Assembly (NCBI GenBank): GCA_000708835.1
Contig: DF237106.1
Span: 22,370 to 86,369, forward strand
DNA: 64,000 nucleotides
Origin: Klebsormidium nitens
Lineage: Eukaryota > Plantae > Klebsormidiophyceae
Reading direction: 5' to 3'
Shown: positions 1-64,000 of the stretch, piece after piece
Numbering within the stretch: position 1 is the stretch's first letter
How the letters are laid out: each line of letters opens with the position of its first letter
Program-made: the position numbers and the translations under genes
Notes under the pieces: generated by a model
The model's database searches: none
What the model saw: the letters and a program-made list of their open reading frames with translations, nothing else
Told to the model about the DNA's origin: nothing

Positions 1-1087
1 GAGGGGAGCACTTTGCTGATGTCCAGCCTGGAGGCACAAAGAAGTGGATTGCATGGTTGCTTTTGGAGGGGTGCGCATGGGTGCGCATGTGACTGGCGGT
101 CAAAGGCAGGTCTGCAACCGCTGAAGCTGGAGACAAGGCACCCTTGTCCTCTTTTCCTCTTTGCTCCGCTTCTTTCAAGAGAGAGCAGTCTTGAAAGGAT
201 CACCTGCAAGATCCTCCCTAGCTGGAAGGTTGTCTTCAAGCGGGCATGTGCCATCTATTGCTCGCACAGTCATAGCATTGTCCATGCCCTTCTTTCCTTG
301 GGGAGCTGCACATCTGACACAGCATTGTCATTGCAAGATAGGACATTTCCCGGAAACTTCTTGTAGTTGGGAGCGGCCGCATGGGGTTTTATGTTGGGAA
401 ACACACCGCACCATAGATCTAGTGAGGTGTTCGAGATTCTGTTCACCTGCAGCATTGTGTCTAATGTTTGCATATAGCTCGTGATATATGTTCTTGCCTT
501 TTTGCTAGTTGCACTCAATGGCATTGCGGATTCTGTTTTGCAAATGACAAGAAACTGGGCAGGCAAGTTCAGCTCAGCTTCTTAATGCAATAAGTTCTGT
601 GAATGCAATAGGCCATGCAGATTTCAATGCCAAAAACTGAGCCAATCGAATGTCAGGTTGCCGGCATCTACATGCATAATTGCTGGTGACGGTGAAAGCT
701 TCATCTTTAGGGCACTCTAACTAGATTCATCCTGGTGCCTGCAGGTCTGTTTCGCAGCTGCCCTAAGTGTCACAAGGGCCCAAGAAGGCAGCGCGGTGCG
801 TTCTAGACGTTGGGGGGCATTGCTTCAGTGACACGCTTTGGGCTCCACTCAGTCACACTCTCTGCAAGCCGTGTGTTCAAAAGATCGCTGAGCTCCGAGG
901 CTCTTCAAGTAGTTTCAAAAAAGTATGAACGTGGTCAGAGCTAGATAAGTCCCTGTCCAGCTAGGTTGACAGTACTTGCAGCGACTCCGTAAGCCAAGGG
1001 GTAGCTGCCTAAGTAGAGGGTTCAGGATCAAAAGTAAAAGGGATCAGCAGCATAACCACAGGGTCTAGCAGCGGATCGAGTGCAACA

Positions 1088-4000
1088 ATGCTCCGTCCGC
1101 GGCCAAACCGACTGGCCCCGCTCCATCTGGGTGAACGCTCGCTGAATACCATGGAAAACGACGAAAACTGCGACCCGCGCCCTAACCTGCACCGAACCCT
1201 CTCCAAAACCCGGTCTAACCCCGACGCGCCCCAAGCAAAGCAGCGCAGGCTCAAGAGAGCGCCAGACAGTGTCTCAAGTGTCCCAACTAGTAGCGGCATG
1301 CGCAATGACGAGGGGGTTAGGGGGATCCCTTCGACAACAACGGCGCTTCCTGATCTGCCCTACTACGTTCTGTTTCACATGCTGAGCACGTCGGAGATCG
1401 GGGGCCGGGACTTGGCGTGCTTGGAGAGCGCGGGGTATGCTTTTCGGAGGGCCGCGGACCAGACACCGTATCGGTACCGCTCGATTGCAGAGATGGCTGC
1501 TTATGAGCAGTGCCAGGTGGGTGAGCTGTGCTCGAATTACTGTACATCTGAGGCTTGTCGTTTTCTGGACTTGGCATGTGAGGAAAATTGATCAGGTGGG
1601 CTGTTCTGACACCTTACGCAGCTGAATGATTTCTTCACCTCGTGAGCCAGCATGAAAAGATTCAGGACTGAGCTTGAACGATTATATGCAGTTGTTGACT
1701 TCTATTTGTACTTCGATGGCATGCTGTTCAACTGTTGTGGTACTTTACACTTAGCTTTTTGTGAGAGACTGTACGGACAGATCAATGCACAATCTTAATC
1801 AACCACTTTGGCATGCTCTTAACCAAGTGGTCTATCATCTCCCCAGCTAGCCAGGGCACCCCCTGTGGTTTCTGAAACTGACCGAAGCGCACTTGTTACT
1901 GTATGGGAACCCTGTTGAAAGTCCACCGTGAAAGAGTTCCTGCCATGACCTGGCTCATTTGACGGCACTCCTGCTCGAAACAGGTTCTCACCATATCGTC
2001 TTACCATCCACTGAAGCCCACCCGTCTCCAAAACCCTTGAACAGATTAATGGATTGTGACCTAATTTTCATCAACCTGCAGAGAAGGCCCTGGCTCAAGC
2101 AACTCCCCGAGAAGGTCCAGCTCGCCCTCTTCCACCGCTGCAACCGCAGTTGGAAACGGGTCCTCGCTTACATCGGCGCAGTGGGCAGCTCGACCAACAC
2201 TGATGACCGATTCTCGGGCGGGCAAGTTTCCTCCGGGCAGTACCATAATGTGGCAGTCACTGCGAAGGGGGCCGTTTACACTTTTGGGGGAACGGAGGAG
2301 GGCTGCCTCGGCCGGGGCAGTGTGAACGGGGGAGGAAACATGCCGCGGCCGGTTCCAGCATTGCGCAGGATACGAGTGTTGCAGGTGCGTTCTTATTCTT
2401 GTTTTTCTCAAAATCTTCACGTCTGCCTTGAGTCTGCCTGTGCACTTCTCGTTTTGAACACCTTCTGGGCACTCGAGAAGAGCAATTCAGCTTGTGTATC
2501 TGACGAGCTGTAAGCGACGGTCAGGGCGGAAGTCATGCTGAGCTGGGTATCGTAGGCTTTCCTTTTCAAGTCATTGGTAGTCGAGAGCGCACGGATTTTG
2601 ACAATTTGCAGGTGGGCATTATTCCTCACTTACCAAACGACTTTACTGTCAGAGCCTGTGGCTTCCACCATCACAGGATTCACCCTTTCCTTCGACTGTT
2701 CAGAGGGCCTTACAAAATGATAGGCGCAAACTATTGAAAGCCACGACGTTTGAAAGCCGAAAGGGAGCTAGTGTTCGCCTGCACCAGGTTTGCGTGGTAC
2801 TTCACAAACAAAGCTTTTCACCCTGCGAGCTCTTGGCGGCAGCTGCCGAAACCCAGGCAACATCTTAGGGCGTATTCCCATCTATTCGTTACCCTCGTCC
2901 ACGGGTCAATAACCCACTTTCGTCACAGTTAGCTGTGGCCGTGAACAGTCTCTTGATAGTATTGCACGCTCCAGTGAAGTACTGGTACAGAAAAACACTT
3001 CCATTTCGATAACAGGTTTCGCAAGCACACAGTCGGCCTGTGCCCACCTTCCCGACGGCACTGAAAACGTCAAGCTCCTCTTACTTCTTCCATCCAGGTG
3101 TCGGCAGGCCAGTCGCACACCGTCCTCGCAACTAGCAGCGGCGAGCTGTATACCTTCGGGCTGAACCAGTTCGGGTGCTGCGGGCACGGGTCCTTGGAGA
3201 AGCACCTCGTTCACGAGCCGCGCCTAGTTACCGGCATGGGGGGGGCGAAGGCGGCGCGCGTGTCCGCAGGCATGGCGCACACAGTGGTAAGTAGTGGACG
3301 CTTTATCGGACGATTGCCAAATGGCACCATTCAATCGGACGGCGTACAGCAACGTTGAGGCGAAGGCAAAAAGTACTGGATTTCCGTTGGCTAGGCCTAA
3401 GTCGAGTTGCATCACTCCGCCGGCTCATCCAAACTTAGATCTAGGATTTCAAGTCCTGCTCCCGTACCGATTCTACAGACCGAGACCCGTCCCCACGTGT
3501 CCCCCCGGACAGTCAAATAGCTGAAAATTGACGCAAATTTGACACGTGTCCTGTTGCCTCGCAACTTTGTGTCTCGTTCTAGTCTGTCATTGTTCCCTTC
3601 TTTTTCTTGGTTCCTCACGCTCTCGGGCCCCTTCCCGTCTCCTGCTTGTTTCGTTTGACATTTTGTCGTTTTGTTGCCTAATTGACTTCGTTTTAGTCGC
3701 CTGATAATATCTAACGATGACGAAAGCTTCTAGGCTCGCTGATAAGTCCCAGACCAGTCGTCAGCATTCGCTGGAGTCCGCTTTTCACGATTTCGTCCTT
3801 GGGCCAAGACGGGTCCCCGCCTCAGGGAGCCCGATGCTGCGATTCGGGCTCCCTGAGGAGTGATGCTTTACTTCGATTATGATTCTTGATCAAGTCGAAG
3901 CAAGCAGAGTCCTTCATCTGGTTGTTGAGCAATCAATCAAGCGCGACTGCTTTCAAACCTTCTTGCGGGGAATGGAAATATTGGCTGTTATGAGGAAGCC

Positions 4001-7000
4001 ATCTTAGCCAGGCACTGAGATGTGGGCCGGCGTCGTAACCCAGTGTCTGGACGTGGCAGTTTTCGTCCTGACTTATGTTTTTTATGCCGTACAATTGAGA
4101 GGACAAGTGGTGGTCGTAAAGTCACTCCTTGGACATTCTAGTCCAGAGGTGGCTCGCAGAAACAGATACCACTGGTGCTGACGCGTTGTCACATCATAGA
4201 AAAGACGGAAAAGTCTTGAGTCTTCGATCTAGACCCCGCTTTTATTCAGATAATCTCAGTATCAGCGGTCCAGATCGATCCATAGCCCAGTTTCTGGCCG
4301 TCGATACCGGGGTTAATGAACGAAGGCGAAGTCCAGGTCGGCGTGTTAGGGTGCACCTTCTTAGTTGTCTTCATGGATCCTGACAGGATCGCCCCGTCGC
4401 TTCGTAGTAATCAAGATCCTCAGGCTTCAAGTCTCCTATTCTTCTAAAGACGACCCGTTGCTTGCGTCACCCTTAACGTCAAATTTAATCGCAGAATCCA
4501 GGAAGTCAGAATCAGCATTCGTGGCAATGACGATAAATATGACTGAGTGGACCCACTCAATGGGAGTTTGGTGCGTTCTGATGCCACGATTGCAATCACT
4601 GTTCAAAAATCTGCGCTCTAGTAAGTGCTTACGAGGATGTAGCGTGCTGAAATTTTTGATTGTTTACCTGCTAGCCTCGTTAGCTTCTTTCTACTGCCTT
4701 GCATTGATTGCCATGAGCGGCGTAGAACCGCGCAGTCGATAAGTTATGTCCTGGTGATGCTAACTGAGGTCTTCAAAAGAATCCGAGCAGTGTTCTTTAG
4801 ATTCTTTTGAGCCTTCGGATTCCCTCCTTGCTCCGTCCCCTTCCTTGTGCATACTTAAGTTATGTTGTTGCATCTCTTCCTATACTTAACCAGGCAGCCT
4901 AATGGCGCTCTTTGTTGGTCACCAACAACAAGCTTTTGTCTCCTTAACCTAGGTTGAGTGACTGCTCTGAAGTCCCTAAGCAAGGGATCGATTCACAGGC
5001 TTTTTAATCAGACAGTGTCTTGGCGTCGTCAGTTCCGTACACTTCAACCCTCGTTCTGGACAGTTTGATTCCAGGACACACGAAAGCTGCGGTTTCATTG
5101 CCGCACGTTGGAGTCGAGCGCTTGTTATGCTTGTTTTGGTAGGTCCAGAGCGCCTCAGTGCTGCGGGCAATGATGACGGTTTGGTATGGGGTCCCCTTCC
5201 GGCACACGTATGCCAATTCTAACTCCTCAGACGCCACGGTGCATCTCAGATCATGCCGCAAAATACTCTCAAGTACGTTGTTCCGGCGCAGCTTTGTGTT
5301 TGTACGTTGGTACTTTGATTGTTTTGGTGGTATTCTAGCCTGCCTGCGAGAATGGAAGGAAGGAGAACAGGGACTCCCGGCGGATACCTTAGGAACATCC
5401 TTCCATCATTACCACTTTAATCGACGGTCAGATAAACAGACTCGATCAACCCCACACCGTCGATCCTGGGGGTAATAGTTAAGAGGGGTCTTGTACGTCG
5501 GCTTGGGAGTCCACGTTCTCCCTCCTTCCGTTCGGCAATGATTGGGCGAAAGAAGCCTTTGCAACACTTTCTCGGTTGGCCTTCCTTGAACCTTCTTCAC
5601 TGTGGTTTTTTTGTCGTGGGTTGGCCACTTATCCGTCTCCGTTTCTCTGTGTCGTTGAATCCCAATGCACCTGATTTCCTGGGCGGCCTGCCAGCATGCG
5701 CAGAAGGATTGTCCAGCCGCCAAAAGGTGACACGGTGGTGTTGCAAAAGGCACAACCACTCATGCCCCATTTCTGGGTCGAGTATCAGGGTTCGAATATC
5801 AGGGTTCGAGTATATTGCCGACCCTAGAGTGTCTTCTTTCCAGATCACAAGAGAAGCCCTTCGCTTTGGTGCAATTCTTTTCCAGAGCATCTGTGCCACC
5901 TCTGCTCATGTCAATCTCTGAGCCAGCTTGTCTCTCTGAGCCAGCTGGCTGAGGACGTCAGAAAAAATTTGGGAGGACCAACAACTGGAGTGACTTGTTT
6001 ATGAGACTTCTGGAGACATCGGGCGGACTCGGCTTGTAATCAATTGGTACGGGGTCCATATAGAGAGGCAGCAATGATGCTGGCGAGTTGGCGGACTCTG
6101 TCAAACGTGCCGAATTGCACAATGATATGCTGCTCGACGCGGTTTCTCTTGTTGAAAGCATTTCAATGTTCGTCTCGCCACAATTTCCTGTCTGTTTTCT
6201 TGTTTTTAATGGCGGATTAGCAGCTTGCGAACCACCGCTCAGAGGATTGGACTCACTTATCTGTAGCTGGCACGTCAAGGCAAAGAACTGCGATCAACGT
6301 CATCAGGTAACTGTCTATACTGGATTCTGACTGTTGGTCTCTCACGCCGATTCGCTGTCAATTTGGAGCCTGATGGCCACGCGGTATTGGTTGGTGACAA
6401 AGATGAAGATCAAGAATTAGGCCGCGCTACCAGCGGTGTGCCAAAGAGATTGAGCCAATTGATTTGAAAGATGATGAACTAAGTGTTCTAAAGACTGAGT
6501 TTAATAGCAAGAATTCCTTTCAACACTGGCTATTCTCGCTTGGAGCATATTGAGCTGGGCGGAAGGGAGCCAATCAGTAGACGCTTTCAGGATTGAAGCT
6601 TGCTTTTCACGTTCCGGAAGTGCCGACCATGGGTTCCAGTCGGCGCTGCGCTCGAAATATGCCAATGGATTATCTTGATCAATCCCTCCTTGGCAAAACA
6701 GATCACCAGTAGCGATTGGGTGCTGCCGCTAAGAGCGGATCGGTGACCCAGGCCCAGCAATCACGTTGTCCTCGTTTTCTCAGTTCTTAGGGTGACGTGG
6801 CAATGATTAAGCAAATCTTTGATTTGAGCATAATCAGGAGCGCCTGATTACGATGCCACGACCTAATTCACCTGAAGTACAATCATCAAAAACTCGAGCT
6901 TCTTCTGCCAGTCCTATCAGCGTGACCGCGTCACCTCTCACCCGGCAACTATGTTTCTTCCGACATGCGGGTTAAAGAGTTGTACTTGGACGCTTGCACT

Positions 7001-9250
7001 GAAGATGACGTGGCGACCGAAACCACACGTTTCAGATCCTTGCCTTTCTTCAAATCTCAACCAACTTGGCAAGGATTATGTATGACCATGGGTTGCAACT
7101 CATGATGTTTTGGTCTGATGCCATCACTAGATCACCCCCAAGTAATTCCTTTGAGGTGTTGGTGCTCTTTCGTTTAACCAATATCAGATGACCACGGGTT
7201 AATTAATCCCCAGCATTTGAATCGCGTAGAGTCGCACCCATTTGATGAGTCTCTCACCTCAATCGTCTTTACCAGCTTTGACTCTGACAAGCAAGTTGTC
7301 TTCTCAACCAGCTGCTGAATCCAGTTTCCCTAAACCGCAGGTCGCTACGGATCAGGGAAAGCTGTACACTTTCGGACGCGGCATCTTCGGGCGCCTCGGA
7401 CTGGGCACCGAAGCGGACGAGGCCTTTCCGCAGCTCGTCCAAGATTCCGACCTCGACGACGAGTTCGTAACCCAGGTTTCCGCGGGGGTTAGCCATACGT
7501 TAATCGTAACCCGGGCCGGTAACCTCTTCTCGTGCGGGTACGGGTTGAAAGGGCGGCTGGGCCATGGGGGGGAGGTGAACGAGCTGCGGCCGCGGTTAGT
7601 GGCGGGTTTGCAGGAGGCGGGGGCCCACGTCATGCAGGCGTCAGCAGGGTGAGTTCTTGCTATTCAAGGTCTTAATGATATTCAAATCAGGAACGTGGAA
7701 CACACCACCTTCTGCAGGCCGGACGCTCTTGCGTTGACTGATTGATTGCACGTGATTGCAGAGTTCCGCAGAGTGCTGCAGAGTTTATGTAAAGCAAGAC
7801 GGATGCATTGGAAGAGGTGGTAACCTCAAATGACCGCGTTTCCGAGTGGAAGTTACGCAGTTCAAAGCCGTCTTCGACAATGGGTATAAGGCCCCTCCGC
7901 AGTTCAGAAGGCTCTTGCGCCGGGACTGCTGACGAGCCTGTACAAATCTACAACACCTTATCCTTTCTAAGCAATCTCCTTACCACGTTGTGAATCCTCC
8001 GCCTGCAGCCCTGAGCACTCCGGCGCCGTGACTGCGGACGGGCGCGTTTACACCTGGGGCGGCGGCTGGTGCGGCTGCCTGGGCCACGTGGCCGAGGAAA
8101 ACGAGCTGGCGCCGCGGGAGGTGGAGGGACTTGGAGACGTGCTGGCGGTGCAGATCAAAGTGGGCAAGCGGAAGACGTTCGTCGTATCAGACGTGGGGAA
8201 GGTGAGTCGACGGACCCTGCTTGGCGGGCTGTAGCGCAGCCTGGTAGCGCGTCTGTTTTCGCAACGTTCATGAATGTCTTCGTTCATCTTTCCGATTGGG
8301 GAGGGACTCCGCAAGTCCGTGCAGAGTAGAGTGGTTGCGGCAGCGCTTGTGGCAACGCAAGCTACTACATTCTCAAAGCAGGATCGCTTAGCTCTTCATA
8401 CAATATAAGTCGTTTCCAGCACAGCCATGACAGGAACGTCTTACAGCGTTACATTAAGTTCAAGTCGTACTGAGTAACATTAATTCATTCTTTTTGCAGC
8501 TATGGGCTTTCGGGTGGAGCGCCCTCGGAAGCCTCGGCTATGGCGAGACCGGCTTTGATAAGGTGCCCCATCCGACGGTGGCAGCGGCGCTAGTCGGAAG
8601 CAACGTCGTACAGGCAAGTGCTTCGACGGTTCTGTTTTTCGTATTTACAGCCTGCTTGGATTCTTTGTCGCTATGCGTACAAGCTGAAGGATTGGCGTTC
8701 GGCGTTCCCGTCCGGCTGAGTGTCAAAGAAAGGATTTAGCACGATCGCGCACTGCTTAGGATCAGCCTGAAAGCCACCTTCATCGTCCCGAAGAAAGCTG
8801 CACGTGGGGCGATGCATGTTTGTAAGTGGTCCGCTCCTGAGTCTCAATTCATTCCGTGCTGGGATGGTCAATTAGTGACACTTATTCAGCCAATATTTCG
8901 AACGGCCACTCACTTCGTTGCCCGTTCTGCTGCAGCGTTTTGTATCTTGATCAGTGTGAGCCAGCCGACTTGCTATGCCTAGTCACCCGTTCTCCCGTTG
9001 CTGACGTCAGGTGGGCTTCCTATCAGACGCTGACTTGCACTCGTCAATTTCATCTGACGTCGCCACAATTCCCACGCTTTTGCAGGTGGCCGCCGGACTG
9101 TACCACACGCTCGTTGTCACGCGGGCTGGGGACTCTGCGCGAGTCCTCTCCTTCGGCGACAACGAGAAGGGGCAACTAGGGGTGGCGAGCACGCAGCTCC
9201 CGACCTCGCTGGCGCCGTGGGAACTAGAGGGGCTCGAAATGAGGGGCTGA
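1088..9250 (+). CDS. RCC1-repeat protein with N-terminal F-box-like helical region, 7 exons, ~566 aa
   Basis: Exons 1088-1516, 2082-2384, 3098-3286, 7341-7648, 8009-8201, 8500-8613 and 9086-9250 join in frame. RCC1 repeats are visible (VSAGQSHTVL..GELYTFG..GCCGHG; VSAGVSHTL..GNLFSCG..GRLGHG; VAAGLYHTL..SFGDNEKGQLG). From memory it resembles the plant At3g26100-type RCC1 proteins. Intron 6 (8614-9085) is GC-AG. Confidence 0.9.
3820..3858. repeat. Perfect 15-bp inverted repeat (hairpin) in RCC1 intron 3
   Basis: CCTCAGGGAGCCCGA (3820-3834), 9-nt loop, TCGGGCTCCCTGAGG (3844-3858). Confidence 0.9.
3900..6000 (-). other. Decayed coding-like tract (possible TE relic) inside the 4-kb RCC1 intron
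   Basis: Minus-strand frames read like protein but are broken by stops. Short tandem repeats occur at ~5777-5812. No family could be assigned by eye. Confidence 0.25.
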
Positions 9251-9369
9251 CATCAGTAGCCGGGATGAGAAGGGGCAATTAGGGGTGGCAAGCACGCAGC
9301 TCTCGGCCTCGCTGGCGCCTTGCGAACTAGAGGGGCTCGAAATGAAGGGCTGACGTCGGATAGCCGGTT
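9164..9369 (+). repeat. 103-bp tandem duplication of the RCC1 gene 3' end including the stop codon
   Basis: GAGAAGGGGCAA(C/T)TAGGGGTGGC...GGCTGAC..TAGCCGG occurs at 9164-9266 and again at 9267-9369 with a few substitutions. Confidence 0.9.
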
Positions 9370-9810
9370 CAAAGTCGTAAAGTTGCTCGGGGGAAAGCAT
9401 GGAGTAAAACCGAATGATTGACGCTCGTTATGAGGGTTTCGTGTACAGATATTGCATCTAGGAACTTGTACTCATTTCACAAGAATAGAGCTAGAAGTAG
9501 GTCGTGTAGCATGGTAGTATTGATATAGATGGAAGCGTACCCTTGGTCGCTTCCTCAATCAGTGTCGAGTTGACGCAGAGCAGCAACATCCTTGTTAGTC
9601 AGGTGACAATTCATACACTCGTAAGCCGCTTCTACGGAGTCCGCGCCGTAGCTGGAGTGCGCTACAGCTCTTAATATGGTTCCCTTAAAAATCTTTAAGC
9701 TGGCTGCATTATGTTCCGACCAGTCGCTTCGTTTCCGTTATCTGCGTCCTCAGAGGCGACAATAGGTTCAGAAACTCGCTTTCGAGGAAGTTTGCGCCAT
9801 GGATCGAAGA

Positions 9811-11616
9811 TCATGCTATCAACCATGCAATCTCAGGATGTTTATTCGCGTACAAAAGGCATGCCAGTGTACAAAAGTGAAAGGTGACTCGAGGATTAAT
9901 GGCCGAGTCACATTCCACGTCAAATATCCATCGTTCACGTTGTGCGCCAGCGCACGACGGGCTTGCATGCAATTTGAGATGCTTAGATTGAGCCTGCGTG
10001 GCGTTTTGTGAGCCGGACTCAGAAGAAAGATGCCGTGCAATGGCCGGGAAATGCATCCATGGGCCCGGAGTATACTGCCGCCACGTGCCGTTTGCCTCTA
10101 TGCAAGAGTGCAAGCTGAGTCAGTTCATGCAAGAAAACGCAACACTCTTATATTCATGATCCTGCTTTTGATTTCTCAAGTCAGTGTTCGACTTCGCCTC
10201 GGTCCGTCTTCAATGAGCTACGCCATGATGGTGCTTATACTAAGGTTTCTAAACAATTTTACGTGCGACTCGGCTTCAAGAGACAGCATTTCTGCAAAGC
10301 CGACTTTTGCGACAAGTTGCGACCGTGCCCTTTACCATGCAAGGTTCGAGTCTGTCGCTCTACATCGCCCAATCGCCCAGATTGATAGGCATCCTTGTCA
10401 CACTAACATGCATTCCGCAATCAACAAACCTTGCTCAGAAAGCGCCTCGTCACCTAGCGCCGCACACGCCGTCAGGAACTCGTTCCGGGGCTCCTCGAAC
10501 GGAAACCGCACCTGGAAAAGCGGGATCTCTCCGTTCTCGAACACCATCACCGGGCTGCATTCCGCCATTTTCAGCAGCGGCTCGTACCGGATTCCGGCGG
10601 AATTCAAGCGGAGCGTAAGGTCGGCCGTGCTCGCAAACACTGGCAGGCGCATCGGGGATGAAGCGGCAATAAACACCGCTAAACCCCTCGGGACGGCGAG
10701 ACGGGAAACGGGGAACACGGCCGGGCGGTCGCCTACCGGGTCGGTTTGGGATGCCCGGTTACTTTTTGGGTTAGCGCAGCGGCTCTTGGTGGGAGTCGTG
10801 AAGGATCGGTAGACGCTTTCCGGTGAGTAGGAGAGTGCGGCGAGGACCACCGGAACGGCTCGCAGCTGCGGAAGGGAATGAAGGCACGTCTTGTAAACGA
10901 CAGCTCGTCACATAAAGGGACCCAAGCTTGAGGCCAAATCAAAGTTCTCTAGGTTGCACAGGAATCATGGGAATATGCTCTCTAAGCCGAAAGAGCCTGG
11001 CGACAGTTTCTGACGGGACACCGGAAGAGACTGACTACTTTGAGCCACTCTGACACCGACTGATTGGATTTGGTAACAGCAGAGAAGAGCCCCCATACTA
11101 CTTTTGTACAAGCTTCCGGTTTTGGAAGAATCTATTGAAAATCAGATGCCGCCTTGCGAGGCCCTCTGCTAATTTTCACTACCCAAGCCCTACCCAAGCC
11201 CGTCAAACCATTCATTTCCGTCTTTTCTGGCTTACTACTTGAACCCCACATGCCGAAAGCAATCTGCCAATCACGTCCAAATAGTGCGTTAATGAGCGAG
11301 TATATTAAGCGTCCCCTTTGGCTCTACAACCCTCGCGGTAGAGTCCCGGGAATGACGAGAACGTTGTTCTAACGGTCGACTTACTCACCAGTAGATGCAA
11401 TGCAGATCCCCAACACCTTGAGCCACCCCCTTCTGAAAACGCCTGACGGAGGTTTTTAGCCTTTTGCCTTTGTAAGCGGACGCTGGTCACGTCTAAGAAC
11501 AGCCTCTCTTGCCGTGCCAGCTCCTGGACGATGAACGGGCATGCATTTGGAAACTCCTGCTTTATACGGCGTTGCCTTGCCTCCTCCTCTAAGAGCTGCT
11601 CTAGGAGGCCCACCAT
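9811..11616 (-). CDS. Hypothetical protein, 3 coding exons, ~316 aa, no recognisable domain
   Basis: Exons 11616-11389 (donor GTGAGT), 10865-10430 (acceptor CCCTTCCGCAG, donor GTTTGT) and 10097-9811 (acceptor TTGCATAG) join in frame. A probable 5' UTR intron lies at 11865-11632 (GTAAGT...TTTTCTCCAG). The last exon is the least certain. Confidence 0.55.
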
Positions 11617-11984
11617 AGCGTATCTTTGGCACTGGAGAAAGATAAGCGGTGAAACAAAGCTTCAGGTAGACTTTGAAACTTCAACGAGAGAGCGCCAGAA
11701 CGTGAAGTTAGATGCCAACGTGGCTCCTGAAGTGCTTGGTCAAAACACGTGCAGAAAGCCCTTCTGCATAGACTTAAGTAGTACTTGTGAAAAAGCGCTT
11801 TTCGGCTGATGTTGCAACTGATTGCTTTCAAAGACATGACCACTCGAGCTCCTCGTCAGACTTACCGTATATTTCTATTTTGTCGAAATGGCACGTACAG
11901 ACGGTAAGAACTCGGAACGTCACAAGCCGTTACAGATGTGACCACCTCCATCTCCCGCTGTGGAACATACAGGCGATTAAGAGT

Positions 11985-12095
11985 CAGCGCGCGCCCGCCC
12001 CAAGGAGGCCGGCCGCGGCGCCGCCCACGAGCGCGTCAGCGTCAATCTAGGCTTGATCATGAAAATCCCCGGACGGCGCGCGCGCGCTTTCGCCC
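11985..12095. promoter_or_regulatory. GC/CpG-rich promoter-like island upstream of the orphan gene
   Basis: Dense GCGCGC/GGCCGC tract immediately upstream of the predicted 5' UTR exon. Confidence 0.35.
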
Positions 12096-13084
12096 AGGAT
12101 AATCTATGTGCACCCGTTTGATGTGACCGCTTCCGACTCATGATCTGTAGCGTACACTTACACGAAAGCCCATATATGGTTTTTGTCTAAAGCGGATCGA
12201 CTGATGATTCGTCTTCAAGACGCCCATAAATGCACGATGTTGCTGTCAACATTAACATTAGCGATGTCGGTCCCATCATTCAGCCGCTCGCTACCCCAGG
12301 ATCGGACCGGCCACGTGAATGTTTTCGAAATATTCATCACGCGATTTTGTGGGCAGGAGTCTGGGAAGCTCACAATCGTAGCCTAGCGTACGGACAAGTT
12401 TGATTGAACATAAGAATATCTGGCTGCATGCAGCAGTGCAAGATCGGATACATAAAGCCTGGGGGAGTGTCTCGTTTAGGCAGGTCCACTTTGGCCTCTC
12501 AGCAAACGTACAGGTTCACTTTGGCAGCAAATTTCAAGGTGAATCGACAGAAGATGTGAAGCATTATAATGAAATGCCCGACGAGATATTCATGATTCGC
12601 AGCGCTGCGTTGCTCGATCGACTCCGTCACCCTGCCAAGCATGTGCTTTGGCAGACCGCCTGTTGCCATTCCAAAGACCTCAAGTGCAAAGGCGCGCGCG
12701 GTCCTTATGTGCACAACTGAATTATTTCTGCAAGGTCTACGCTTCCGGCCGCCAATGAAGAGACTGTCTCGGCAGCCCAAGTCGAATCAGGTTGGGAAGC
12801 CTAATGACAATGAAGACAGGAGAAACGGTTTGCAAACAGCAATATCGGGCCCTGTCTGGTTCAAAGTTTACAGTCACTATCCTGATATTGTGTGTCCGCC
12901 TTAAGCATGCTAGCATTTCCATGTATCAAGTTACATTTCTGAGCTTATCTGACAATCTTTCAACTGACCGGCCTTGAGTCACGCTTAAATACCGGGACGT
13001 CCAACTCTATTACCCTACGCAAGATAGATACACTTTCTGTACCGTTCCCGCTTATGCCAAGCTAAAACTTTGATAGTGGTGTGT

Positions 13085-16000
13085 CTACGCACGCGAGCCG
13101 GGAAAATCTTCCCTCAATTCAAGGGCCATCTTCTCGTCCAAACTCCCTCGATCCGCGGCATACTTTGGCGACCCCACCTCTAGGCGGGCCAGCCTTCTCA
13201 TCGCCGCGAAGCGCTCGACGATCAGCACTCCAAAGCCCTTCCTCCGTTCGATGGCTTCCTTTAGCAGCGATCCGACGGTGAACAGGATCCCGAGCAGCGA
13301 GATCGCGATGGACGAGACGAAAATTTCGTCGTCGACGTAGATGCGAGTCGCCCGGGAGCTGCCCAGTATATACAGCGCAGACTGGAAGACCGACTGGGGG
13401 AGCGTCTCCAGCACGGTTTGCAGCAAACTGCGCGCCTCCTGGTAGTACCGAAAACTGAGCGGTTCCCCGCCCACCAAAAGATGCACCCCCAACCGCCCCA
13501 GAATACCCAAGACGTCAAACGCGGGCGTTGCCAACACTCCAAGCGGCCACAGAAGCAAGGTGAGCAGAAAGCGACGCGCGGAGATAAAGCTGCTTTCGCC
13601 GCCCGTTGAGAAGTCGGCGTCTGGCGGGCAGGGGGGCCAGAACCAGGCGACACGGACCCCCTGCGGAAGGGCTTTCCGGTCGCCTTTGCACGCCCAGCTG
13701 TCCGCCACTAGAAGCCCGGACATAAGGAAAGGCCCGGCTATGCACGGTAAGAGAACCCACATCGGCCAAACGCCCCAGACGTCTACCAAGACCAGGATAT
13801 TAAGGGCGACCGACACGGGCATGAACAGGGATGTCAGGACGCCCAGCAGCTCCTTCAGGTTTGCGACAATGCGTGACGTTCCGCCGCGCTCTTTTGGAGG
13901 GCCGGATCGCCGTTTCCGGCGGCACAACGCGGCGACCAATACCACGAGAAGAACGCCGAAGGTCGCCCACGTGACCGCCACCACGAGGACCGCGTTCTCG
14001 TTCTTGCACAGGTTCTTCTGGCGCACGTTTGTATAGCCCACTCCCACGTATGCCGCGCTCCCGGGGCCGAAGTCCAGCTTATCCAGGAAGTCGGTGTCGT
14101 TCAGATAGACGGCCCGTCCGTCCACCAGAAAGTAGTCGTCTCTGACTTGCAAATCCAACCGCCCCTGCATTTCTCCCAGCGTCTCCACCAGGTTCGCCCG
14201 CCTCTCTCGCAGCGACAGCGGAAAGATTTCCGGCGCGCCGACCGGGACGAATTTCGGCGACTCGCCCCGGACCATCACGGCAATCTTCCCCAGGCAAACC
14301 GTTCTTCTGGTCGCCCGCGAGAGTTCGGAACCGGAACCCGTGACGTCGAGAACGCAGCCCTTGGGTGAGAAGCACGACCCCCAGAAACGGATGCTCGTTA
14401 GTTGGACGCCGATCAGGCGGAAGAATTGGCAGGCGGACGGAACGTAGGACAGGTCCGGTTCAGGTGGGGCCTGGTTCAGAGGGAGGGTTTGGGCGTTGAC
14501 CGAAGTCGGTAAGCGAGCTGGTTTGCGAACACCAAATCAAATGCGTCAGGCTTTTCTATAACGTCCGGTGCAATTCTAGCTCATACGGAGTGTTCGAAGC
14601 GAAAAACTTTGTCGAATGCCTAGGTTCTGGTCTTTCCCGGCCCTTTCGTTCCTATGAGCCTGAAATAATCTCTAGGTTCTAGCGTGACGATTGTTGAGGC
14701 CACTTTTCCAGCTTCTTTGTTGGTACCGTGACCAGCGAAACGGCTACCATCAATTGGGACTTTGTTGGATGGCGGGTTGCCGGAAGATGTAATCACGGGG
14801 TCAACCGAAACCCACGTGCATCAGAACGGCAGGCAGCGTGCTGATATGTTCGAAATTCCGCAATCCTTGGCAATCAGAACGGATTTCAAGGCACCAGAAA
14901 GACCGACTCAATCGCGCAAGCTCGTCTCGTCCATTCACCTGGCTCTTGTACGTGAACTGCGCATAGGAGAGGTTCGACATCGCCGCGGCTTCAGGAGGAA
15001 AGAAGCCGTCCAAGCTTGTGTTCCGCAGCGACAGGTACTTGAGCTTCTTCAGACCGGAAAGCTCCGGCGGAATGGGGCCGGACAGCCCAGTGTAGCTCAC
15101 GTTCAACCGGGACAGGTTTGCCAGGTTGCCGAGTTCTGGGGGGATTGGACCAGTGAGTGCATTCTCCTGCAAGTAAAGTATGGACTTGAGATCTGCCGTT
15201 TCTTCTACTTGGCGTGACTCGATCTGAACTGTTGAAGAAGCGTGTCACAAGAGCTCACACCATGAGCCTTGTTCTTGAAATGATGGGCAATCAGCCTGGG
15301 GTTGAGTTTACCGGAAGGTTTGGTTGCTAAACCAGGGTCAGTAATCAGTTTATAGTATGATTTTTGACCAACAATCGCGTTGTAGCTATGTTAAAAACCT
15401 GGTATCTGCTCTCTGCTTGAGTCTGGTTATGATGAGTTTCGAAGCAGTCCGTGACCGACCATGGTTAACCGCCACAAAATCCAGTGGAACCGGGTAGAGT
15501 CCCAGAAGCTGTCCTGAATTCTGCTCCATCTTCGACGAGAAGCAGAGGAGACGTGTCAGACCATACAAACTTGATTACCTAGGGCGTCGGAAAGGGGAGG
15601 CAACTAGCCATAAACACAGAACGTTCAGAGAAGAGAACGTTACGACGAAGCCCTATGTAACCCCCAGTATACACAACTGTGCATAACGGGCCAGGTCTCA
15701 AGCTTCTGCCGGCCCGCTTGTGCGGAGAAGAGCGGCTAAGACAATTGGCAACTTGAAATACGAGTGGCATAGAAGCGACGGATAACAGACAGACGTTAGT
15801 TGCACTTCAGACTCGCAGTCTACCTACCTGCAGGAAAATGATCTGGAGTGACGTCACGGCCCCAAGCTCCCGGGGAATCGAACCGGTCAGGTTATTCTGC
15901 TCGAGGCTGAGGAAGGTGAGGTTCCGCAGGTTGGAAAGCGTGGGGGGTATGGGGCCCTCTAGCGAGTTTGCCGCCAACACAAGAAAGTTGAGCTGAGCGG

Positions 16001-18413
16001 CGGAGCCCAGTTCCGGCGGAATCAGGCCGGAAAGAGAGTTGTCGTACACACTGAGGTGGAAGAGGGCGGGGAGACTCCCCAGGCAGGCGGGGATCGTCCC
16101 GTTGAGAGCGTTGCCTGAGAGGCCCAGAATCTGCAGCCCTTTGGCGTCGCAGAGGTCGGTGGGAATCGGCCCCGAGAACCGGTTGTTTTCGAGGAAGAGG
16201 TAGATCAGCTGCGTCAGGAAAACCAACGGGGTTAGACATACGTGAGCGACGTAATAATTATACTGGCGCCGCTAACAGCGTGGACTTCAAGGGCAATTGT
16301 GTAATCAACGTCAAATGTGTCGAAGAGAGTTCTTATGCTTCTGTCAACCCGACTAGATTTCCTTCCGAACCAGGCGCTAAACACGGGTTTGAGGACAAAA
16401 CAGCTTACGCTTACGCTTACGTGTTGCACAGTTCATTGGCTCAGACCGTTCAAGCCCGTAGCAACTTCTCCTCACGAAAGAGGACTTCTGCTGGTACCAG
16501 CTTAAAGTGGACTAGTACGTTAACTCCTCAAAACCCCACCTGCACTACCACGCTAACGAACCAAAGAACGCATTGAGAACTGCAGCAACCATTCCGGCCG
16601 GCCCGCATAGGAACCCGCTTATGACCAACCCATCCAACCAAGAAGGGGAACGAAAGCGAAAGGCAAAGAGGTGAACGAATATGCAAACGCTGTACCTGCG
16701 TCGACTGGCCGAGTCCCGTAGGGAGCTCTCCCGACAGAAGGTTACCGTTGAGCGCCAATGCCAAAAGGTCGGGGAGCGCGGCGAACCCCGGGGGAAGAGG
16801 ACCGGACAGCTGGTTGAACGGAAGCAAGCAGAATTGGAGGCGCGTCAGAGCCGCAAACTCCTCCGGAATGGAACCCGTCAACTGGTTAAGACTCAGCTCT
16901 AAAAGAAGGAGCTTGGTTAGCGAACCGAGGGAAGCCGGAATAGAACCGGTCAGGTTGTTCCCGTTGAGATAGAGGAACTCTAGTGATTCGAGATTGCCCA
17001 ATTCCGGGGGAATGGAACCGCTCAGCTGGTTGACCTCCAGGCTAAGAGCTCAACCAGGTTCCCAAGCTCCCGGGGAACTTCCCCGGTTAGGTTGTTAAAC
17101 CCCAGGTTTAGAGCAAGGAGGCCGGTTAAGTTCCCGAGCCCAGGGGGAATGGTTCCGGTTAACCCGTTCTCGTCTAGGTAGAGCAGGAGGAGCTCGGGAA
17201 AGTTTTCGGGGCGGGGTATCGGCCCGGAAAGCAGGTTCGTTTTGAGGTTAAGGAAGCGCAAAGCGCTCGGCGTTCCACCCAGGTCGCCAGGAATGGGCCC
17301 CGTCAAACTATTGTTACTGGCGTCCAGAAGCAGAAGCTCCGTCAGTCGGTTGAAGCTCCCGGGAATGGGACCCGTAAAGAAGTTGTTCTGGAGATACAGG
17401 AGTCGAAGCTTGGCGGCATCGCCGAGCTCGAGGGGAATTGCCCCGGTCAGGTTGTTATCGTTGACGGCCAGGACTGCGAGGCTCGGGAGAGCGCCGAGTA
17501 TTCCAGGGAGGGTTCCGCTCAAACCGTTGGAGGAGAGGTTTAGGTTTTCGAGCCGTTGCGCGCGGCCGAGCTCCGGCAAGACTGGGCCAGTCAGGGAGTT
17601 GTTGGCTAGGGCTAACGTGGTTAGGGAAGGGAAACCGGCCGCGTCTACGGGGATCCCTCCGGACAGAAAGTTGTCGCTGATGTCAAGCTCGGTTAGGTTA
17701 ACGAGGTTGCCAAACCCGGAGGGGATCTGCCCGGTGAGCGCGTTCTGAGCCAGAGTGAGTTGCACGAGTGCACGCAACTCTGCTAAAGAGGCCGGAATTG
17801 GGCCGGTGAAGGCGTTCTGGGCGAGGTTAAGCACCGAAAGGTTAGCCAGCAAACCCAACTCCGGTGCTAAGGGCCCTGAGAACCTGTTCCCTGACAGATC
17901 TAGAATTGAGAGGTTGGTTAATTTGGTGACTGCCGTAGGGAAGCCGCCCTCAAGACCATTTTGCGACACATCCAGAACCTGTAACCTGGCCAACTCTGCA
18001 ATCTCTTCCGGAATGGACCCTCTTAGAAGGTTGTCAGACACGTTGAAATACTCGAGCTGACCAAGGTCGCCCAAACTAGGAGCCGCGTTAACCCGGGGTT
18101 CGAACCCTGTCAACCGGTTGCCAGACAAGTCGAGGGCAGTCACGTTCAAAAGGCCCCCGAGAGCCTGGGGGATTTGCCCACTTAACCGGTTGTTGGAAAA
18201 GTCGATGCCAGTGAGGAAACCGTAGTCGCCGAGCTCTTGGGGAATTGTGCCGGTTAGTAGCTCCCCCGACAAGTTGAGAGCGGCCGGGACTCCGAGGGTT
18301 AAGGTCGGGGTTAGCCGGTTGATCTCGACAATGGTTAGGGCTTCTCCTTGGGGAAGCGGACAGGTGGCGATAGCGAGAAGAGTCAGACCCAGCGTAAGGC
18401 GGATAGCGGCCAT
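13085..18413 (-). CDS. LRR receptor-like protein with C-terminal multi-pass XK/Xkr-like membrane domain (~1240 aa); frameshift at ~17041
   Basis: Exons 18413-16696, 16208-15828, 15166-14939 and 14470-13085. Signal peptide MAAIRLTLGLTLLAIATC is followed by roughly 28-30 plant-type LRRs (LxxLxLxxNxLxGxIPxxLG). TM1 plus RRKRR is followed by ~4-5 further hydrophobic segments including LETLPQSVFQSALYI. No kinase domain. The frame breaks inside an LRR near 17041. Confidence 0.85.
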
Positions 18414-18639
18414 TGATTGCAACTAGTATATGTCACCTGCAAAAAAGAAGAGAGTATGTTCTTGTCTGCATCCAATGGACGTAGCTGGCAAATCTGTTTC
18501 TGAGAAAGGATGCGCGCAAGTGGAAAGAGACGCTGATTATAATCGTTATGTGTGACATTACGTGTCCTGCTGTGCGTCTGTGATGCAGTTTCCGTTACTA
18601 CGGAAGATCCTCAGCGCCACTCATGCAAGGTTGAAAGAG

Positions 18640-20480
18640 GGGAAGCCATATGGGCTCCTTTTCAAGGATTCAATCCTCTTCCAAGGTACCTCTTTCTGTA
18701 AACAAATCTGAAGGCCCTCCAAGGAAACCAATTCTTGAGACTCTGACTGATGTTTCTACTGAAGAAGGCGCTTACAGACAAATCCAGATCTTATGTAAAG
18801 CCAACGGCTGTGGCTGCTGCAGGGTATCTGATGCGGGCTTGGCTTTGGACTTGCGAGTAACAAGGGGCCCGGAGGTTGGATGTGCACTTTACAGACTTTC
18901 ATTTGCTGGTTCCATGTTGTTAGTCTCGTGCTGAAAGGCAATTCTAGTCTTTTGCTGAAAGGCAATCCCTGCTGAGGATGGATATTTCTTTTTAGTATCT
19001 ACATCCACACAACGTGTCGACTCGATATCTACCGCAAATTGATGCAAGGGATGTCTGCTTGAGACAAAAGAGCGTCACAACAGCTGTATAACATCCACCA
19101 TCATGACAGTGTCGAGCCAACAAGCGGCTCCTGTGAGCTTCTGTTTTGACCATTTTCAGCTGTCTGCTTGATACGCCCCGAGGTGAGTCACAATCTATTA
19201 GAAGCAACCAGTGAAATAAACTTCAAAGCATCCGACCATTGGACTGAGGCTGACCTTGACCAAGAAATGCCAACGGACCCAAGATCTGAGAGAAGGCCTG
19301 CACATTCTTAAACTCGATCAACTTCAGCCCCATGATCGCAAATATCCCGACCAGCCATGCAAAATTCTGAAGAGCGTAAAGCACGAACCCCCTCTGAATG
19401 TTTTCCTGCCCCAGGATAACCCTGGATTTCAGGGCCAACAGATAGGCGCTGCCAACTGAGGAATTCCTACACTGGCGTCCCAAGTAGTCCAGATAGCTTC
19501 AAGAGGTGGCAGTCAGAAGCAACCTCTTCAACTGCAAAGTACATGAGACATTGCGCTATCACGCTTGGGCCAGCTGCGAGTCATCCACGGGGACACACAC
19601 AGCAATGCTCAAAGGCGCTGCATGACCAACTTTGTACATAGTTTGAAGGCTGCAAGCCCTAGATAAGCTGGCGCAGACTTAGCAATATTACGAGAGCTGC
19701 ACCTAGTCATTAACGTTGCCTCACCAAGACCCCAAAGGCTGACCAAGTGTCGAGCACTCACGGGCAGCTCACCTCAGATTGGGCATCGCATAAGCATCTA
19801 AGTGGCAATGCCCTTGCCGAGCCTTTTCACAAAGAGGCTCAATATGTAACGGGGACGACGGGTTTCAAGCAGAAATACAAGCCGCAACAACCAGGCGTGT
19901 AAGTCAACAAAAAATGTACCAGAGTTCGTTGTGGATGTGGTTCATAACTCACACATTTGAATGCTGCCGTAGGCAATGACTGCGCCTCGACTGCGGGCTT
20001 GTACATCGCCAATCAGCGCCCTGATTCTGATAGAGCGCTCTGTGCCAAGAGGAGATTGAGCTGTGGATAGGAGAATAGCATGGGGTTCTTTTGCTGAACC
20101 CGGCCTTTGTGTACTGCAGGAAAAAATCTGAAAATCTTACCTCAATGCACGGTAGCGCCAAGTGACTGCACTGGCCTGCCGATACTAGTCACCCTGGGTC
20201 TGCGGTTGCCCTTGATCAAATTTGGATAAAGCAAGTGTTGATGTACTGACAGGTCATATTGTCCTTAGTCAGCTTCAAACCAAGCCACCAGGTTGATGTA
20301 CCCAAGACGCCCAGAGGTAGCTTGCTGCAGAGACTCTCAAAAAAGGAAGATAATTTATAAACGAAGACCGCTATGACACTGATCAACAGATCATTTACAC
20401 GAAGCACTCCCTCAAGAGGCCCGTTTGTCGACTCCCTGCGCCGTTTAGATTCTGTGAAAGTGACTGTCAAGGACCCGGCG
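18640..20480 (-). mobile_element. Possible highly degenerate non-LTR retrotransposon (LINE) fragment
   Basis: Broken minus-strand frames give LIGDVQAR (cf. APE endonuclease GDFNAR), WWMLYSCCDA and LFTERGTLEED (cf. PIFKKGD) in the expected order. Motif matches are weak and there are many stops. Confidence 0.3.
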
Positions 20481-21825
20481 AGAAAAGAAACAAGAATCCC
20501 GACCCACTTCTTGCTACTTTAATCGGTGGTGCTCCACCCTAACCACCAAGCTAACCCAACCGTGCCCCGGGCGACTCTCGACCCAAGAAAGCTTGTCTCA
20601 AGTTCAACTTCGAAATGTCGACATCAACGTGGGGTCGCGACTGGTCGCAACTGCACTTTTTCAGCAGAGGTCCTTGGTTCGTACCGTGACCTTTTTGGCA
20701 CAATTGGTGCGATCAATCGAAGTTTGCCCCGGGGCGCTTCCTGCGCACCATGCAGCATCCTCGGGGAACAGTGCCTCCTGGGGAAGGGCGGGCCAGTTTG
20801 CCCCGAGGCCCTGAGTCGCTGCAAAAGCCGCCCGGGGACGCAAAGAACTTCTTTCCGGGGGTGCTATGCGCCCCGGTTTACGCCCCCCCAGGCGAACCGC
20901 GCGGCGCTGCCGTGCTGATTTTGTCGGGGGGATCCCTGAATTGTCATGATGATGTGGGACCTGGGGTGACAGGTATCTACTGAACAGTGAACTGTTCTGC
21001 GCTCATCACTTGCTGCTCAGCTGTTCAAAGAAACCAAGAGCGTGAAGAAAGTCGAACTCCACCTCGAAGCAAGAGGAACAGGAGAAAGAAGGAGAAGCAG
21101 CTTGGCGATGCCAGTACCGGCTAGTTGCAGAAAGAAGGGAATGCAATGACAGGTAAGCATTTGTCAGAAGAAGAGTTTACGTGCGCTCTGGCATTTCTTT
21201 GCAATCACCTCAGCTAGAACCTTGCATGTAGCCGGACATGTAGCATCAGAGCAGCAGGCTGCAGAAAGTTCAGCAGATGCATTGTCAATGTCTCATTTGA
21301 GTGACAGCATGCATCATGGTCAAGAGCAGTAGATGCAGTCTAGTGCAATACTCTGTTTCCCTATGGCCGGGGTCTATTGAATCTTGTATCTTGTCTTACC
21401 CTGTTTGACTAGAGGGCCGTCAATGCCTGCCAATCCGAGAAGTGCCGCAATGCTCTTCTATCTTGAGGCATTTTCAAAGCTTCTTTGCGAATGGAAGCAC
21501 AGGATCATGAATCCCCTGTAAGCAACTCTGGTCAAAGAGCTTGGGCAGTCTGGACTTTCAGCTCATTTTGGTGTCATTCAGTCAGGCTGTAAGAGGATTT
21601 GGGGCAGCGGTCTTCAAACCTAACCAGGCTTGGTGCAATGGTCTTAACTTATCCTGAATGAATAACCTCGACGTAAGCACGTGAAGGCAATGTCCAACAT
21701 CTCACCACAGCAAATCCCTGAGATTTTAAGTACAGATGACTATACAGGGCTTCTAGGCAGAGGTAGTGGTTATCTCATGGCTGGCCAAACCAACAATGTT
21801 GGGTGTGTCAAGACGCATGAATATC

Positions 21826-21851
21826 AAGTAGTTAAGTAGTTAAGTAGTTAA
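21826..21851. repeat. (AAGTAGTT)3 microsatellite
   Basis: Three exact 8-nt units plus AA. Confidence 0.85.
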
Positions 21852-22699
21852 CTCCGCCCTCACGTGAGTTTTCTAGTGGCAAAAAGTGGGTTCAGTGGTT
21901 TTCACAGAAGTGCTTTGGAAGTGCTGTCAAAGGCACCTTGCTCTTCTGTGCCACATAATTTGCCTGATCTATGTAGAATCATGCTTTCATCTTCTTTCAA
22001 TGAGACACCTCTGAGACTGGCTGGAAGTGCGTCGAAAACCAACCGGCGCCTTCTCGTAACCAGCGGTTTACCCTCCGCTAAAAGAACTCTTTTCATAGAG
22101 AAGGGTAGGGAACCCTGTTGAGAAATTCTTCAGAAAGCCAACAGGTACTGGTACCTTGTAAGTAACTTACAGGTGTTTCAACTTGCCCTCCCCCTGTTAT
22201 CCCAAACAAGGTGCAACTAACTCCTCGAATCACCAACAACATCTGTTTACTTGGAGGAGCATGTAGTCCAAGACCTGGGCAAGAAGGGTTTGAAAAGTGC
22301 GTATGCTTAGAAAGGGCAGTTCTGGACGAATATTGGGATAGTTTGGCCAAAATCCCAGTCTTCTTGGAACGCCCCACCATCAAATTCATATTCAGGACCC
22401 AACAGATTCCAACCCCCAAATTTGACCAAGTCCATTCCATCTCCTTACAGATATATACTTCTGAACTCGTCAGATTCTCGTTCTGGTGTGCCCCGTACAT
22501 CAACAGGCCCGTCTGAGGAAAGCAGACTGTGGTTGATTTGCACCAGACAGAGTCAAAAACAGACAAGTTCATTCCAGAAGCATGACGTAGAGTCCATGTA
22601 GGCCCCTCCAGACTCAATCCATTCCAACCCACTTCACACTCTCGTACAGGGACCCAGATTACGCGAGCTGTCACCATGAGGGCACAGACACCTGTCACC

Positions 22700-25600
22700 A
22701 TGCACGCTTGGACACCTGTCCTGGTGTTCCTCCTACTAGGCTCTGCTGCCCCACAAGTCTTTGCTGGCTCGGGCGCCTTCGACGGCTCTTCCTACACCTT
22801 TTGCGTGGCCGTACTGTTCAACGCCTCAGCGAGCGACATTGCGCTCATGCAAACAGTTTTCACTGCGGCCAGTCAGGTGACCGTCTGCCATGCTAATCTC
22901 AGGTCTAACCCTCACCTAACCTTGCGTAACCACCTTGCCTGACAATCACAGCTTTTGAACAGCTATCAGACTGGACTAAAGGTGTTTGCTCACATTGTGG
23001 GAGAGGCATAAGGTGTTGCTGTGCTGGCAACCCCGGTTAGTACAGGGCTTCTATGACCACACTTTACCAGGGCGTTTGTTGAGGCAGATTTCTTTAGATG
23101 AGGACCCGCTCCAAAGTTGGTACCCTCCCTAGTCAATCCACCTCTACACCTAATTGAAACACTAAACCCGTAGTTAGGCGCCATTTATGTCTGCCTAGAC
23201 AAGCTTAGACTAAGCTAGCACCTCCACTGTTGGCCGTGAAGCTTCAGAGCGTCCGACTGGTAACCCGGTAACGTTGAGGTCAAAGTCGAGTTAGACCTCT
23301 AGTGCCATGACCTCCTGCATCATCGCCCTGCTTCTAAATCCCTTCTCCGAGATGGTAGTTGGCAGAAGCTTTTGGATCGGTCTGTTTCCTTGAGACTTGA
23401 AGCCCAAAACGGCTGCGAGGGACAAAAGGAGAACTCATCCGTCACCAAATGTCATCGTACAGCTAAACAGGTTGCGCTACCAAAGCATGACCTGGAGCAA
23501 CTCTGTCCCGTTATGCAGGTGTTTAACGATGCAACGGACGGGCAGCAGCAGTTTGGGACGATCAAAATCGTGCCCAACTCTGTGCTGTCAGATGATGCGG
23601 AGTTCTACGTCCACCCGCTCAGCGGCCGCGCTGACCCCCCGACCGCCGGCATCGGGGGAGGGGGACGCTACGGATACAAAGGGGAGGTGAGGCGCTTCGA
23701 TCATAGCGGAGGATTGTTGCAGTGATAGGCGTGATCCAAACTGGTTAGCTGGTACGAAACACTGGCAAGTTTAGACTGTGTTTAGTGACTGTCTGTCAAG
23801 TTTGGTTCAGAGGGGACATCTGCTGTTTGACTTGCGTTGAAAGCTTCAGTAAAGTGGTTGCTTGGCTGGGTTGACACTGGCAAGGACGAATTGCGAAAGG
23901 GCTTCTCATGCAGAGGAAGCTCTAACCAAGCGTCGAAAGCTCCATACTTTTTGATCGTGTTGCGTACGCAAGGCCGAAGCCTGTAAAACACAGCTCGATC
24001 CGTGTACGTAAGCGGAGCCGAACAGCTCTTTCCGAGCCTGCAAACCGCTTTTCCTTTTCTCGCAGCACGTCAATCTTTACTGGCCGGACAACTTTGCGAA
24101 CACGACCGTGGACGAGGGCGCGTTTAGCATCGCCCATGAGATGGGCCATCTAGTGTTTGGACTCGGCGATGAGTATTCGGCGAGCGGGAACACCTCGTGC
24201 GCTGCGGATACAGCTGACGGCAGCCTCTCGTAAGCGACCGCCTTTTCAGTCAACTCCCCTCCTCTGCAGTGTACGCTTGTTGAAAGAAAGAACGCATAGC
24301 AAGATCTGACGGCGTTCGCTGAATTCAGTCGTAGACATGACTTGTATATCCGTGGTACCTGTCTGAAAGAATGCCTAGCAGCATAGAAAAGAGATCCAAA
24401 CAATATCTATTAAAAACTTAACACGCCCCTATCTTTCTTGATAAAGAAAAGCTGGTGTGAGCACTTGGTCAGGCTTTGTGAACCAGTCACGCCCCCCGGA
24501 CATGAGATGAATACCGAGTCTCGTATACATGGCAATCATCTGGTTAGGCAGTTGATTTCGGTGATGTCGATGGCATGTGGTGCTTTTGCTCGACTCACTC
24601 GCAAAGCTTTGGCTGGTGTTAGGTAGAGGAGCAAGCTCTGCCCTTTGCTATTTCTCATCAATTCAAGTCGTCGAAGTTCTCAAATCGGCGGAAGCTTTGG
24701 AGAATCTGCGTTTCTTGTAAGACCTCACATTTCAGACATGTTGAACTTCCAAACCCCAGGTTTACGCTGACCGGAAGAAGTGGGCAAGCTTCATTCGTCG
24801 ATGCGGACGTTTCAACGCTTTAGTTCGTTGCTTTAAACGAATCCAGTCTTCACCTTTTTTCAAACGTGGACAACTTCCTGTCGCGCAGGTTCTGCTTGAT
24901 GGACAAACTTCCTGACGCTCGGCTCGCGCAGAAACGACACCACCGCGCGGCCGTCGCTCAAGGAGTTCTGCGTGCACGACGTGGGGGGCACCTTAACCCA
25001 CGACCCTAACCTCGACACTGACCAGAGCAAATGGCACGCGAACCGCTCCTGTTGGGACACCATCGCAAACCACACTTCCCGCCCGGCGGCCCCGCCAAAA
25101 CGGGGGCAGCTCCCCATTCCTACGGTCCCCCCTCCCTCGGTTGTCAACTTCCCGAGCACCGGTTCTGGGCTGAGTGTAGTGGTTGTGATCGACCGGTCGT
25201 ACAGCATGGATGATGACGACAAGTTTGAGTACGCTAAGGCGGGGGCGATCGCTTATATAAACTCTCTTTCTGAGGGCGACAGGCTGGCGGTGGTTTCCTT
25301 TGTGTGCGGCGCGGGGCGCGACATGGAGCTGACGTCAGTCGACGGGTCCGGCGTCGTCAAGAGCACCGCCAACAGCGCCGTTCAGAACCTGAAACTGGGC
25401 AGCGGAACCGGAATCTCCGCCGGAATCCAAGAAGCGATCGACATCCTCATCGACGCCCCGGTTCGACCCTGCCGGGAGATCATCCTCCTGCTCACCGACG
25501 GCGATTACAACTGCGACGTCCAGCCGACGCGGCTGATCCGGGTTCTGCAAACCGAGGGGATTTCGCTCAACGCGCTCGCGGTCGGAGTGGACTTAACCAC

Positions 25601-26714
25601 GGCCGGGTTAACCGACTTGCGGAACCTGGCGTTCAGCGCGAGCGGGCAGTTCTTCGCGTTTCACACGCCCCTGGCCACTGTGAGCACGTTCCTGGAACTA
25701 GGCGCGCGCAACATCGACAAACGACAAGTGGGCTCGTTGGTGGGTCGGGAGACGTCTACCGGTTCCGCCAACGGAACGATTCCGGTGCAGGTGGGGCCCC
25801 TGGCGATTCTGTCCGAGGTCAACATGACGGAGATTTCCTTCGTACTAGTTTTCAACTCGTCCGTCGCGAATCTGACGGTCCAAGATCCGGTCGGGAAGGC
25901 GGTCCAGGTCACCGGCTACAACTTCACCACGACGTACAGCAACTTTTCGAGCGCCCAGAACTTTACGCTGACAACCAACGCGACGCGGCTGAACCAGTCA
26001 CTGGGTTTGAATACGTCGTACAACCTGACGCCCAACACCCGGGTCGACATCGGGCCAAACTTTGTGGGAATTACCATCTTCCAGCCGGTTCCGGGGATCT
26101 ACAACGTGTCCGGCGTTCAAGTCCCCAACGGAACCGCCAACGCCAGCGCACCCGCACCTGCTCCCGCGCCAAACCGAGCCGGCTCGAGAATCGTCGCGCC
26201 CCTGGTTCCCCAGCTCGACCTCTACGTCTACGGCAAGAACCAGCTCGGCGCGCAACTCGTCGCCTTCTCGCTGCCAAACGGGACGGTGAAAGCGCCAACT
26301 GCTGTCGTCATCGAAGGCAGCCTGCAGTACAATGGCCGGCGGGTGCTCAACGCCGACGTCACGGCTGACGTCTTCTTCCCCAACGGCACGCGCGCAGGCA
26401 GTGTTCGGCTTTTGGACGACGGGAACTACGCGGCAAACAACGACACGTTTCCGAACGACGGGTACTACACCGGGCGCTTTGCGGCGTACGGCGTCCGAAC
26501 GGACGGCGCGTACACGTTCCGGCTGACCGCCCGTTCCGGCGGAAACGCCACGATCTACCCCGGGGAAGCGCTCTTTGCGGGGCGGAGCCCCCCGGCGAGT
26601 GTGGAGGGCGGTGTGCCCGATCTAGTTCGCCAGCAGCTTGTGTCTGTCGTTATCTCCAACACCCCCTATTTTGCCCCGGCAGCCACCCCCCCGCGGCCAC
26701 CTGCTTCCACATGA
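22700..26714 (+). CDS. Secreted CLCA-like protein: zincin metalloprotease + vWA + beta-rich C-terminal domains (~777 aa); +1 frameshift at ~24906
   Basis: Exons 22700-22876, 23519-23686, 24066-24229 and 24889-26714. Signal peptide; HEMGHLVFGLGDEY (CLCA HExxH...DEY); CLMD..EFC..HD....Q....RSCWDTI; vWA MIDAS DRSYS and LLTDG; LLDDG...NDGYYTGRF..DGAYTFRLTA resembles the CLCA C-terminal motif. Many NxS/T sites and no C-terminal TM. Confidence 0.85.
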
Positions 26715-28064
26715 GCAAAGTTTTGCTAAGCGTGCCGTTACTCGCCTTTAGGTCAGGTGTTGAATCCTGATTTTGACAGCATGTGTTAAAAAACGTAGGT
26801 GTCGAGGTATGGGACGCCTTTCTGCTGCGCTAAATTGGCGCTCAGACAGCTGGTCAATTGTTGCGTCCAAGTGAAGTCAGATAGTCAATTAAAGTTTGAT
26901 ATGTATATTTGTGAGGATGGTTTGGTAGGCCGGGCGAACGAACGAGTCTTCTTTAGGGGCAATATTTTCTCGATGGAAAGATGAGAAAGTTGATACAATA
27001 CGTCACCACAAATATGTTCGTTTTGTTGCTAGTCGTTCAGATTATGACGGTGGTGCGCTCGCGGCGAGCTGCAGAAAGGTCTATTTAATTTATTGACGTG
27101 AGTCAGGGAGGTGGTGGCCTTGACACTTACATAAGGCCCTACGAAATAGGCCCTGCACTTACGCCGTTCTTCTTCTAGGTTTGAAACCTATACACAAAGA
27201 GTAAGCTCCAAGTGAGGAATTGCAGTTCTCCAACACAATCAAGTAAAGTCGCGTGTCGCCTAGAAGGAAGTGCAGCAAACGGCTCAATTTTGTAAGTACA
27301 TAACCCCGCCTGCTCTAGTATCTGATGCATGCAACCAAGCAGAATCACAAGCGTCCATTCTTCGCAATCATGATGTTTTTGTATGTATGTGGCCGCACCT
27401 TTGGAGTGAGGATGCTATGCAAGCATCAGATGCATAAAACCAGTTGGCCGGAAGAATGGTAAGCCAATCTTTGAATGCAACATTTGAATTAACCATTTGA
27501 AATGTCGCACTCTTGTCTCTCTCAAAGTCTCGTACTGACTTTCCACCAAGATGAAGGGAGCGCCTCGCTCAGTCTCCCTTCTTTTAACTACTGAAGGCCG
27601 GACATTCAGAATCGTTCAAGCTGCCAACGGGAGGAACTCGTACGGTCCTCGTAAACATGCGAGTCCCCTCTGAAAGCAGCTGCTTGTTAGTACACTGAGA
27701 CGGAATCAAAAGTTGAGTCATTTCAAAAACGTATCCACATAAGGGATCAACGACGTACAGCAGAATTGGGCCGTCAATATTGGCAGGCTTTCTTCTATCC
27801 AACCGTAACTGTGGTAGCCTGCTCTTTACTGCAGACTGCATGTTCGGCTGTGGGCTCGGGCCCGGCCTGCCCCATCTATATTTTGTTAAGTGTACTCACA
27901 AGTGTGACTACAATACGCATCACTATACGCTTAGGCTGTCAGACCCCCAAGATGCATCAAACGCAATGAACGCTCTCAGTTAGCCCGTCGATGATCGCCA
28001 GAATTCATTCACCAAAATGTTTTGTTGACTGCGCGCGCAAGACAGGGTAGTCCCGACGAAGGTT

Positions 28065-28205
28065 GCGCCCAGGGATCCGTCTCTACCGGTAAAAAACGCT
28101 CACCATTACACCGTCGGTGGTCGCCGGAATGTGGCGCGGACAGGTAGCCGTGACGGCGGTCGTGCTTCGAGACCCCGCCCGGCAGCCCTTAAGCTTCCCG
28201 TGTCT
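28065..28205 (+). pseudogene. Decayed duplicate of exon 2 of the downstream beta-lactamase-like gene
   Basis: Shares TTACACCGTCGnTGGTCGCCGGAA, CGTGACGGCG, CCCGGCAGCCCTT, GCGCCCAGGGATCC and CGTGTCTG with 30850-30972, but with indels. Confidence 0.7.
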
Positions 28206-30204
28206 GTTTGAAGGCTTCTGCTCATGAGATGAGAGTGTGAATTTTCCAATGTGACCGGAGTTTGAACGCCCACGTATAAGCGTGCAAGCAGACCCTGTGG
28301 TTAGAAATGCCGAGCAGCCTTGAAAGCTCTTGTGCGTCGGCAGATAAGCAGGTTCTCGGATCGACGAGTCTTGTTAAGAAGTTAGTGCGCCACGATCTTC
28401 TAGTTACTATTCCTTGATCACGAGACTCTCACCGAGGTCAGCGGCAATCGTCGTCACCAGCATGCAGGGGATTCGTCGTTTGTTATACTTTTGGGTTTGT
28501 GGCTCAAACAACTTTGACAGCTTAACGTGCCCTGCCCACTCTAAGCCTCGCGCTGGACGTGACGCAATTGCATCTTTTATGACGTTATAGCAGTCCTCTT
28601 GCCTATGAAATCTTCTTTCGGCTAGACCAAAAAGGTAGCCAAGTGTTACTAGCTGTTCTCAGATAGCTGATCTTACGTTGACGTAGCTATTGGGGTCGCC
28701 TTTGGACGTCATCATTGCCGTGTGTCTGGGGCAAGACCAGCAGGCGGGCTTACACAGCAGCCGCGCGCGCTTTTGACTTCTGATTGTCTTACAATCTCAT
28801 CAACGGCAGCGGATTGTACATTCGAGATTTCACGAGGTTATCTGGCGACGTTATCACGACGTTCTCAAACTCCAGCGCATCATCAGCAAACGTCCACCGA
28901 TCGTCAACACCCAGACGTTCGTATTAGCGCCAGCTCAAAGCAAAGTAAGAAAGTGCGGAAATATAAGCCTGATGTCTTGCTCCGAGCGAAAAGAAGGCAA
29001 AAATGGCATGAACTCGATCCGTTGGGGCTCGATTATTCGGTGGACGATCTGAGTCTGCTTTTGGTCGAGCCCCTTCCGTATCAAACCAAAAGTGGGCTGA
29101 CCGCCTCTATTGCACCCGCCAGGGGATGTTTTTACGCTTCAGCGGAATGCGCCCTATTCAACGGCAACAGGACGTTCTTACCAGTCCCATTAAAAAAGAA
29201 TGATAATTTCGTGTTACCATGAGATCTTCCCCGCGCGTGAAAGCTATGCAATTGCTGAGGTTGATGAAGAGAAATCGCAGGATCAATTCAGCTTAAAATG
29301 CCGTTTAAAGTGGAGATCGACGGCCAAAGCGCCTTTTGAAGATCAGTATACGTAGACCTCAGCAGATTGGTCAGAGTTACAAACCCGAGAAACTTTTCCA
29401 TTCTAAGTAATGTCACGAACGACGCTTGACGTTCTAGTCAGCCGGCAATAAGATGGGCTTTACCGACTTACTTCGTCACGAGTTTTCCTTGTAAGTATAT
29501 ATGTACAATAGTTATCACACGTACTGTCTTGCTTATCGGATGCTGCTCTCTATTGGGAAGGGCATACGGTCGCGGCAAAACTCCGGAGCGGAACGTTTAA
29601 CCAAGCACTCGAATTAGAGGTATCAACGGTTATGGTTGAGGAAGCTAGCTACCTTCACTCTGCATGTATCTTTGAGCAGCCTTTAGCTATCCGCTGCTAC
29701 CACAAACCAGATACGCACAATGTCATCCTGCTTATAAGGGTCATTCTTGCCGTGCTACCTGCAACAAAACCAGCATTCAATCTCAGGTGACGGCTTCCTC
29801 TCTATCATACTTCGGTCCAGATATCCCCAAACCTGCCCGGTGTGGTCTCAAAATGGTCATTTTAAGGACCTACGACCGAAACATCGTTCAGAAGCGCAAA
29901 CGAATGTTTTCGGGTAACCTAGCGGAAATACTTACCGCAGATTTTAGGTTATGCTGCTGTGTAGACTCTCGCTATCGAGCACTTGAAATTGGATGATCCA
30001 GCGCCTTGCTCTGAGTTCGAAGCTGAGAGCGCGAGAACAGAGCAAGAACGGAGTTTTGAGTCCGGCCTGGAACGTTTGCTTCATGAGTGACTTGCTTCGC
30101 TTTTGCAACGCTTCCCACATCTCCGCTTTCAAGCTTCCCACGTTTCCGTCCCGCTGAGTGAGCGGACCGCACCCGTTGTGCTCTGCCGTCGCCCGTTCCG
30201 CAGA

Positions 30205-33200
30205 ATGGCTGCCACGTGGCGTCTGCGCAGGGCACTCCCGCTGCTTCTGTGCCTTGTCTCAATGCCCGGCTCGTTCTGCGACGGGCGGGCACGAACCCCC
30301 GTGCAGCAGGCAGGACAACTAGACACGGGAGAAGAGGCATCCGCCCTCTTGGAAAGCGTTCCCGGGTATCTTGCAAGCGTGCTTTGCGACGGTAAGGCGT
30401 CAAGAACTTTTCTTTTAGAGCTTTTCTTGCTCCAGAATGAAGGGGCATGCAGAGGAGAATTGGATGACCTCGCTCACAGAAAGCCAGGGCAGCTCATTAC
30501 GTGTGACGCAATCACAGCTAGTTGACGTCTTAATTTCCCGAACCAACGGACCTTGTTTTCAGTGATTCCTTCATCGCGAACAAGGATAGGATGGATGACG
30601 TTTTGGTTGGAAAATCTGCTGTCTCATCCTGCATGCAATTCCTCAGATCACCAAAGTATAAGTATCGATCTTTGAAATCAGCCTTGCATCCATCCCCCTC
30701 GAAATTGTGTTTTATGCAACTCAGTATTCGCTCCGTTTACTGCAGGCCTGTTTATCTCCGACCGCACCCTGGCCAGCCTTCTTTCCAGCGAAGGATGCCT
30801 CCTCGGTTGCGCGCTCCTGCCAGAGTTGCTGGCGACCAACGCGCTCAGTTACACCGTCGATGGTCGCCGGAAGTCGGTAACCGCGCGCGCGGGACACGTG
30901 GTCGTGACGGCGACTGCGCCCAGGGATCCCTCCCGGCAGCCCTTCTCGTGTCTGGTGAAGACCTCGGCTCAGGTAGGAATAAAAGGCTCACGAAAACCCG
31001 GTTTGAGACTGCGTTCGAGTCTTTTGTTAACTCAGGTCTGAAACTCTGAGGCGATGTACTCAGAGCAGGTCTACTTTTGTCGAAATTTTGCTGGCAAGTT
31101 AGACGAGATTGGGGTGCTGGGAGTTGCGCAACCCTTTAGCGGTTAAGAAGCTTTTCCGCTTGGCAGTTCCGAAAAGGGACCAGAGAAGTCAAACCGCTCT
31201 TCTTGTTTGTTTGACGTCTTCTGCGAAGGCCCAAGTCAGTAAAACTTTGACAGCGCAACAACAATAAATGCGAAACCTTCTCGTCTAATCTTTCGCCGTC
31301 TTCACCCATCAATCGAAACCCGTTACCTCCTCTTCTTCTTCCGGTCTGGCCTTGTTGCTGCAACATTTTGCAAAGCTCAGCTCCACGTTTGCGTCCGTCG
31401 CTGGATTGGATTTCCAATCTTCCGAATCGAAATTCAAGCGCCCAGAGAGTGTGACGTCACGGGCGGTGCGCGCGCGCAGGTCGGCCCGGTGGTTCGTCCC
31501 GTTTACCGTTCCAACGGGTCGCCATATCGGCGCTTCGATTGGCCAGAGGCGCGCGGCGGCACCTCTTCCGAGTTCTCCGGCGTGGACTACGGGCGCCTCG
31601 CGGCCGCGATCGCGCCGTTTTTTGCCGATCCAATGGCGCCCAACTCGGTCGCCAACGCCACAGAGACACGCGCTGTGGTCGTGATTTACCAGGTGAGGGC
31701 TGCCAACGTACACCTGTTTGGAAATAAGAATCTGGCGACAATCTGGCGACAATCTGGCTTACGCCTTCTCCACGAAGACGCCGAAACCTGTATCTCTGGC
31801 CCCTGAGAATGCGCGGCGCGTCTGTGGGTGACCCGGATTGTCTGATCGGCTCAGCCGACGTATGTGGGCACACTCAAGGATTGTGTCTCTTCTGATAAAC
31901 TGTGTGAGCAGATAATGCTTACAGGAAACTTCTTATCTATCGTTTCTCTGGCTTGTCCTTTTGAATTGCAAGTTTGATCCTTCATCTGGCTGTGGTTGCA
32001 CGACCGATCTTCATCTTAAGAACTCCTCGCTTTATTTGCAGCAAGTATTCGGAATCCTTCCACGGGGTAGACGACTGGCTAAGCCTTCACGAATGTGTTG
32101 CGATTTCTTTGATGCTAACTTTCCCTCGTCCAATTGCAGGGCAAAATCATAGCGGAGCGGTACGCAGAAAGCCTCGGCTTCTTTGAGACGACACCGCTGC
32201 TCGGGTGGTCAATGGGAAAGAGCCTGACGTCCGCGCTTGTAGGGCTGCGCATCGGTGACGGTAAGGGGCTCACGTGTTTTGTGTGTCATCCGGGAAACTA
32301 GACCGTCTTTACAGTTTCAGGGCCACGTATCTGTCAAGTTACCACGCGATGTTTGTCATGCGGTTATTCGAAACATGTTCGTTCATCGCGTTGAAGAATG
32401 TTCTCCGCAATCTGTGTTCGGCAAACCCGTGCAAGGGTTATCCAAAACCTGCAATCGGTCAGTATAGTTCTGGAGGCAAACTCAATGTCATATTTGAGTT
32501 TTCTTTACCCGAAACACGCAGGGGCCCTGAATCTCACAGACTTGGCGAATCCGCGCGCCTGGAGTCCCGCGGAAGTGGCGGAACGGAACATCACCGTGGC
32601 GGACCTGCTCCATCAGACAAGCGGAATCCGGTGGAACGAGTCGTCTTTGCCCGGTTCGGACGCCAACAGGGTCACGTTCGGCCTCGCGCAGAACGACACC
32701 GAAATGTTCGTTGTCGCCCGCCCTCAAGCTGTGCCCGCCGGTGAGTGACTTGCGACCTTTCGGATTCGGAACCTTCTGCTTTTCTCAAAGTGTCCGGTTC
32801 CGTCTGTCTTTCGGCCGCTTCCGTCCGCAAGCGGAACGATCAAATAAATTTTGACGAGAAGTTCGTCGCCGCCCGCCGGTGAGTGATTAGATCGAGGCTT
32901 CCGGCGTCCCGTTCCGCCCGCATTCCGGCCGCTTCTGTTCGCACTCAGAATGATCGCTAAGAGGACAACGAGAAGCTTTCTTAGCAGCGCAACTTAAGCT
33001 GTGCCCGCCCGGTGTGTGACTAGAATGAGGATTCCGGCGTCGGCATGTCGGCCGCTTCTGTTTCGTTTCCGTTCGCATTCTGGCCGCTTCTATCCGCACT
33101 CCGAATGATTGCTCAGAGACGTTTCGTGGCACCGCACCTCAAGTTGTGCCAGCGTGTGGGTTATTGGAACTCGGCGTCCGCGCGATCGCTAGCTAAGTGT

Positions 33201-35146
33201 CCGGTTCCCGTCCGCATTACGGCCACTCCGGTCCTCCTTAAATTGAAGACAGCCTGTGTACCGGTTTGCAAGTCAGTCGGCCGGAACTCGAAGATGTGGG
33301 TTTCCGAACGGTTACGGAAGCTTTCGTGCGCAGTCAGCTTTAACGATCAAAGGATAGCAAGACGTTCTGCCCGCCACCCTCTAGTTAAGCGCGCAGATTG
33401 TCGGTTTCGTCCGCATTCCGGCCACTTCCGTCCGCCGTCGATTGCAAAAGACGATTGCAAAAGACACAAACTTCTGGGCGTAAAGCCCGCGAGCTGTGCG
33501 CGTGGGGGGGTGGAATCTGTTCGCGTGTTTGGCACTGGCCGCATCCGTGCTGCCCATTGGCGCCTTTCGCAGATCTTTGACACTTCCTTACAGTCCGTTC
33601 GATATCTTTTGACCATCCCTTCCGTCCGTTACCAAACGTTGACCGTCCCTGCAGGTTTGCAAAGCGTCCAGGATTGTACTTCGACGATCCTCGACTTTTA
33701 TCCGCAGTTGGCGAAACCGTCTGTGGCGAACCGCTTGGACCGGACCAAGTTTTCTCATTGCTTCCTTCCGCTTGCCAACACAGAAGGTTCCAAAAAAAGC
33801 AAACTCCATCGAATTGCTTCAGATCGGAACAGCTTCGCCATTTCTCGAATTTAAGTTCTATCTTCAGTTCTTGCGCCATCTGAGAAGAATAAGGATCTCC
33901 GTTTTGAGTCAGCGGTCGCTTCGGAGCTCTCTCCGTGTACCCTGATTTTGCTGCACAAACTCCTCATAAGGCGGCCGCCAGCTTACCATAAGAGTGCCCC
34001 CCTTCCGCAGGCACCCGGTTCGACTACAGCACTGGGAACGTCCAACTGCTGCAAGGTCAGTTGCGCCGCAGCTTCCGCGGGAACGACGTAGCGTATTGGA
34101 GCTACCCCTATAATCGCCTGTTCAAGCCGATCGGCGCGCGATCCTTCAAGCTCAGCTTTGACGGCGTCGGTACCATTCAGGTAATCCGCACATTATGACA
34201 GCTCTACAACCCTGCAGATTCCTTTGTTACGAACAGGGGACGTTAGCCACAGATGGCGTGCATTACAACAGAGCTTCCGCCTTTGTGATAGTTGTGCGTC
34301 TTGAATTGCGCGAACTTCCTGAATCTCTAGACATAGCATACACCCTAGCGAGACTGTTCATCTTATGCTTCTCGAGGCATTCAAATCTGCCCCATTGGAC
34401 ATTCGGCTTCTTAAGCCGTTCGGCTTTGGAGTCTCAGCCCGTTTCCATAAATCTCGAATTGCAATCGTACTCGAGATGCATCCACAAAAAGCAGGCTCTT
34501 TAGCTGTCTGGCGGGCTCCTAAAGAAGAAGTTTTGCTGTCGCGGCCAATCCGCGGCGTCAACGTCAAAAAGCGCAGGCTTCGCTCAAAACTGATCATTCA
34601 AACCCGTTCATATACTCCCTCTCAACAACAGGACGAAGGCCCATCAGTCTGCACCAATTTCTAATTTAGTTAAACTAGTGAACTAGTTTGGGGCGTTTCT
34701 GTGGGCAGGCCAGCTCCAGCGTATACGCGACCGCGCGCGACTGGGCGCGCCTGGGACAGCTGTACCTGCAGGACGGCGTCTGGGACGGCACGCGCATTCT
34801 GCCACGTGGCTGGGTGCGCTACTCGCGCACGCCCTCCTCGCCCTCCGTACGACACGTGTGCGGCCCAGTGTCGCTCGCACTGGGCCTCTGCGCACCGTAC
34901 GGCGCGCTCTGGTGGGTCGCCCCGCTCAAGGGCGTCTCCGCGGCCGCGTACGCGGCGGAGGGTTTTGAGGGACAGTACGTAGTGGTCGTGCCGGACCAAG
35001 AGCTTGTGGTAGTGCAACTAGGGTGGGCGAGAAACGATGCCCTTGACGACTACTATGCGGGGGTCCTGGTGCGCCACGTCAGTGAGGCGGTGCCACGTGG
35101 CAAAAGCCCACGTGCGAAGAATACTCCAGGTTTTAGTCTCCCTTAG
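30205..35146 (+). CDS. Secreted serine hydrolase, beta-lactamase class C / NylB-like family, 7 exons, ~524 aa
   Basis: Exons 30205-30391, 30746-30972, 31480-31692 (an acceptor at 31380 is also in frame), 32140-32260, 32522-32740, 34011-34180 and 34709-35146 join in frame. Motifs: GWSMGKS (SxxK), DLLHQTSG, RFDYSTG, ATARDWARLGQLYL, AEGFEGQYVVVVP. Signal peptide present. Confidence 0.88.
32722..33260 (+). repeat. Degenerate ~135-145-bp tandem repeats (about 4 units) carrying copies of the exon-5 splice donor
   Basis: CAAGCTGTGCCCGCCG/GTGAGTGACT at ~32725 recurs as GCCCGCCGGTGAGTGATT (~32870), TAAGCTGTGCCCGCCCGGTGTGTGACT (~32995) and CAAGTTGTGCCAGCGTGTGGG (~33140). Most units are followed by TTCCGGCG...CATTCCGGCCGCTTCT-like text. 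Confidence 0.75.
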
Positions 35147-36329
35147 AGTTTCACCAATAGTGGGACAATTTTCCTGGTTCATGAACTTCTTACGGACAAT
35201 AATGGGACAGGAAGACCTCGGTTTTGAGTCGATATTCCACATTGGCCCGCTTAGCTCATAAAACAGTTGATTAGGTCACCGTGATCGTGTATGACGTGAT
35301 ACCTTAGCAAGATTTCAGATTGCTAAGCGCTCTACTTGTCGTCCCAGGATGCATAGACGTGCGAGAAAATACTCATGTCTACGCGTCCACATCTATATTT
35401 TCGAATTTCAATCCAGATTAAGCCAAGAGGCCCATACGTACAAAGCCTGAGAAACTTTGTTACCAGTTTTATCTGGTTGTTGGTCAAAGTCTTCTTTTCG
35501 GATTCTGATGCAGTATGATGCATCTCAAAGAGGACCCAAGGAAACATATTCATTTGCAGAATTGTCGCTAGCTGATTGATGAAGAACTACTCGGCAGATC
35601 AAGCGTAAGGCTCTCGCAAGCTGTGAATTGTTCTTGCGAACGGAATCTCTAACGGAGACTTCAAGTGTAACAGAAGGTTCCAGCTTTGAGGCAGTACAGA
35701 GCAGTCGCCGTGTTTGCATATGCGTCGAAAAGACGGTAAGGCTTTTTGCAGCAATCAGTCGAGATCGCGCCGAATGCCATGTATGCTATGGCTTCCGCCA
35801 TTTATATGCGACCATGAGGAACACTCGCTTTATGCTTGACCAAACCTGGGCGCGCGCGCTTTGGCTTATTGCCGGCATGTGACGGCAGCAACTTACAGAG
35901 ACTAATTTGAGGTCAAAGAAAAGAATGAAGGTCTGGTGCCATGCATTTCAGACAAAGTGATATATCAAGAGGATTTACCCAGCCTTTAAAATGAATGATA
36001 TAAAACAGACTCAGCGTACCGGCCCCTTTCTAATCAAAGGTCAATCTAAGACAATCATGATTGTCCTGAACCAGTGTACGTTTGGTACGTTGATGATTTA
36101 ACTCCATTTGAATTATCCTGTACTTAACTACAGACTAAAGGCCTCTTAGGGTTTGTAATCTTCCCCTGAAGTTGAAACGTAAGCTTCAAAATGACACCTC
36201 ACGTCGTTGGCATTCTACCGTTAACAATACAGTAGATGCGAAGGCGGTCTTGTCCTACAGTTATCGTTTTTATGTGAGGTCAAACTAGCGATTCTGGCAC
36301 TCAATCGAAGAGTGCTGAAGCCTTAACCC

Positions 36330-37367
36330 CTATCTTAGGAACCCACTCAGGGGCCTCCCACATAGGTTGCACCGTTTATCTTCGTTCGCCGTACGACCCA
36401 CTGTTCCAGCTTCCTCTCCAGGGCTATAGCGCCTGGCTCCTATTCCGCAGAGTCCGCTGAGCCGAATTCCCCAGTCAAGGAAAGCCTCCCGATTGGCGGA
36501 AGCCTCTAGATGCATCCGACTACAATTGAAGTGGGCGTCCTCAAACGTCGCGTGCAAGCACAGCTCCACGTTACCTGTGAATACGTTATACTTTCCAGGT
36601 TCGGCGAAGTGCCAGCAAACGCTACTGGCGGAGTCAAAATAATATGTGCGCAAAAATGAGCTCCGCATCCTCCGCTCCTCCTCATTTTTGTATAGGGGCG
36701 CCCACTTCACTGACCCGCCTCCGAAGACAATGTAGGACTCCAACTGTACATCGGCTTTTGCCCAAGAAACCTCTGTGATCTCGACGGGCAGGTTCTTGAT
36801 TGGACACAAGGGATGTAGGTGGCTGATCTTTGAAAAGTAGTAGGCATCGAAACCAATATGGTACAGCGCGTTTTGCACTTTGCGTGAAGCTTGACCCACT
36901 CCATACAAGCAGAGCCGCCCCTGCAGCGTCCTCACCAAGACCAGAAAGCTTATCTCGGACCGCGACTCAATCTTCTTGAGACTCTCCTCGAAAAAAGCTG
37001 GTTTGTTCTTGTAACAAGCTAGTCTCTCTGACATTTCTTTGGCCCAGCGTGCTCGAACGAGAGCCTCGTAGCCACCGAAACGCTCGACTACTTCTCCAAA
37101 TGCTGCTGCTTCGGGGTCCTTAGGTTCGGGAGCTTCTGCAGGGCTGTAAAAAGCAGATCTCCATAGAGAAGCATGCGAGGAAAGTACGGAGTGTAGGTTC
37201 TTGCACGCAGCGCTAGCAGCTAGCAAAGCTGGAGGATCCTGCGAAGCAAGCTTGTTCAAGATAGTAAACAAAGCTCCGTCGTGCAATTGAAGAACGTTTG
37301 TTACTTCCTTGGCCGCCTTCACGTTTCCTGGTCTTTGGAGTATCTGCTGATCGTTACTCCGCTCCAT
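36330..37367 (-). CDS. F-box protein, array copy A (intact, intronless, 345 aa)
   Basis: N-terminal F-box-like LHDGALFTILNKLASQDPPALLAASAACKNLHSV..SLWR. The family C-terminal domain ends CNLCGRPL. Confidence 0.8.
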   Translation of the reverse strand: MERSNDQQILQRPGNVKAAKEVTNVLQLHDGALFTILNKLASQDPPALLAASAACKNLHSVLSSHASLWRSAFYSPAEAPEPKDPEAAAFGEVVERFGGYEALVRARWAKEMSERLACYKNKPAFFEESLKKIESRSEISFLVLVRTLQGRLCLYGVGQASRKVQNALYHIGFDAYYFSKISHLHPLCPIKNLPVEITEVSWAKADVQLESYIVFGGGSVKWAPLYKNEEERRMRSSFLRTYYFDSASSVCWHFAEPGKYNVFTGNVELCLHATFEDAHFNCSRMHLEASANREAFLDWGIRLSGLCGIGARRYSPGEEAGTVGRTANEDKRCNLCGRPLSGFLR

Positions 37368-37677
37368 TGCCTTAGCTTGTTCGAGATTTGAGTCGGTGAT
37401 ATGGTCTTAGGAGCCCCACGACGTTCGCTGGGGTCTGCTTTGTACTGCGGGCTAAAAATTTCAAGTTCAAACCACGCCGCTTGCTATCTGCACATGCAAA
37501 CGTCCAGATGCTTACAGGCTTCCAGTATTGTTTGTTCAAACTCCAAGAGTCTTTGGTCAGATTTCAGGTCCGGAGGAAACTTCAAGATCAGGCCTTGTAT
37601 CTTGCTCGTAAAAGAATCAGGTTGACTGACCACCGCGGCATTCCTATGAGTCGACTGCCAGCAAATGTCGGCTCCTT

Positions 37678-37725
37678 GCAGAATTCCGCGCGGCTTTGCC
37701 ATCGCGGCCGGCTTGCGTTTCCGGC
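37678..37725. promoter_or_regulatory. Conserved GC-rich upstream motif of F-box copy A
   Basis: GCAGAATTCCGCGCGGCTTTGCC..TCGCGGCCGGCTTG lies ~310 nt upstream of the ATG. Near-identical copies occur at 40085 and 43878. Confidence 0.55.
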
Positions 37726-38700
37726 GGGGCTATCCGGTTCTGGTTCCAATTCCGGTTCTGGTTCCCATTCCCGTACTTCTGGTTCCGCTTCTTCCAATTC
37801 CGGGAGAAAGGCGCTGGACGCACGCCGACCATGATGGAATCGCCGGCCGCCAACATAATGGCAGTACTGGGAAGCAGCACTGACCACAGACTAGTACCGT
37901 ACTTGTGCCGAGCTGCAGTAGGTCAGTACAATGGGCGCTATTGACAGAAGCGCGGCCCCTGACGGGCCACGGATCCACTTTATGCGGGCATCGTTCTGGC
38001 AGGAGGGCTAAGAGGGGTAACCCTCCTAATCTTAGGGAAGCTCAGCGGCTCCGAATGCTTCTTCGAGTCACGCTTAGTACTCCCCAGATTCCGGGCGTCG
38101 TGGTTCTGGAGTCCGGCCCTTGAAGGGTTGTAACCCTGAAACCGTTAAAGCCAGAGGAGCAGCACGAATCAATCCATCTTAGGATGCACTAAATTGTTTG
38201 AAAGCCCGTCCAAGAGCACTGTGAACCAAAGATTTTGAATCTGGAATGCGAAGTTGTTGTTGCTGAGAGCCTTTGGTAGGGCTTTGGAGATGAAAAAGAC
38301 GGAAAACATGTGATCCCGTAAGCATCTCATTATACGCTACTTGCTAGAGCATCCCGTTTGGATGCGTAGCCATGCAAGCAGGGATCCCAGTGACAGACTG
38401 TTGCTGCCATGATCAAAACGTGACCCCATCCGATGTTGAAACGTGAATCGGCATCAAAAGTCATACGAGCACGTACGCGAAGATACATTGACGCTTGAAA
38501 CATACTGAACATCGACCGACTGTGTGCATCATGTGCTGTGGCTCTTGGCGCTTGCCGGCCGCATGCGAAACCCAATTTAGCGAGCACAATCTTGTCACTG
38601 ACGATCAAGAATCGCGGCAACAAGCGACACTGCTAAAAATCATCGTTAGCATTTCGGCCCTCCACATCTATGAGATTTTGAGTGCTCAAATACTTCAAGC

Positions 38701-39774
38701 TCAGCGCCGCAACCCATCCAAGGACCGCCCACAGAGGTTACACGACGTGTCTCTGAAGTTCACCGTAAATTCTTCCGCTCGAGCTGCCTCACAGCTGGAT
38801 CAGTAACGGCCATCCCACCTTCCGCAATAGCCTTCCACCCGTATCCCCCAATCGACAAAAGCCACCGAAAGCTTTTCCTCGACCGAAGCACCTGACTGGC
38901 TCCGACTCAGCCGCTTCAACGGCGGAACACGGATCCCATTGTACTCAGCGTCTTCAAATGTTGCGTGCAAGCACATCTCCACGTTGCTTTTGCGGTCGAC
39001 TTCAGGCACTCCAGGTTCGCTGACGTGCCAGCAAATGCTAGCGACGGAGTCGAAATTCATCGCGCAAAGACAAACATAGCAATCCGTAGCTTTATATAGA
39101 GGCACCCACTTTACCGACCCGCCTCCAAGAAGGATGTACGACTCCAAGTTGACGTCAACATCCGCCCATGAAGGTTCTGTGACGTCAGCCGGCAGGTCCT
39201 TGATTGCAAACAAGGGATGCAGATGTCCGATCTCCGCATAGAAATAGACCCGTAGACTCCAACTATCCAGAAAGCTTTTCACTTTGCATGACGCTTGACC
39301 CGCTCCATACAAGCAGAGCCGCCCCTGCAGCGTCCTTATCAACACCAGCAAGCTTATTGCAGACTGCGACTCAATCTTCGTGATACTCTCCTCGAAAACA
39401 GCTGGGCCGGTCTTGTTCAATGCTAACTTCTTTGACATCGTTCTGGCCCAGCGGGCTCGGACAAGCGCCTCAAAACCACCGAAACTCTCGACTGTTTCCT
39501 GAAACGCTGCTGCTTCGTGCTCCTTGGGATCTGGAGGCTCTGAAGGGCTGTAGAAAGCGGCTCTCCACAGAGAAGCGTGCGAAGAAGCGACTGAGTGAAA
39601 GTTCTTACACGCAGCGCTAGCAGCTAGCAAAGCTGGAGGATCCTGCGAAGCCAGCTTGTTGAAGATATTGAACAAAGCTCCGTCGGGCAATTGAGAAAAA
39701 CCTGTTACTTCCGGCTTGGCCGCCTTCGCGTTTCCTGGTTCTTGGAGTAAGAGCTGATCGTTACTCCGCTCCAT
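38701..39774 (-). pseudogene. F-box copy B, premature TGA at 38802-38800 removing the last 32 codons
   Basis: The 324-aa ORF stops at GRY*, but the same frame continues SSCEAARAEEFTVNFRDTSCNLCGRSLDGLRR* to 38701, matching the C-terminus of copy A. Confidence 0.8.
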
Positions 39775-40084
39775 TGCCTTGGCTTGTTGAAACTTGAGTC
39801 GGTGATATGGTTTAAGGAGCCCGGGCCCACGACTGGGGGCTGCTTTCTACTGCGGCTAGAATTTCGGGTTCTAACCACGCCGCTTTGCTGTCTGCACATG
39901 CAAACGTCCAGATGCTTACAAGCTTCAAATATTGTTTCAAGTTCAAACTCTGAGTCTTTGTTCAGACTTCAGGTCCGGAGGAAATCTCAAGATCAGGCCG
40001 TGTGTCTTGCTCGCAAAATAATCAGGTTGACTGCATACCCGCGGCATTTCTATAAGTTGACTGCCAGCAAAATGTCGGCGCCTT

Positions 40085-40140
40085 GCAGAATTCCGCGCGG
40101 CTTTGCCGTCCGAGTCGCGGCCGGCTTGCGGTCCGGCGCG
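40085..40140. promoter_or_regulatory. Conserved GC-rich upstream motif of F-box copy B
   Basis: GCAGAATTCCGCGCGGCTTTGCC...TCGCGGCCGGCTTG lies ~310 nt upstream of the ATG, within a flank homologous to 37367-37960. Confidence 0.55.
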
Positions 40141-40774
40141 GCTATTCTGGACGATTAGTTCTGATTCCCATTCGGTTCTGCTTCTTCTGGTTCCGCTTCT
40201 TCCAATCGGGAGATAGGCGCTGGATGCACGCCGACTCACCCTCGTGACTCACCGCGTGCCCATCTTTGGCAAGTCGCCATTTTTTGAGCTGTGCCAGCTG
40301 GGGATCGGACGGTTGAGAACTGAGCAAAGCATTAATGCCCGAACCCAAGAAGAGGTGTTAGCGCGCCAACCGTGGCGGCTTTGTGCGCGTTCTGCTTCCA
40401 ATCTGGCTCAAATGTTAGAAGACCTTCTTCTGACGACTTCTGAGGTCTTCCAACAAAAAGAATGCTGAAAGAAGCATGAAGAATGGTGAACGAACCAGGT
40501 ATGCCTAGGTTTAGACTGTGGGTTAAGAATCTAACCAACTTGCCAAAGATGGGACCCCGGTATAACAGCCACGAGACCACGATGGAAACGCCGGCCGCCA
40601 ACATGTCGGCAGTATTGGCAAGCAGCACCGGCCACATACTAGTACTCGAACCGAGCCGCAGTAGGTCAGTAATACAACTTTGGGCGCTATCAAAAGCGCG
40701 CGTCGCCTCATGACGAGCCACCACTCTATGTGGGCATCGCACGACTCATGGCAGGAGGGCTATGATGGTGTACC

Positions 40775-41264
40775 NNNNNNNNNNNNNNNNNNNNNNNNNN
40801 NNNNNNNNNNNNNNNNNNNNNNNNNNNNNNNNNNNNNNNNNNNNNNNNNNNNNNNNNNNNNNNNNNNNNNNNNNNNNNNNNNNNNNNNNNNNNNNNNNNN
40901 NNNNNNNNNNNNNNNNNNNNNNNNNNNNNNNNNNNNNNNNNNNNNNNNNNNNNNNNNNNNNNNNNNNNNNNNNNNNNNNNNNNNNNNNNNNNNNNNNNNN
41001 NNNNNNNNNNNNNNNNNNNNNNNNNNNNNNNNNNNNNNNNNNNNNNNNNNNNNNNNNNNNNNNNNNNNNNNNNNNNNNNNNNNNNNNNNNNNNNNNNNNN
41101 NNNNNNNNNNNNNNNNNNNNNNNNNNNNNNNNNNNNNNNNNNNNNNNNNNNNNNNNNNNNNNNNNNNNNNNNNNNNNNNNNNNNNNNNNNNNNNNNNNNN
41201 NNNNNNNNNNNNNNNNNNNNNNNNNNNNNNNNNNNNNNNNNNNNNNNNNNNNNNNNNNNNNNNN
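40775..41264. other. Assembly gap (490 N)
   Basis: Run of N. Confidence 1.
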
Positions 41265-42436
41265 GCGCAAATACTTCTAACAGGGTTTTGGAAGGCCAGT
41301 GCCAAAGCAGGAGCTAGTAGTGGTGTAACCGGGCTGGGTAAGCTTTCGTCAACGCTCATGAAACGCCAGGATTTTTGGTGCCGTGAATCAGCAGGGGCGT
41401 GCCACGTACGTGGCAAGCCCACATGAGACCAAACTGTGTGTACTTAGACTTCCTCAGAAGAGACAGAGGATGGGGCCCTGCTTCTCATTATTTTTGCTTG
41501 CTTATGGCTTTAACCCGGGTCCTGATCAGGTCACTAGGTTCGAAAACCTCGATATTTGATTGGCTTTTTTATTTGCCAATTGCCTGCTACTAGTGGTAGC
41601 TGAAAGGAAAGTCGTACAGCAGGTCATCCGTAGTCGAACCATCTTATGAGATGACACTGGCAGATTTAAGATCAATGAATGCTTATACGTGGCGTTCGGT
41701 TGGATAGCCCTGGGAGCAGAGCGTCGTTTTGTAGAGCCCATCGATAAGTCGACCCCTGGCACTTGGATGCGCAAACTGCACCGAAAGTGCTGCCGAAAAC
41801 ATATGTCAAGGTTACCTCCGACTACAGATCTGCAACATCATTTGCGCGGTACGCCATCAAATACGACTTTTGCACTTTCTTGCGAACGAGAAACTCACAT
41901 GACGCTCAAATGGGAACGGCGATTTGTGAGTCTATTGCCGTCATGGTAGTAGACCTATGAAAACGTGCCGGACTCTGCGCTGAAGTTCGCGGCTGCGACG
42001 GATTGCAAGTTCTTCATGACCTGCCGGCCAGAGTGATCCAGCATGAAGGTGTGGACACCCTTCCCGATGCAATGATGTACACAGTTCCCAGCTCACAGGC
42101 CCCTTTCTTCCTGTAAAGCCAATCCAAGAAGAGCATATTCAAAGCCCATAAGCAGGTGGCATTCAAAGAGACGGCCTTTGGTCAACTGCGTTCTTGAAAC
42201 CAGGTTGGAGTGCCTTCGTGTCGTTATAAATCCCTCCTATCTTTGGGACTAAGCATCACGTACGAAATTGAAGGCCCTCACGTCGTCGTCACTTTAATCT
42301 CCAAACACAAAATGACCCGGAGCACAATCTCGTTGCTGACGTTCCGGAGTAACAATTCCGAATTCTCTCGAGAGTCTCTGGAAGATCGGAACAGCGACGT
42401 GGCACTCAACTGCGTCTTTTGCACGCAAGCTCACCG

Positions 42437-43488
42437 TTACAACCCATTCAAGGAAAATCCACAACGGTGACACCAATTCCATTTTCCAGTCACCGTATCG
42501 CCCTCCTTTCCAGCTTCTTCAGAACCGGAATCAAGACGTTCAAGCGTCGCGTCGCAATTTCCGCCAAGCCGTATCTCCCATTGAACACAAGCCTCAAACG
42601 GCGGTTGATTGACGGAAGCCTCCGACTGTGTTTGATTCGGCGCTGCTCTGCACTTACAATTGCGATGAGTATTTTCAAGCGCCGCGTGCAGGCAGAATTG
42701 CACGTTTTCTTCGCAGACCCGATGCGTTCCAGGTTTGGTGTGGGGCCAGCAAATGTTAGCGACGGCTTCAAAGCTGAGTGCGCGGGCAGAGTAATGTCGC
42801 ACCGTTCTCCTGCGCAGGTGCACCCACTTCAGGGATCCCCCTTCAAATAATATGTAGGACTCCAATTCCAGATCCACATCCGCCCAAGGAACTCTCTGAA
42901 CTAACTCGACGGGCAGGCTCCTGGTTGGAACAACTTGACGGAGGTGGTGCATTCTCTTGTAGAAGTAAGTGTCGAAACCCCAACGGCAGGATTGTTGAAC
43001 ATCTCCGTATAAACAGAGCCTCCCCTGGTTCGATCTCACGAACACCAAAAACTCTACCTTAAGTCGTGACTCTTTTTCGGTAAAAGTCTCCTCATGAGAA
43101 GCTACTGTGTTTTTATCAGAGTCTTCACTCAACCTTTCCAACGCCCCTTTAGCCCAGCGGGCTCGCACGAGAGCTTCGTAACCACCAAAGCGCTGCACTA
43201 CCTCCTGAAATGCTGCTGGTTCAGGGTCCTTAGGAGACTGGGAGGCTCAAGTGGGCTGTAGAAAGCAACTCTCCACAGGGAAGCGTTCAAGGAAGCTACT
43301 GAGTGAAAGTTCTTGCACGAAGCGGCGGCAGCGAGCAAATTTGGAGGATCTTGCAAAGCGAGCTTGCTAAATATGTTGAACAAAGCATCGTCGGGTAATT
43401 GAACGTCCTCTGTTGCGTCCCTTGCCATCTTCAGATTTTTTGAATCCTGTAGCGAACCCGCAACATTTGCCTCAGAGCTTGGCGCCAT
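42437..43488 (-). pseudogene. F-box copy C, +2 frameshift at ~43235
   Basis: ORFs 43488-43198 (F-box) and 43198-42437 are joined by removing 2 nt in AGT-CT-CCT-AAG, which restores EPPSPKDPEPAAFQEVV as in the paralogues. Confidence 0.8.
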
Positions 43489-43877
43489 TGCCAGCTGTCA
43501 AAAAAGGTTCTGGACTTTGGGAGCTTCACAACTGGAAGTGCTCTGTCCTGCGGCTCAGAACCTTGCGGGTTGAATCTCAGGTGAAATGTAATTCCTAATT
43601 ACCGCGCTGCTTTCTATCTGCACGTGCAAATTTCTAGAGCTCGCAGTTGCTACAAGGTTTCGAAAAGTGTTTGTTCACACTTCGATAGTATCTCCTCAGG
43701 TTCGAAGTCCGTTTCGAGATGCAATCTTATGCTGGATCGTCTGTTGGACCCCGGGCAGGCTCTGTAACATATTTGCTCCTCAAAAGGGTAGAGTTTACTG
43801 CACAGTCAGCTTGTCACCCGTGGCCTCCTAACGAAAGCACCTTTTGTTGACCCCCATGATACTAGTGTCGGCCTCTA

Positions 43878-44090
43878 GCAGGATTCCGCGCGGCGTTGCC
43901 CTCGCGGCCGGATTGTGTCCGGCCGCGGCAGGGCGCGGCGCGCAGGTTTTAGAGCCGCGCGCGCGGCCCGCGCGTGTGCGGCAGCGCTAGCGAAGCCGCA
44001 CTCCGACTTCATCAGCTCACTTTGGATGGAACAGATCGACGTTGAACCTACCAGAGTACGAGGGGTTTTGAACAAAAGCAGCTCCTGAAA
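43878..44090. promoter_or_regulatory. GC-rich block between divergent copies C and D (putative bidirectional promoter)
   Basis: 43878-43925 matches the motif upstream of A and B. 43950-44090 is an inverted homologue of 48025-48170, upstream of copy E. Confidence 0.55.
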
Positions 44091-44339
44091 GCCTCGTTGA
44101 TACCGTGGGAATCATATTGACGTCCGTGAATGTTTGTGGACGCAAACAGCAAGCAAAGTGGTCACCGGGGCCGGAATAATCAGAAGCTGAACAAGCGGCA
44201 GTGCAGAATCCTCAGAATATCCCTCAGTCCCAAGGGCTTCCGAAACAAAGCAGCGACTCAGTGTCTAGACAGCCGGCCACTCAAGCCGTACAACCAAGTA
44301 ATCAAGAAATCAAGCCGCTTTCAGTCCCGCGATCACCAG

Positions 44340-45296
44340 ATGAAAAGTGTAACGCAGGAGGTCCTTTTGCCCAACGACGCTTTGTTCATTATCTTCAGCA
44401 AGCTCGCTTTGCAAGATCCTCGAGCTTTGCTCGCTGCCAGCGCCCGCGTGCAAGAATTTTCACACCGTGGCTTCTTCGCACGCTTCCCTATGGTGGCGAT
44501 CCGCTTTCTACAGCCTTTCCGAGCCTCCGGAAACTGAGGATCCCAAAGAAGCAGCCTTTCAGGAGGTAGTGAAGCAATTCGGAGGTTACGAGGCGCTCGT
44601 CCGAGCTCGCTGGGCCAATGGAATGTCAGCTCTGAACAAGACCGATCTTGCTTGTTTCGAGGAGAGTCTCACGAAGCTTGAACTTGGCTCACAATATGAG
44701 ATAAAGCTGTTGGTCTTCCTGAGGACGACGCAAGGACGGCTGTGCTTGTATGGAGAGGGTCAAACTTCCTGCCGTTGGAGTTCTGATACTCACTTCTTCA
44801 TGAAAATCAACCCTCTACGTCCCCTGTTTTCAGCTGAAAACCTGCCCGTTGAGTTAGTCAAAAGAGTTCCGTGGGCGGAAGTGGACGTTCAGCTGGAGTC
44901 ATATATCTCTTTTGAAGGGGGGTCGGTGAACTGGGTGCCCCTACGCAGGAGTACGGTGCGCGATTTTCCTTCGCGCGAGCTCAGATTTGAAGCTGTCGCC
45001 AATGTCTGCTGGGATCACACCGAAGTTGGGGTTTGCAACTCAGACCTGCAGTTCTGCCTGCACGCGACGCTTGAAGACTGCCTTTACATGCAGTACCTAA
45101 TCGAGTGCGAAGATGCCACACGCCTTTGCCGGAGCCTCCCGTTGAATTTGAGCTACGGCTTGCCGGACATTGCGGAGCGAGGGTGAAACGTTGTGGTTCG
45201 GGTTCTGGGAAAATACGAATGGAGGGTGATTTGATACTCGGTCAATATATGAAGTGCGACCATTGTGGGCTGACCCTGTCTGGACTGCGAGATTGA
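44340..45296 (+). pseudogene. F-box copy D (inverted orientation), frameshifts at ~44444 and ~45120
   Basis: An extra C in GCC-C-GCG-TGC breaks AASAACK. The conserved tail (ELRLAGHCG...KCDHCGLTLSGL) lies in a second frame, 45105-45296. Confidence 0.8.
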
Positions 45297-45949
45297 GCTT
45301 CGTGTTTACAAGAGCACGTTCAAAAAACTTAATTGCCAGGTTCGTTGATCATATTATTTGGGAAGGATTATCCGTAACGTTCTGACTATAAGAACGCTCG
45401 CGGACTTCCAGTAAAGAGAGTAAAAGCTGGGGCGATGTAGATACATTTGGTATAATCGTGGGGCTTTTCCGTAAAAGAATAAGAGGAGTCTGTTATCAGG
45501 TACGAAATCACTGAACGCGGTGTCTCTAAACATCAGTCCTTTATAAACACTTTCGTTCCTGACTGGCTCTCCAAGAAGGATGGGACCCGTATGATGGATC
45601 TGCTTTGCATCATCGCGTACAAAAACCTCTTCGTGCCCTCATGCTGCATTACTGTGTCAGCTTCAAATTTGTGCCATCAACATCAATTCTGAATGCCCCT
45701 TGTATCCGGGACACGTGGTGTGATGATTCCGCGACTTCCTTGCCAAAAAGATATACGTCGCCGTATCCATTTCGTTTGTGACGCCTTCACAGTACACTTT
45801 TGAATGCTTTATGTCACCATTCTGCCAACGCGCAATCGTCGCAGCCAGCTTTTTGAATAGTAGACACCGACAAACTCGCCTGTGCAGAATCTGAGCTTCA
45901 GAGTTGGTAGACTTCTTGATTTTTCCGTTAGTGACAAACGAATTTTTTA

Positions 45950-46700
45950 TCTTCAGCATCTTGCTCATGGAATATGTCGCGTGATGTTTCAGCGCTTTCT
46001 CCGCTCCATCAGATATGAAGGGGTAAGGGGATGTGTCCCATATCATCAGTGGGAGAGGCACGTACATAACCTGAAACCGAAACTTCCCTGGACGGTCATA
46101 GCATTCAAACTAAGCAAGCCATCGACCAGACGGTCCGTTTTCTTGGTGACCGTATCTAAGCCGTCAGTCTTATGCATTTTTTATGAAGACCAAAACGACG
46201 GCCAATTGTACGTCTTCTCTTATATGCAGCAAGGCAGAACCTTTGGCAGGAATCTTGGACCATCATCGGCAGATTGACTTAAAGGACCCGTCTCGACGAT
46301 CTGAGATTCTGGAAAGTGAGGATCTTGATCGAGAAAAGCATGTTCTCAAACCACGTCAGATTCAGGCGCCGCGGGCAGCTACTAGTCGAGAACATGTCGA
46401 AAACATACGTGACGCTTTTGCAACAGTCCTTCAAACAAGGTTACCTTAGTTGCGCCGCACGCCACCAGTTGCAATGAATTTTGCCATTGAGGTTGAACGG
46501 AATGATCCGCACTGCGCTCGAAACATGCTTGGGCGGCTTTGAGAACGGTTTGAAGGGAATCAAGGCAACTTTACCAGAGAATCTCCGGAAAAAAAGAAGA
46601 ATACATATGACTATTTCGATGCGAAATCTCAGAATTGATCCTCAACAGAATGTGTTAGTGCGCCACATCAAGCGTCTTTAAATCCAGGGGCAAATCAAAC
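45950..46700. repeat. Segmental duplication: 3' flank of copy E is homologous to 48840-49600 (3' flank of copy F)
   Basis: For example GCGCTTTCTCCGCTCC..TATGAA..GGTAAGGGGATGT and GCAGAACCTTTGGCAGGAATC..GACCATCATCGGCA occur in both blocks; period ~2.9 kb. Confidence 0.85.
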
Positions 46701-46749
46701 CCGGCGCTCAACTTCTTCGAATGTCCTTATCAGTGCTAAAGCGACCGGC

Positions 46750-47773
46750 TCATCGTCGCATCCACTTCAGGGACCTCCTACAATATATTGCACCAGTAGT
46801 CACCACCATCCGCAGAATTACCCTTCGTTTCTGCTGCTCCATCGGAGACTTGACGCCTCTTTCCGACTCCGCACAGTCCGTTCATCCGTATACCCCAGTC
46901 AACAAAAGCCCCAGAATCTTTCAGATTGGCATAAGGCTCTGATTGACTCGGTTTCTTCATGACTATGCTCCGACTCCCGTTGTGTTCGGCGTCTTCAAAC
47001 GTAGCGTGCAGGCACAATTCCACGTTTCGTTGGTGGAATTACCCGTATACCTCAGGGTCGGTGTAGTGCCAGCAAACGCTGTTGGCAGTGTCGAATTCAT
47101 AACGACGCTGAAAGTGGCCCCTCTCCTCCATATCTCTGTATAGAGGCGCCCACTTTAGGGATCCCCCTCCAAAGGCTATGTATGCCTCCAGTTGAACGTC
47201 GACATCCGCCCAAGGAACTCTGGTGATCTCAACTGGCAGGTCCTTGATTGGAAACAGGGGATACAGGTGTCTGATTTGGGAATAGAAATAGGCGTCAAAA
47301 CCCCAGCGATTTAGCGCGCTACCCACTTGGAGTGAAGTTTGACCCACTCCATACAAGCAGAGCCGTCCCTGCATTGTTCTCACGACTATCAAGAAGCGTA
47401 TCTCTGACCGAGACTCGATCTTTCTGAGACTCTCCTCGAAGAAAGCTAGCCCATTCTTGTCACCCTTTGTTGCTAATCTCTGAGACATTTCTTTGGCCCA
47501 GCGTGCTCGAACAAGGGCCTCGTAACCACCGAATCCTTTCACTACTTCCTGAAAAGCTGCTGCCTCGCGCTCCTGAGAATCGGGGGGTTCTGAGGGGCTG
47601 TAGAAAGCGGATCTCCATAGGGAAGCGTGCGAAGAAGCTACGGCATAAAAGTTCTTACAAGCTGAGCTGGCAGCATGCAGAATTGGAGGGTCCTGCAAAG
47701 CGAGCTTGCTGAAGATCTAGATATTGAATAAAGCTTCGTCGGGCAACAGGACCTCTTGCGTTACCCCAGTCAT
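46750..47773 (-). pseudogene. F-box copy E, two in-frame stops and a terminal frameshift
   Basis: A 6-nt insertion creates TAG at 47719-47717 (ALFNI*IFSKL). There is a TAA at 47041-47039 (EVYG*FHQRNVELC) and a +1 base near 46783 in CNICxRPL. Otherwise very similar to copy F. Confidence 0.88.
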
Positions 47774-49628
47774 CTTCAAATCTGGTGATTGCGGGACTTA
47801 AAGCGGCTTCATTTCTGATATCTTGGTTGAATGGTTTGAGTGGCCGGCTGCCCAGCCACTGAGTCGGTGATTACTCTGCGAAGCCCTCAGGACTGGGATA
47901 TGCTCTGGAGGGTTGACTGCGGCTTGTTTTTCTGGTTTTTCCGGCCTTGCCGACCACGCTGCTTGCTGTTTGCGTCCGCGAACAATCACGGACGTCAAGA
48001 TCGTTCTCACGGTACCAACAAGGAGTTCAGGATCTGCTTTTGTTCAAAACCCCCAGTACTCTGGTAGGTTCAACGCATGTTCTATCCCCAGATCAAGTGA
48101 GCTGAAGTCGGAGTGCGGCCTTTCTAGCGCTGCCGCACGCGCGCGGGCCGCGCACGCGGCTCTTTAACCCGCGCGGCCGCGCCCGGCCCGGCCGCGGCTC
48201 TTGGACGGCGCCGGCAGTTGGAGCGGCGTCGAGAACGCCTCACTGACCCATCAATAGTCGGATGCAGGAAGGCCTCCATCTAAGCCATAGTGCCGTGTCC
48301 TCTTCTATTCCTATGCTTGAGCAAAAAGCTGTAGATACTCATACTTCATGACCAGGGCACACGGCGCAGATATAGAATTGCGGGCTAAAGCCATTGAGCT
48401 TCGAAGCGCCGAAACCTTTTATTCTGGAAGGGGCCCGTCAGGAGAGTGCTCCTTCAGCCCTGTCCTAGACACTTTCCTCATGGGTATAAAGTGCGAAATG
48501 CTATCATCGCCTTGGTGGGCTCGGGCCATTTAACTTTGAGCATCATATAAAGCGGTTTGTGCCGGCCGCCAACTTCTGCAGATACAATATTTGTAAAAAA
48601 GTCACGTCTTCGTATCCTGTCCTTCCCCGGCCTCATTCTCAAAAGTGCAGAGTAGACATAGTAGGAAGGTTTTCTCGCGCCTCTCCTTCAGCTTGATCCA
48701 GGAACCGTTTCATCAGAGGAGATATTGCATGTTGGTGCATTCTTGAGAAGTAGACTGACAAACTCATTTGTGCATAATCTGGACTCGATTTCTCAGACTC
48801 CTTGATTTGTTCGTTGGTGAAAAGCAAAACTTTCATCTCAATTCAGCATCTTCCTCATGAAAGGTGTCACGTGACGTTTCGGCGCTTTCTCCGCTCCTGA
48901 AGGTATGAAAAGGTAAGGGGATGTCTCTCATATCAAGAGTGGAAGAGGCATACATAACTTGGAATCATAGTCTTTCCTCGACAATCATAGCACTCAACCC
49001 AAGCAGAACATCGACCAGACGGTCCTTTTCTCGATGACCGTACTAAGCCATCACTCTTATGCTCCTTTATTAGGACCGCAACGACGGCCAATTGTACGTC
49101 TTCTCTTGTACGAGACGTATGCAGCAATGCAGAACCTTTGGCAGGAATCGTAGACCATCATCGGCAAATTGACAATGGACGCGTTTTGATGATTCAAGAC
49201 TCTCACTACTGAGGATCTTAATCAAGAAAATCATGTTCTAAAACAATGTAAGTTTCAGCCGCCGCGGACAATCACTAGTCGAGAATATGCCGAGAACATA
49301 GTTGATGCTTTTGCAACAGTCCTTCAGATAAAATACCTATTTTGCACCGCACGCCACCAGTTGCCAAAAGTATTGCCGTTGAGGTCGAACGGAATGATCC
49401 GCACTATGCTCAAAACAGGCTTCGGCGGCTCTGACATCCGTCTCAAGGAGATTCGATCAGAGAATCTCCGGAACAGAGAGAAATACATCTGACTGTTTCG
49501 ATGCATAATATAACAGATGGATCCTTAACAGAAAGTGTCAGTGCGCCACATCAAGCGTCTACAGGTTCCAGGGGCAAATCCAAGCGCTCGACTTCTTTGA
49601 TTTTCTGTTCAGCAGCAAAACCTCATGC

Positions 49629-50699
49629 TCATCGCCGCAGCCATTTCAGGGGCCTCCAACAAATATTGCAACAAAAATCACCACCACCCTTCCTATCGGC
49701 TGCTTCATCGATGACGTGACGCCTCTTTCCGATTCCGCACAGGCCGTTCATCCATAAACCCCAGTCAACAAAAGCCCCAGAATGTTGTAGATTGGCGTAA
49801 GGCTCTGAATGACTCTGGTTCTTCGTTACTATGCTCCGACTCCCGTTGTGTTGGGCGTCTTCGAACGTAGCGTGCAGGCACAGTTCCACGTTTCGTTGGT
49901 GGAATCTTTGTACTTCAGGGTCGCTGTAGTGCCAGCAAACGCTGCTGGCAGTGTCGAATTCATAACGACGCTGATAATGCTCTCCCTCTTCCATAAGTCT
50001 GTGTAGGGGCGCCCACTTTACGGACCCCCTTCCAAACGCTATGTAAGCCTCCAATTCGACTTCAACGTCCGCCCATGAGACTTTAGTCACTTCGACGGGC
50101 AGGTCTTTGACCGGAAACAAGGGATGTAGATGGCTGATTTGCGAGGAGATATAGGCGTCAAAACCCCAGCGGACGTTCAGCGCGCTACCCACGTTGTTGA
50201 GTTTAGCTTGACCCACTCCATAAAAGCAGGGCCGTTCTTGCATGGTCATCACGACTATCAAGAAGCGTATCTCTGAACGTGACTCAATCTCTCTGAGACT
50301 CTCCTCGAAGAAAGCTAGCCCGGTATCATCACACTTTGTAGCTAATCTTTGAGACATTGTTTTGGCCCAGCGGGCTCGAACAAGGGCCTCGTAGCCACCG
50401 AATCCTTTCACTACTTCCTGAAAAGCTGCTGCTTCAGGTTCCTTTGGACTGGGAGGCTCAAAAGGGCTGTAGAAAGCGGATCTCCACAGGGAAGCGTGCG
50501 AAGAAGCTACGGCGTAAAAGTTTTTGCATGCTGAGCTGGCAGCCAACAAAGTTGGAGGGTCCTGGGAAGCAAGCTTGCTGAAGATGATGAACAAAGCTTC
50601 GTCGGGTAAGTGGACCCATACGTTTGCCTCTGCGACCTTTAGGTTTGCTGGTTCTTGAAGTAAACGCGGTTTATTCTGTTGAAGACGACTTGAATCCAT
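49629..50699 (-). CDS. F-box protein, array copy F (intact, intronless, 356 aa)
   Basis: LPDEALFIIFSKLASQDPPTLLAASSACKNFYAVASSHASLWR; complete C-terminal domain ending CNICWRPLKWLRR. Confidence 0.82.
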   Translation of the reverse strand: MDSSRLQQNKPRLLQEPANLKVAEANVWVHLPDEALFIIFSKLASQDPPTLLAASSACKNFYAVASSHASLWRSAFYSPFEPPSPKEPEAAAFQEVVKGFGGYEALVRARWAKTMSQRLATKCDDTGLAFFEESLREIESRSEIRFLIVVMTMQERPCFYGVGQAKLNNVGSALNVRWGFDAYISSQISHLHPLFPVKDLPVEVTKVSWADVEVELEAYIAFGRGSVKWAPLHRLMEEGEHYQRRYEFDTASSVCWHYSDPEVQRFHQRNVELCLHATFEDAQHNGSRSIVTKNQSHSEPYANLQHSGAFVDWGLWMNGLCGIGKRRHVIDEAADRKGGGDFCCNICWRPLKWLRR

Positions 50700-51508
50700 C
50701 GCCAGCTATGTAAGGCTGGAATGCTTTGGCTGCGGCTTATCAGGCCGAGCCTTGCGAATGGGGAGAATCCCTCCTTTCCGCAGCTTCAAACCAATCTTTC
50801 AGTTCCTATGTGACACCGTTTTCTACCAGCGCGACGTGTTTGACAAGGCTTCCAGGCCTTCTTCTTCAAAACCCCGAAGTTTTGTTCAGATCTCAAAATG
50901 TATTAAAGGTTCTGGGTCCGTTTGATCCCCAAGCTTCAGAGGGCCAACGCTTGCAGGTTTGAAGCTGCTCAGATCTCAACAAGATCTGAACTCGGAGGCC
51001 CTGGCCGCCTAAACTGGACAACGAAGCAAGCGTTGTCTTACTTTCTTGCTTCCCCTGATCAGCGACCACAACGGCTTTATGATGCTAGTGATCCCCCTCT
51101 CAAGTCGAGCGCCCTGAGGCCCCCATTCAACAGCGGATGTTACAAGTCTGATTGGCACCCAGGATCTTGTATTATTTATGGCCCCTAATTCAAGGACGAA
51201 GCGCCTTATTCGATCTCTGGCGTCTGCGCTTTTACGCTCTTATGCGCTCTTGTACGATTGAAGTCGCTGCTTTTCATCTCAGGCGCGGCCGCCGAGCTTT
51301 GTCACGGTGGTTTCGGGGTTTAACGTTACAAATCTGCGGCCGCGACCGCATTGCGGTGCAAACCGCAGCCTGTTCCCGCGGTCCCGGCTCAAATCAGGCG
51401 CGCACGCGGCCGCGCTGCCGTTCTTAAAGATGAGCAGGGCAGCAGTACACATCCCATGACAGCCAAATTGGATTGCTTAGCGTCGGGGTCTTCCTTGAGG
51501 CCGCCGCC

Positions 51509-52244
51509 ATGGGCCAGTACTACATACTTATCAACCTGGACAAGAGGCAGTCCCTTAGCAGTTTGTCCTACCTCGTCTACTGCACGTGCACGGCCCGGAT
51601 ATGCCGCTTCTCGAGCGGGTACAAGCTGGCAGAGCAGCTTTTCAATCTGGGACTGAAACCGATGCTGGCGCTTCTCCTCTGCTCTGAAGAGCTGTTGCAG
51701 GGCAGGGAAAATCTGAACAAACTCTGGGGGTCCTGAGCGGGAGACAGAGTGGTGTTCATTGGAGACTATTCAGATGATTTTTCCACCCTTTATGACCTCT
51801 GAGGAGAGAGAGGAGCTGAGGGAATGGAACGCTAGCTCTTCGGGGGACGGTTTGTACTCTCTTGCAGCTGAGAAGTACCGCTTATTGCATGGTCACGATA
51901 TTTTCGAGGGCGCTGAGGGGCTCTCCTTCCCCACAGACGGTCACCACGTCATCGCCAACGTCACAGCCAAGGAAAATCTCGACCCGGCAGCGTTTGGGAA
52001 CTCGCCTCCGGTTCTGACCTCCTTTCTCCTTGACGAGGAGGGTGTAATGCGGGCTTTGTTCAGCTGCTTATTTCATTCGGTCGGAGAAGGGGGAGGGGAT
52101 ATTGACGAGCTGAGGCAAGGGCGGTGGGCAGGGCAGACTCTGATAATAAGAGAAAAGAAAGAGGTCAGTAACGATACAGAGTGGAAAGACGTCAGCAAGG
52201 AGGTGAAGGACGTTCTGCAGGTGGCAGTGGATAATGAAAGTTAA
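51509..52244 (+). pseudogene. Intronless GxWAGD duplicated-domain protein (~244 aa); TGA at a conserved Trp and a +1 frameshift
   Basis: Start context GCCGCCGCCATGG. MGQYYILINLDKRQ..GYKLAE..LWGS*AGDRVVFIGDY, with TGA at 51734-51736 and an extra T at 51778-51782. The second repeat reads VIANVTAKENLDP..GRWAGQ. From memory it resembles uncharacterised fungal/bacterial/phage proteins starting MGQYY..NLDK. Confidence 0.7.
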
Positions 52245-53688
52245 GAAGATGGTGGCTTTAGTTAGACGGCAGTGTTGGCTTTGACAAAGTTGAGAGATCA
52301 ATGCCGCTAAGTTAGAAGCTTTGGCAAAAGGGAGGCCAGAATGGAAGTAGCAGGTATGCCGTAGAGATGTTCAATACTTGTTCGAAAAGGATGATTGTGC
52401 TTTGCTTTGATAAGGCCATACATCTCTCGTCAGCATAAGCAGGCTGACCGCACAGTCCAGAAAGAAACTTTTTACAAAGGTGTGTACGTTCTCAAGAATT
52501 TGGAAGGGAGCACCCAAGCATACATGCAGCAAAGACGCAACCGCAACGCATATGGAAATTCACATACTAAAATATATAGTTGCCGTGCTATTACAAAGCG
52601 GAACTCGTGTCTCAGCTTTGCATGTGGATTACATGCCGGCTGCGAAAGACGTTTGAGGTGTCAACTAGTTGCAGTGCGCGCGGATCAGATGAATAATAAG
52701 CTAGATCTGGCGTCGGACATCTCATAATCAATCGATTAGCCTCACGGGCAGTCGCACTCGGGACGACCTTGCCGCAACTGCAATATTGAGACACATGATG
52801 ATTTTATAGGATCTTTTTACTTGAAAGGCACACCTCTTCGTCGGTTTGGACATGAATCATTAAACTTCACAATCATTGTTACAAATGAATACCACCAAAG
52901 GTTGCGAGATCGATTCGATCGGTTCTGACCATGCAGCCCGGAACTTGGTTATTCAGCTTACCAATTAACTCAAATTGCTTACATACCACCGACAATCGAA
53001 AGAAAAGTTGATGCACGCATGGGCATGCTTCTTAGCAATCAGCAAGACGAAAAGCATGCACGACGCGGTATGCTTCGATACTGACAAGTGTGCAGTGTAA
53101 GAACCAAGCCGCAGGAAAATGCTGTAAGATAGGGTTCAACTTTTTTGTAACGTTCAATAAGGAATGATAAACCGCGTTCATAAATGGAACAGACCGTACA
53201 ATCGTGTTTGAAAGTGCGCGGAAGAATGGTAGGCCGGACAAAGAATGTTGCTACTGTTAGAACCAAATTCCCGTCAAATCACTAGGCCATCCTGATTACT
53301 ACTGCTTTTCTTTTGCATATCCACTTCGACGGTCCGCAATGTGCGTTCATGTTTCAATCTGCCCTAAGAAAGGTTTAATGAATGTTACACTGATCTATAG
53401 TTTGTCTGAACAGAGGCCAGATTAGCCCTGACTCGATTACCAATACCCTTCTTACTAGCCCGGCGTGGCATCCAAAGAATCGGCATTACTGATTTCTCCC
53501 ATTATTTAGATGTCCCGACATCTTCGAATTGCAACGTACGCGCGAAAGCACTGTTCGGTTCGAATGAATCCCCACCCTTTCCCCTGTTCCTGTACAAGTG
53601 ACAAAACTGTCCCGTCTGTGCTTCTTTTTCAGACTGCTGTTTACGTTCCCTTCTCTGGTACTACGGTACCCTGCGGTTCCGCTTCCGG

Positions 53689-56600
53689 CTACTGCCCTTC
53701 CGTTTTCCGGTCCAGCCACATCAAACACATGGCGGCCGTCCACGAGAAGTTGTTGCCCCCAGCACCCGCGCCGTCAATCGGGTTGAAATATTCGTACATT
53801 CCACTACTGCTCGTCAGCGTGCGCGTATCTCGTATGACCCGCTCCGCCAGCTTATGGTGCCCATAACTCCGCAACCCGTCCGTGATCATCCAGTTCACGA
53901 TCGCCCACACCGGGCCCCGCCAGTAGCGCAGCGGCTCGAACCGGACGTCCGCCGGATCGAAGGACGGAACGGAATACCGGACGGAATCCGCCCACCGGGA
54001 GATGGTGTCCGCGAGCACTGAGGCGCGGTCGGTAGACGGCACTCCGGCGAAGAGCGGCAGGAAGCCGCCGCTGGTGGCGGCCGGGATGAGCGTTCCGGTC
54101 AGCTGGTTCTGGCTCCGGTAGATTCCGGCGGAACCGTCCCAGAGGGTCTCGAAACCGGCGCGGGCGCGCTCCAGCCACGAGTCGATCTCAAACACTGCGG
54201 GGAGCGACGTTGTTCAGAAACAGAAGGAAGACAGGTAATGCAACTTTTAATCAACGTAGTGTGTTCTGTTTCCTGTTACAAAACGTCGAGTGTTTGCTTC
54301 AGTATCTGAACATCATTCTACGACGACCAGCCAGCCGGGCTTCCGTTGTCCTTGACTGACGTCTGTGTCAAGGGACGACTTATCAGATCTTAGAAACAGT
54401 TTCGAGGAAGGAAGATGTAGTTTGAAACCAGTTGTGAGAGACTGCTAATCCTCCCCTCCAGATCATCTTGAACCACGAGCTGCAGTGTTGAGCGCACTTT
54501 TCACCAAGGCGAATCCAAGGACTGCTCAGACTCAGCCGTTCGATTGTTCCAACATCAACAGCCGGCTGAGTGCCGTTTCACATCTTGCTCACAGTTCCAA
54601 ACCTCACGAAAGCACTAACCTGCTTCCGTTTCGTTGAGTTGGAGTGCAAGCCAGCGGAGGTCCCGGTTCGCCCGGTACAGTACCGAGTTGGTGCACACGT
54701 CAGACACGCGGAAGGGCGACATGTGGTACAGCTGCGCGGGGTCGTAACCCACCGCGCGGAATCGGTACAGCAGAGTCAGGTACCGGTCGTACTCCTGCAG
54801 AACGAACGGACGTTGAAGTTAAGATTATGAAGCGTTGGCACTCATAGTTTAGCAGTCTAAGAGAAGGCAGGGTAGGGACCGAAATATTCGAGAAACCCTA
54901 AAGATGTGTTGGAGGATGCTCTGAAAGCTGCGAACGCACGGAGCTCTTGAGGCGTCATACTCACGAGATTTCGACGTGGACGATCAGCCTCGCTTACAGG
55001 ACCCTCTTCCCAGGCTTTTGGGAAAGCAACGGTGTCGAAGCAATCGAGGCATTTGTCTAGGCATCTCGCCGGACCATTGGGAAGGGCCTCAAAATCAGTC
55101 GAACTTCCGGACGCTCTCCGCCTCCTTCGGAGACATGAGCCACACATCCTTCTTTCTCAACACGAACGATGACCCTTACAAAAAGGGGCTTTTGTATTTC
55201 GACGTTCAAGCATCATGAGACGGAGTCTCAGAGGAGAAAACCTTGTGACGAAAAAGGACAGTTCTCGGACGCTCACCGCCTGCTTCGGACGCATGGCGCT
55301 GTCCACGTGTCCGAGGTCCTTGCGGACGTACGGCGGAATGGGGTCGACGGGCACCGCGGCAAGGGCCTCGTCCCACATGGGGCTGTTGTCCATGCCGCTC
55401 TCCCATGGGTGCAGCGTCGCCACCAAACCCCGCCCCTCGGGGTCGCGCGCGGTCACAAACCACCTGGAACAGTAGGTTAAACCTCGGTTAGGAAGGGTTT
55501 AGTGTGTGCAGTAAGCCACCCGGAAGTTTTATACGCGTCAAACGATCCGGTGTCAAGCTCATGCCGCTCTCCTACGGGTGCAGCGTCGCCACCAAACCCC
55601 GCCCCTCGGGATCGCGCGCGCTCACAAACCACCTGAAAGAGCAGATTTAGATGTCGGTTAACGAGGTCAATCTAACCCGGATTGACCAGACAGAAGACGG
55701 TGGCAAGTCCATACCGCTCTCCCAGGGGTGCAGCGTGGCCACCAGACCCCGCCCCTTGGGATCACGCACGGTTACAAACCACCTAGAAAATATGGTCAAG
55801 GTCTGCTTGATACCTGTTACTTTTACTTCAGCTCAACGTCAAAAGGAATTCAACTTGAAAGATGGTCGTCAGTCCTGACGTGACGAGCGTCCACTTTTCT
55901 ACAGTAAGAATCCCAAAAAACGACAGAGACCACCAGTAGCAACGACAGAGACCACCAGTAGCAGAGCCAAAGACCAAGATTAGGCTACAAAGATTGGGGT
56001 ACCAAAAGCCAAAATAAGAGTGATTCCTCTCAGCCTACCTATGCCACCTCATCAGCTTCGGGAACAGCGCCGCCGCGCGCCGCAGTGCGGCCTCCCGGTT
56101 CCCGCTCCCCTCCACGATCTTCCGCACGCTGATTGCCGCCACGGGCGGCTGGGTGATCCCCGTACTGGAGTGCGTGCTGCTGCCAGCCTGCCACGTGTCA
56201 GGCCCTGGGAAGTAGGTCGAGCAGGGGCGGTGGAAGACGATGTGAGGAACCATGCCGTCGGCCCACTGCGCGCTGAAGAGCGTCTCGAGCTCCTCCCATG
56301 CGCGCGCCTCGTCGAACATGGCCCAACCCATCGCGACCTGGAACGGTTAAAAGTACTGGTTAGCAAATTGATTGCAGAATGCTATGATTTCGATAAGAAT
56401 CAGAGTATAAGGCCAATCTGAGGGCTAAATCGCATCAAAAGGCTCGAGGTCCTCCCGAGCGCGCGCCTCGTCAACCTGTCACGAAAGGGTTTGAACGCGA
56501 AGTAGGATCCAAGAGGCGGAGCAGGGGAATGATGCCCTCGTTTCAAAAGCAGGTATCGTCCCAAAATGTTAGCAGAAAACCAGGGAGTTGTTATCTCGAC

Positions 56601-58123
56601 TGTTAACATTGGCAGCTCCGGATGGTTTTAGCACAAGTGTCAGCTGTTCACCAGCGACATCTTCGACAGCTGTCAAGCAGCCGACCAGCTGTTTCAGATA
56701 CTTCTTGTTTAATATGTGTAGTTTTCGAGGCATTGGAACTTTCCTTGCACTGTGCATCCCCTCCAGACCCTTTTCGAATCAAACTAAATGTTCTTCACTG
56801 ACTCCTCCAAGTACACTTGGGAAGTCCAAAGCGCAACTCCGAGCTCAAGAACTCTTGGATACTGTCCAATCTCGACAACTAAATTGGAAAAGTAGCTGAG
56901 CTGACCAAAATGTTGCTAACGAAGGTCACAAAGGAATAAAGTGAAGCAAGATGAGGCAGGTACTAACCAGTGCACTATCCCAGTTCCACTGGTACGGGTA
57001 CAGGCCCTTGGCCGGAATGGTGTAGCCCCCGAAGTCGTTCTCGCGGAGGATGGTCACACTGCGGGCGATGATGTCACTGCGGGGGAGGTTGTCAGCTTCG
57101 ACCTGGCAGGAAACAACGACACCTGGCATTAGTCTGAAGTAGTCATAAGTACGAACTGTTGTTGAAGTCCTGAGCTTCTTATTCGGTGTCTTTCTAAAAG
57201 ACCTTGGCGCGAAATCGAGCCTGCTGGCATCGATGGCTGAAGTGCAGAGAGAGAACTCCGAAGCTGAGTCGCCTTTTTGTGCTGTAGCGCTGAAAATGCT
57301 TCTCCAAAGTTCAACGAGGATTTTTTGAGTTGAGTTGGAACTGCCTCGAATGTCCTTGGGATGGATGCGAAGCCCCTGACATTCAAACGAGCACTGTTGG
57401 GTTCCTCACCCAGTGTGAGGAACCCAACGAGAAATGGCGGATGATGGCTGGGCTCACCCCTCAATTGTGCAAAAGGGAGAAGATACTCTGGGTACCAAAC
57501 TCAAGTTCAGGAATAATGTCTACTCAATGGTAGGTCCCTGGGAGGTTGCGGTGTAATGTTACTCACCCACATTGCATGACTTCAAACACACCAGAAAAGC
57601 CACAGAAAACAGCCTCAGCCACAGCTTGGACACAGGACTTCCTGAGCGAGGCAATCACCTGTTCTTTGCTAGGCTCTTGGATGATCGTCAGGTCCAGGCT
57701 GCTGAGCTGGCGCTCGAGCGTGTTCCTCTCCACCTCATACGCGGCATTCCCAGCCAGGCTGGATGACATTGGGACTGCCCTGATTACTTCTGGCGCTGCC
57801 ATGGGGGGTACCACCTTGGGCTCAGACTTCCCCCCTAAAATGGGGGCTTCCACGTTTGCAAACGACGCAGCAATCTTGGTGGTCGTGGGGGGCTGGGCAG
57901 GTTTCCGACCCCGGCCCGTTTGGCTTGACAGCTGGCGAGCCGCAATCATTGGAAGCACCGCAGCGGAAGGCATGGTTGCTGGTTGAAAGCAGCCTCTTCT
58001 AGTTCGGGGGATAAGCTGGGGCTGTTGAAACCCGTCAGAAGCTGGTTCACAGAGTAACTCTCTTCTCCCCAGGAATGTGGCAGCAGGTGCGGTGTTGGTC
58101 AGAGACCATACAGCGCAGTGCAT
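53689..58123 (-). CDS. GH63-like glucosylglycerate/mannosylglycerate hydrolase with long N-terminal extension, 6 exons, ~588 aa
   Basis: Exons 58123-57659, 57102-56968, 56337-56039, 55463-55277, 54794-54620 and 54194-53689 join in frame. Motifs: YTIPAKGLYPYQWNWDS, GMVPHIVF, TGITQPPV, HPWESGMDNSPMWD, RYWRGPVWAIVNWMI, YEYFNP..GAGAGGNNFSWTAA. Confidence 0.92.
55560..55790 (-). repeat. Two partial tandem copies of the GH63 exon-4 acceptor and first ~75 nt of the exon
   Basis: (C/T)AG/GTGGTTTGT...CACCC..GGAGAGCGG starts at 55782, at 55632 (TAG replaces TGG at 55574-55572) and at 55463 (the complete exon). Confidence 0.9.
55919..55962. repeat. 22-bp exact tandem duplication in GH63 intron 3
   Basis: AACGACAGAGACCACCAGTAGC x2. 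Confidence 0.9.
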
Positions 58124-59319
58124 TTCTGAGGGGCGCTGTCACCTGCGAGAGGGGGGTTTCTTAGTCAGAAGTCAAGCAACCCCTGGAGTTCTCAGTTTGA
58201 CACCTGGCGGCGCCAGCAAGAGATTGACAGTCGGGAGATGGTTTTGACGTTGCTTTTGACTGGGGAAGTAGCCTATCTGGTTGCTTTGTGAAGTGGTAAT
58301 GAGGCGCCACTCTGGCAATGCACCGCAAGAGCCAACACTCTGTCAAGGGTTTCTGCCCAATAACCGATGGCTGTCTCGGTGGCACAGACAAAATATCCAC
58401 TACTCAAATGCTACTACCAGGAGTGCTGAGTTTCGTGATGCCTGGACAGGGGTTTCGAAGGCCTCACTGCAGTATGTTCTGAGATGACTTATATTTATGC
58501 ACTGTGGCGCTATCTCCACAGCGAAGCAACAATGCTGATACTAAATGCTGACTGTGCCCAACCCAAGTCAGTACTTTAGAAGTCTCATCTCAGTGTTCCA
58601 CTACAGCAGCCTCCGGAGGAGGGTCTTCTGCGGTCTACACAGTACTTAGAAATGAACAGCATTGCACCTTTTCCAGTCGGGCGCATACGCGCCACACTTT
58701 GACACAATGCACGTCGTCACCAATGCTGTTTCCTCCCTCTCTGATTTGAGGATTGAACTTCACAGCATTACCCGAAAGAGCCACATTCTCTGAGAAACTC
58801 TGAGGAAAAAACCGCGTACTGCTAAGTTGATTCACCATCCATCAGCGAACCGCCCACTCACCTTGCATGCCGCCACCGCTCCGATCGCAACTCTCCTCTT
58901 GCAACAAACTCTCGTCGCCTGGCGTTCATCGACCCCAACTTGCGTTTCGAACTTCTCAAACTGAAAGAGAACCTTCGGGCAAGTGGCTGAGAGCAAACTC
59001 GAGGCTCAGGGGGACTCTCGTGCGGCGCAATGCGGTGCGTGCCCCTCGTCTGCATGCGATGTAGCAGGCGAACTCGTGGCGGCAAATGTGGCCCCTCAAG
59101 ACCAATGAGCATGATGGAGACTTCCCAGCCCGCAAAGCCACGTCAAATGTGCATTTGTGACTCAGGGCCGAAGTTGCCTGGCTGGGAATCCCTGTCCGAC
59201 TGTGCCATGACTCAGCGTTGGGCAGACCGAATCTGACTCGAGGGCGCGCATTGGAAAACGCGTTCGTTATGACGTCACACGCGGGGATCCGCAGCCGTTG
59301 ACCAATCGACGGGCGGCGA

Positions 59320-59867
59320 GCAAAACGGCCAAAGCTGCCGATTCTTTTGTCAACTTTCGAAATCGGACACCGGACTGCGGGCAGTCATATGCTTTTCACC
59401 GTCCGATCGTGTACCGTCCGTAGGATCTACGCTCCAAGTTGCTGCCACATGTCACGGGGCGAGTCCCGTACCGTACTCAGTACGGTACGGTTCGAGCGGT
59501 ACCGTCGACCGCGTACGAAAGGTATGCACCGTCAGCAAGCAACCGGGCACTCCTAGTGACCTTAGGGTCTCGCGCTACAAAGCAGTGATAGTGTGTTAGG
59601 GTTACACCACTTCCTGTGACGGTTTGTTAGGGTTACTCCCTTTCCTGGTGACTGCTCTCAGATTAGGGTTCCTACTAACGGCTAAGTCACTGTTCCTAGG
59701 ATTTTAATGTGGTTTGCAGGCTAACCCGAGCATTATTTAGTCCGGCAAAAGCAGGCCCGGTACCAACCGCGTCCCAAAATATGGCACTGCGGACAACGAC
59801 TGACTGTGCCCGTCCGGTGTCCGGTTTCGAAAGTTGACAAAAGATTCGGCAGCTATGTGCCCCTTGC
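59320..59867. mobile_element. Non-autonomous Mutator-like element (MITE), 548 bp
   Basis: Imperfect TIRs of ~70 bp (59320-59390 / ~59800-59867) with core GCTGCCGA.TCTTTTGTCAACTTTCGAAA.CGGACACCGGAC and ends GCAA...TTGC. An exact 10-bp direct repeat CGGGCGGCGA flanks them at 59310-59319 and 59868-59877. Confidence 0.8.
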
Positions 59868-60412
59868 CGGGCGGCGACTGCGATTCTCCGTATGCCACGT
59901 AGGAGAATCTGAACCTGGCCACGTGATTGACCATCGAGTAAAATTATTGAATTTGAAACCCTGCAGGGCCCGCCCGCGCGACCGAGGACGGTCGCGCCAG
60001 GCGGGCGGCCCGCTCGATCGAGCCCCGTGTACGACTGGACGCCCGCCCTATACATGAAGGCTCACAGTGTGAAGCATCAGCGTACGAAAGAAAAGGAGGC
60101 ATGTCTTCCGATATTCTGCTGTTCCGTTGAAGGCTGAATGAGAATGGATTGTGGTGGCTGCACTCCTGAGTTCAGCCTGGGAAAGTATGCAGCTCCCCGG
60201 TTCGTTAAGAGCACTCTGGTAAGTCCCATTTCACTTAAGATCAGCAGCTTGAGGCCTCCGCAATAATTAGGCGCCACCCATTGCATCCAAAGTGTGGAAA
60301 TACAGTATAACAGTGTGACTCAGTGAGGAAATTACGTACATATAGGCTCAGCTTCTGCCCGATCCTTCAAGTTTCCGAACCGATCGCTTTCGCTGTAATC
60401 AGCACAGGCGTC

Positions 60413-61345
60413 ATGAAACAATTCTTGAAGCGTGGTCCAGAGGGGCTCCTTCAGCTGGCTTTCAAGAGAGAAGTCTTGAGGATCGTGGATTAAATCAAGC
60501 GCAGCTTTTGTCTTGGATTAAACGCCCCCGACGAGGACCTCTCGGAGGAAGGCGATACTATCGTCGCGGACGAGATGCAACCCTCTGATGCTGCGAGAGG
60601 CGATGTAGATGGCGAAATGAAACCCTCTGAGGATACAATTGCAGAAGAGGAGGACGCGGAAGTAAAGAAAGAGGAGGATGACTTGTCCCTGTTAGACAGG
60701 GCTGCTTTGCAGAGAAGGGTGGAAGCTATAGTTGAAAGGCTGTCAGGTTCAGTTCATCCGGGGCCCAGGCGTCGATCGTATGCAGAGGCCTCCACTGGAG
60801 TGAATGAGACTGAGAAGGCGAGTGAGAGGGTTGAGAAGGAAGCGAGTTCCAAGGAGCGGGAGAAGCCTTTCAAGGAACGGGATGACTATTACTACGTCAC
60901 AGCCAACTCTGGCGGAGACCCATACGAGTAAGGGGTCCCGCTACCGGTGGGTACCGAGCAAGAAAGCAAAGAATCGATTCCTGAGCTGTTGGAATCAGTG
61001 GCAGATGAGGAGCCCGGTTGGTTCGTGACATCTCTCAGCTTCTCTTAAGATTTGGCTCCGGGATACGCAAAACACAAAGCTGAGAGTATCAAAAGGGGTC
61101 ACGCCACTGAGGCAGAGTACTTCACAGAAGAAGAGGCACACGCGGCTTTGATGAGAGAGCACGAGGTGCAACCGATGTGCAAGGAGCGGTATGTGGCGGT
61201 GAAGGAGATTCTCAAGGGCAGCCATGCAGTGGCTTGTTACGATATGGTCGATGAAGAGGCCTTGAAGCTGCGTTGCTATGATTCGGAACGGGATTACCAT
61301 ATGAGGTGCCAGCTGATGCATCATCTTTTTAGTGCCAATGACTGA
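60413..61345 (+). pseudogene. Intronless acidic hypothetical protein relic with three in-frame TAA stops
   Basis: One reading frame runs from ATG 60413 to TGA 61345, broken only by TAA at 60491, 60929 and 61046. Glu-rich coding-like composition throughout; no family recognised. Confidence 0.6.
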
Positions 61346-62342
61346 CAGTAGTATGTCGATAGCCTCTTGAGACCGGACGGACTGAACATGTATGACATAA
61401 ATTGAAACCTGTGTCTAACACCAAGGATCAAAAACTAAGGGGTGTGTATTTTGAGGTCTAAAACGTGCGCCGGATTAGGGAATGTTTTGGACCACAAAAT
61501 TGATCGATTGCATTCGGTGACCCGCGCCAAGAACAGTTTGAAGGAGTTGCAGAAGTAGCCCATACACTCACATGCGCTCAATATAGCTTGGCTTCAGCCG
61601 GCCATACCATTTCGGGGGCCCTTGATTCGCGCAGGCTGCTGGCCTTTTAGCCACTTAGGCTCGGAGCTAGGTCATCGGACTGTCTAGCTGGCAGCCTCCG
61701 CTCTTCACATGTATGCCAGAAGTGTGCAGGTTGAGCTGCAAATCTTGGTGTTCGTTATTAATGAATGCTAAATATATATACGTTATGCACAGGCCCGTAG
61801 TACGTCCCGGAATTATGACATGATGCACTCAAATGCAGTACCGTCGCAAACCTACATAACTAGTCGCGAGCGAGCTAGACGCGTATGGAATCGACCTCAA
61901 ATCCCTCGTGAGGTTGCAAATGAAGTGGGTAGTTTCTGATTAAGTTTGTTGGTAACTTCCTATATCTGGCAACAAGCATTGCGCGCGGCATTGCCAAATC
62001 AGCTACGCGCCCGACTTAGGAGTCACCGCTCGTGTAGGCGTAATGGGCATTATAGCAAATAGTCGGCAGTATGGTCACTTTGTATCGATAGTTGTACTGT
62101 ACACTGCCCAAAATCTTCCGTTGAACATTGTCAAGTTCCATCAAAGTCGAAGTAGTCGCAAACATTGCTGGAATGTGTGCCAGCACACCAACATTGGCAC
62201 TCAGTATGATGTTGCACTTAACCAACATGCGGTATCCAAGGCGCACGGTTCGCTTCGACAAAGATTTGCTTCGCAATAACAGAAATAGAATATGCACTCG
62301 AGCTTTCACTTAAGGACTTGCATATAACAACGCATGTCCGCC

Positions 62343-64000
62343 TCATTCATGCCGGCGCTTCTTCCCACCGTGGCTCCTCCTCTCGTGCTTCTTTCTCTCA
62401 TGCTCGCCATCATCGTAATCACGACTCCGGCCTCGTTTCTCCTCGTGCCTCTCGTGCTTATGGTGCTTTTCCGTTCTCGAGGGCCTGCTTGGCCCCTCAA
62501 CAATGTCCTCGTTCAATTCCATGGCCGCAACGGACATGACCGCATGTGGCTCGCCCGACTTTCCCTTCTTCCGGGAAGGCTCGAACGCCGGTGGTGGTCC
62601 AGTCGACTTTGCGCCAGACCTCTCCATCTGAAAACAAGCACTCTTTATTTAGAATGTTGTCATCAGGTCAAAATGGAGCAAAAAACCATTTCGAAGCAGG
62701 AGTTCCTCCTAGGTGCCCTTCCAAAGAGGGAGGTTAAAGCATCGACCTGCACAAACTTGACTGGGTGACACGACAAGAGCTTTCTCTTCGAAGTCATTAG
62801 AGAATCCGAGTTACCGAACAAATCTGCTTTTGCCTTCGTCGCTAACAAGAATCTCAGATTTTCTGCAGCCCGTTCGCTCCCGGCTCGCAACAGTTCAACT
62901 TGTTTGGCAAGGCGCAGTCCCACCCAAACCAAGCAACCAAAAGGCTCTTGCACACCTCTTATCTTCAAAACACTTGAGAAGAAACAAAGGAATCTCGATT
63001 CACAGAGCATACCCACCTGCTTCTTCAGCAACTGTTCCCGCAGCCTGGTCGCCTCCTCGTCCTTTTCCACCCTCTCCAACCGCCCGGTGATCCCCCCCCG
63101 TTCCGGCACCGGGCTGAAACTCCGCCCCATCCGCTCGCCGTCCGGCCCCCGTCTCCTCAGTTCTGCCGGCGGCTCCTTCCGCCGATGCCGCTCCTCCACC
63201 TCCTCTGACGCCCGGAAATCCCTATACGGCCCGCGCGCGCTTTCCACGACTTCTCTCACGCCCCCCCCCGCCCGTCGTCGTCCGGGAGAAACCGGCCGCG
63301 GTCCTCGTACACCCCCCTGCGGGGCTCATCAACCGAGCCCCTGACCCGGTCGTCGAACCCCCCCCGGCGCGGGAGCTCCTCGGGAAACGCTCTCCGGGGG
63401 TGGTCGTCATCTAGAACCACTCGCCGGGGCGGATCGACCGTCGCTAAGCTTCGGACGACCTGCCGCTGGTCCGACGGATGGGCGTCCAAATCGTGCTTGT
63501 GCCGCTTTCGCTCGCGTTCCGGCTCCTCCCGGTCCTCTTTCGGGGGGCGCTTGCCCCGGTCCTTTCTGCCCCCCTCCTCCGAAGCCCGCCGGTCCGCGGG
63601 CGATGCCGAGAGGCGCTTACGGACGTCCGGCCGCTCCGCAATCTCGCCTTCCTCCCGTGACGCTTTCGACCGCCCGCTTAGACTAATAATCTTGGAACCC
63701 CTCCGCTCTTCCGCCCCGCCGGAGAGTTTCCGTTCGTCCGCACCCAATAACCGCTCCTCCAAACCGGCCTTCCGGTCTACAGACGGCAGTTTCGTCCGTG
63801 CGTCAATCACATCCCGACCGTTGTTGCTCCTCTCAGACACCCGGGTCTCGCCTTTAACCCTCTTTCCCTCTGGTTCATCAACCCTAACCCGCCCCTCCGC
63901 CACCTTGGGCCCCATTTCCGCGGTGGGCGCATCCCGCAGCAGAGCCTTCCTGCTTTCCCGACCTTCAACCTCGTCTCTCACAGGGCCTCTCCGAGGCTCC
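62343..64000 (-). CDS. 3' part of an Arg/Glu/Lys/Asp-rich low-complexity protein (possibly nuclear/RNA-processing), 5' end outside window
   Basis: Exon >64000-63017 (donor CAG/GTGGGT) is spliced to 62627-62343 (acceptor TTTTCAG). There is an apparent frameshift in the G9 run at 63261-63269. RSFSP/RSR-type motifs and a basic KH-rich tail are present. Confidence 0.7.

Follow-up and report, generated by a model that had tools for sequence, protein, structure and literature searches.

We analyzed a window of 64,000 nt from Klebsormidium nitens (the whole stretch of DNA under study) and found on its minus strand a gene of four exons, reaching from an ATG at 18413 to a stop codon at 13085-13087. 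All exon junctions are in phase 0 and GT/AG sites are present at every one of them. Compared to the ortholog L001, which shares about 85% DNA identity and whose exon 1 is one intact ORF of 645 aa, all four exons are conserved and the introns are not, and the identity climbs once past the acceptor of the last exon. The features of the gene are listed in Table 1. Searching the window by tblastn with the family to which the membrane domain belongs gave no second copy of this domain. We consider it likely that a single gene here encodes a type-I polytopic membrane protein, about 1,237 residues long and composed of a signal peptide, about 29 extracellular plant-type leucine-rich repeats (LRRs), a conserved juxtamembrane module, an extra transmembrane helix (TM1) followed by RRKRR, a five-helix bundle remotely homologous to the ND of Xkr proteins and a short cytosolic tail.

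Table 1. Features of the LRR-membrane protein gene, with positions given in the window
Feature	Position	Strand	Evidence and remarks
Exon 1	18413-16696	(-)	frame analysis; donor CAG|GTACAG after 16696
Exon 1, first part: start codon, signal peptide, LRR 1 to ~17, original frame	17049..18413	(-)	ORF and translation; Pfam LRR_1 E 5.9e-48; 24-residue register; dN/dS 0.15 vs L001
Frameshift site, LRR 17	17022..17048	(-)	7-nt gap vs L001; original frame meets TGA at 17024-17022
Exon 1, second part: LRR 17 to ~22, shifted frame	16696..17047	(-)	frame analysis; third-position bias; dN/dS 0.15 vs L001
Exon 2: 127 codons, LRRs, phase 0 at both ends	15828..16208	(-)	kept in L001; Pfam LRR
Exon 3: 76 codons, final LRRs, phase 0 at both ends	14939..15166	(-)	kept in L001; Pfam LRR
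Exon 4: juxtamembrane region, membrane domain, tail	14470-13085	(-)	acceptor CAG|G at 14471/14470, same in L001
Extracellular juxtamembrane region, ~160 residues, with conserved NLCxNxxA just before TM1	13994..14470	(-)	acceptor candidates; identity to L001; dN/dS 0.09
TM1	13922-13993	(-)	translation; AF2 helix 52-80, pLDDT >90
RRKRR stop-transfer cluster	13907-13921	(-)	translation
Xkr-ND-like core	13244..13873	(-)	
TM1-like helix	13781-13873	(-)	SVALN at 13799-13813 where the family has DLxTD
TM2-like helix	13685-13765	(-)	
IH1-like helix	13493-13579	(-)	carries a near-invariant Asp
Beta-hairpin	13454-13486	(-)	
TM3-like helix	13364-13450	(-)	LETLPQ at 13394-13411
Conserved loop LGSSRATRIYVDD	13328-13366	(-)	
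TM4-like helix	13244-13330	(-)	
Cytosolic C-terminal tail and stop codon	13085..13243	(-)	translation; AF2 helices 305-316 and 327-344 with pLDDT down to 40-69

The signal peptide (MAAIRLTLGLTLLAIATC...) lies directly after the ATG. In the ectodomain we counted about 29 repeats in the 24-residue register, with the plant LRR pattern strictly matched 26 times, and besides the LRR_1 match (Table 1) the LRR exons matched Pfam LRR_8 with an E-value of 5.7e-37. No Pfam match was obtained for the Cys-pair N-cap LRRNT_2, and the sole Cys upstream of LRR 1 is located inside the signal peptide. Pkinase was not matched in any exon, and the juxtamembrane region matched no Pfam family, although its final 50 residues or so (from about 14146) align family-wide through NLCxNxxA. 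Past TM1 the AF2 model shows five long helices and then a tail of about 50 residues; a helix segment reading IFVSSIAISLLG starts at 13324, downstream of LETLPQ. As an extra helix, TM1 is predicted to put the LRRs outside and to let the next helix run in-to-out as TM1 of Xkr does. The architecture that the earlier note had read from 13085-18413 was therefore recovered with every listed element on the minus strand: a signal peptide, 28-30 plant-type LRRs, no Cys-pair N-cap, TM1-RRKRR with several more hydrophobic helices and no kinase. Its juxtamembrane domain, given as about 200 aa, is present as well with about 160 residues.

As assembled, the product is truncated by a frameshift, a deletion that went unmentioned in the earlier note. 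The pairwise DNA alignment with L001 contains a 7-column gap, with 7 nt gone between 17048 and 17047, and the open frame resumes in a different phase from about 17047. It is possible, yet in our view somewhat doubtful, that the locus is a recently dead pseudogene, in which the deletion is real, translation ends past LRR 17 and no membrane domain is produced any longer. Such a reading is in line with the gap relative to an intact ortholog, with an in-frame TGA only 8 codons on, and with the position of the 7-nt loss away from any homopolymer, which is atypical of a read error; moreover, look-ups aimed at independent assemblies or transcripts returned none of the exact ORFs of the locus, and a search with the entire last exon gave no 100% match among proteins of 254-807 aa and hence no annotated model of the locus. 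However, the about 780 codons after the shift contain no other stop or frameshift in any of the four exons, and in the second part of exon 1 the differences to L001 are distributed 17/9/33, a third-position bias in the shifted frame. The dN/dS values downstream of the shift are 0.15-0.19 (0.19 for the last exon, as for the gene overall), with the exception of exon 2 (0.54), and from these low values it follows that any inactivation would have to be very recent. The deletion may also be accounted for by an assembly error or a strain polymorphism, and even a dead copy would leave the identity of the gene family unchanged.

By an exhaustive phmmer search the C-terminal domain was assigned to a family of 66 cluster representatives. 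For two independent structural models the best matches were Xkr9, Xkr4 and Xkr8, Xkr entries occupying the top ranks; the top Foldseek probability was 0.77 (hXkr4), and against the PDB neither model gave a match at E<=0.001, every E-value being >0.3. The predicted model displays the fold of an ND-type repeat: a splayed pair of TM helices is followed by a partially inserted one, by the hydrophilic, kinked TM3 and by TM4. At the level of profiles, PF09815 was touched by 2 of about 75 members scanned, both below its gathering score of 24.8 bits: P0048 reached 20.3 bits (E 3.1e-4, profile 3-174 of 337) and P0019 reached 16.9 bits (E 3.2e-3, profile 4-190 of 337). Although these two proteins have only about 25% mutual identity, both are collinear with the same first half of PF09815. 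The second Xkr repeat (CD) is absent, as five long helices follow TM1 and the PF09815 matches end at 174-190 of 337. Since only one of the two Xkr repeats is present, the domain is not a complete Xkr; it is likely that its five-helix core is a remote homolog of the first half (ND: TM1-TM2-IH1-TM3-TM4) of animal Xkr scramblases.

An alternative that we regard as quite improbable is that the C-terminal domain has no relation to Xkr and is a polytopic membrane module specific to the lineage, with generic four- or five-helix packing and convergent motifs. The Pfam matches are indeed all below threshold and the Foldseek matches are not significant. For the domain encoded in the window Pfam gave nothing relevant and no PF09815 even at E<=10, the family HMM retrieved no Xkr chain among the PDB sequences at E<=10 (only chance matches to RidA and a GPCR), a phmmer search of P0048 against the PDB gave nothing relevant, and a profile search of a collection of 5.8 billion proteins returned more algal members and no PF09815-annotated protein. 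Against this alternative stand the top rank, in two separate models, of the very family that had been predicted beforehand, the collinearity of the two divergent members on one half of PF09815, and the predicted topology, which agrees with Xkr once TM1 is added (next helix in-to-out, tail cytosolic). In addition, several motif positions equal functionally essential Xkr residues with identical spacing.

These motifs form the family consensus DxxxD on the TM1-like helix and ExxxE[ST]xPQ on the TM3-like helix. On the former, the first Asp is found in 42 of 51 members and the second, at i+4, in 21 of 51. On the latter, Glu occupies position j-4 in 20 of 55 and position j in 18 of 55 (Gln being found there in 23 of 55), followed by Ser or Thr at j+1 (50/55), Pro at j+3 (55/56) and Gln at j+4 (28/56). 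The spacing equals that of D26/D30/E137/E141/Q145 in Xkr8 and D125/D129/E313/P316 in Xkr4 (PMC12334663); the acidic residues D26, D30, E137 and E141 of Xkr8 are needed for scrambling (PMC8500837), and TM3 of XKR9 carries a conserved PQL kink motif (PMC8298096). In the window, LETLPQ has the Glu three residues before the Pro-Gln kink, so that the ExxPQ motif, which the earlier note had taken as XK-like, agrees with the TM3 kink of XKR9 (PMC8298096) and with E313/P316 of Xkr4 (PMC12334663). DxxxD, in contrast, is replaced by SVALN in this copy and likewise in the orthologs P0001 and P0083; the feature belongs to the family consensus and was lost here. Given the missing Asp pair and the 7-nt deletion, this copy is atypical: either it has been inactivated very recently or assembled incorrectly, or it is a variant that does not scramble. 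The full DxxxD and ExxxE..PQ signature is present in intact paralogs.

The XK/Xkr-like domain of the earlier note thus stands in part. The idea survived the structural comparison on which that note had let it depend, with Xkr entries as the top matches, and the resemblance extends to the sub-threshold PF09815 matches and to ExxPQ; on the other side, the likeness is confined to the ND repeat, and this copy lacks both TM1 Asp and carries a frameshift.

The members of the family include at least six paralogs from K. nitens and one protein from Trebouxia sp., so that the combination of LRRs with several TM helices, for which the earlier note had suggested searching other algae, recurs. N-terminal LRRs were found in 10 of 10 long members in one scan and in most in a second scan, and in P0023 (1,127 aa) and P0064 (974 aa) one uninterrupted ORF spans both the LRRs and the membrane domain. 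From the LRRs on nearly all long members and these two single-ORF members we conclude that the fusion is real: LRR ectodomains fused to a half-Xkr module in place of the kinase constitute a green-algal family. Some paralogs have been automatically named 'FLS2'. In the literature we found no relevant paper on XK-related proteins in algae, Klebsormidium or plants, and none on an LRR/half-Xkr fusion. We rejected as very improbable the reading as two genes, in which an LRR receptor-like protein would terminate within exon 3 or beyond it and a separate membrane protein would begin at the in-frame ATG at 14275: ORF callers do present the last exon of related genes as a protein in its own right that starts MVRGES (P0001, 393 aa), but these calls result from intron-blind ORF calling on genomic contigs, conservation starts at the acceptor at 14470, about 200 nt upstream of that ATG, with strong constraint on 14470-14276 (juxtamembrane dN/dS, Table 1), a protein made from that ATG would expose about 95 residues outside the cell and lack a signal peptide, and the uninterrupted ORFs of relatives connect the LRRs to the membrane domain.

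For the single fused protein the following course of events may be envisaged. The LRR domain would bind an extracellular ligand or partner, and TM1 together with the conserved outer loop (LGSSRATxIYxD) could relay this binding to the ND-like bundle, whose equivalent in Xkr8 holds the acidic and hydrophilic path that lipid scrambling requires. As output, the lipids of the membrane might be altered locally, by scrambling or thinning, or a partner from the cytosol might dock, and a dimerization imitating the ND-CD pair is conceivable. Ligand-gated scrambling, channel activity and a role in immunity or cell death, as proposed in the earlier note, are purely speculative. More specifically, the half-Xkr module could be a working ligand-controlled lipid unit, in which LRR binding switches scrambling or thinning by a single, possibly dimerizing, ND repeat, or controls whether a VPS13-like protein for bulk lipid transfer docks at the hairpin predicted where XK binds VPS13A; the single-repeat form would then correspond to the Xkr fold as it was before the duplication. 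We regard this proposal as unlikely; if the pre-duplication reading were true, the origin of Xkr-type scramblases would lie outside animals. An ND-only green-algal family would place the Xkr fold beyond animals, would add a third output module to the LRR receptors of the plant lineage, beside kinases and short tails, and would provide a naturally reduced protein with which to ask if the ND by itself is able to thin membranes or scramble lipids. The mechanism by which Xkr proteins are switched on is still debated, and Klebsormidium belongs to a lineage often used for studying the algal ancestry of land plants.

Compared to known systems, the algal protein shares with plant LRR receptor kinases and receptor-like proteins (RLPs) of the FLS2 type the signal peptide, a long run of 24-residue LRRs (LxxLxLxxNxLxGxIP) and a TM helix with a basic stop-transfer cluster. 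It differs from them in having neither a kinase nor a short RLP tail and instead five further membrane helices, in lacking the LRRNT Cys-pair cap and in its juxtamembrane module without a Pfam family. LRRC8/SWELL1 also combines LRRs with a membrane domain, but there the LRRs are C-terminal and cytosolic on a pannexin-like 4-TM unit forming a hexameric pore; it has no motifs in common with the algal family and ranks below all Xkr entries. With Xkr8, Xkr9, Xkr4, XK and CED-8 (PF09815) the helix order of the ND is common: TM1, TM2, a partly inserted helix, a hydrophilic kinked TM3 and TM4. The Xkr family is described as conserved from nematodes to humans (PMC12334663), whereas the host here is a green alga. 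Xkr proteins consist of two related repeats (ND and CD) with 8 TM helices and re-entrant helices (PMC8298096, PMC12334663); the algal protein has no CD repeat (TM5-8, IH2/3), no ND-CD cavities C1 and C2 and no caspase-cleaved C-terminal helix, and adds a TM helix on the N-terminal side as well as a very large LRR ectodomain, while this copy has S and N instead of the two TM1 Asp. An analogy may be drawn with the complex of Xkr8 with basigin or neuroplastin, in which a single TM helix bearing an extracellular binding domain is associated with an Xkr-fold bundle (PMC8500837). In that complex the ectodomain is of the immunoglobulin type and belongs to a separate subunit, whereas in the algal protein it is made of LRRs and is covalently joined to the bundle in one chain.

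A single minus-strand gene occupies the region 13085-18413; its frame, opened by ATG 18413, encodes plant-type LRRs behind a typical signal peptide, and its exons are joined by GT/AG introns at phase-0 junctions. For the last exon we found three candidate in-frame acceptors, and comparison with a relative identified CAG|G at 14471/14470 as the conserved one. Because identity to the relative also climbs from about 70% to above 90% immediately past this acceptor, we placed the start of the last exon there. In the first four coding pieces Pfam recovered LRR families only (LRR_1, E 5.9e-48) and detected neither an LRRNT cap nor a kinase; arranged in a 24-residue register the ectodomain comprises about 29 repeats. 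The last exon begins with a 160-residue extracellular region, to which Pfam gave no match, and continues with TM1, RRKRR and more hydrophobic helices. Translation and Pfam thus bear out the architecture described in an earlier note (signal peptide, LRRs without a cap, TM1-RRKRR, further helices and their motifs, no kinase). Database look-ups for the locus recovered no annotated product and no independent ORFs. Elsewhere in the window, a 2-kb block at 40001-42000 has a GC content of 0.39 compared to about 0.50-0.56 in the rest, and 62001-64000 holds the window extremes (GC 0.58, strongly negative GC skew of -0.23).

The original frame of exon 1 stops at TGA 17024-17022, while the LRR register carries on in a different frame. 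In L001, a contig of the Logan assembly of run SRR23617307 with an exon identity to the window of about 83-88%, exon 1 is one intact 645-aa ORF. Pairwise alignment with this contig places the missing 7 nt between 17048 and 17047, where the frame is broken in LRR 17; the window copy is locally damaged. Past the deletion the coding sequence stays open and the downstream exons are constrained; within the last exon dN/dS is 0.09 for the juxtamembrane region and 0.28 for the membrane part. The ratios show that the gene has experienced purifying selection; either the 7 nt were lost very recently, or their absence is an artefact of assembly or strain. The higher ratio of the exon 2 LRRs, compared to 0.13-0.19 in the other exons, may mean that a ligand-facing stretch is under relaxed or diversifying selection, although it is estimated from 123 codons only.

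Features of the LRR receptor gene and their dN/dS against the ortholog in L001
Feature	Position	Strand	Basis	dN/dS
Exon 1	18413 to 16696	-	ATG and frame/splice analysis	0.15 before shift; 0.15 after shift
Deletion/frameshift site	17022-17048	-	7 nt fewer than intact ortholog
Exon 2	16208-15828	-	phase-0 GT/AG junctions	0.54 (123 codons only)
Exon 3	15166-14939	-	phase-0 GT/AG junctions	0.13
Last exon	14470-13085	-	acceptor conserved in relative	0.19
TM1	13922-13993	-	encoded by last exon after extracellular region
Whole gene				0.19

With the last exon as query, an exhaustive phmmer search of 1.84 billion cluster representatives matched 66 proteins: six annotated Klebsormidium nitens proteins (some auto-named 'FLS2'), one from Trebouxia sp., and the remainder from JGI, ENA or Logan contigs. 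All 10 long members scanned first carry LRRs N-terminally and the domain C-terminally, as does the majority in a second set of more distant members. Two members, P0023 (1,127 aa; contig L004, 3001-6384) and P0064 (974 aa; contig L005, 3001-5925), hold LRRs and domain in one uninterrupted ORF, and the architecture is therefore independent of splice prediction. The fusion of LRRs to a multi-TM domain is real and recurrent. The family alignment A5, together with contigs L003 and L005 and protein P0095, separates a Klebsormidium type with PQ and GSSRAT from a Trebouxia type with PT and GN[KR]PS, DC[IV]SG instead of DLxTD, and an insertion of about 40 residues ahead of the TM3-like helix. The ORF-called member P0017 (290 aa) carries Sel1 repeats (PF08238, E 5e-18) directly after the domain, which suggests a cytosolic protein-binding tail in some members.

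The domain had been proposed to be XK/Xkr-like. The window protein gave no match to the Pfam XK-related family PF09815 at E<=10, and the family HMM recovered no Xkr chain from PDB sequences. A confident AlphaFold2 model (38-sequence alignment; pLDDT 82, pTM 0.79) shows TM1, helices 92-122, 128-154 and 190-218, a small beta-hairpin, and helices 233-261 and 273-301; Foldseek returned no significant match for it, and the highest probability of the run (0.77) fell on hXkr4. P0048 (E 3.1e-4, 20.3 bits, positions 3-174 of 337) and the K. nitens paralog P0019 (E 3.2e-3, 16.9 bits, positions 4-190) match PF09815 under its gathering score and over the first half of the profile alone. Xkr proteins consist of two related repeats, in each of which a partly inserted helix accompanies four TM helices (PMC8298096). 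One of these repeats, the N-terminal ND, is the counterpart of the algal domain; the C-terminal CD is absent after the ND-like bundle, which therefore places the domain outside PF09815 proper. Structure, profile matches and motifs converge. The most fitting description is that of a remote, single-repeat Xkr homolog, with solid but not decisive support.

Among 56 aligned members, we found D-[LIVC]-x-[TS]-D (D(i) 42/51, D(i+4) 21/51) on the helix that follows TM1 and R/H...E-x-x-x-E-[ST]-x-P-Q on helix 233-261 (E(j-4) 20/55, E(j) 18/55, S/T 50/55, P 55/56, Q 28/56). Identically spaced residues have been published for Xkr8, where scrambling requires D26, D30, E137 and E141 and the proposed path includes Q145 (PMC8500837), for the Xkr4 'stairway' of D125, D129 and E313 with a kink at P316 (PMC12334663), and for the hydrophilic TM3 of XKR9, kinked at a conserved PQL (PMC8298096). 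We also observed an Asp of the IH1-like helix (13505-13522) in 55/56 members, and an outer loop LGSSRATxIYxD (13328-13366; Gly invariant) that is the best-conserved stretch of the family; for neither did we find a counterpart described in the cited Xkr papers. In the window protein and in P0001, P0083 and P0085, its close orthologs, SVALN or HIVLN stands at the position of the DLxTD seen in most members, while [LV]ETLPQ is retained. Scrambling by Xkr8 drops markedly when either Asp is changed to Ala (PMC8500837). Should the family scramble lipids, this ortholog group may do so differently or not at all; its membrane-part dN/dS nevertheless indicates purifying selection.

The predicted topology is internally consistent. 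The LRRs would lie outside and RRKRR inside; the TM1-like helix would run in-to-out, the TM2-like helix would return out-to-in, and both the IH1-like helix and the beta-hairpin would be on the cytosolic face. The TM3-like helix would then run in-to-out with the LGSSRATxIYxD loop outside, and the TM4-like helix out-to-in with a cytosolic tail. Ligand binding could be coupled to the bundle by conserved outer elements (NLCxNxxA before TM1, the juxtamembrane region, the TM3-TM4 loop). As output, the acidic vestibule could scramble lipids or thin the membrane, possibly in a dimer mimicking ND-CD; alternatively, a cytosolic partner could be recruited. In XK a beta-hairpin binds the PH domain of VPS13A (PMC9436381), and the predicted algal hairpin lies in the corresponding loop. 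Our literature search found no paper in which XK-related proteins are linked with algae, with Klebsormidium or with plant LRR receptors, and the Xkr4 paper gives the range over which the family is conserved as nematodes to humans (PMC12334663). LRR receptors and the Xkr fold are known kinds; their joining in this algal family would be a new combination. Whereas Xkr proteins have two repeats, the algal domain has one ND-like repeat only, preceded by an extra TM1 that would orient the bundle as in Xkr and place the LRRs outside.

Follow-up and report, generated by a model that had tools for sequence, protein, structure and literature searches.

We identified, in a 64,000-nucleotide window of the Klebsormidium nitens assembly (contig DF237106.1), a gene whose history is probably that of a CLCA-like gene of bacterial derivation which was adapted and duplicated in the alga, and of which the copy described here was recently frameshifted. 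The family to which it would belong is a large and mainly bacterial one of secreted multidomain proteins, forming the prokaryotic side of the CLCA superfamily. Four parts make up its members: a metzincin protease with an HEXXHXXXGXXDEY motif and a Met-turn, a MIDAS-bearing vWA domain, a beta-sheet-rich domain, and a beta domain with a DDG..DGxY motif. The donors were most likely Acidobacteriota- or Myxococcota-like soil bacteria, with acquisition predating the split of two Klebsormidium lineages. Following transfer, the gene would have been fitted with a signal peptide of eukaryotic type, with spliceosomal introns and Ala-Pro linkers, and with N-glycosylation sequons at high density; its duplication in the alga would have come after acquisition. 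A recent one-nucleotide insertion, which parts the Met-turn from the remainder of the protease domain, would leave the mRNA of the window copy with a truncated product only, and an intact paralogue lies elsewhere in K. nitens.

The window gene is nuclear, contains introns and is transcribed, and its host is a streptophyte alga of Klebsormidium type. Logan contigs from three studies, which are called RNA-like from their intron-skipping joints (the library type being a guess), remove three coding GT..AG introns, with joints at 22876/23519, 23686/24066 and 24229/24889, so that the intron-containing gene of the original prediction is borne out. The RNA-like contigs also contain an additional 5' exon, ending at 21152, which the first reading had missed; a 13-codon uORF (21108-21149) and an in-frame ATG (21146) lie within it, and the donor that comes next reads GTAAGC. 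Exon 1 has an ATG at 22676, a hydrophobic leader resembling a signal peptide and then the mature start GSGAFDG.., and the end of the leader falls in the same AG.G column as the bacterial leader ends (alignment A4). Exon 2 encodes the N-terminal beta/alpha part of the metzincin domain (VFNDATDGQQ..). The coordinates of all features are collected in Table 1.

Table 1. Features of the CLCA-like gene, with positions in the window.
Feature	Position	Strand	Evidence
5' exon (UTR)	21023..21152	+	Loose ends of RNA contigs X4, X13 and X14, mapping to 21119-21148
Exon 1	22650..22876	+	tblastn of P0002; joint 22876/23519 in three RNA runs
Exon 2	23519..23686	+	tblastn of P0002; RNA contig joints
Exon 3 (active-site helix)	24066..24229	+	Pfam/NCBIfam; tblastn of P0002; RNA contig joints
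HEXXHXXXGXXDEY zinc motif, HEMGHLVFGLGDEY	24135-24176	+	Exon 3 sequence
Exon 4, last coding exon	24889..26714	+	Joint 24229/24889 in three RNA runs; tblastn of P0001 and P0002
CLMD (Met-turn)	24893-24904	+	Frame 2, in phase with exon 3
Frameshift site, AAA run with one surplus base	24905..24907	+	DNA alignment with orthologue L001 and paralogue P0002
Cryptic AG	24930..24931	+	Sequence; AG not in L001
EFC..THD..Q..SCWDTI, end of protease domain	24963..25064	+	TIGR00868 profile positions 253 onward
EFC	24963-24971	+	Sequence
THD	24996-25004	+	Sequence
Premature TAA	25007..25009	+	Frame carrying the start codon and HEXXH
SCWDTI	25047-25064	+	Sequence
vWA domain	25176..25661	+	Pfam VWA, E 1.4e-13
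MIDAS DRSYS	25191-25205	+	Inside the Pfam VWA match
Beta-sheet-rich region	25770..26400	+	Strands in the paralogue model
DDG..NDGYY..Y motif	26415..26489	+	'Choice-of-anchor X' type; common to bacterial relatives

Two further algal genes provide the frame of reference. The syntenic orthologue (L001, a Logan contig) is about 84% identical to the window gene in nucleotides, and the flanks of the window gene, with the intron-containing genes next to it, are colinear with the contig of the other alga. The intact K. nitens paralogue (P0002), located elsewhere in the genome at locus L002, has the same three intron positions and already bears the label of a CLCA family member at NCBI. The exons of the window gene were searched singly, and the paralogue stood in as full-length proxy for a spliced window protein in searches, folds and trees.

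The original prediction had read a signal peptide, a zincin domain and a MIDAS vWA domain in CLCA order from this locus. That architecture stands, but the window copy is frameshifted, and the predicted motifs, all present in their places on the forward strand, do not share a single reading frame. The H, E, H, D, E and Y of the zinc motif are each at least 90% conserved among the relatives, as is the Met of the Met-turn, which by motif order would be the equivalent of CLCA1 Met238. The columns of the EFC..THD..Q..SCWDTI segment are near-invariant in alignments A1-A4, and by its motifs this region probably corresponds to the second-zinc site (Cys250/His255) and helix alphaC of CLCA1. The protease domain is immediately followed by the MIDAS vWA domain. 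Exon 4 has 21 N-x-S/T sequons, the majority of them in the beta-sheet-rich region, where an APAPAPAP linker is found at 26148-26171; the sequon density is 3.5 per 100 aa, compared with 0.66 as the median of the bacterial homologues, and is consistent with the heavy glycosylation that had been proposed. The DDG..NDGYY..Y motif falls in the region covered by animal CLCA models, and the TIGR00868 alignments of the relatives extend to profile position ~690. Profile NF041940 matched 47 of 57 relatives and, weakly, the paralogue. Pfam and NCBIfam searches of exons 1 and 2 singly returned no match, and a sequence search of the PDB returned vWA matches only, with no full-length CLCA chain.

The CLCA assignment holds at superfamily level only. 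The Pfam model of the CLCA N-terminal domain (PF08434), which the original prediction had named as a refuting check, matched no window exon and was not significant on the paralogue (E 0.35; 10.7 bits against a cut-off of 25.6), and was matched at E<=0.01 by 11 of the 57 sampled relatives. The animal CLCA model TIGR00868 (hCaCC) matched exon 4 (E 3e-15, 55 bits), the paralogue (E 1e-20, 73 bits) and all 57 sampled relatives; against a subfamily cut-off of 900 bits, the exon 4 and paralogue scores signify homology and not subfamily membership. On the paralogue model, the only one used for the overall fold, the succession MH-VWA-BSR-C-terminal beta domain was recovered, with TM 0.62-0.64 to three chordate CLCA clusters over 598-644 residues, and the vWA part gave TM 0.87 and rmsd 2.5 to the CLCA1 VWA domain (6PYO). 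The nearest structures to the protease-domain model (pLDDT 92) are ADAM8/17/10, ADAMTS, CpaA, AmzA, Amuc_1438 and OgpA (Z 6-11.6), and the same list of metzincin neighbours is given for the CLCA1 protease domain in the CLCA1 structure paper.

The closest relatives of the algal proteins are bacterial, at about 40% identity over the protease and vWA region, which contradicts the description of the gene as animal-type. An exhaustive HMMER search gave 108 matches at E<=1e-30, with ~40% identity over residues 20-515; the relatives have E 1e-102 to 1e-80 and 36-42% identity, and tblastn to Pyrinomonadaceae genomes reached E 1e-98. The named relatives come from Pyrinomonadaceae, other Acidobacteriota, Myxococcota and other bacteria; no further named eukaryote appeared among the matches of the profile search, and no land-plant relative was found. 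The three algal sequences are monophyletic (100) and fall inside the bacterial set in two trees (99; 97/99), in a weakly supported sister position to a Myxococcota MAG (87; 88/71) on a long branch. Both trees are unrooted and were built without animal CLCA sequences, so that nesting within bacteria rests on midpoint rooting and on the identity gradient. The position of the algal clade within its bacterial relatives favours transfer from bacteria to alga, with soil bacteria as the most likely source of the genes; between the horizontal transfer and land-plant loss of the original prediction, transfer is the better choice.

The bacterial family, annotated as 'VWA domain-containing protein' (e.g., Pyrinomonadaceae MAG HEX8352299.1 and HEX8500284.1; Myxococcota MEN0060836.1), has the same domain order as the algal proteins and a signal peptide at the same alignment column. 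The two groups have in common the AG.G mature N-terminus, DATDGQ, HExxHxxxGxxDEY, CLMD, EFC, NHD, SCWETI, DRSGSM and DDG..DGxYS. Unlike the algal genes, the bacterial ones have few N-glycan sequons and no introns, and their C-termini carry sorting or repeat modules (DUF11/TIGR01451 repeats, T9SS tails, FG-GAP, PPC), whereas the algal proteins contain Ala-Pro linkers and finish in a short tail rich in Pro. Animal CLCA proteins (CLCA1; 'CLCAsins') resemble the algal ones in HEXXHXXXGXXDEY, the Met-turn, EFC..TH(N/D), the vWA domain next to the protease, the beta-sheet-rich domain and DDG..DGxYS, and, as far as the models suggest, in global fold and in the structural neighbours of the protease domain. 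They differ in their low sequence similarity, in their TMEM16 or mucin context, which the alga lacks, and in the stretch from the active-site helix to alphaC: this is about 88 aa with 3 Cys in the alga (HEMGH to SCWDTI), which is without the disulfide-rich thumb of the 118-aa CLCA1-type alphaB-alphaC insertion. The M64 igalysins (IgA peptidase M64) have the extended zinc motif and the metzincin fold, and act near O-glycosylated regions, but possess no vWA or BSR architecture. The Pfam M64 model (PF09471) scored 16.4 bits on exon 3 against a cut-off of 26, and the structural Z to the T. ramosa IgA protease (M64) was 5.8, compared with 10-11.6 for the ADAMs.

Two other origins can be weighed against acquisition from bacteria. 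An anciently inherited eukaryotic CLCA, which animals share and which land plants and most other eukaryotes have lost, would account for a domain order and global fold that match chordate CLCAs and for the TIGR00868 match, but we regard it as quite improbable, given ~40% identity to bacterial proteins as opposed to 23-24% to the human CLCA1 VWA domain, the non-significant Pfam CLCA result, the algal clade within the bacterial sets and the lack of other named eukaryotes in the profile search. Bacterial contamination of the assembly, suggested by the bacterial nearest relatives, has negligible probability and is rejected because of the introns and the synteny: four spliceosomal introns are removed in RNA, three of the intron positions recur in the paralogue, and the colinear flanks include intron-bearing neighbours.

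The window copy does not form one uninterrupted coding frame. The junction of exon 3 with exon 4 is in phase and reads ..SLS-FCLMD, so that exon 4 is entered in frame 2; from 24906 onwards, the conserved sequence is read in frame 0, up to the TGA at 26712-26714. The Met-turn therefore lies in one frame, and EFC, the vWA domain and everything downstream in another, because of one extra A in the run at 24905-24907; the orthologue and the paralogue both read MDNY at this site, without the additional base. As transcribed, the mRNA reaches a stop at 25007 and encodes a product of ~217-228 residues, and thus a single surplus nucleotide makes the full architecture unencodable from this copy. The gene otherwise retains the marks of constraint. 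Its dN/dS against the orthologue is 0.135 overall, 0.147 in the 602 codons that follow the shift and 0.046 in exon 2; every other exon indel between the two is a multiple of 3, and unique substitutions number 17 in the window gene and 13 in the orthologue (p 0.58). The low dN/dS and the equal lineage rates imply that the break is recent, and the window gene is best regarded as a copy that was inactivated only lately and is still expressed.

A gene that is intact and functional, with the extra A either a rare variant or a mistake made in sequencing or assembly, would fit the fully open remainder under purifying selection, and homopolymer indels are common assembly errors. This is nevertheless very improbable, since the DNA contig has the surplus A and so does every contig of the three RNA-like runs, which belong to different studies; over the site, gaps and differences both number zero. 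These are assembled contigs and not raw reads, and may have missed a minor isoform or minority allele that lacks the extra A; all runs may also stem from one cultured strain. It is also unlikely that the frame is rescued in some transcripts or ribosomes, so that a vWA protein whose protease is impaired or modified would be secreted. The cryptic AG, which is missing from the orthologue, matches the exon 3 donor in phase, and use of an acceptor at 24931/24932 would restore frame 0 with the deletion of 14 residues including the Met-turn; moreover, 1.8 kb downstream remains open. Against rescue, the sole acceptor in all three RNA contig sets is 24889, and a recent break would be expected to leave the downstream frame open in any case. 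A programmed +1 ribosomal shift was rejected, as GAC-AAA-CTT contains no known signal for it. The reading as a recently inactivated copy leaves the intact form of the protein to the paralogue and orthologue, on which functional work should therefore be done since the window copy is frameshifted. That form is predicted to be an extracellular zinc endopeptidase with probable ligand binding through its vWA domain, and may cut glycosylated wall or mucilage proteins.

CLCA proteins have been reported to be absent from plants, fungi and amoebae, and their bacterial homologues were explained in 2013 as animal-to-bacterium transfers (PMC3650047). Our searches of the literature on CLCA in Klebsormidium or streptophytes returned only papers on ClC-a chloride channels. 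It is quite possible, though we propose it tentatively, that the Klebsormidium genes are the first documented CLCA-superfamily members in the plant lineage, captured from soil Acidobacteriota-like bacteria and refitted for eukaryotic secretion, that the CLCA architecture is bacterial in origin, and that the window copy is a paralogue being lost. Refitting in this sense would comprise the introns, the signal peptide, the N-glycan sequons and the Ala-Pro linkers, which are AGP-like.

That a streptophyte alga has a CLCA-like pair of genes which are transcribed, contain introns and group with a large and diverse bacterial family bears both on the reported absence from plants and on the proposed animal-to-bacterium transfers. 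The large bacterial family would argue for a bacterial origin of the CLCA architecture rather than for its export from animals to bacteria, and the view of CLCA as a family of animal origin is weakened. The algal genes also add a probable case of bacterium-to-alga transfer, involving a secreted protease of glycoprotein type, in a lineage close to that from which land plants arose.

Exons were modelled by tblastn of P0002, the intact K. nitens paralogue protein, against the window together with reading of the DNA itself. The three GT..AG joints occur exactly as modelled in Logan contigs from three separate studies, one RNA-like run per study. Contigs of these runs extend upstream of 22650 and their extra letters map to 21119-21148, which places a further 5' exon ending at 21152. 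From the joints and the upstream extension, the gene is transcribed and spliced, and it starts approximately 1.6 kb upstream of where the original prediction had placed it. The motifs listed in that prediction are all present on the + strand of 22676-26714, so that the observation was real, but it was incomplete in having missed the 5' exon and a frameshift. The gene also encodes an APAPAPAP linker.

Features of the CLCA-like gene in the window
Feature	Position	Strand	Evidence
5' exon	ends at 21152, GTAAGC donor	+	contig letters mapping to 21119-21148
Short uORF in 5' exon	21108-21149	+	sequence reading
In-frame ATG in 5' exon	21146	+	sequence reading
Exon 1, coding part	22676-22876	+	tblastn of P0002, DNA
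Leader with hydrophobic core	after ATG at 22676	+	sequence reading
Exon 2	23519-23686	+	tblastn of P0002, DNA
Exon 3	24066-24229	+	tblastn of P0002, DNA
HEMGHLVFGLGDEY	24135-24176	+	sequence reading
Exon 4	24889-26714	+	tblastn of P0002, DNA
CLMD	24893-24904	+	sequence reading
EFC	24963-24971	+	sequence reading
THD..Q..SCWDTI	24996-25064	+	sequence reading
vWA domain with MIDAS DRSYS	MIDAS 25191-25205	+	Pfam VWA E 1.4e-13
DDG..NDGYY..Y	26415-26489	+	sequence reading

The uORF has 13 codons and its TGA overlaps the in-frame ATG of the 5' exon; it may dampen translation from this ATG, favouring that of exon 1. In X4, one of the RNA-like runs, low-depth contigs cover parts of all three introns (22880-23432, 23738-24093 and 24518-24726; depth 4-8 vs 50-64 for exons), which may reflect pre-mRNA that is still unspliced, or DNA carried over into the library.

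The last two bases of exon 3 (TC) and the first G of exon 4 yield ..SLS-FCLMD in frame 2, exactly the junction of the paralogue (..NLSFCLMDNY..), and tblastn places the remaining homology (NF.LGSR..EFCVHD.., vWA and the rest) in frame 0 from 24906. The syntenic orthologue, L001, lies on a Logan genomic contig of run SRR23617307 that is colinear with the window over approximately 20 kb; in the DNA alignment the window reads ATGGACAAAC against ATGGAC-AAT in L001, one extra base in the run 24905-24907. Since a DNA contig over 24034-25029 matches the window with zero gaps and zero differing letters, as do the RNA contigs over 24889-26800 from all three studies, the extra base is real in both the DNA and the mRNA of this strain. 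The frame that runs from the start codon through the HEXXH motif meets a stop at 25007-25009. The predicted product (~217 aa from ATG 22676, ~228 aa from ATG 21146) would break off before the end of the protease domain and contain neither the vWA domain nor anything downstream of it. If the exon 3 donor were spliced to a cryptic AG at 24930-24931, reading would return to frame 0 at the cost of 14 residues, including the Met-turn; use of this AG was seen in no contig, although rare isoforms can stay hidden in contigs. The gene in the window, although still transcribed, has recently been frameshifted.

Compared with L001 exon by exon, with exons left unjoined, the window gene has a dS of 0.50, a dN of 0.068 and a dN/dS of 0.135 (0.147 for the 602 codons that follow the shift), and every other exon indel is a multiple of three. 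Rooted on the paralogue, the comparison gives 17 unique residue changes in the window gene and 13 in the orthologue (p 0.58). By these sequence comparisons, the copy was under constraint until very recently.

The CLCA-like architecture of the original prediction holds at the superfamily level, but its animal-type label does not. TIGR00868, the animal-CLCA model, matches exon 4 (E 3e-15, profile positions 253-441) and the paralogue (E 1e-20, positions 254-549), with scores far under the 900-bit subfamily cut-off. The suggested VWA profile search was positive, and the suggested Pfam CLCA search (PF08434) gave no significant match on any window exon or the paralogue (E 0.35); the HEXXH exon weakly matches the M64 and M6 models. 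An exhaustive HMMER search with the mature part of the paralogue retrieved 5516 proteins at E<=1e-3, of which 108 reach E<=1e-30; those scoring best are ~40% identical over residues 20-515 (protease and vWA). All 57 sampled relatives match TIGR00868 (best 5e-40), 56 match VWA, 47 the 'choice-of-anchor X' motif model and 11 PF08434 (best 1.9e-9). Where source names of the closest relatives were obtained, they were bacterial without exception (Pyrinomonadaceae and other Acidobacteriota, Myxococcota, Planctomycetota, Verrucomicrobiota, Actinomycetota). In a profile word search of the 8000 candidates sharing most words with the query, K. nitens was the sole named eukaryote and no land-plant protein was found. 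NCBI names the paralogue 'calcium-activated chloride channel family member 4'; full-text literature searches returned nothing relevant on CLCA or calcium-activated chloride channels in Klebsormidium, or on CLCA in streptophytes. A published survey reported that plants, fungi and amoebae lack CLCA proteins, and attributed the bacterial homologues to transfer from animals (PMC3650047). The NCBI paralogue model carries an 87-residue N-terminal extension from three small upstream exons (3001-4016 of its locus on DF236973.1), preceding the Met before the signal peptide, which looks like an annotation artefact or 5'UTR read as coding.

Structural results all concern the paralogue, a proxy at 60% identity. 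Its AlphaFold2 model (pLDDT 82, pTM 0.84) fits three chordate CLCA clusters in the ESM Atlas (TM 0.62-0.64, ~600-644 residues) and an Acidobacteriota cluster equally well, and its vWA domain fits the CLCA1 VWA crystal structure 6PYO (TM 0.87, rmsd 2.5 Å). A protease-domain-only model (pLDDT 92) is nearest to ADAM8, ADAM22, ADAM17, ADAM10, ADAMTS5, ADAMTS13 and snake-venom metalloproteases (Z 10-11.6), followed by CpaA, ulilysin, archaemetzincin, Amuc_1438, OgpA and the T. ramosa IgA protease. An identical neighbour set is described for the CLCA1 metallohydrolase domain in a cryo-EM preprint, which also defines the HEXXHXXXGXXDEY motif, Met-turn and Cys/His second-zinc site of CLCA1 (10.1101/2025.10.18.683246). 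By motif order, the algal HEMGH..GDEY, CLMD and EFC..THD match these three elements. The segment from the active-site helix to alphaC is shorter in the alga than in CLCA1 (~88 vs 118 aa).

Of the two origins originally proposed, horizontal transfer or loss from land plants, the evidence is strongest for transfer from bacteria. A 115-sequence tree of the protease and vWA region groups the three Klebsormidium sequences in a single clade (100) within a 40-row set of bacterial and metagenomic proteins (99), nearest to a Myxococcota MAG (87). In a second, careful tree that included 40 named bacterial genomes, they fall in a starred, Acidobacteriota-dominated 20-row set (97/99). The suggested phylogeny was obtained for algal and bacterial homologues, but without animal CLCA sequences, so that rooting of both trees rests on the midpoint and an identity gradient. 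Three intron positions are shared between the window gene and the paralogue locus (L002; GCA_000708835.1, DF236973.1), and are therefore older than the duplication. N-glycosylation sequons number 3.5 per 100 aa vs 0.66 in bacterial relatives, a fivefold higher density. Together with the linker, these observations favour an old bacterium-to-alga transfer with subsequent domestication. The bacterial family itself (L003-L049) is scattered over at least nine phyla that are non-monophyletic in the tree, and transfer among bacteria is likely on this distribution; the C-terminal sorting modules of its members vary (DUF11 repeats, T9SS tail, JDVT-CTERM, FG-GAP).

Exons of neighbouring genes at 14120-18413 and 28149-34824, including those of an LRR-receptor gene (13085-18413), are colinear with L001 at 72-90% nucleotide identity, which indicates that SRR23617307 derives from a related Klebsormidium-like alga; its contigs are useful for comparative checks across the whole window. 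G+C content is 0.39 at 40001-42000 vs ~0.5-0.55 in the remaining window. By homology, the intact form of the protein would be an extracellular metzincin that docks via its vWA domain and may cut glycosylated wall or mucilage proteins.
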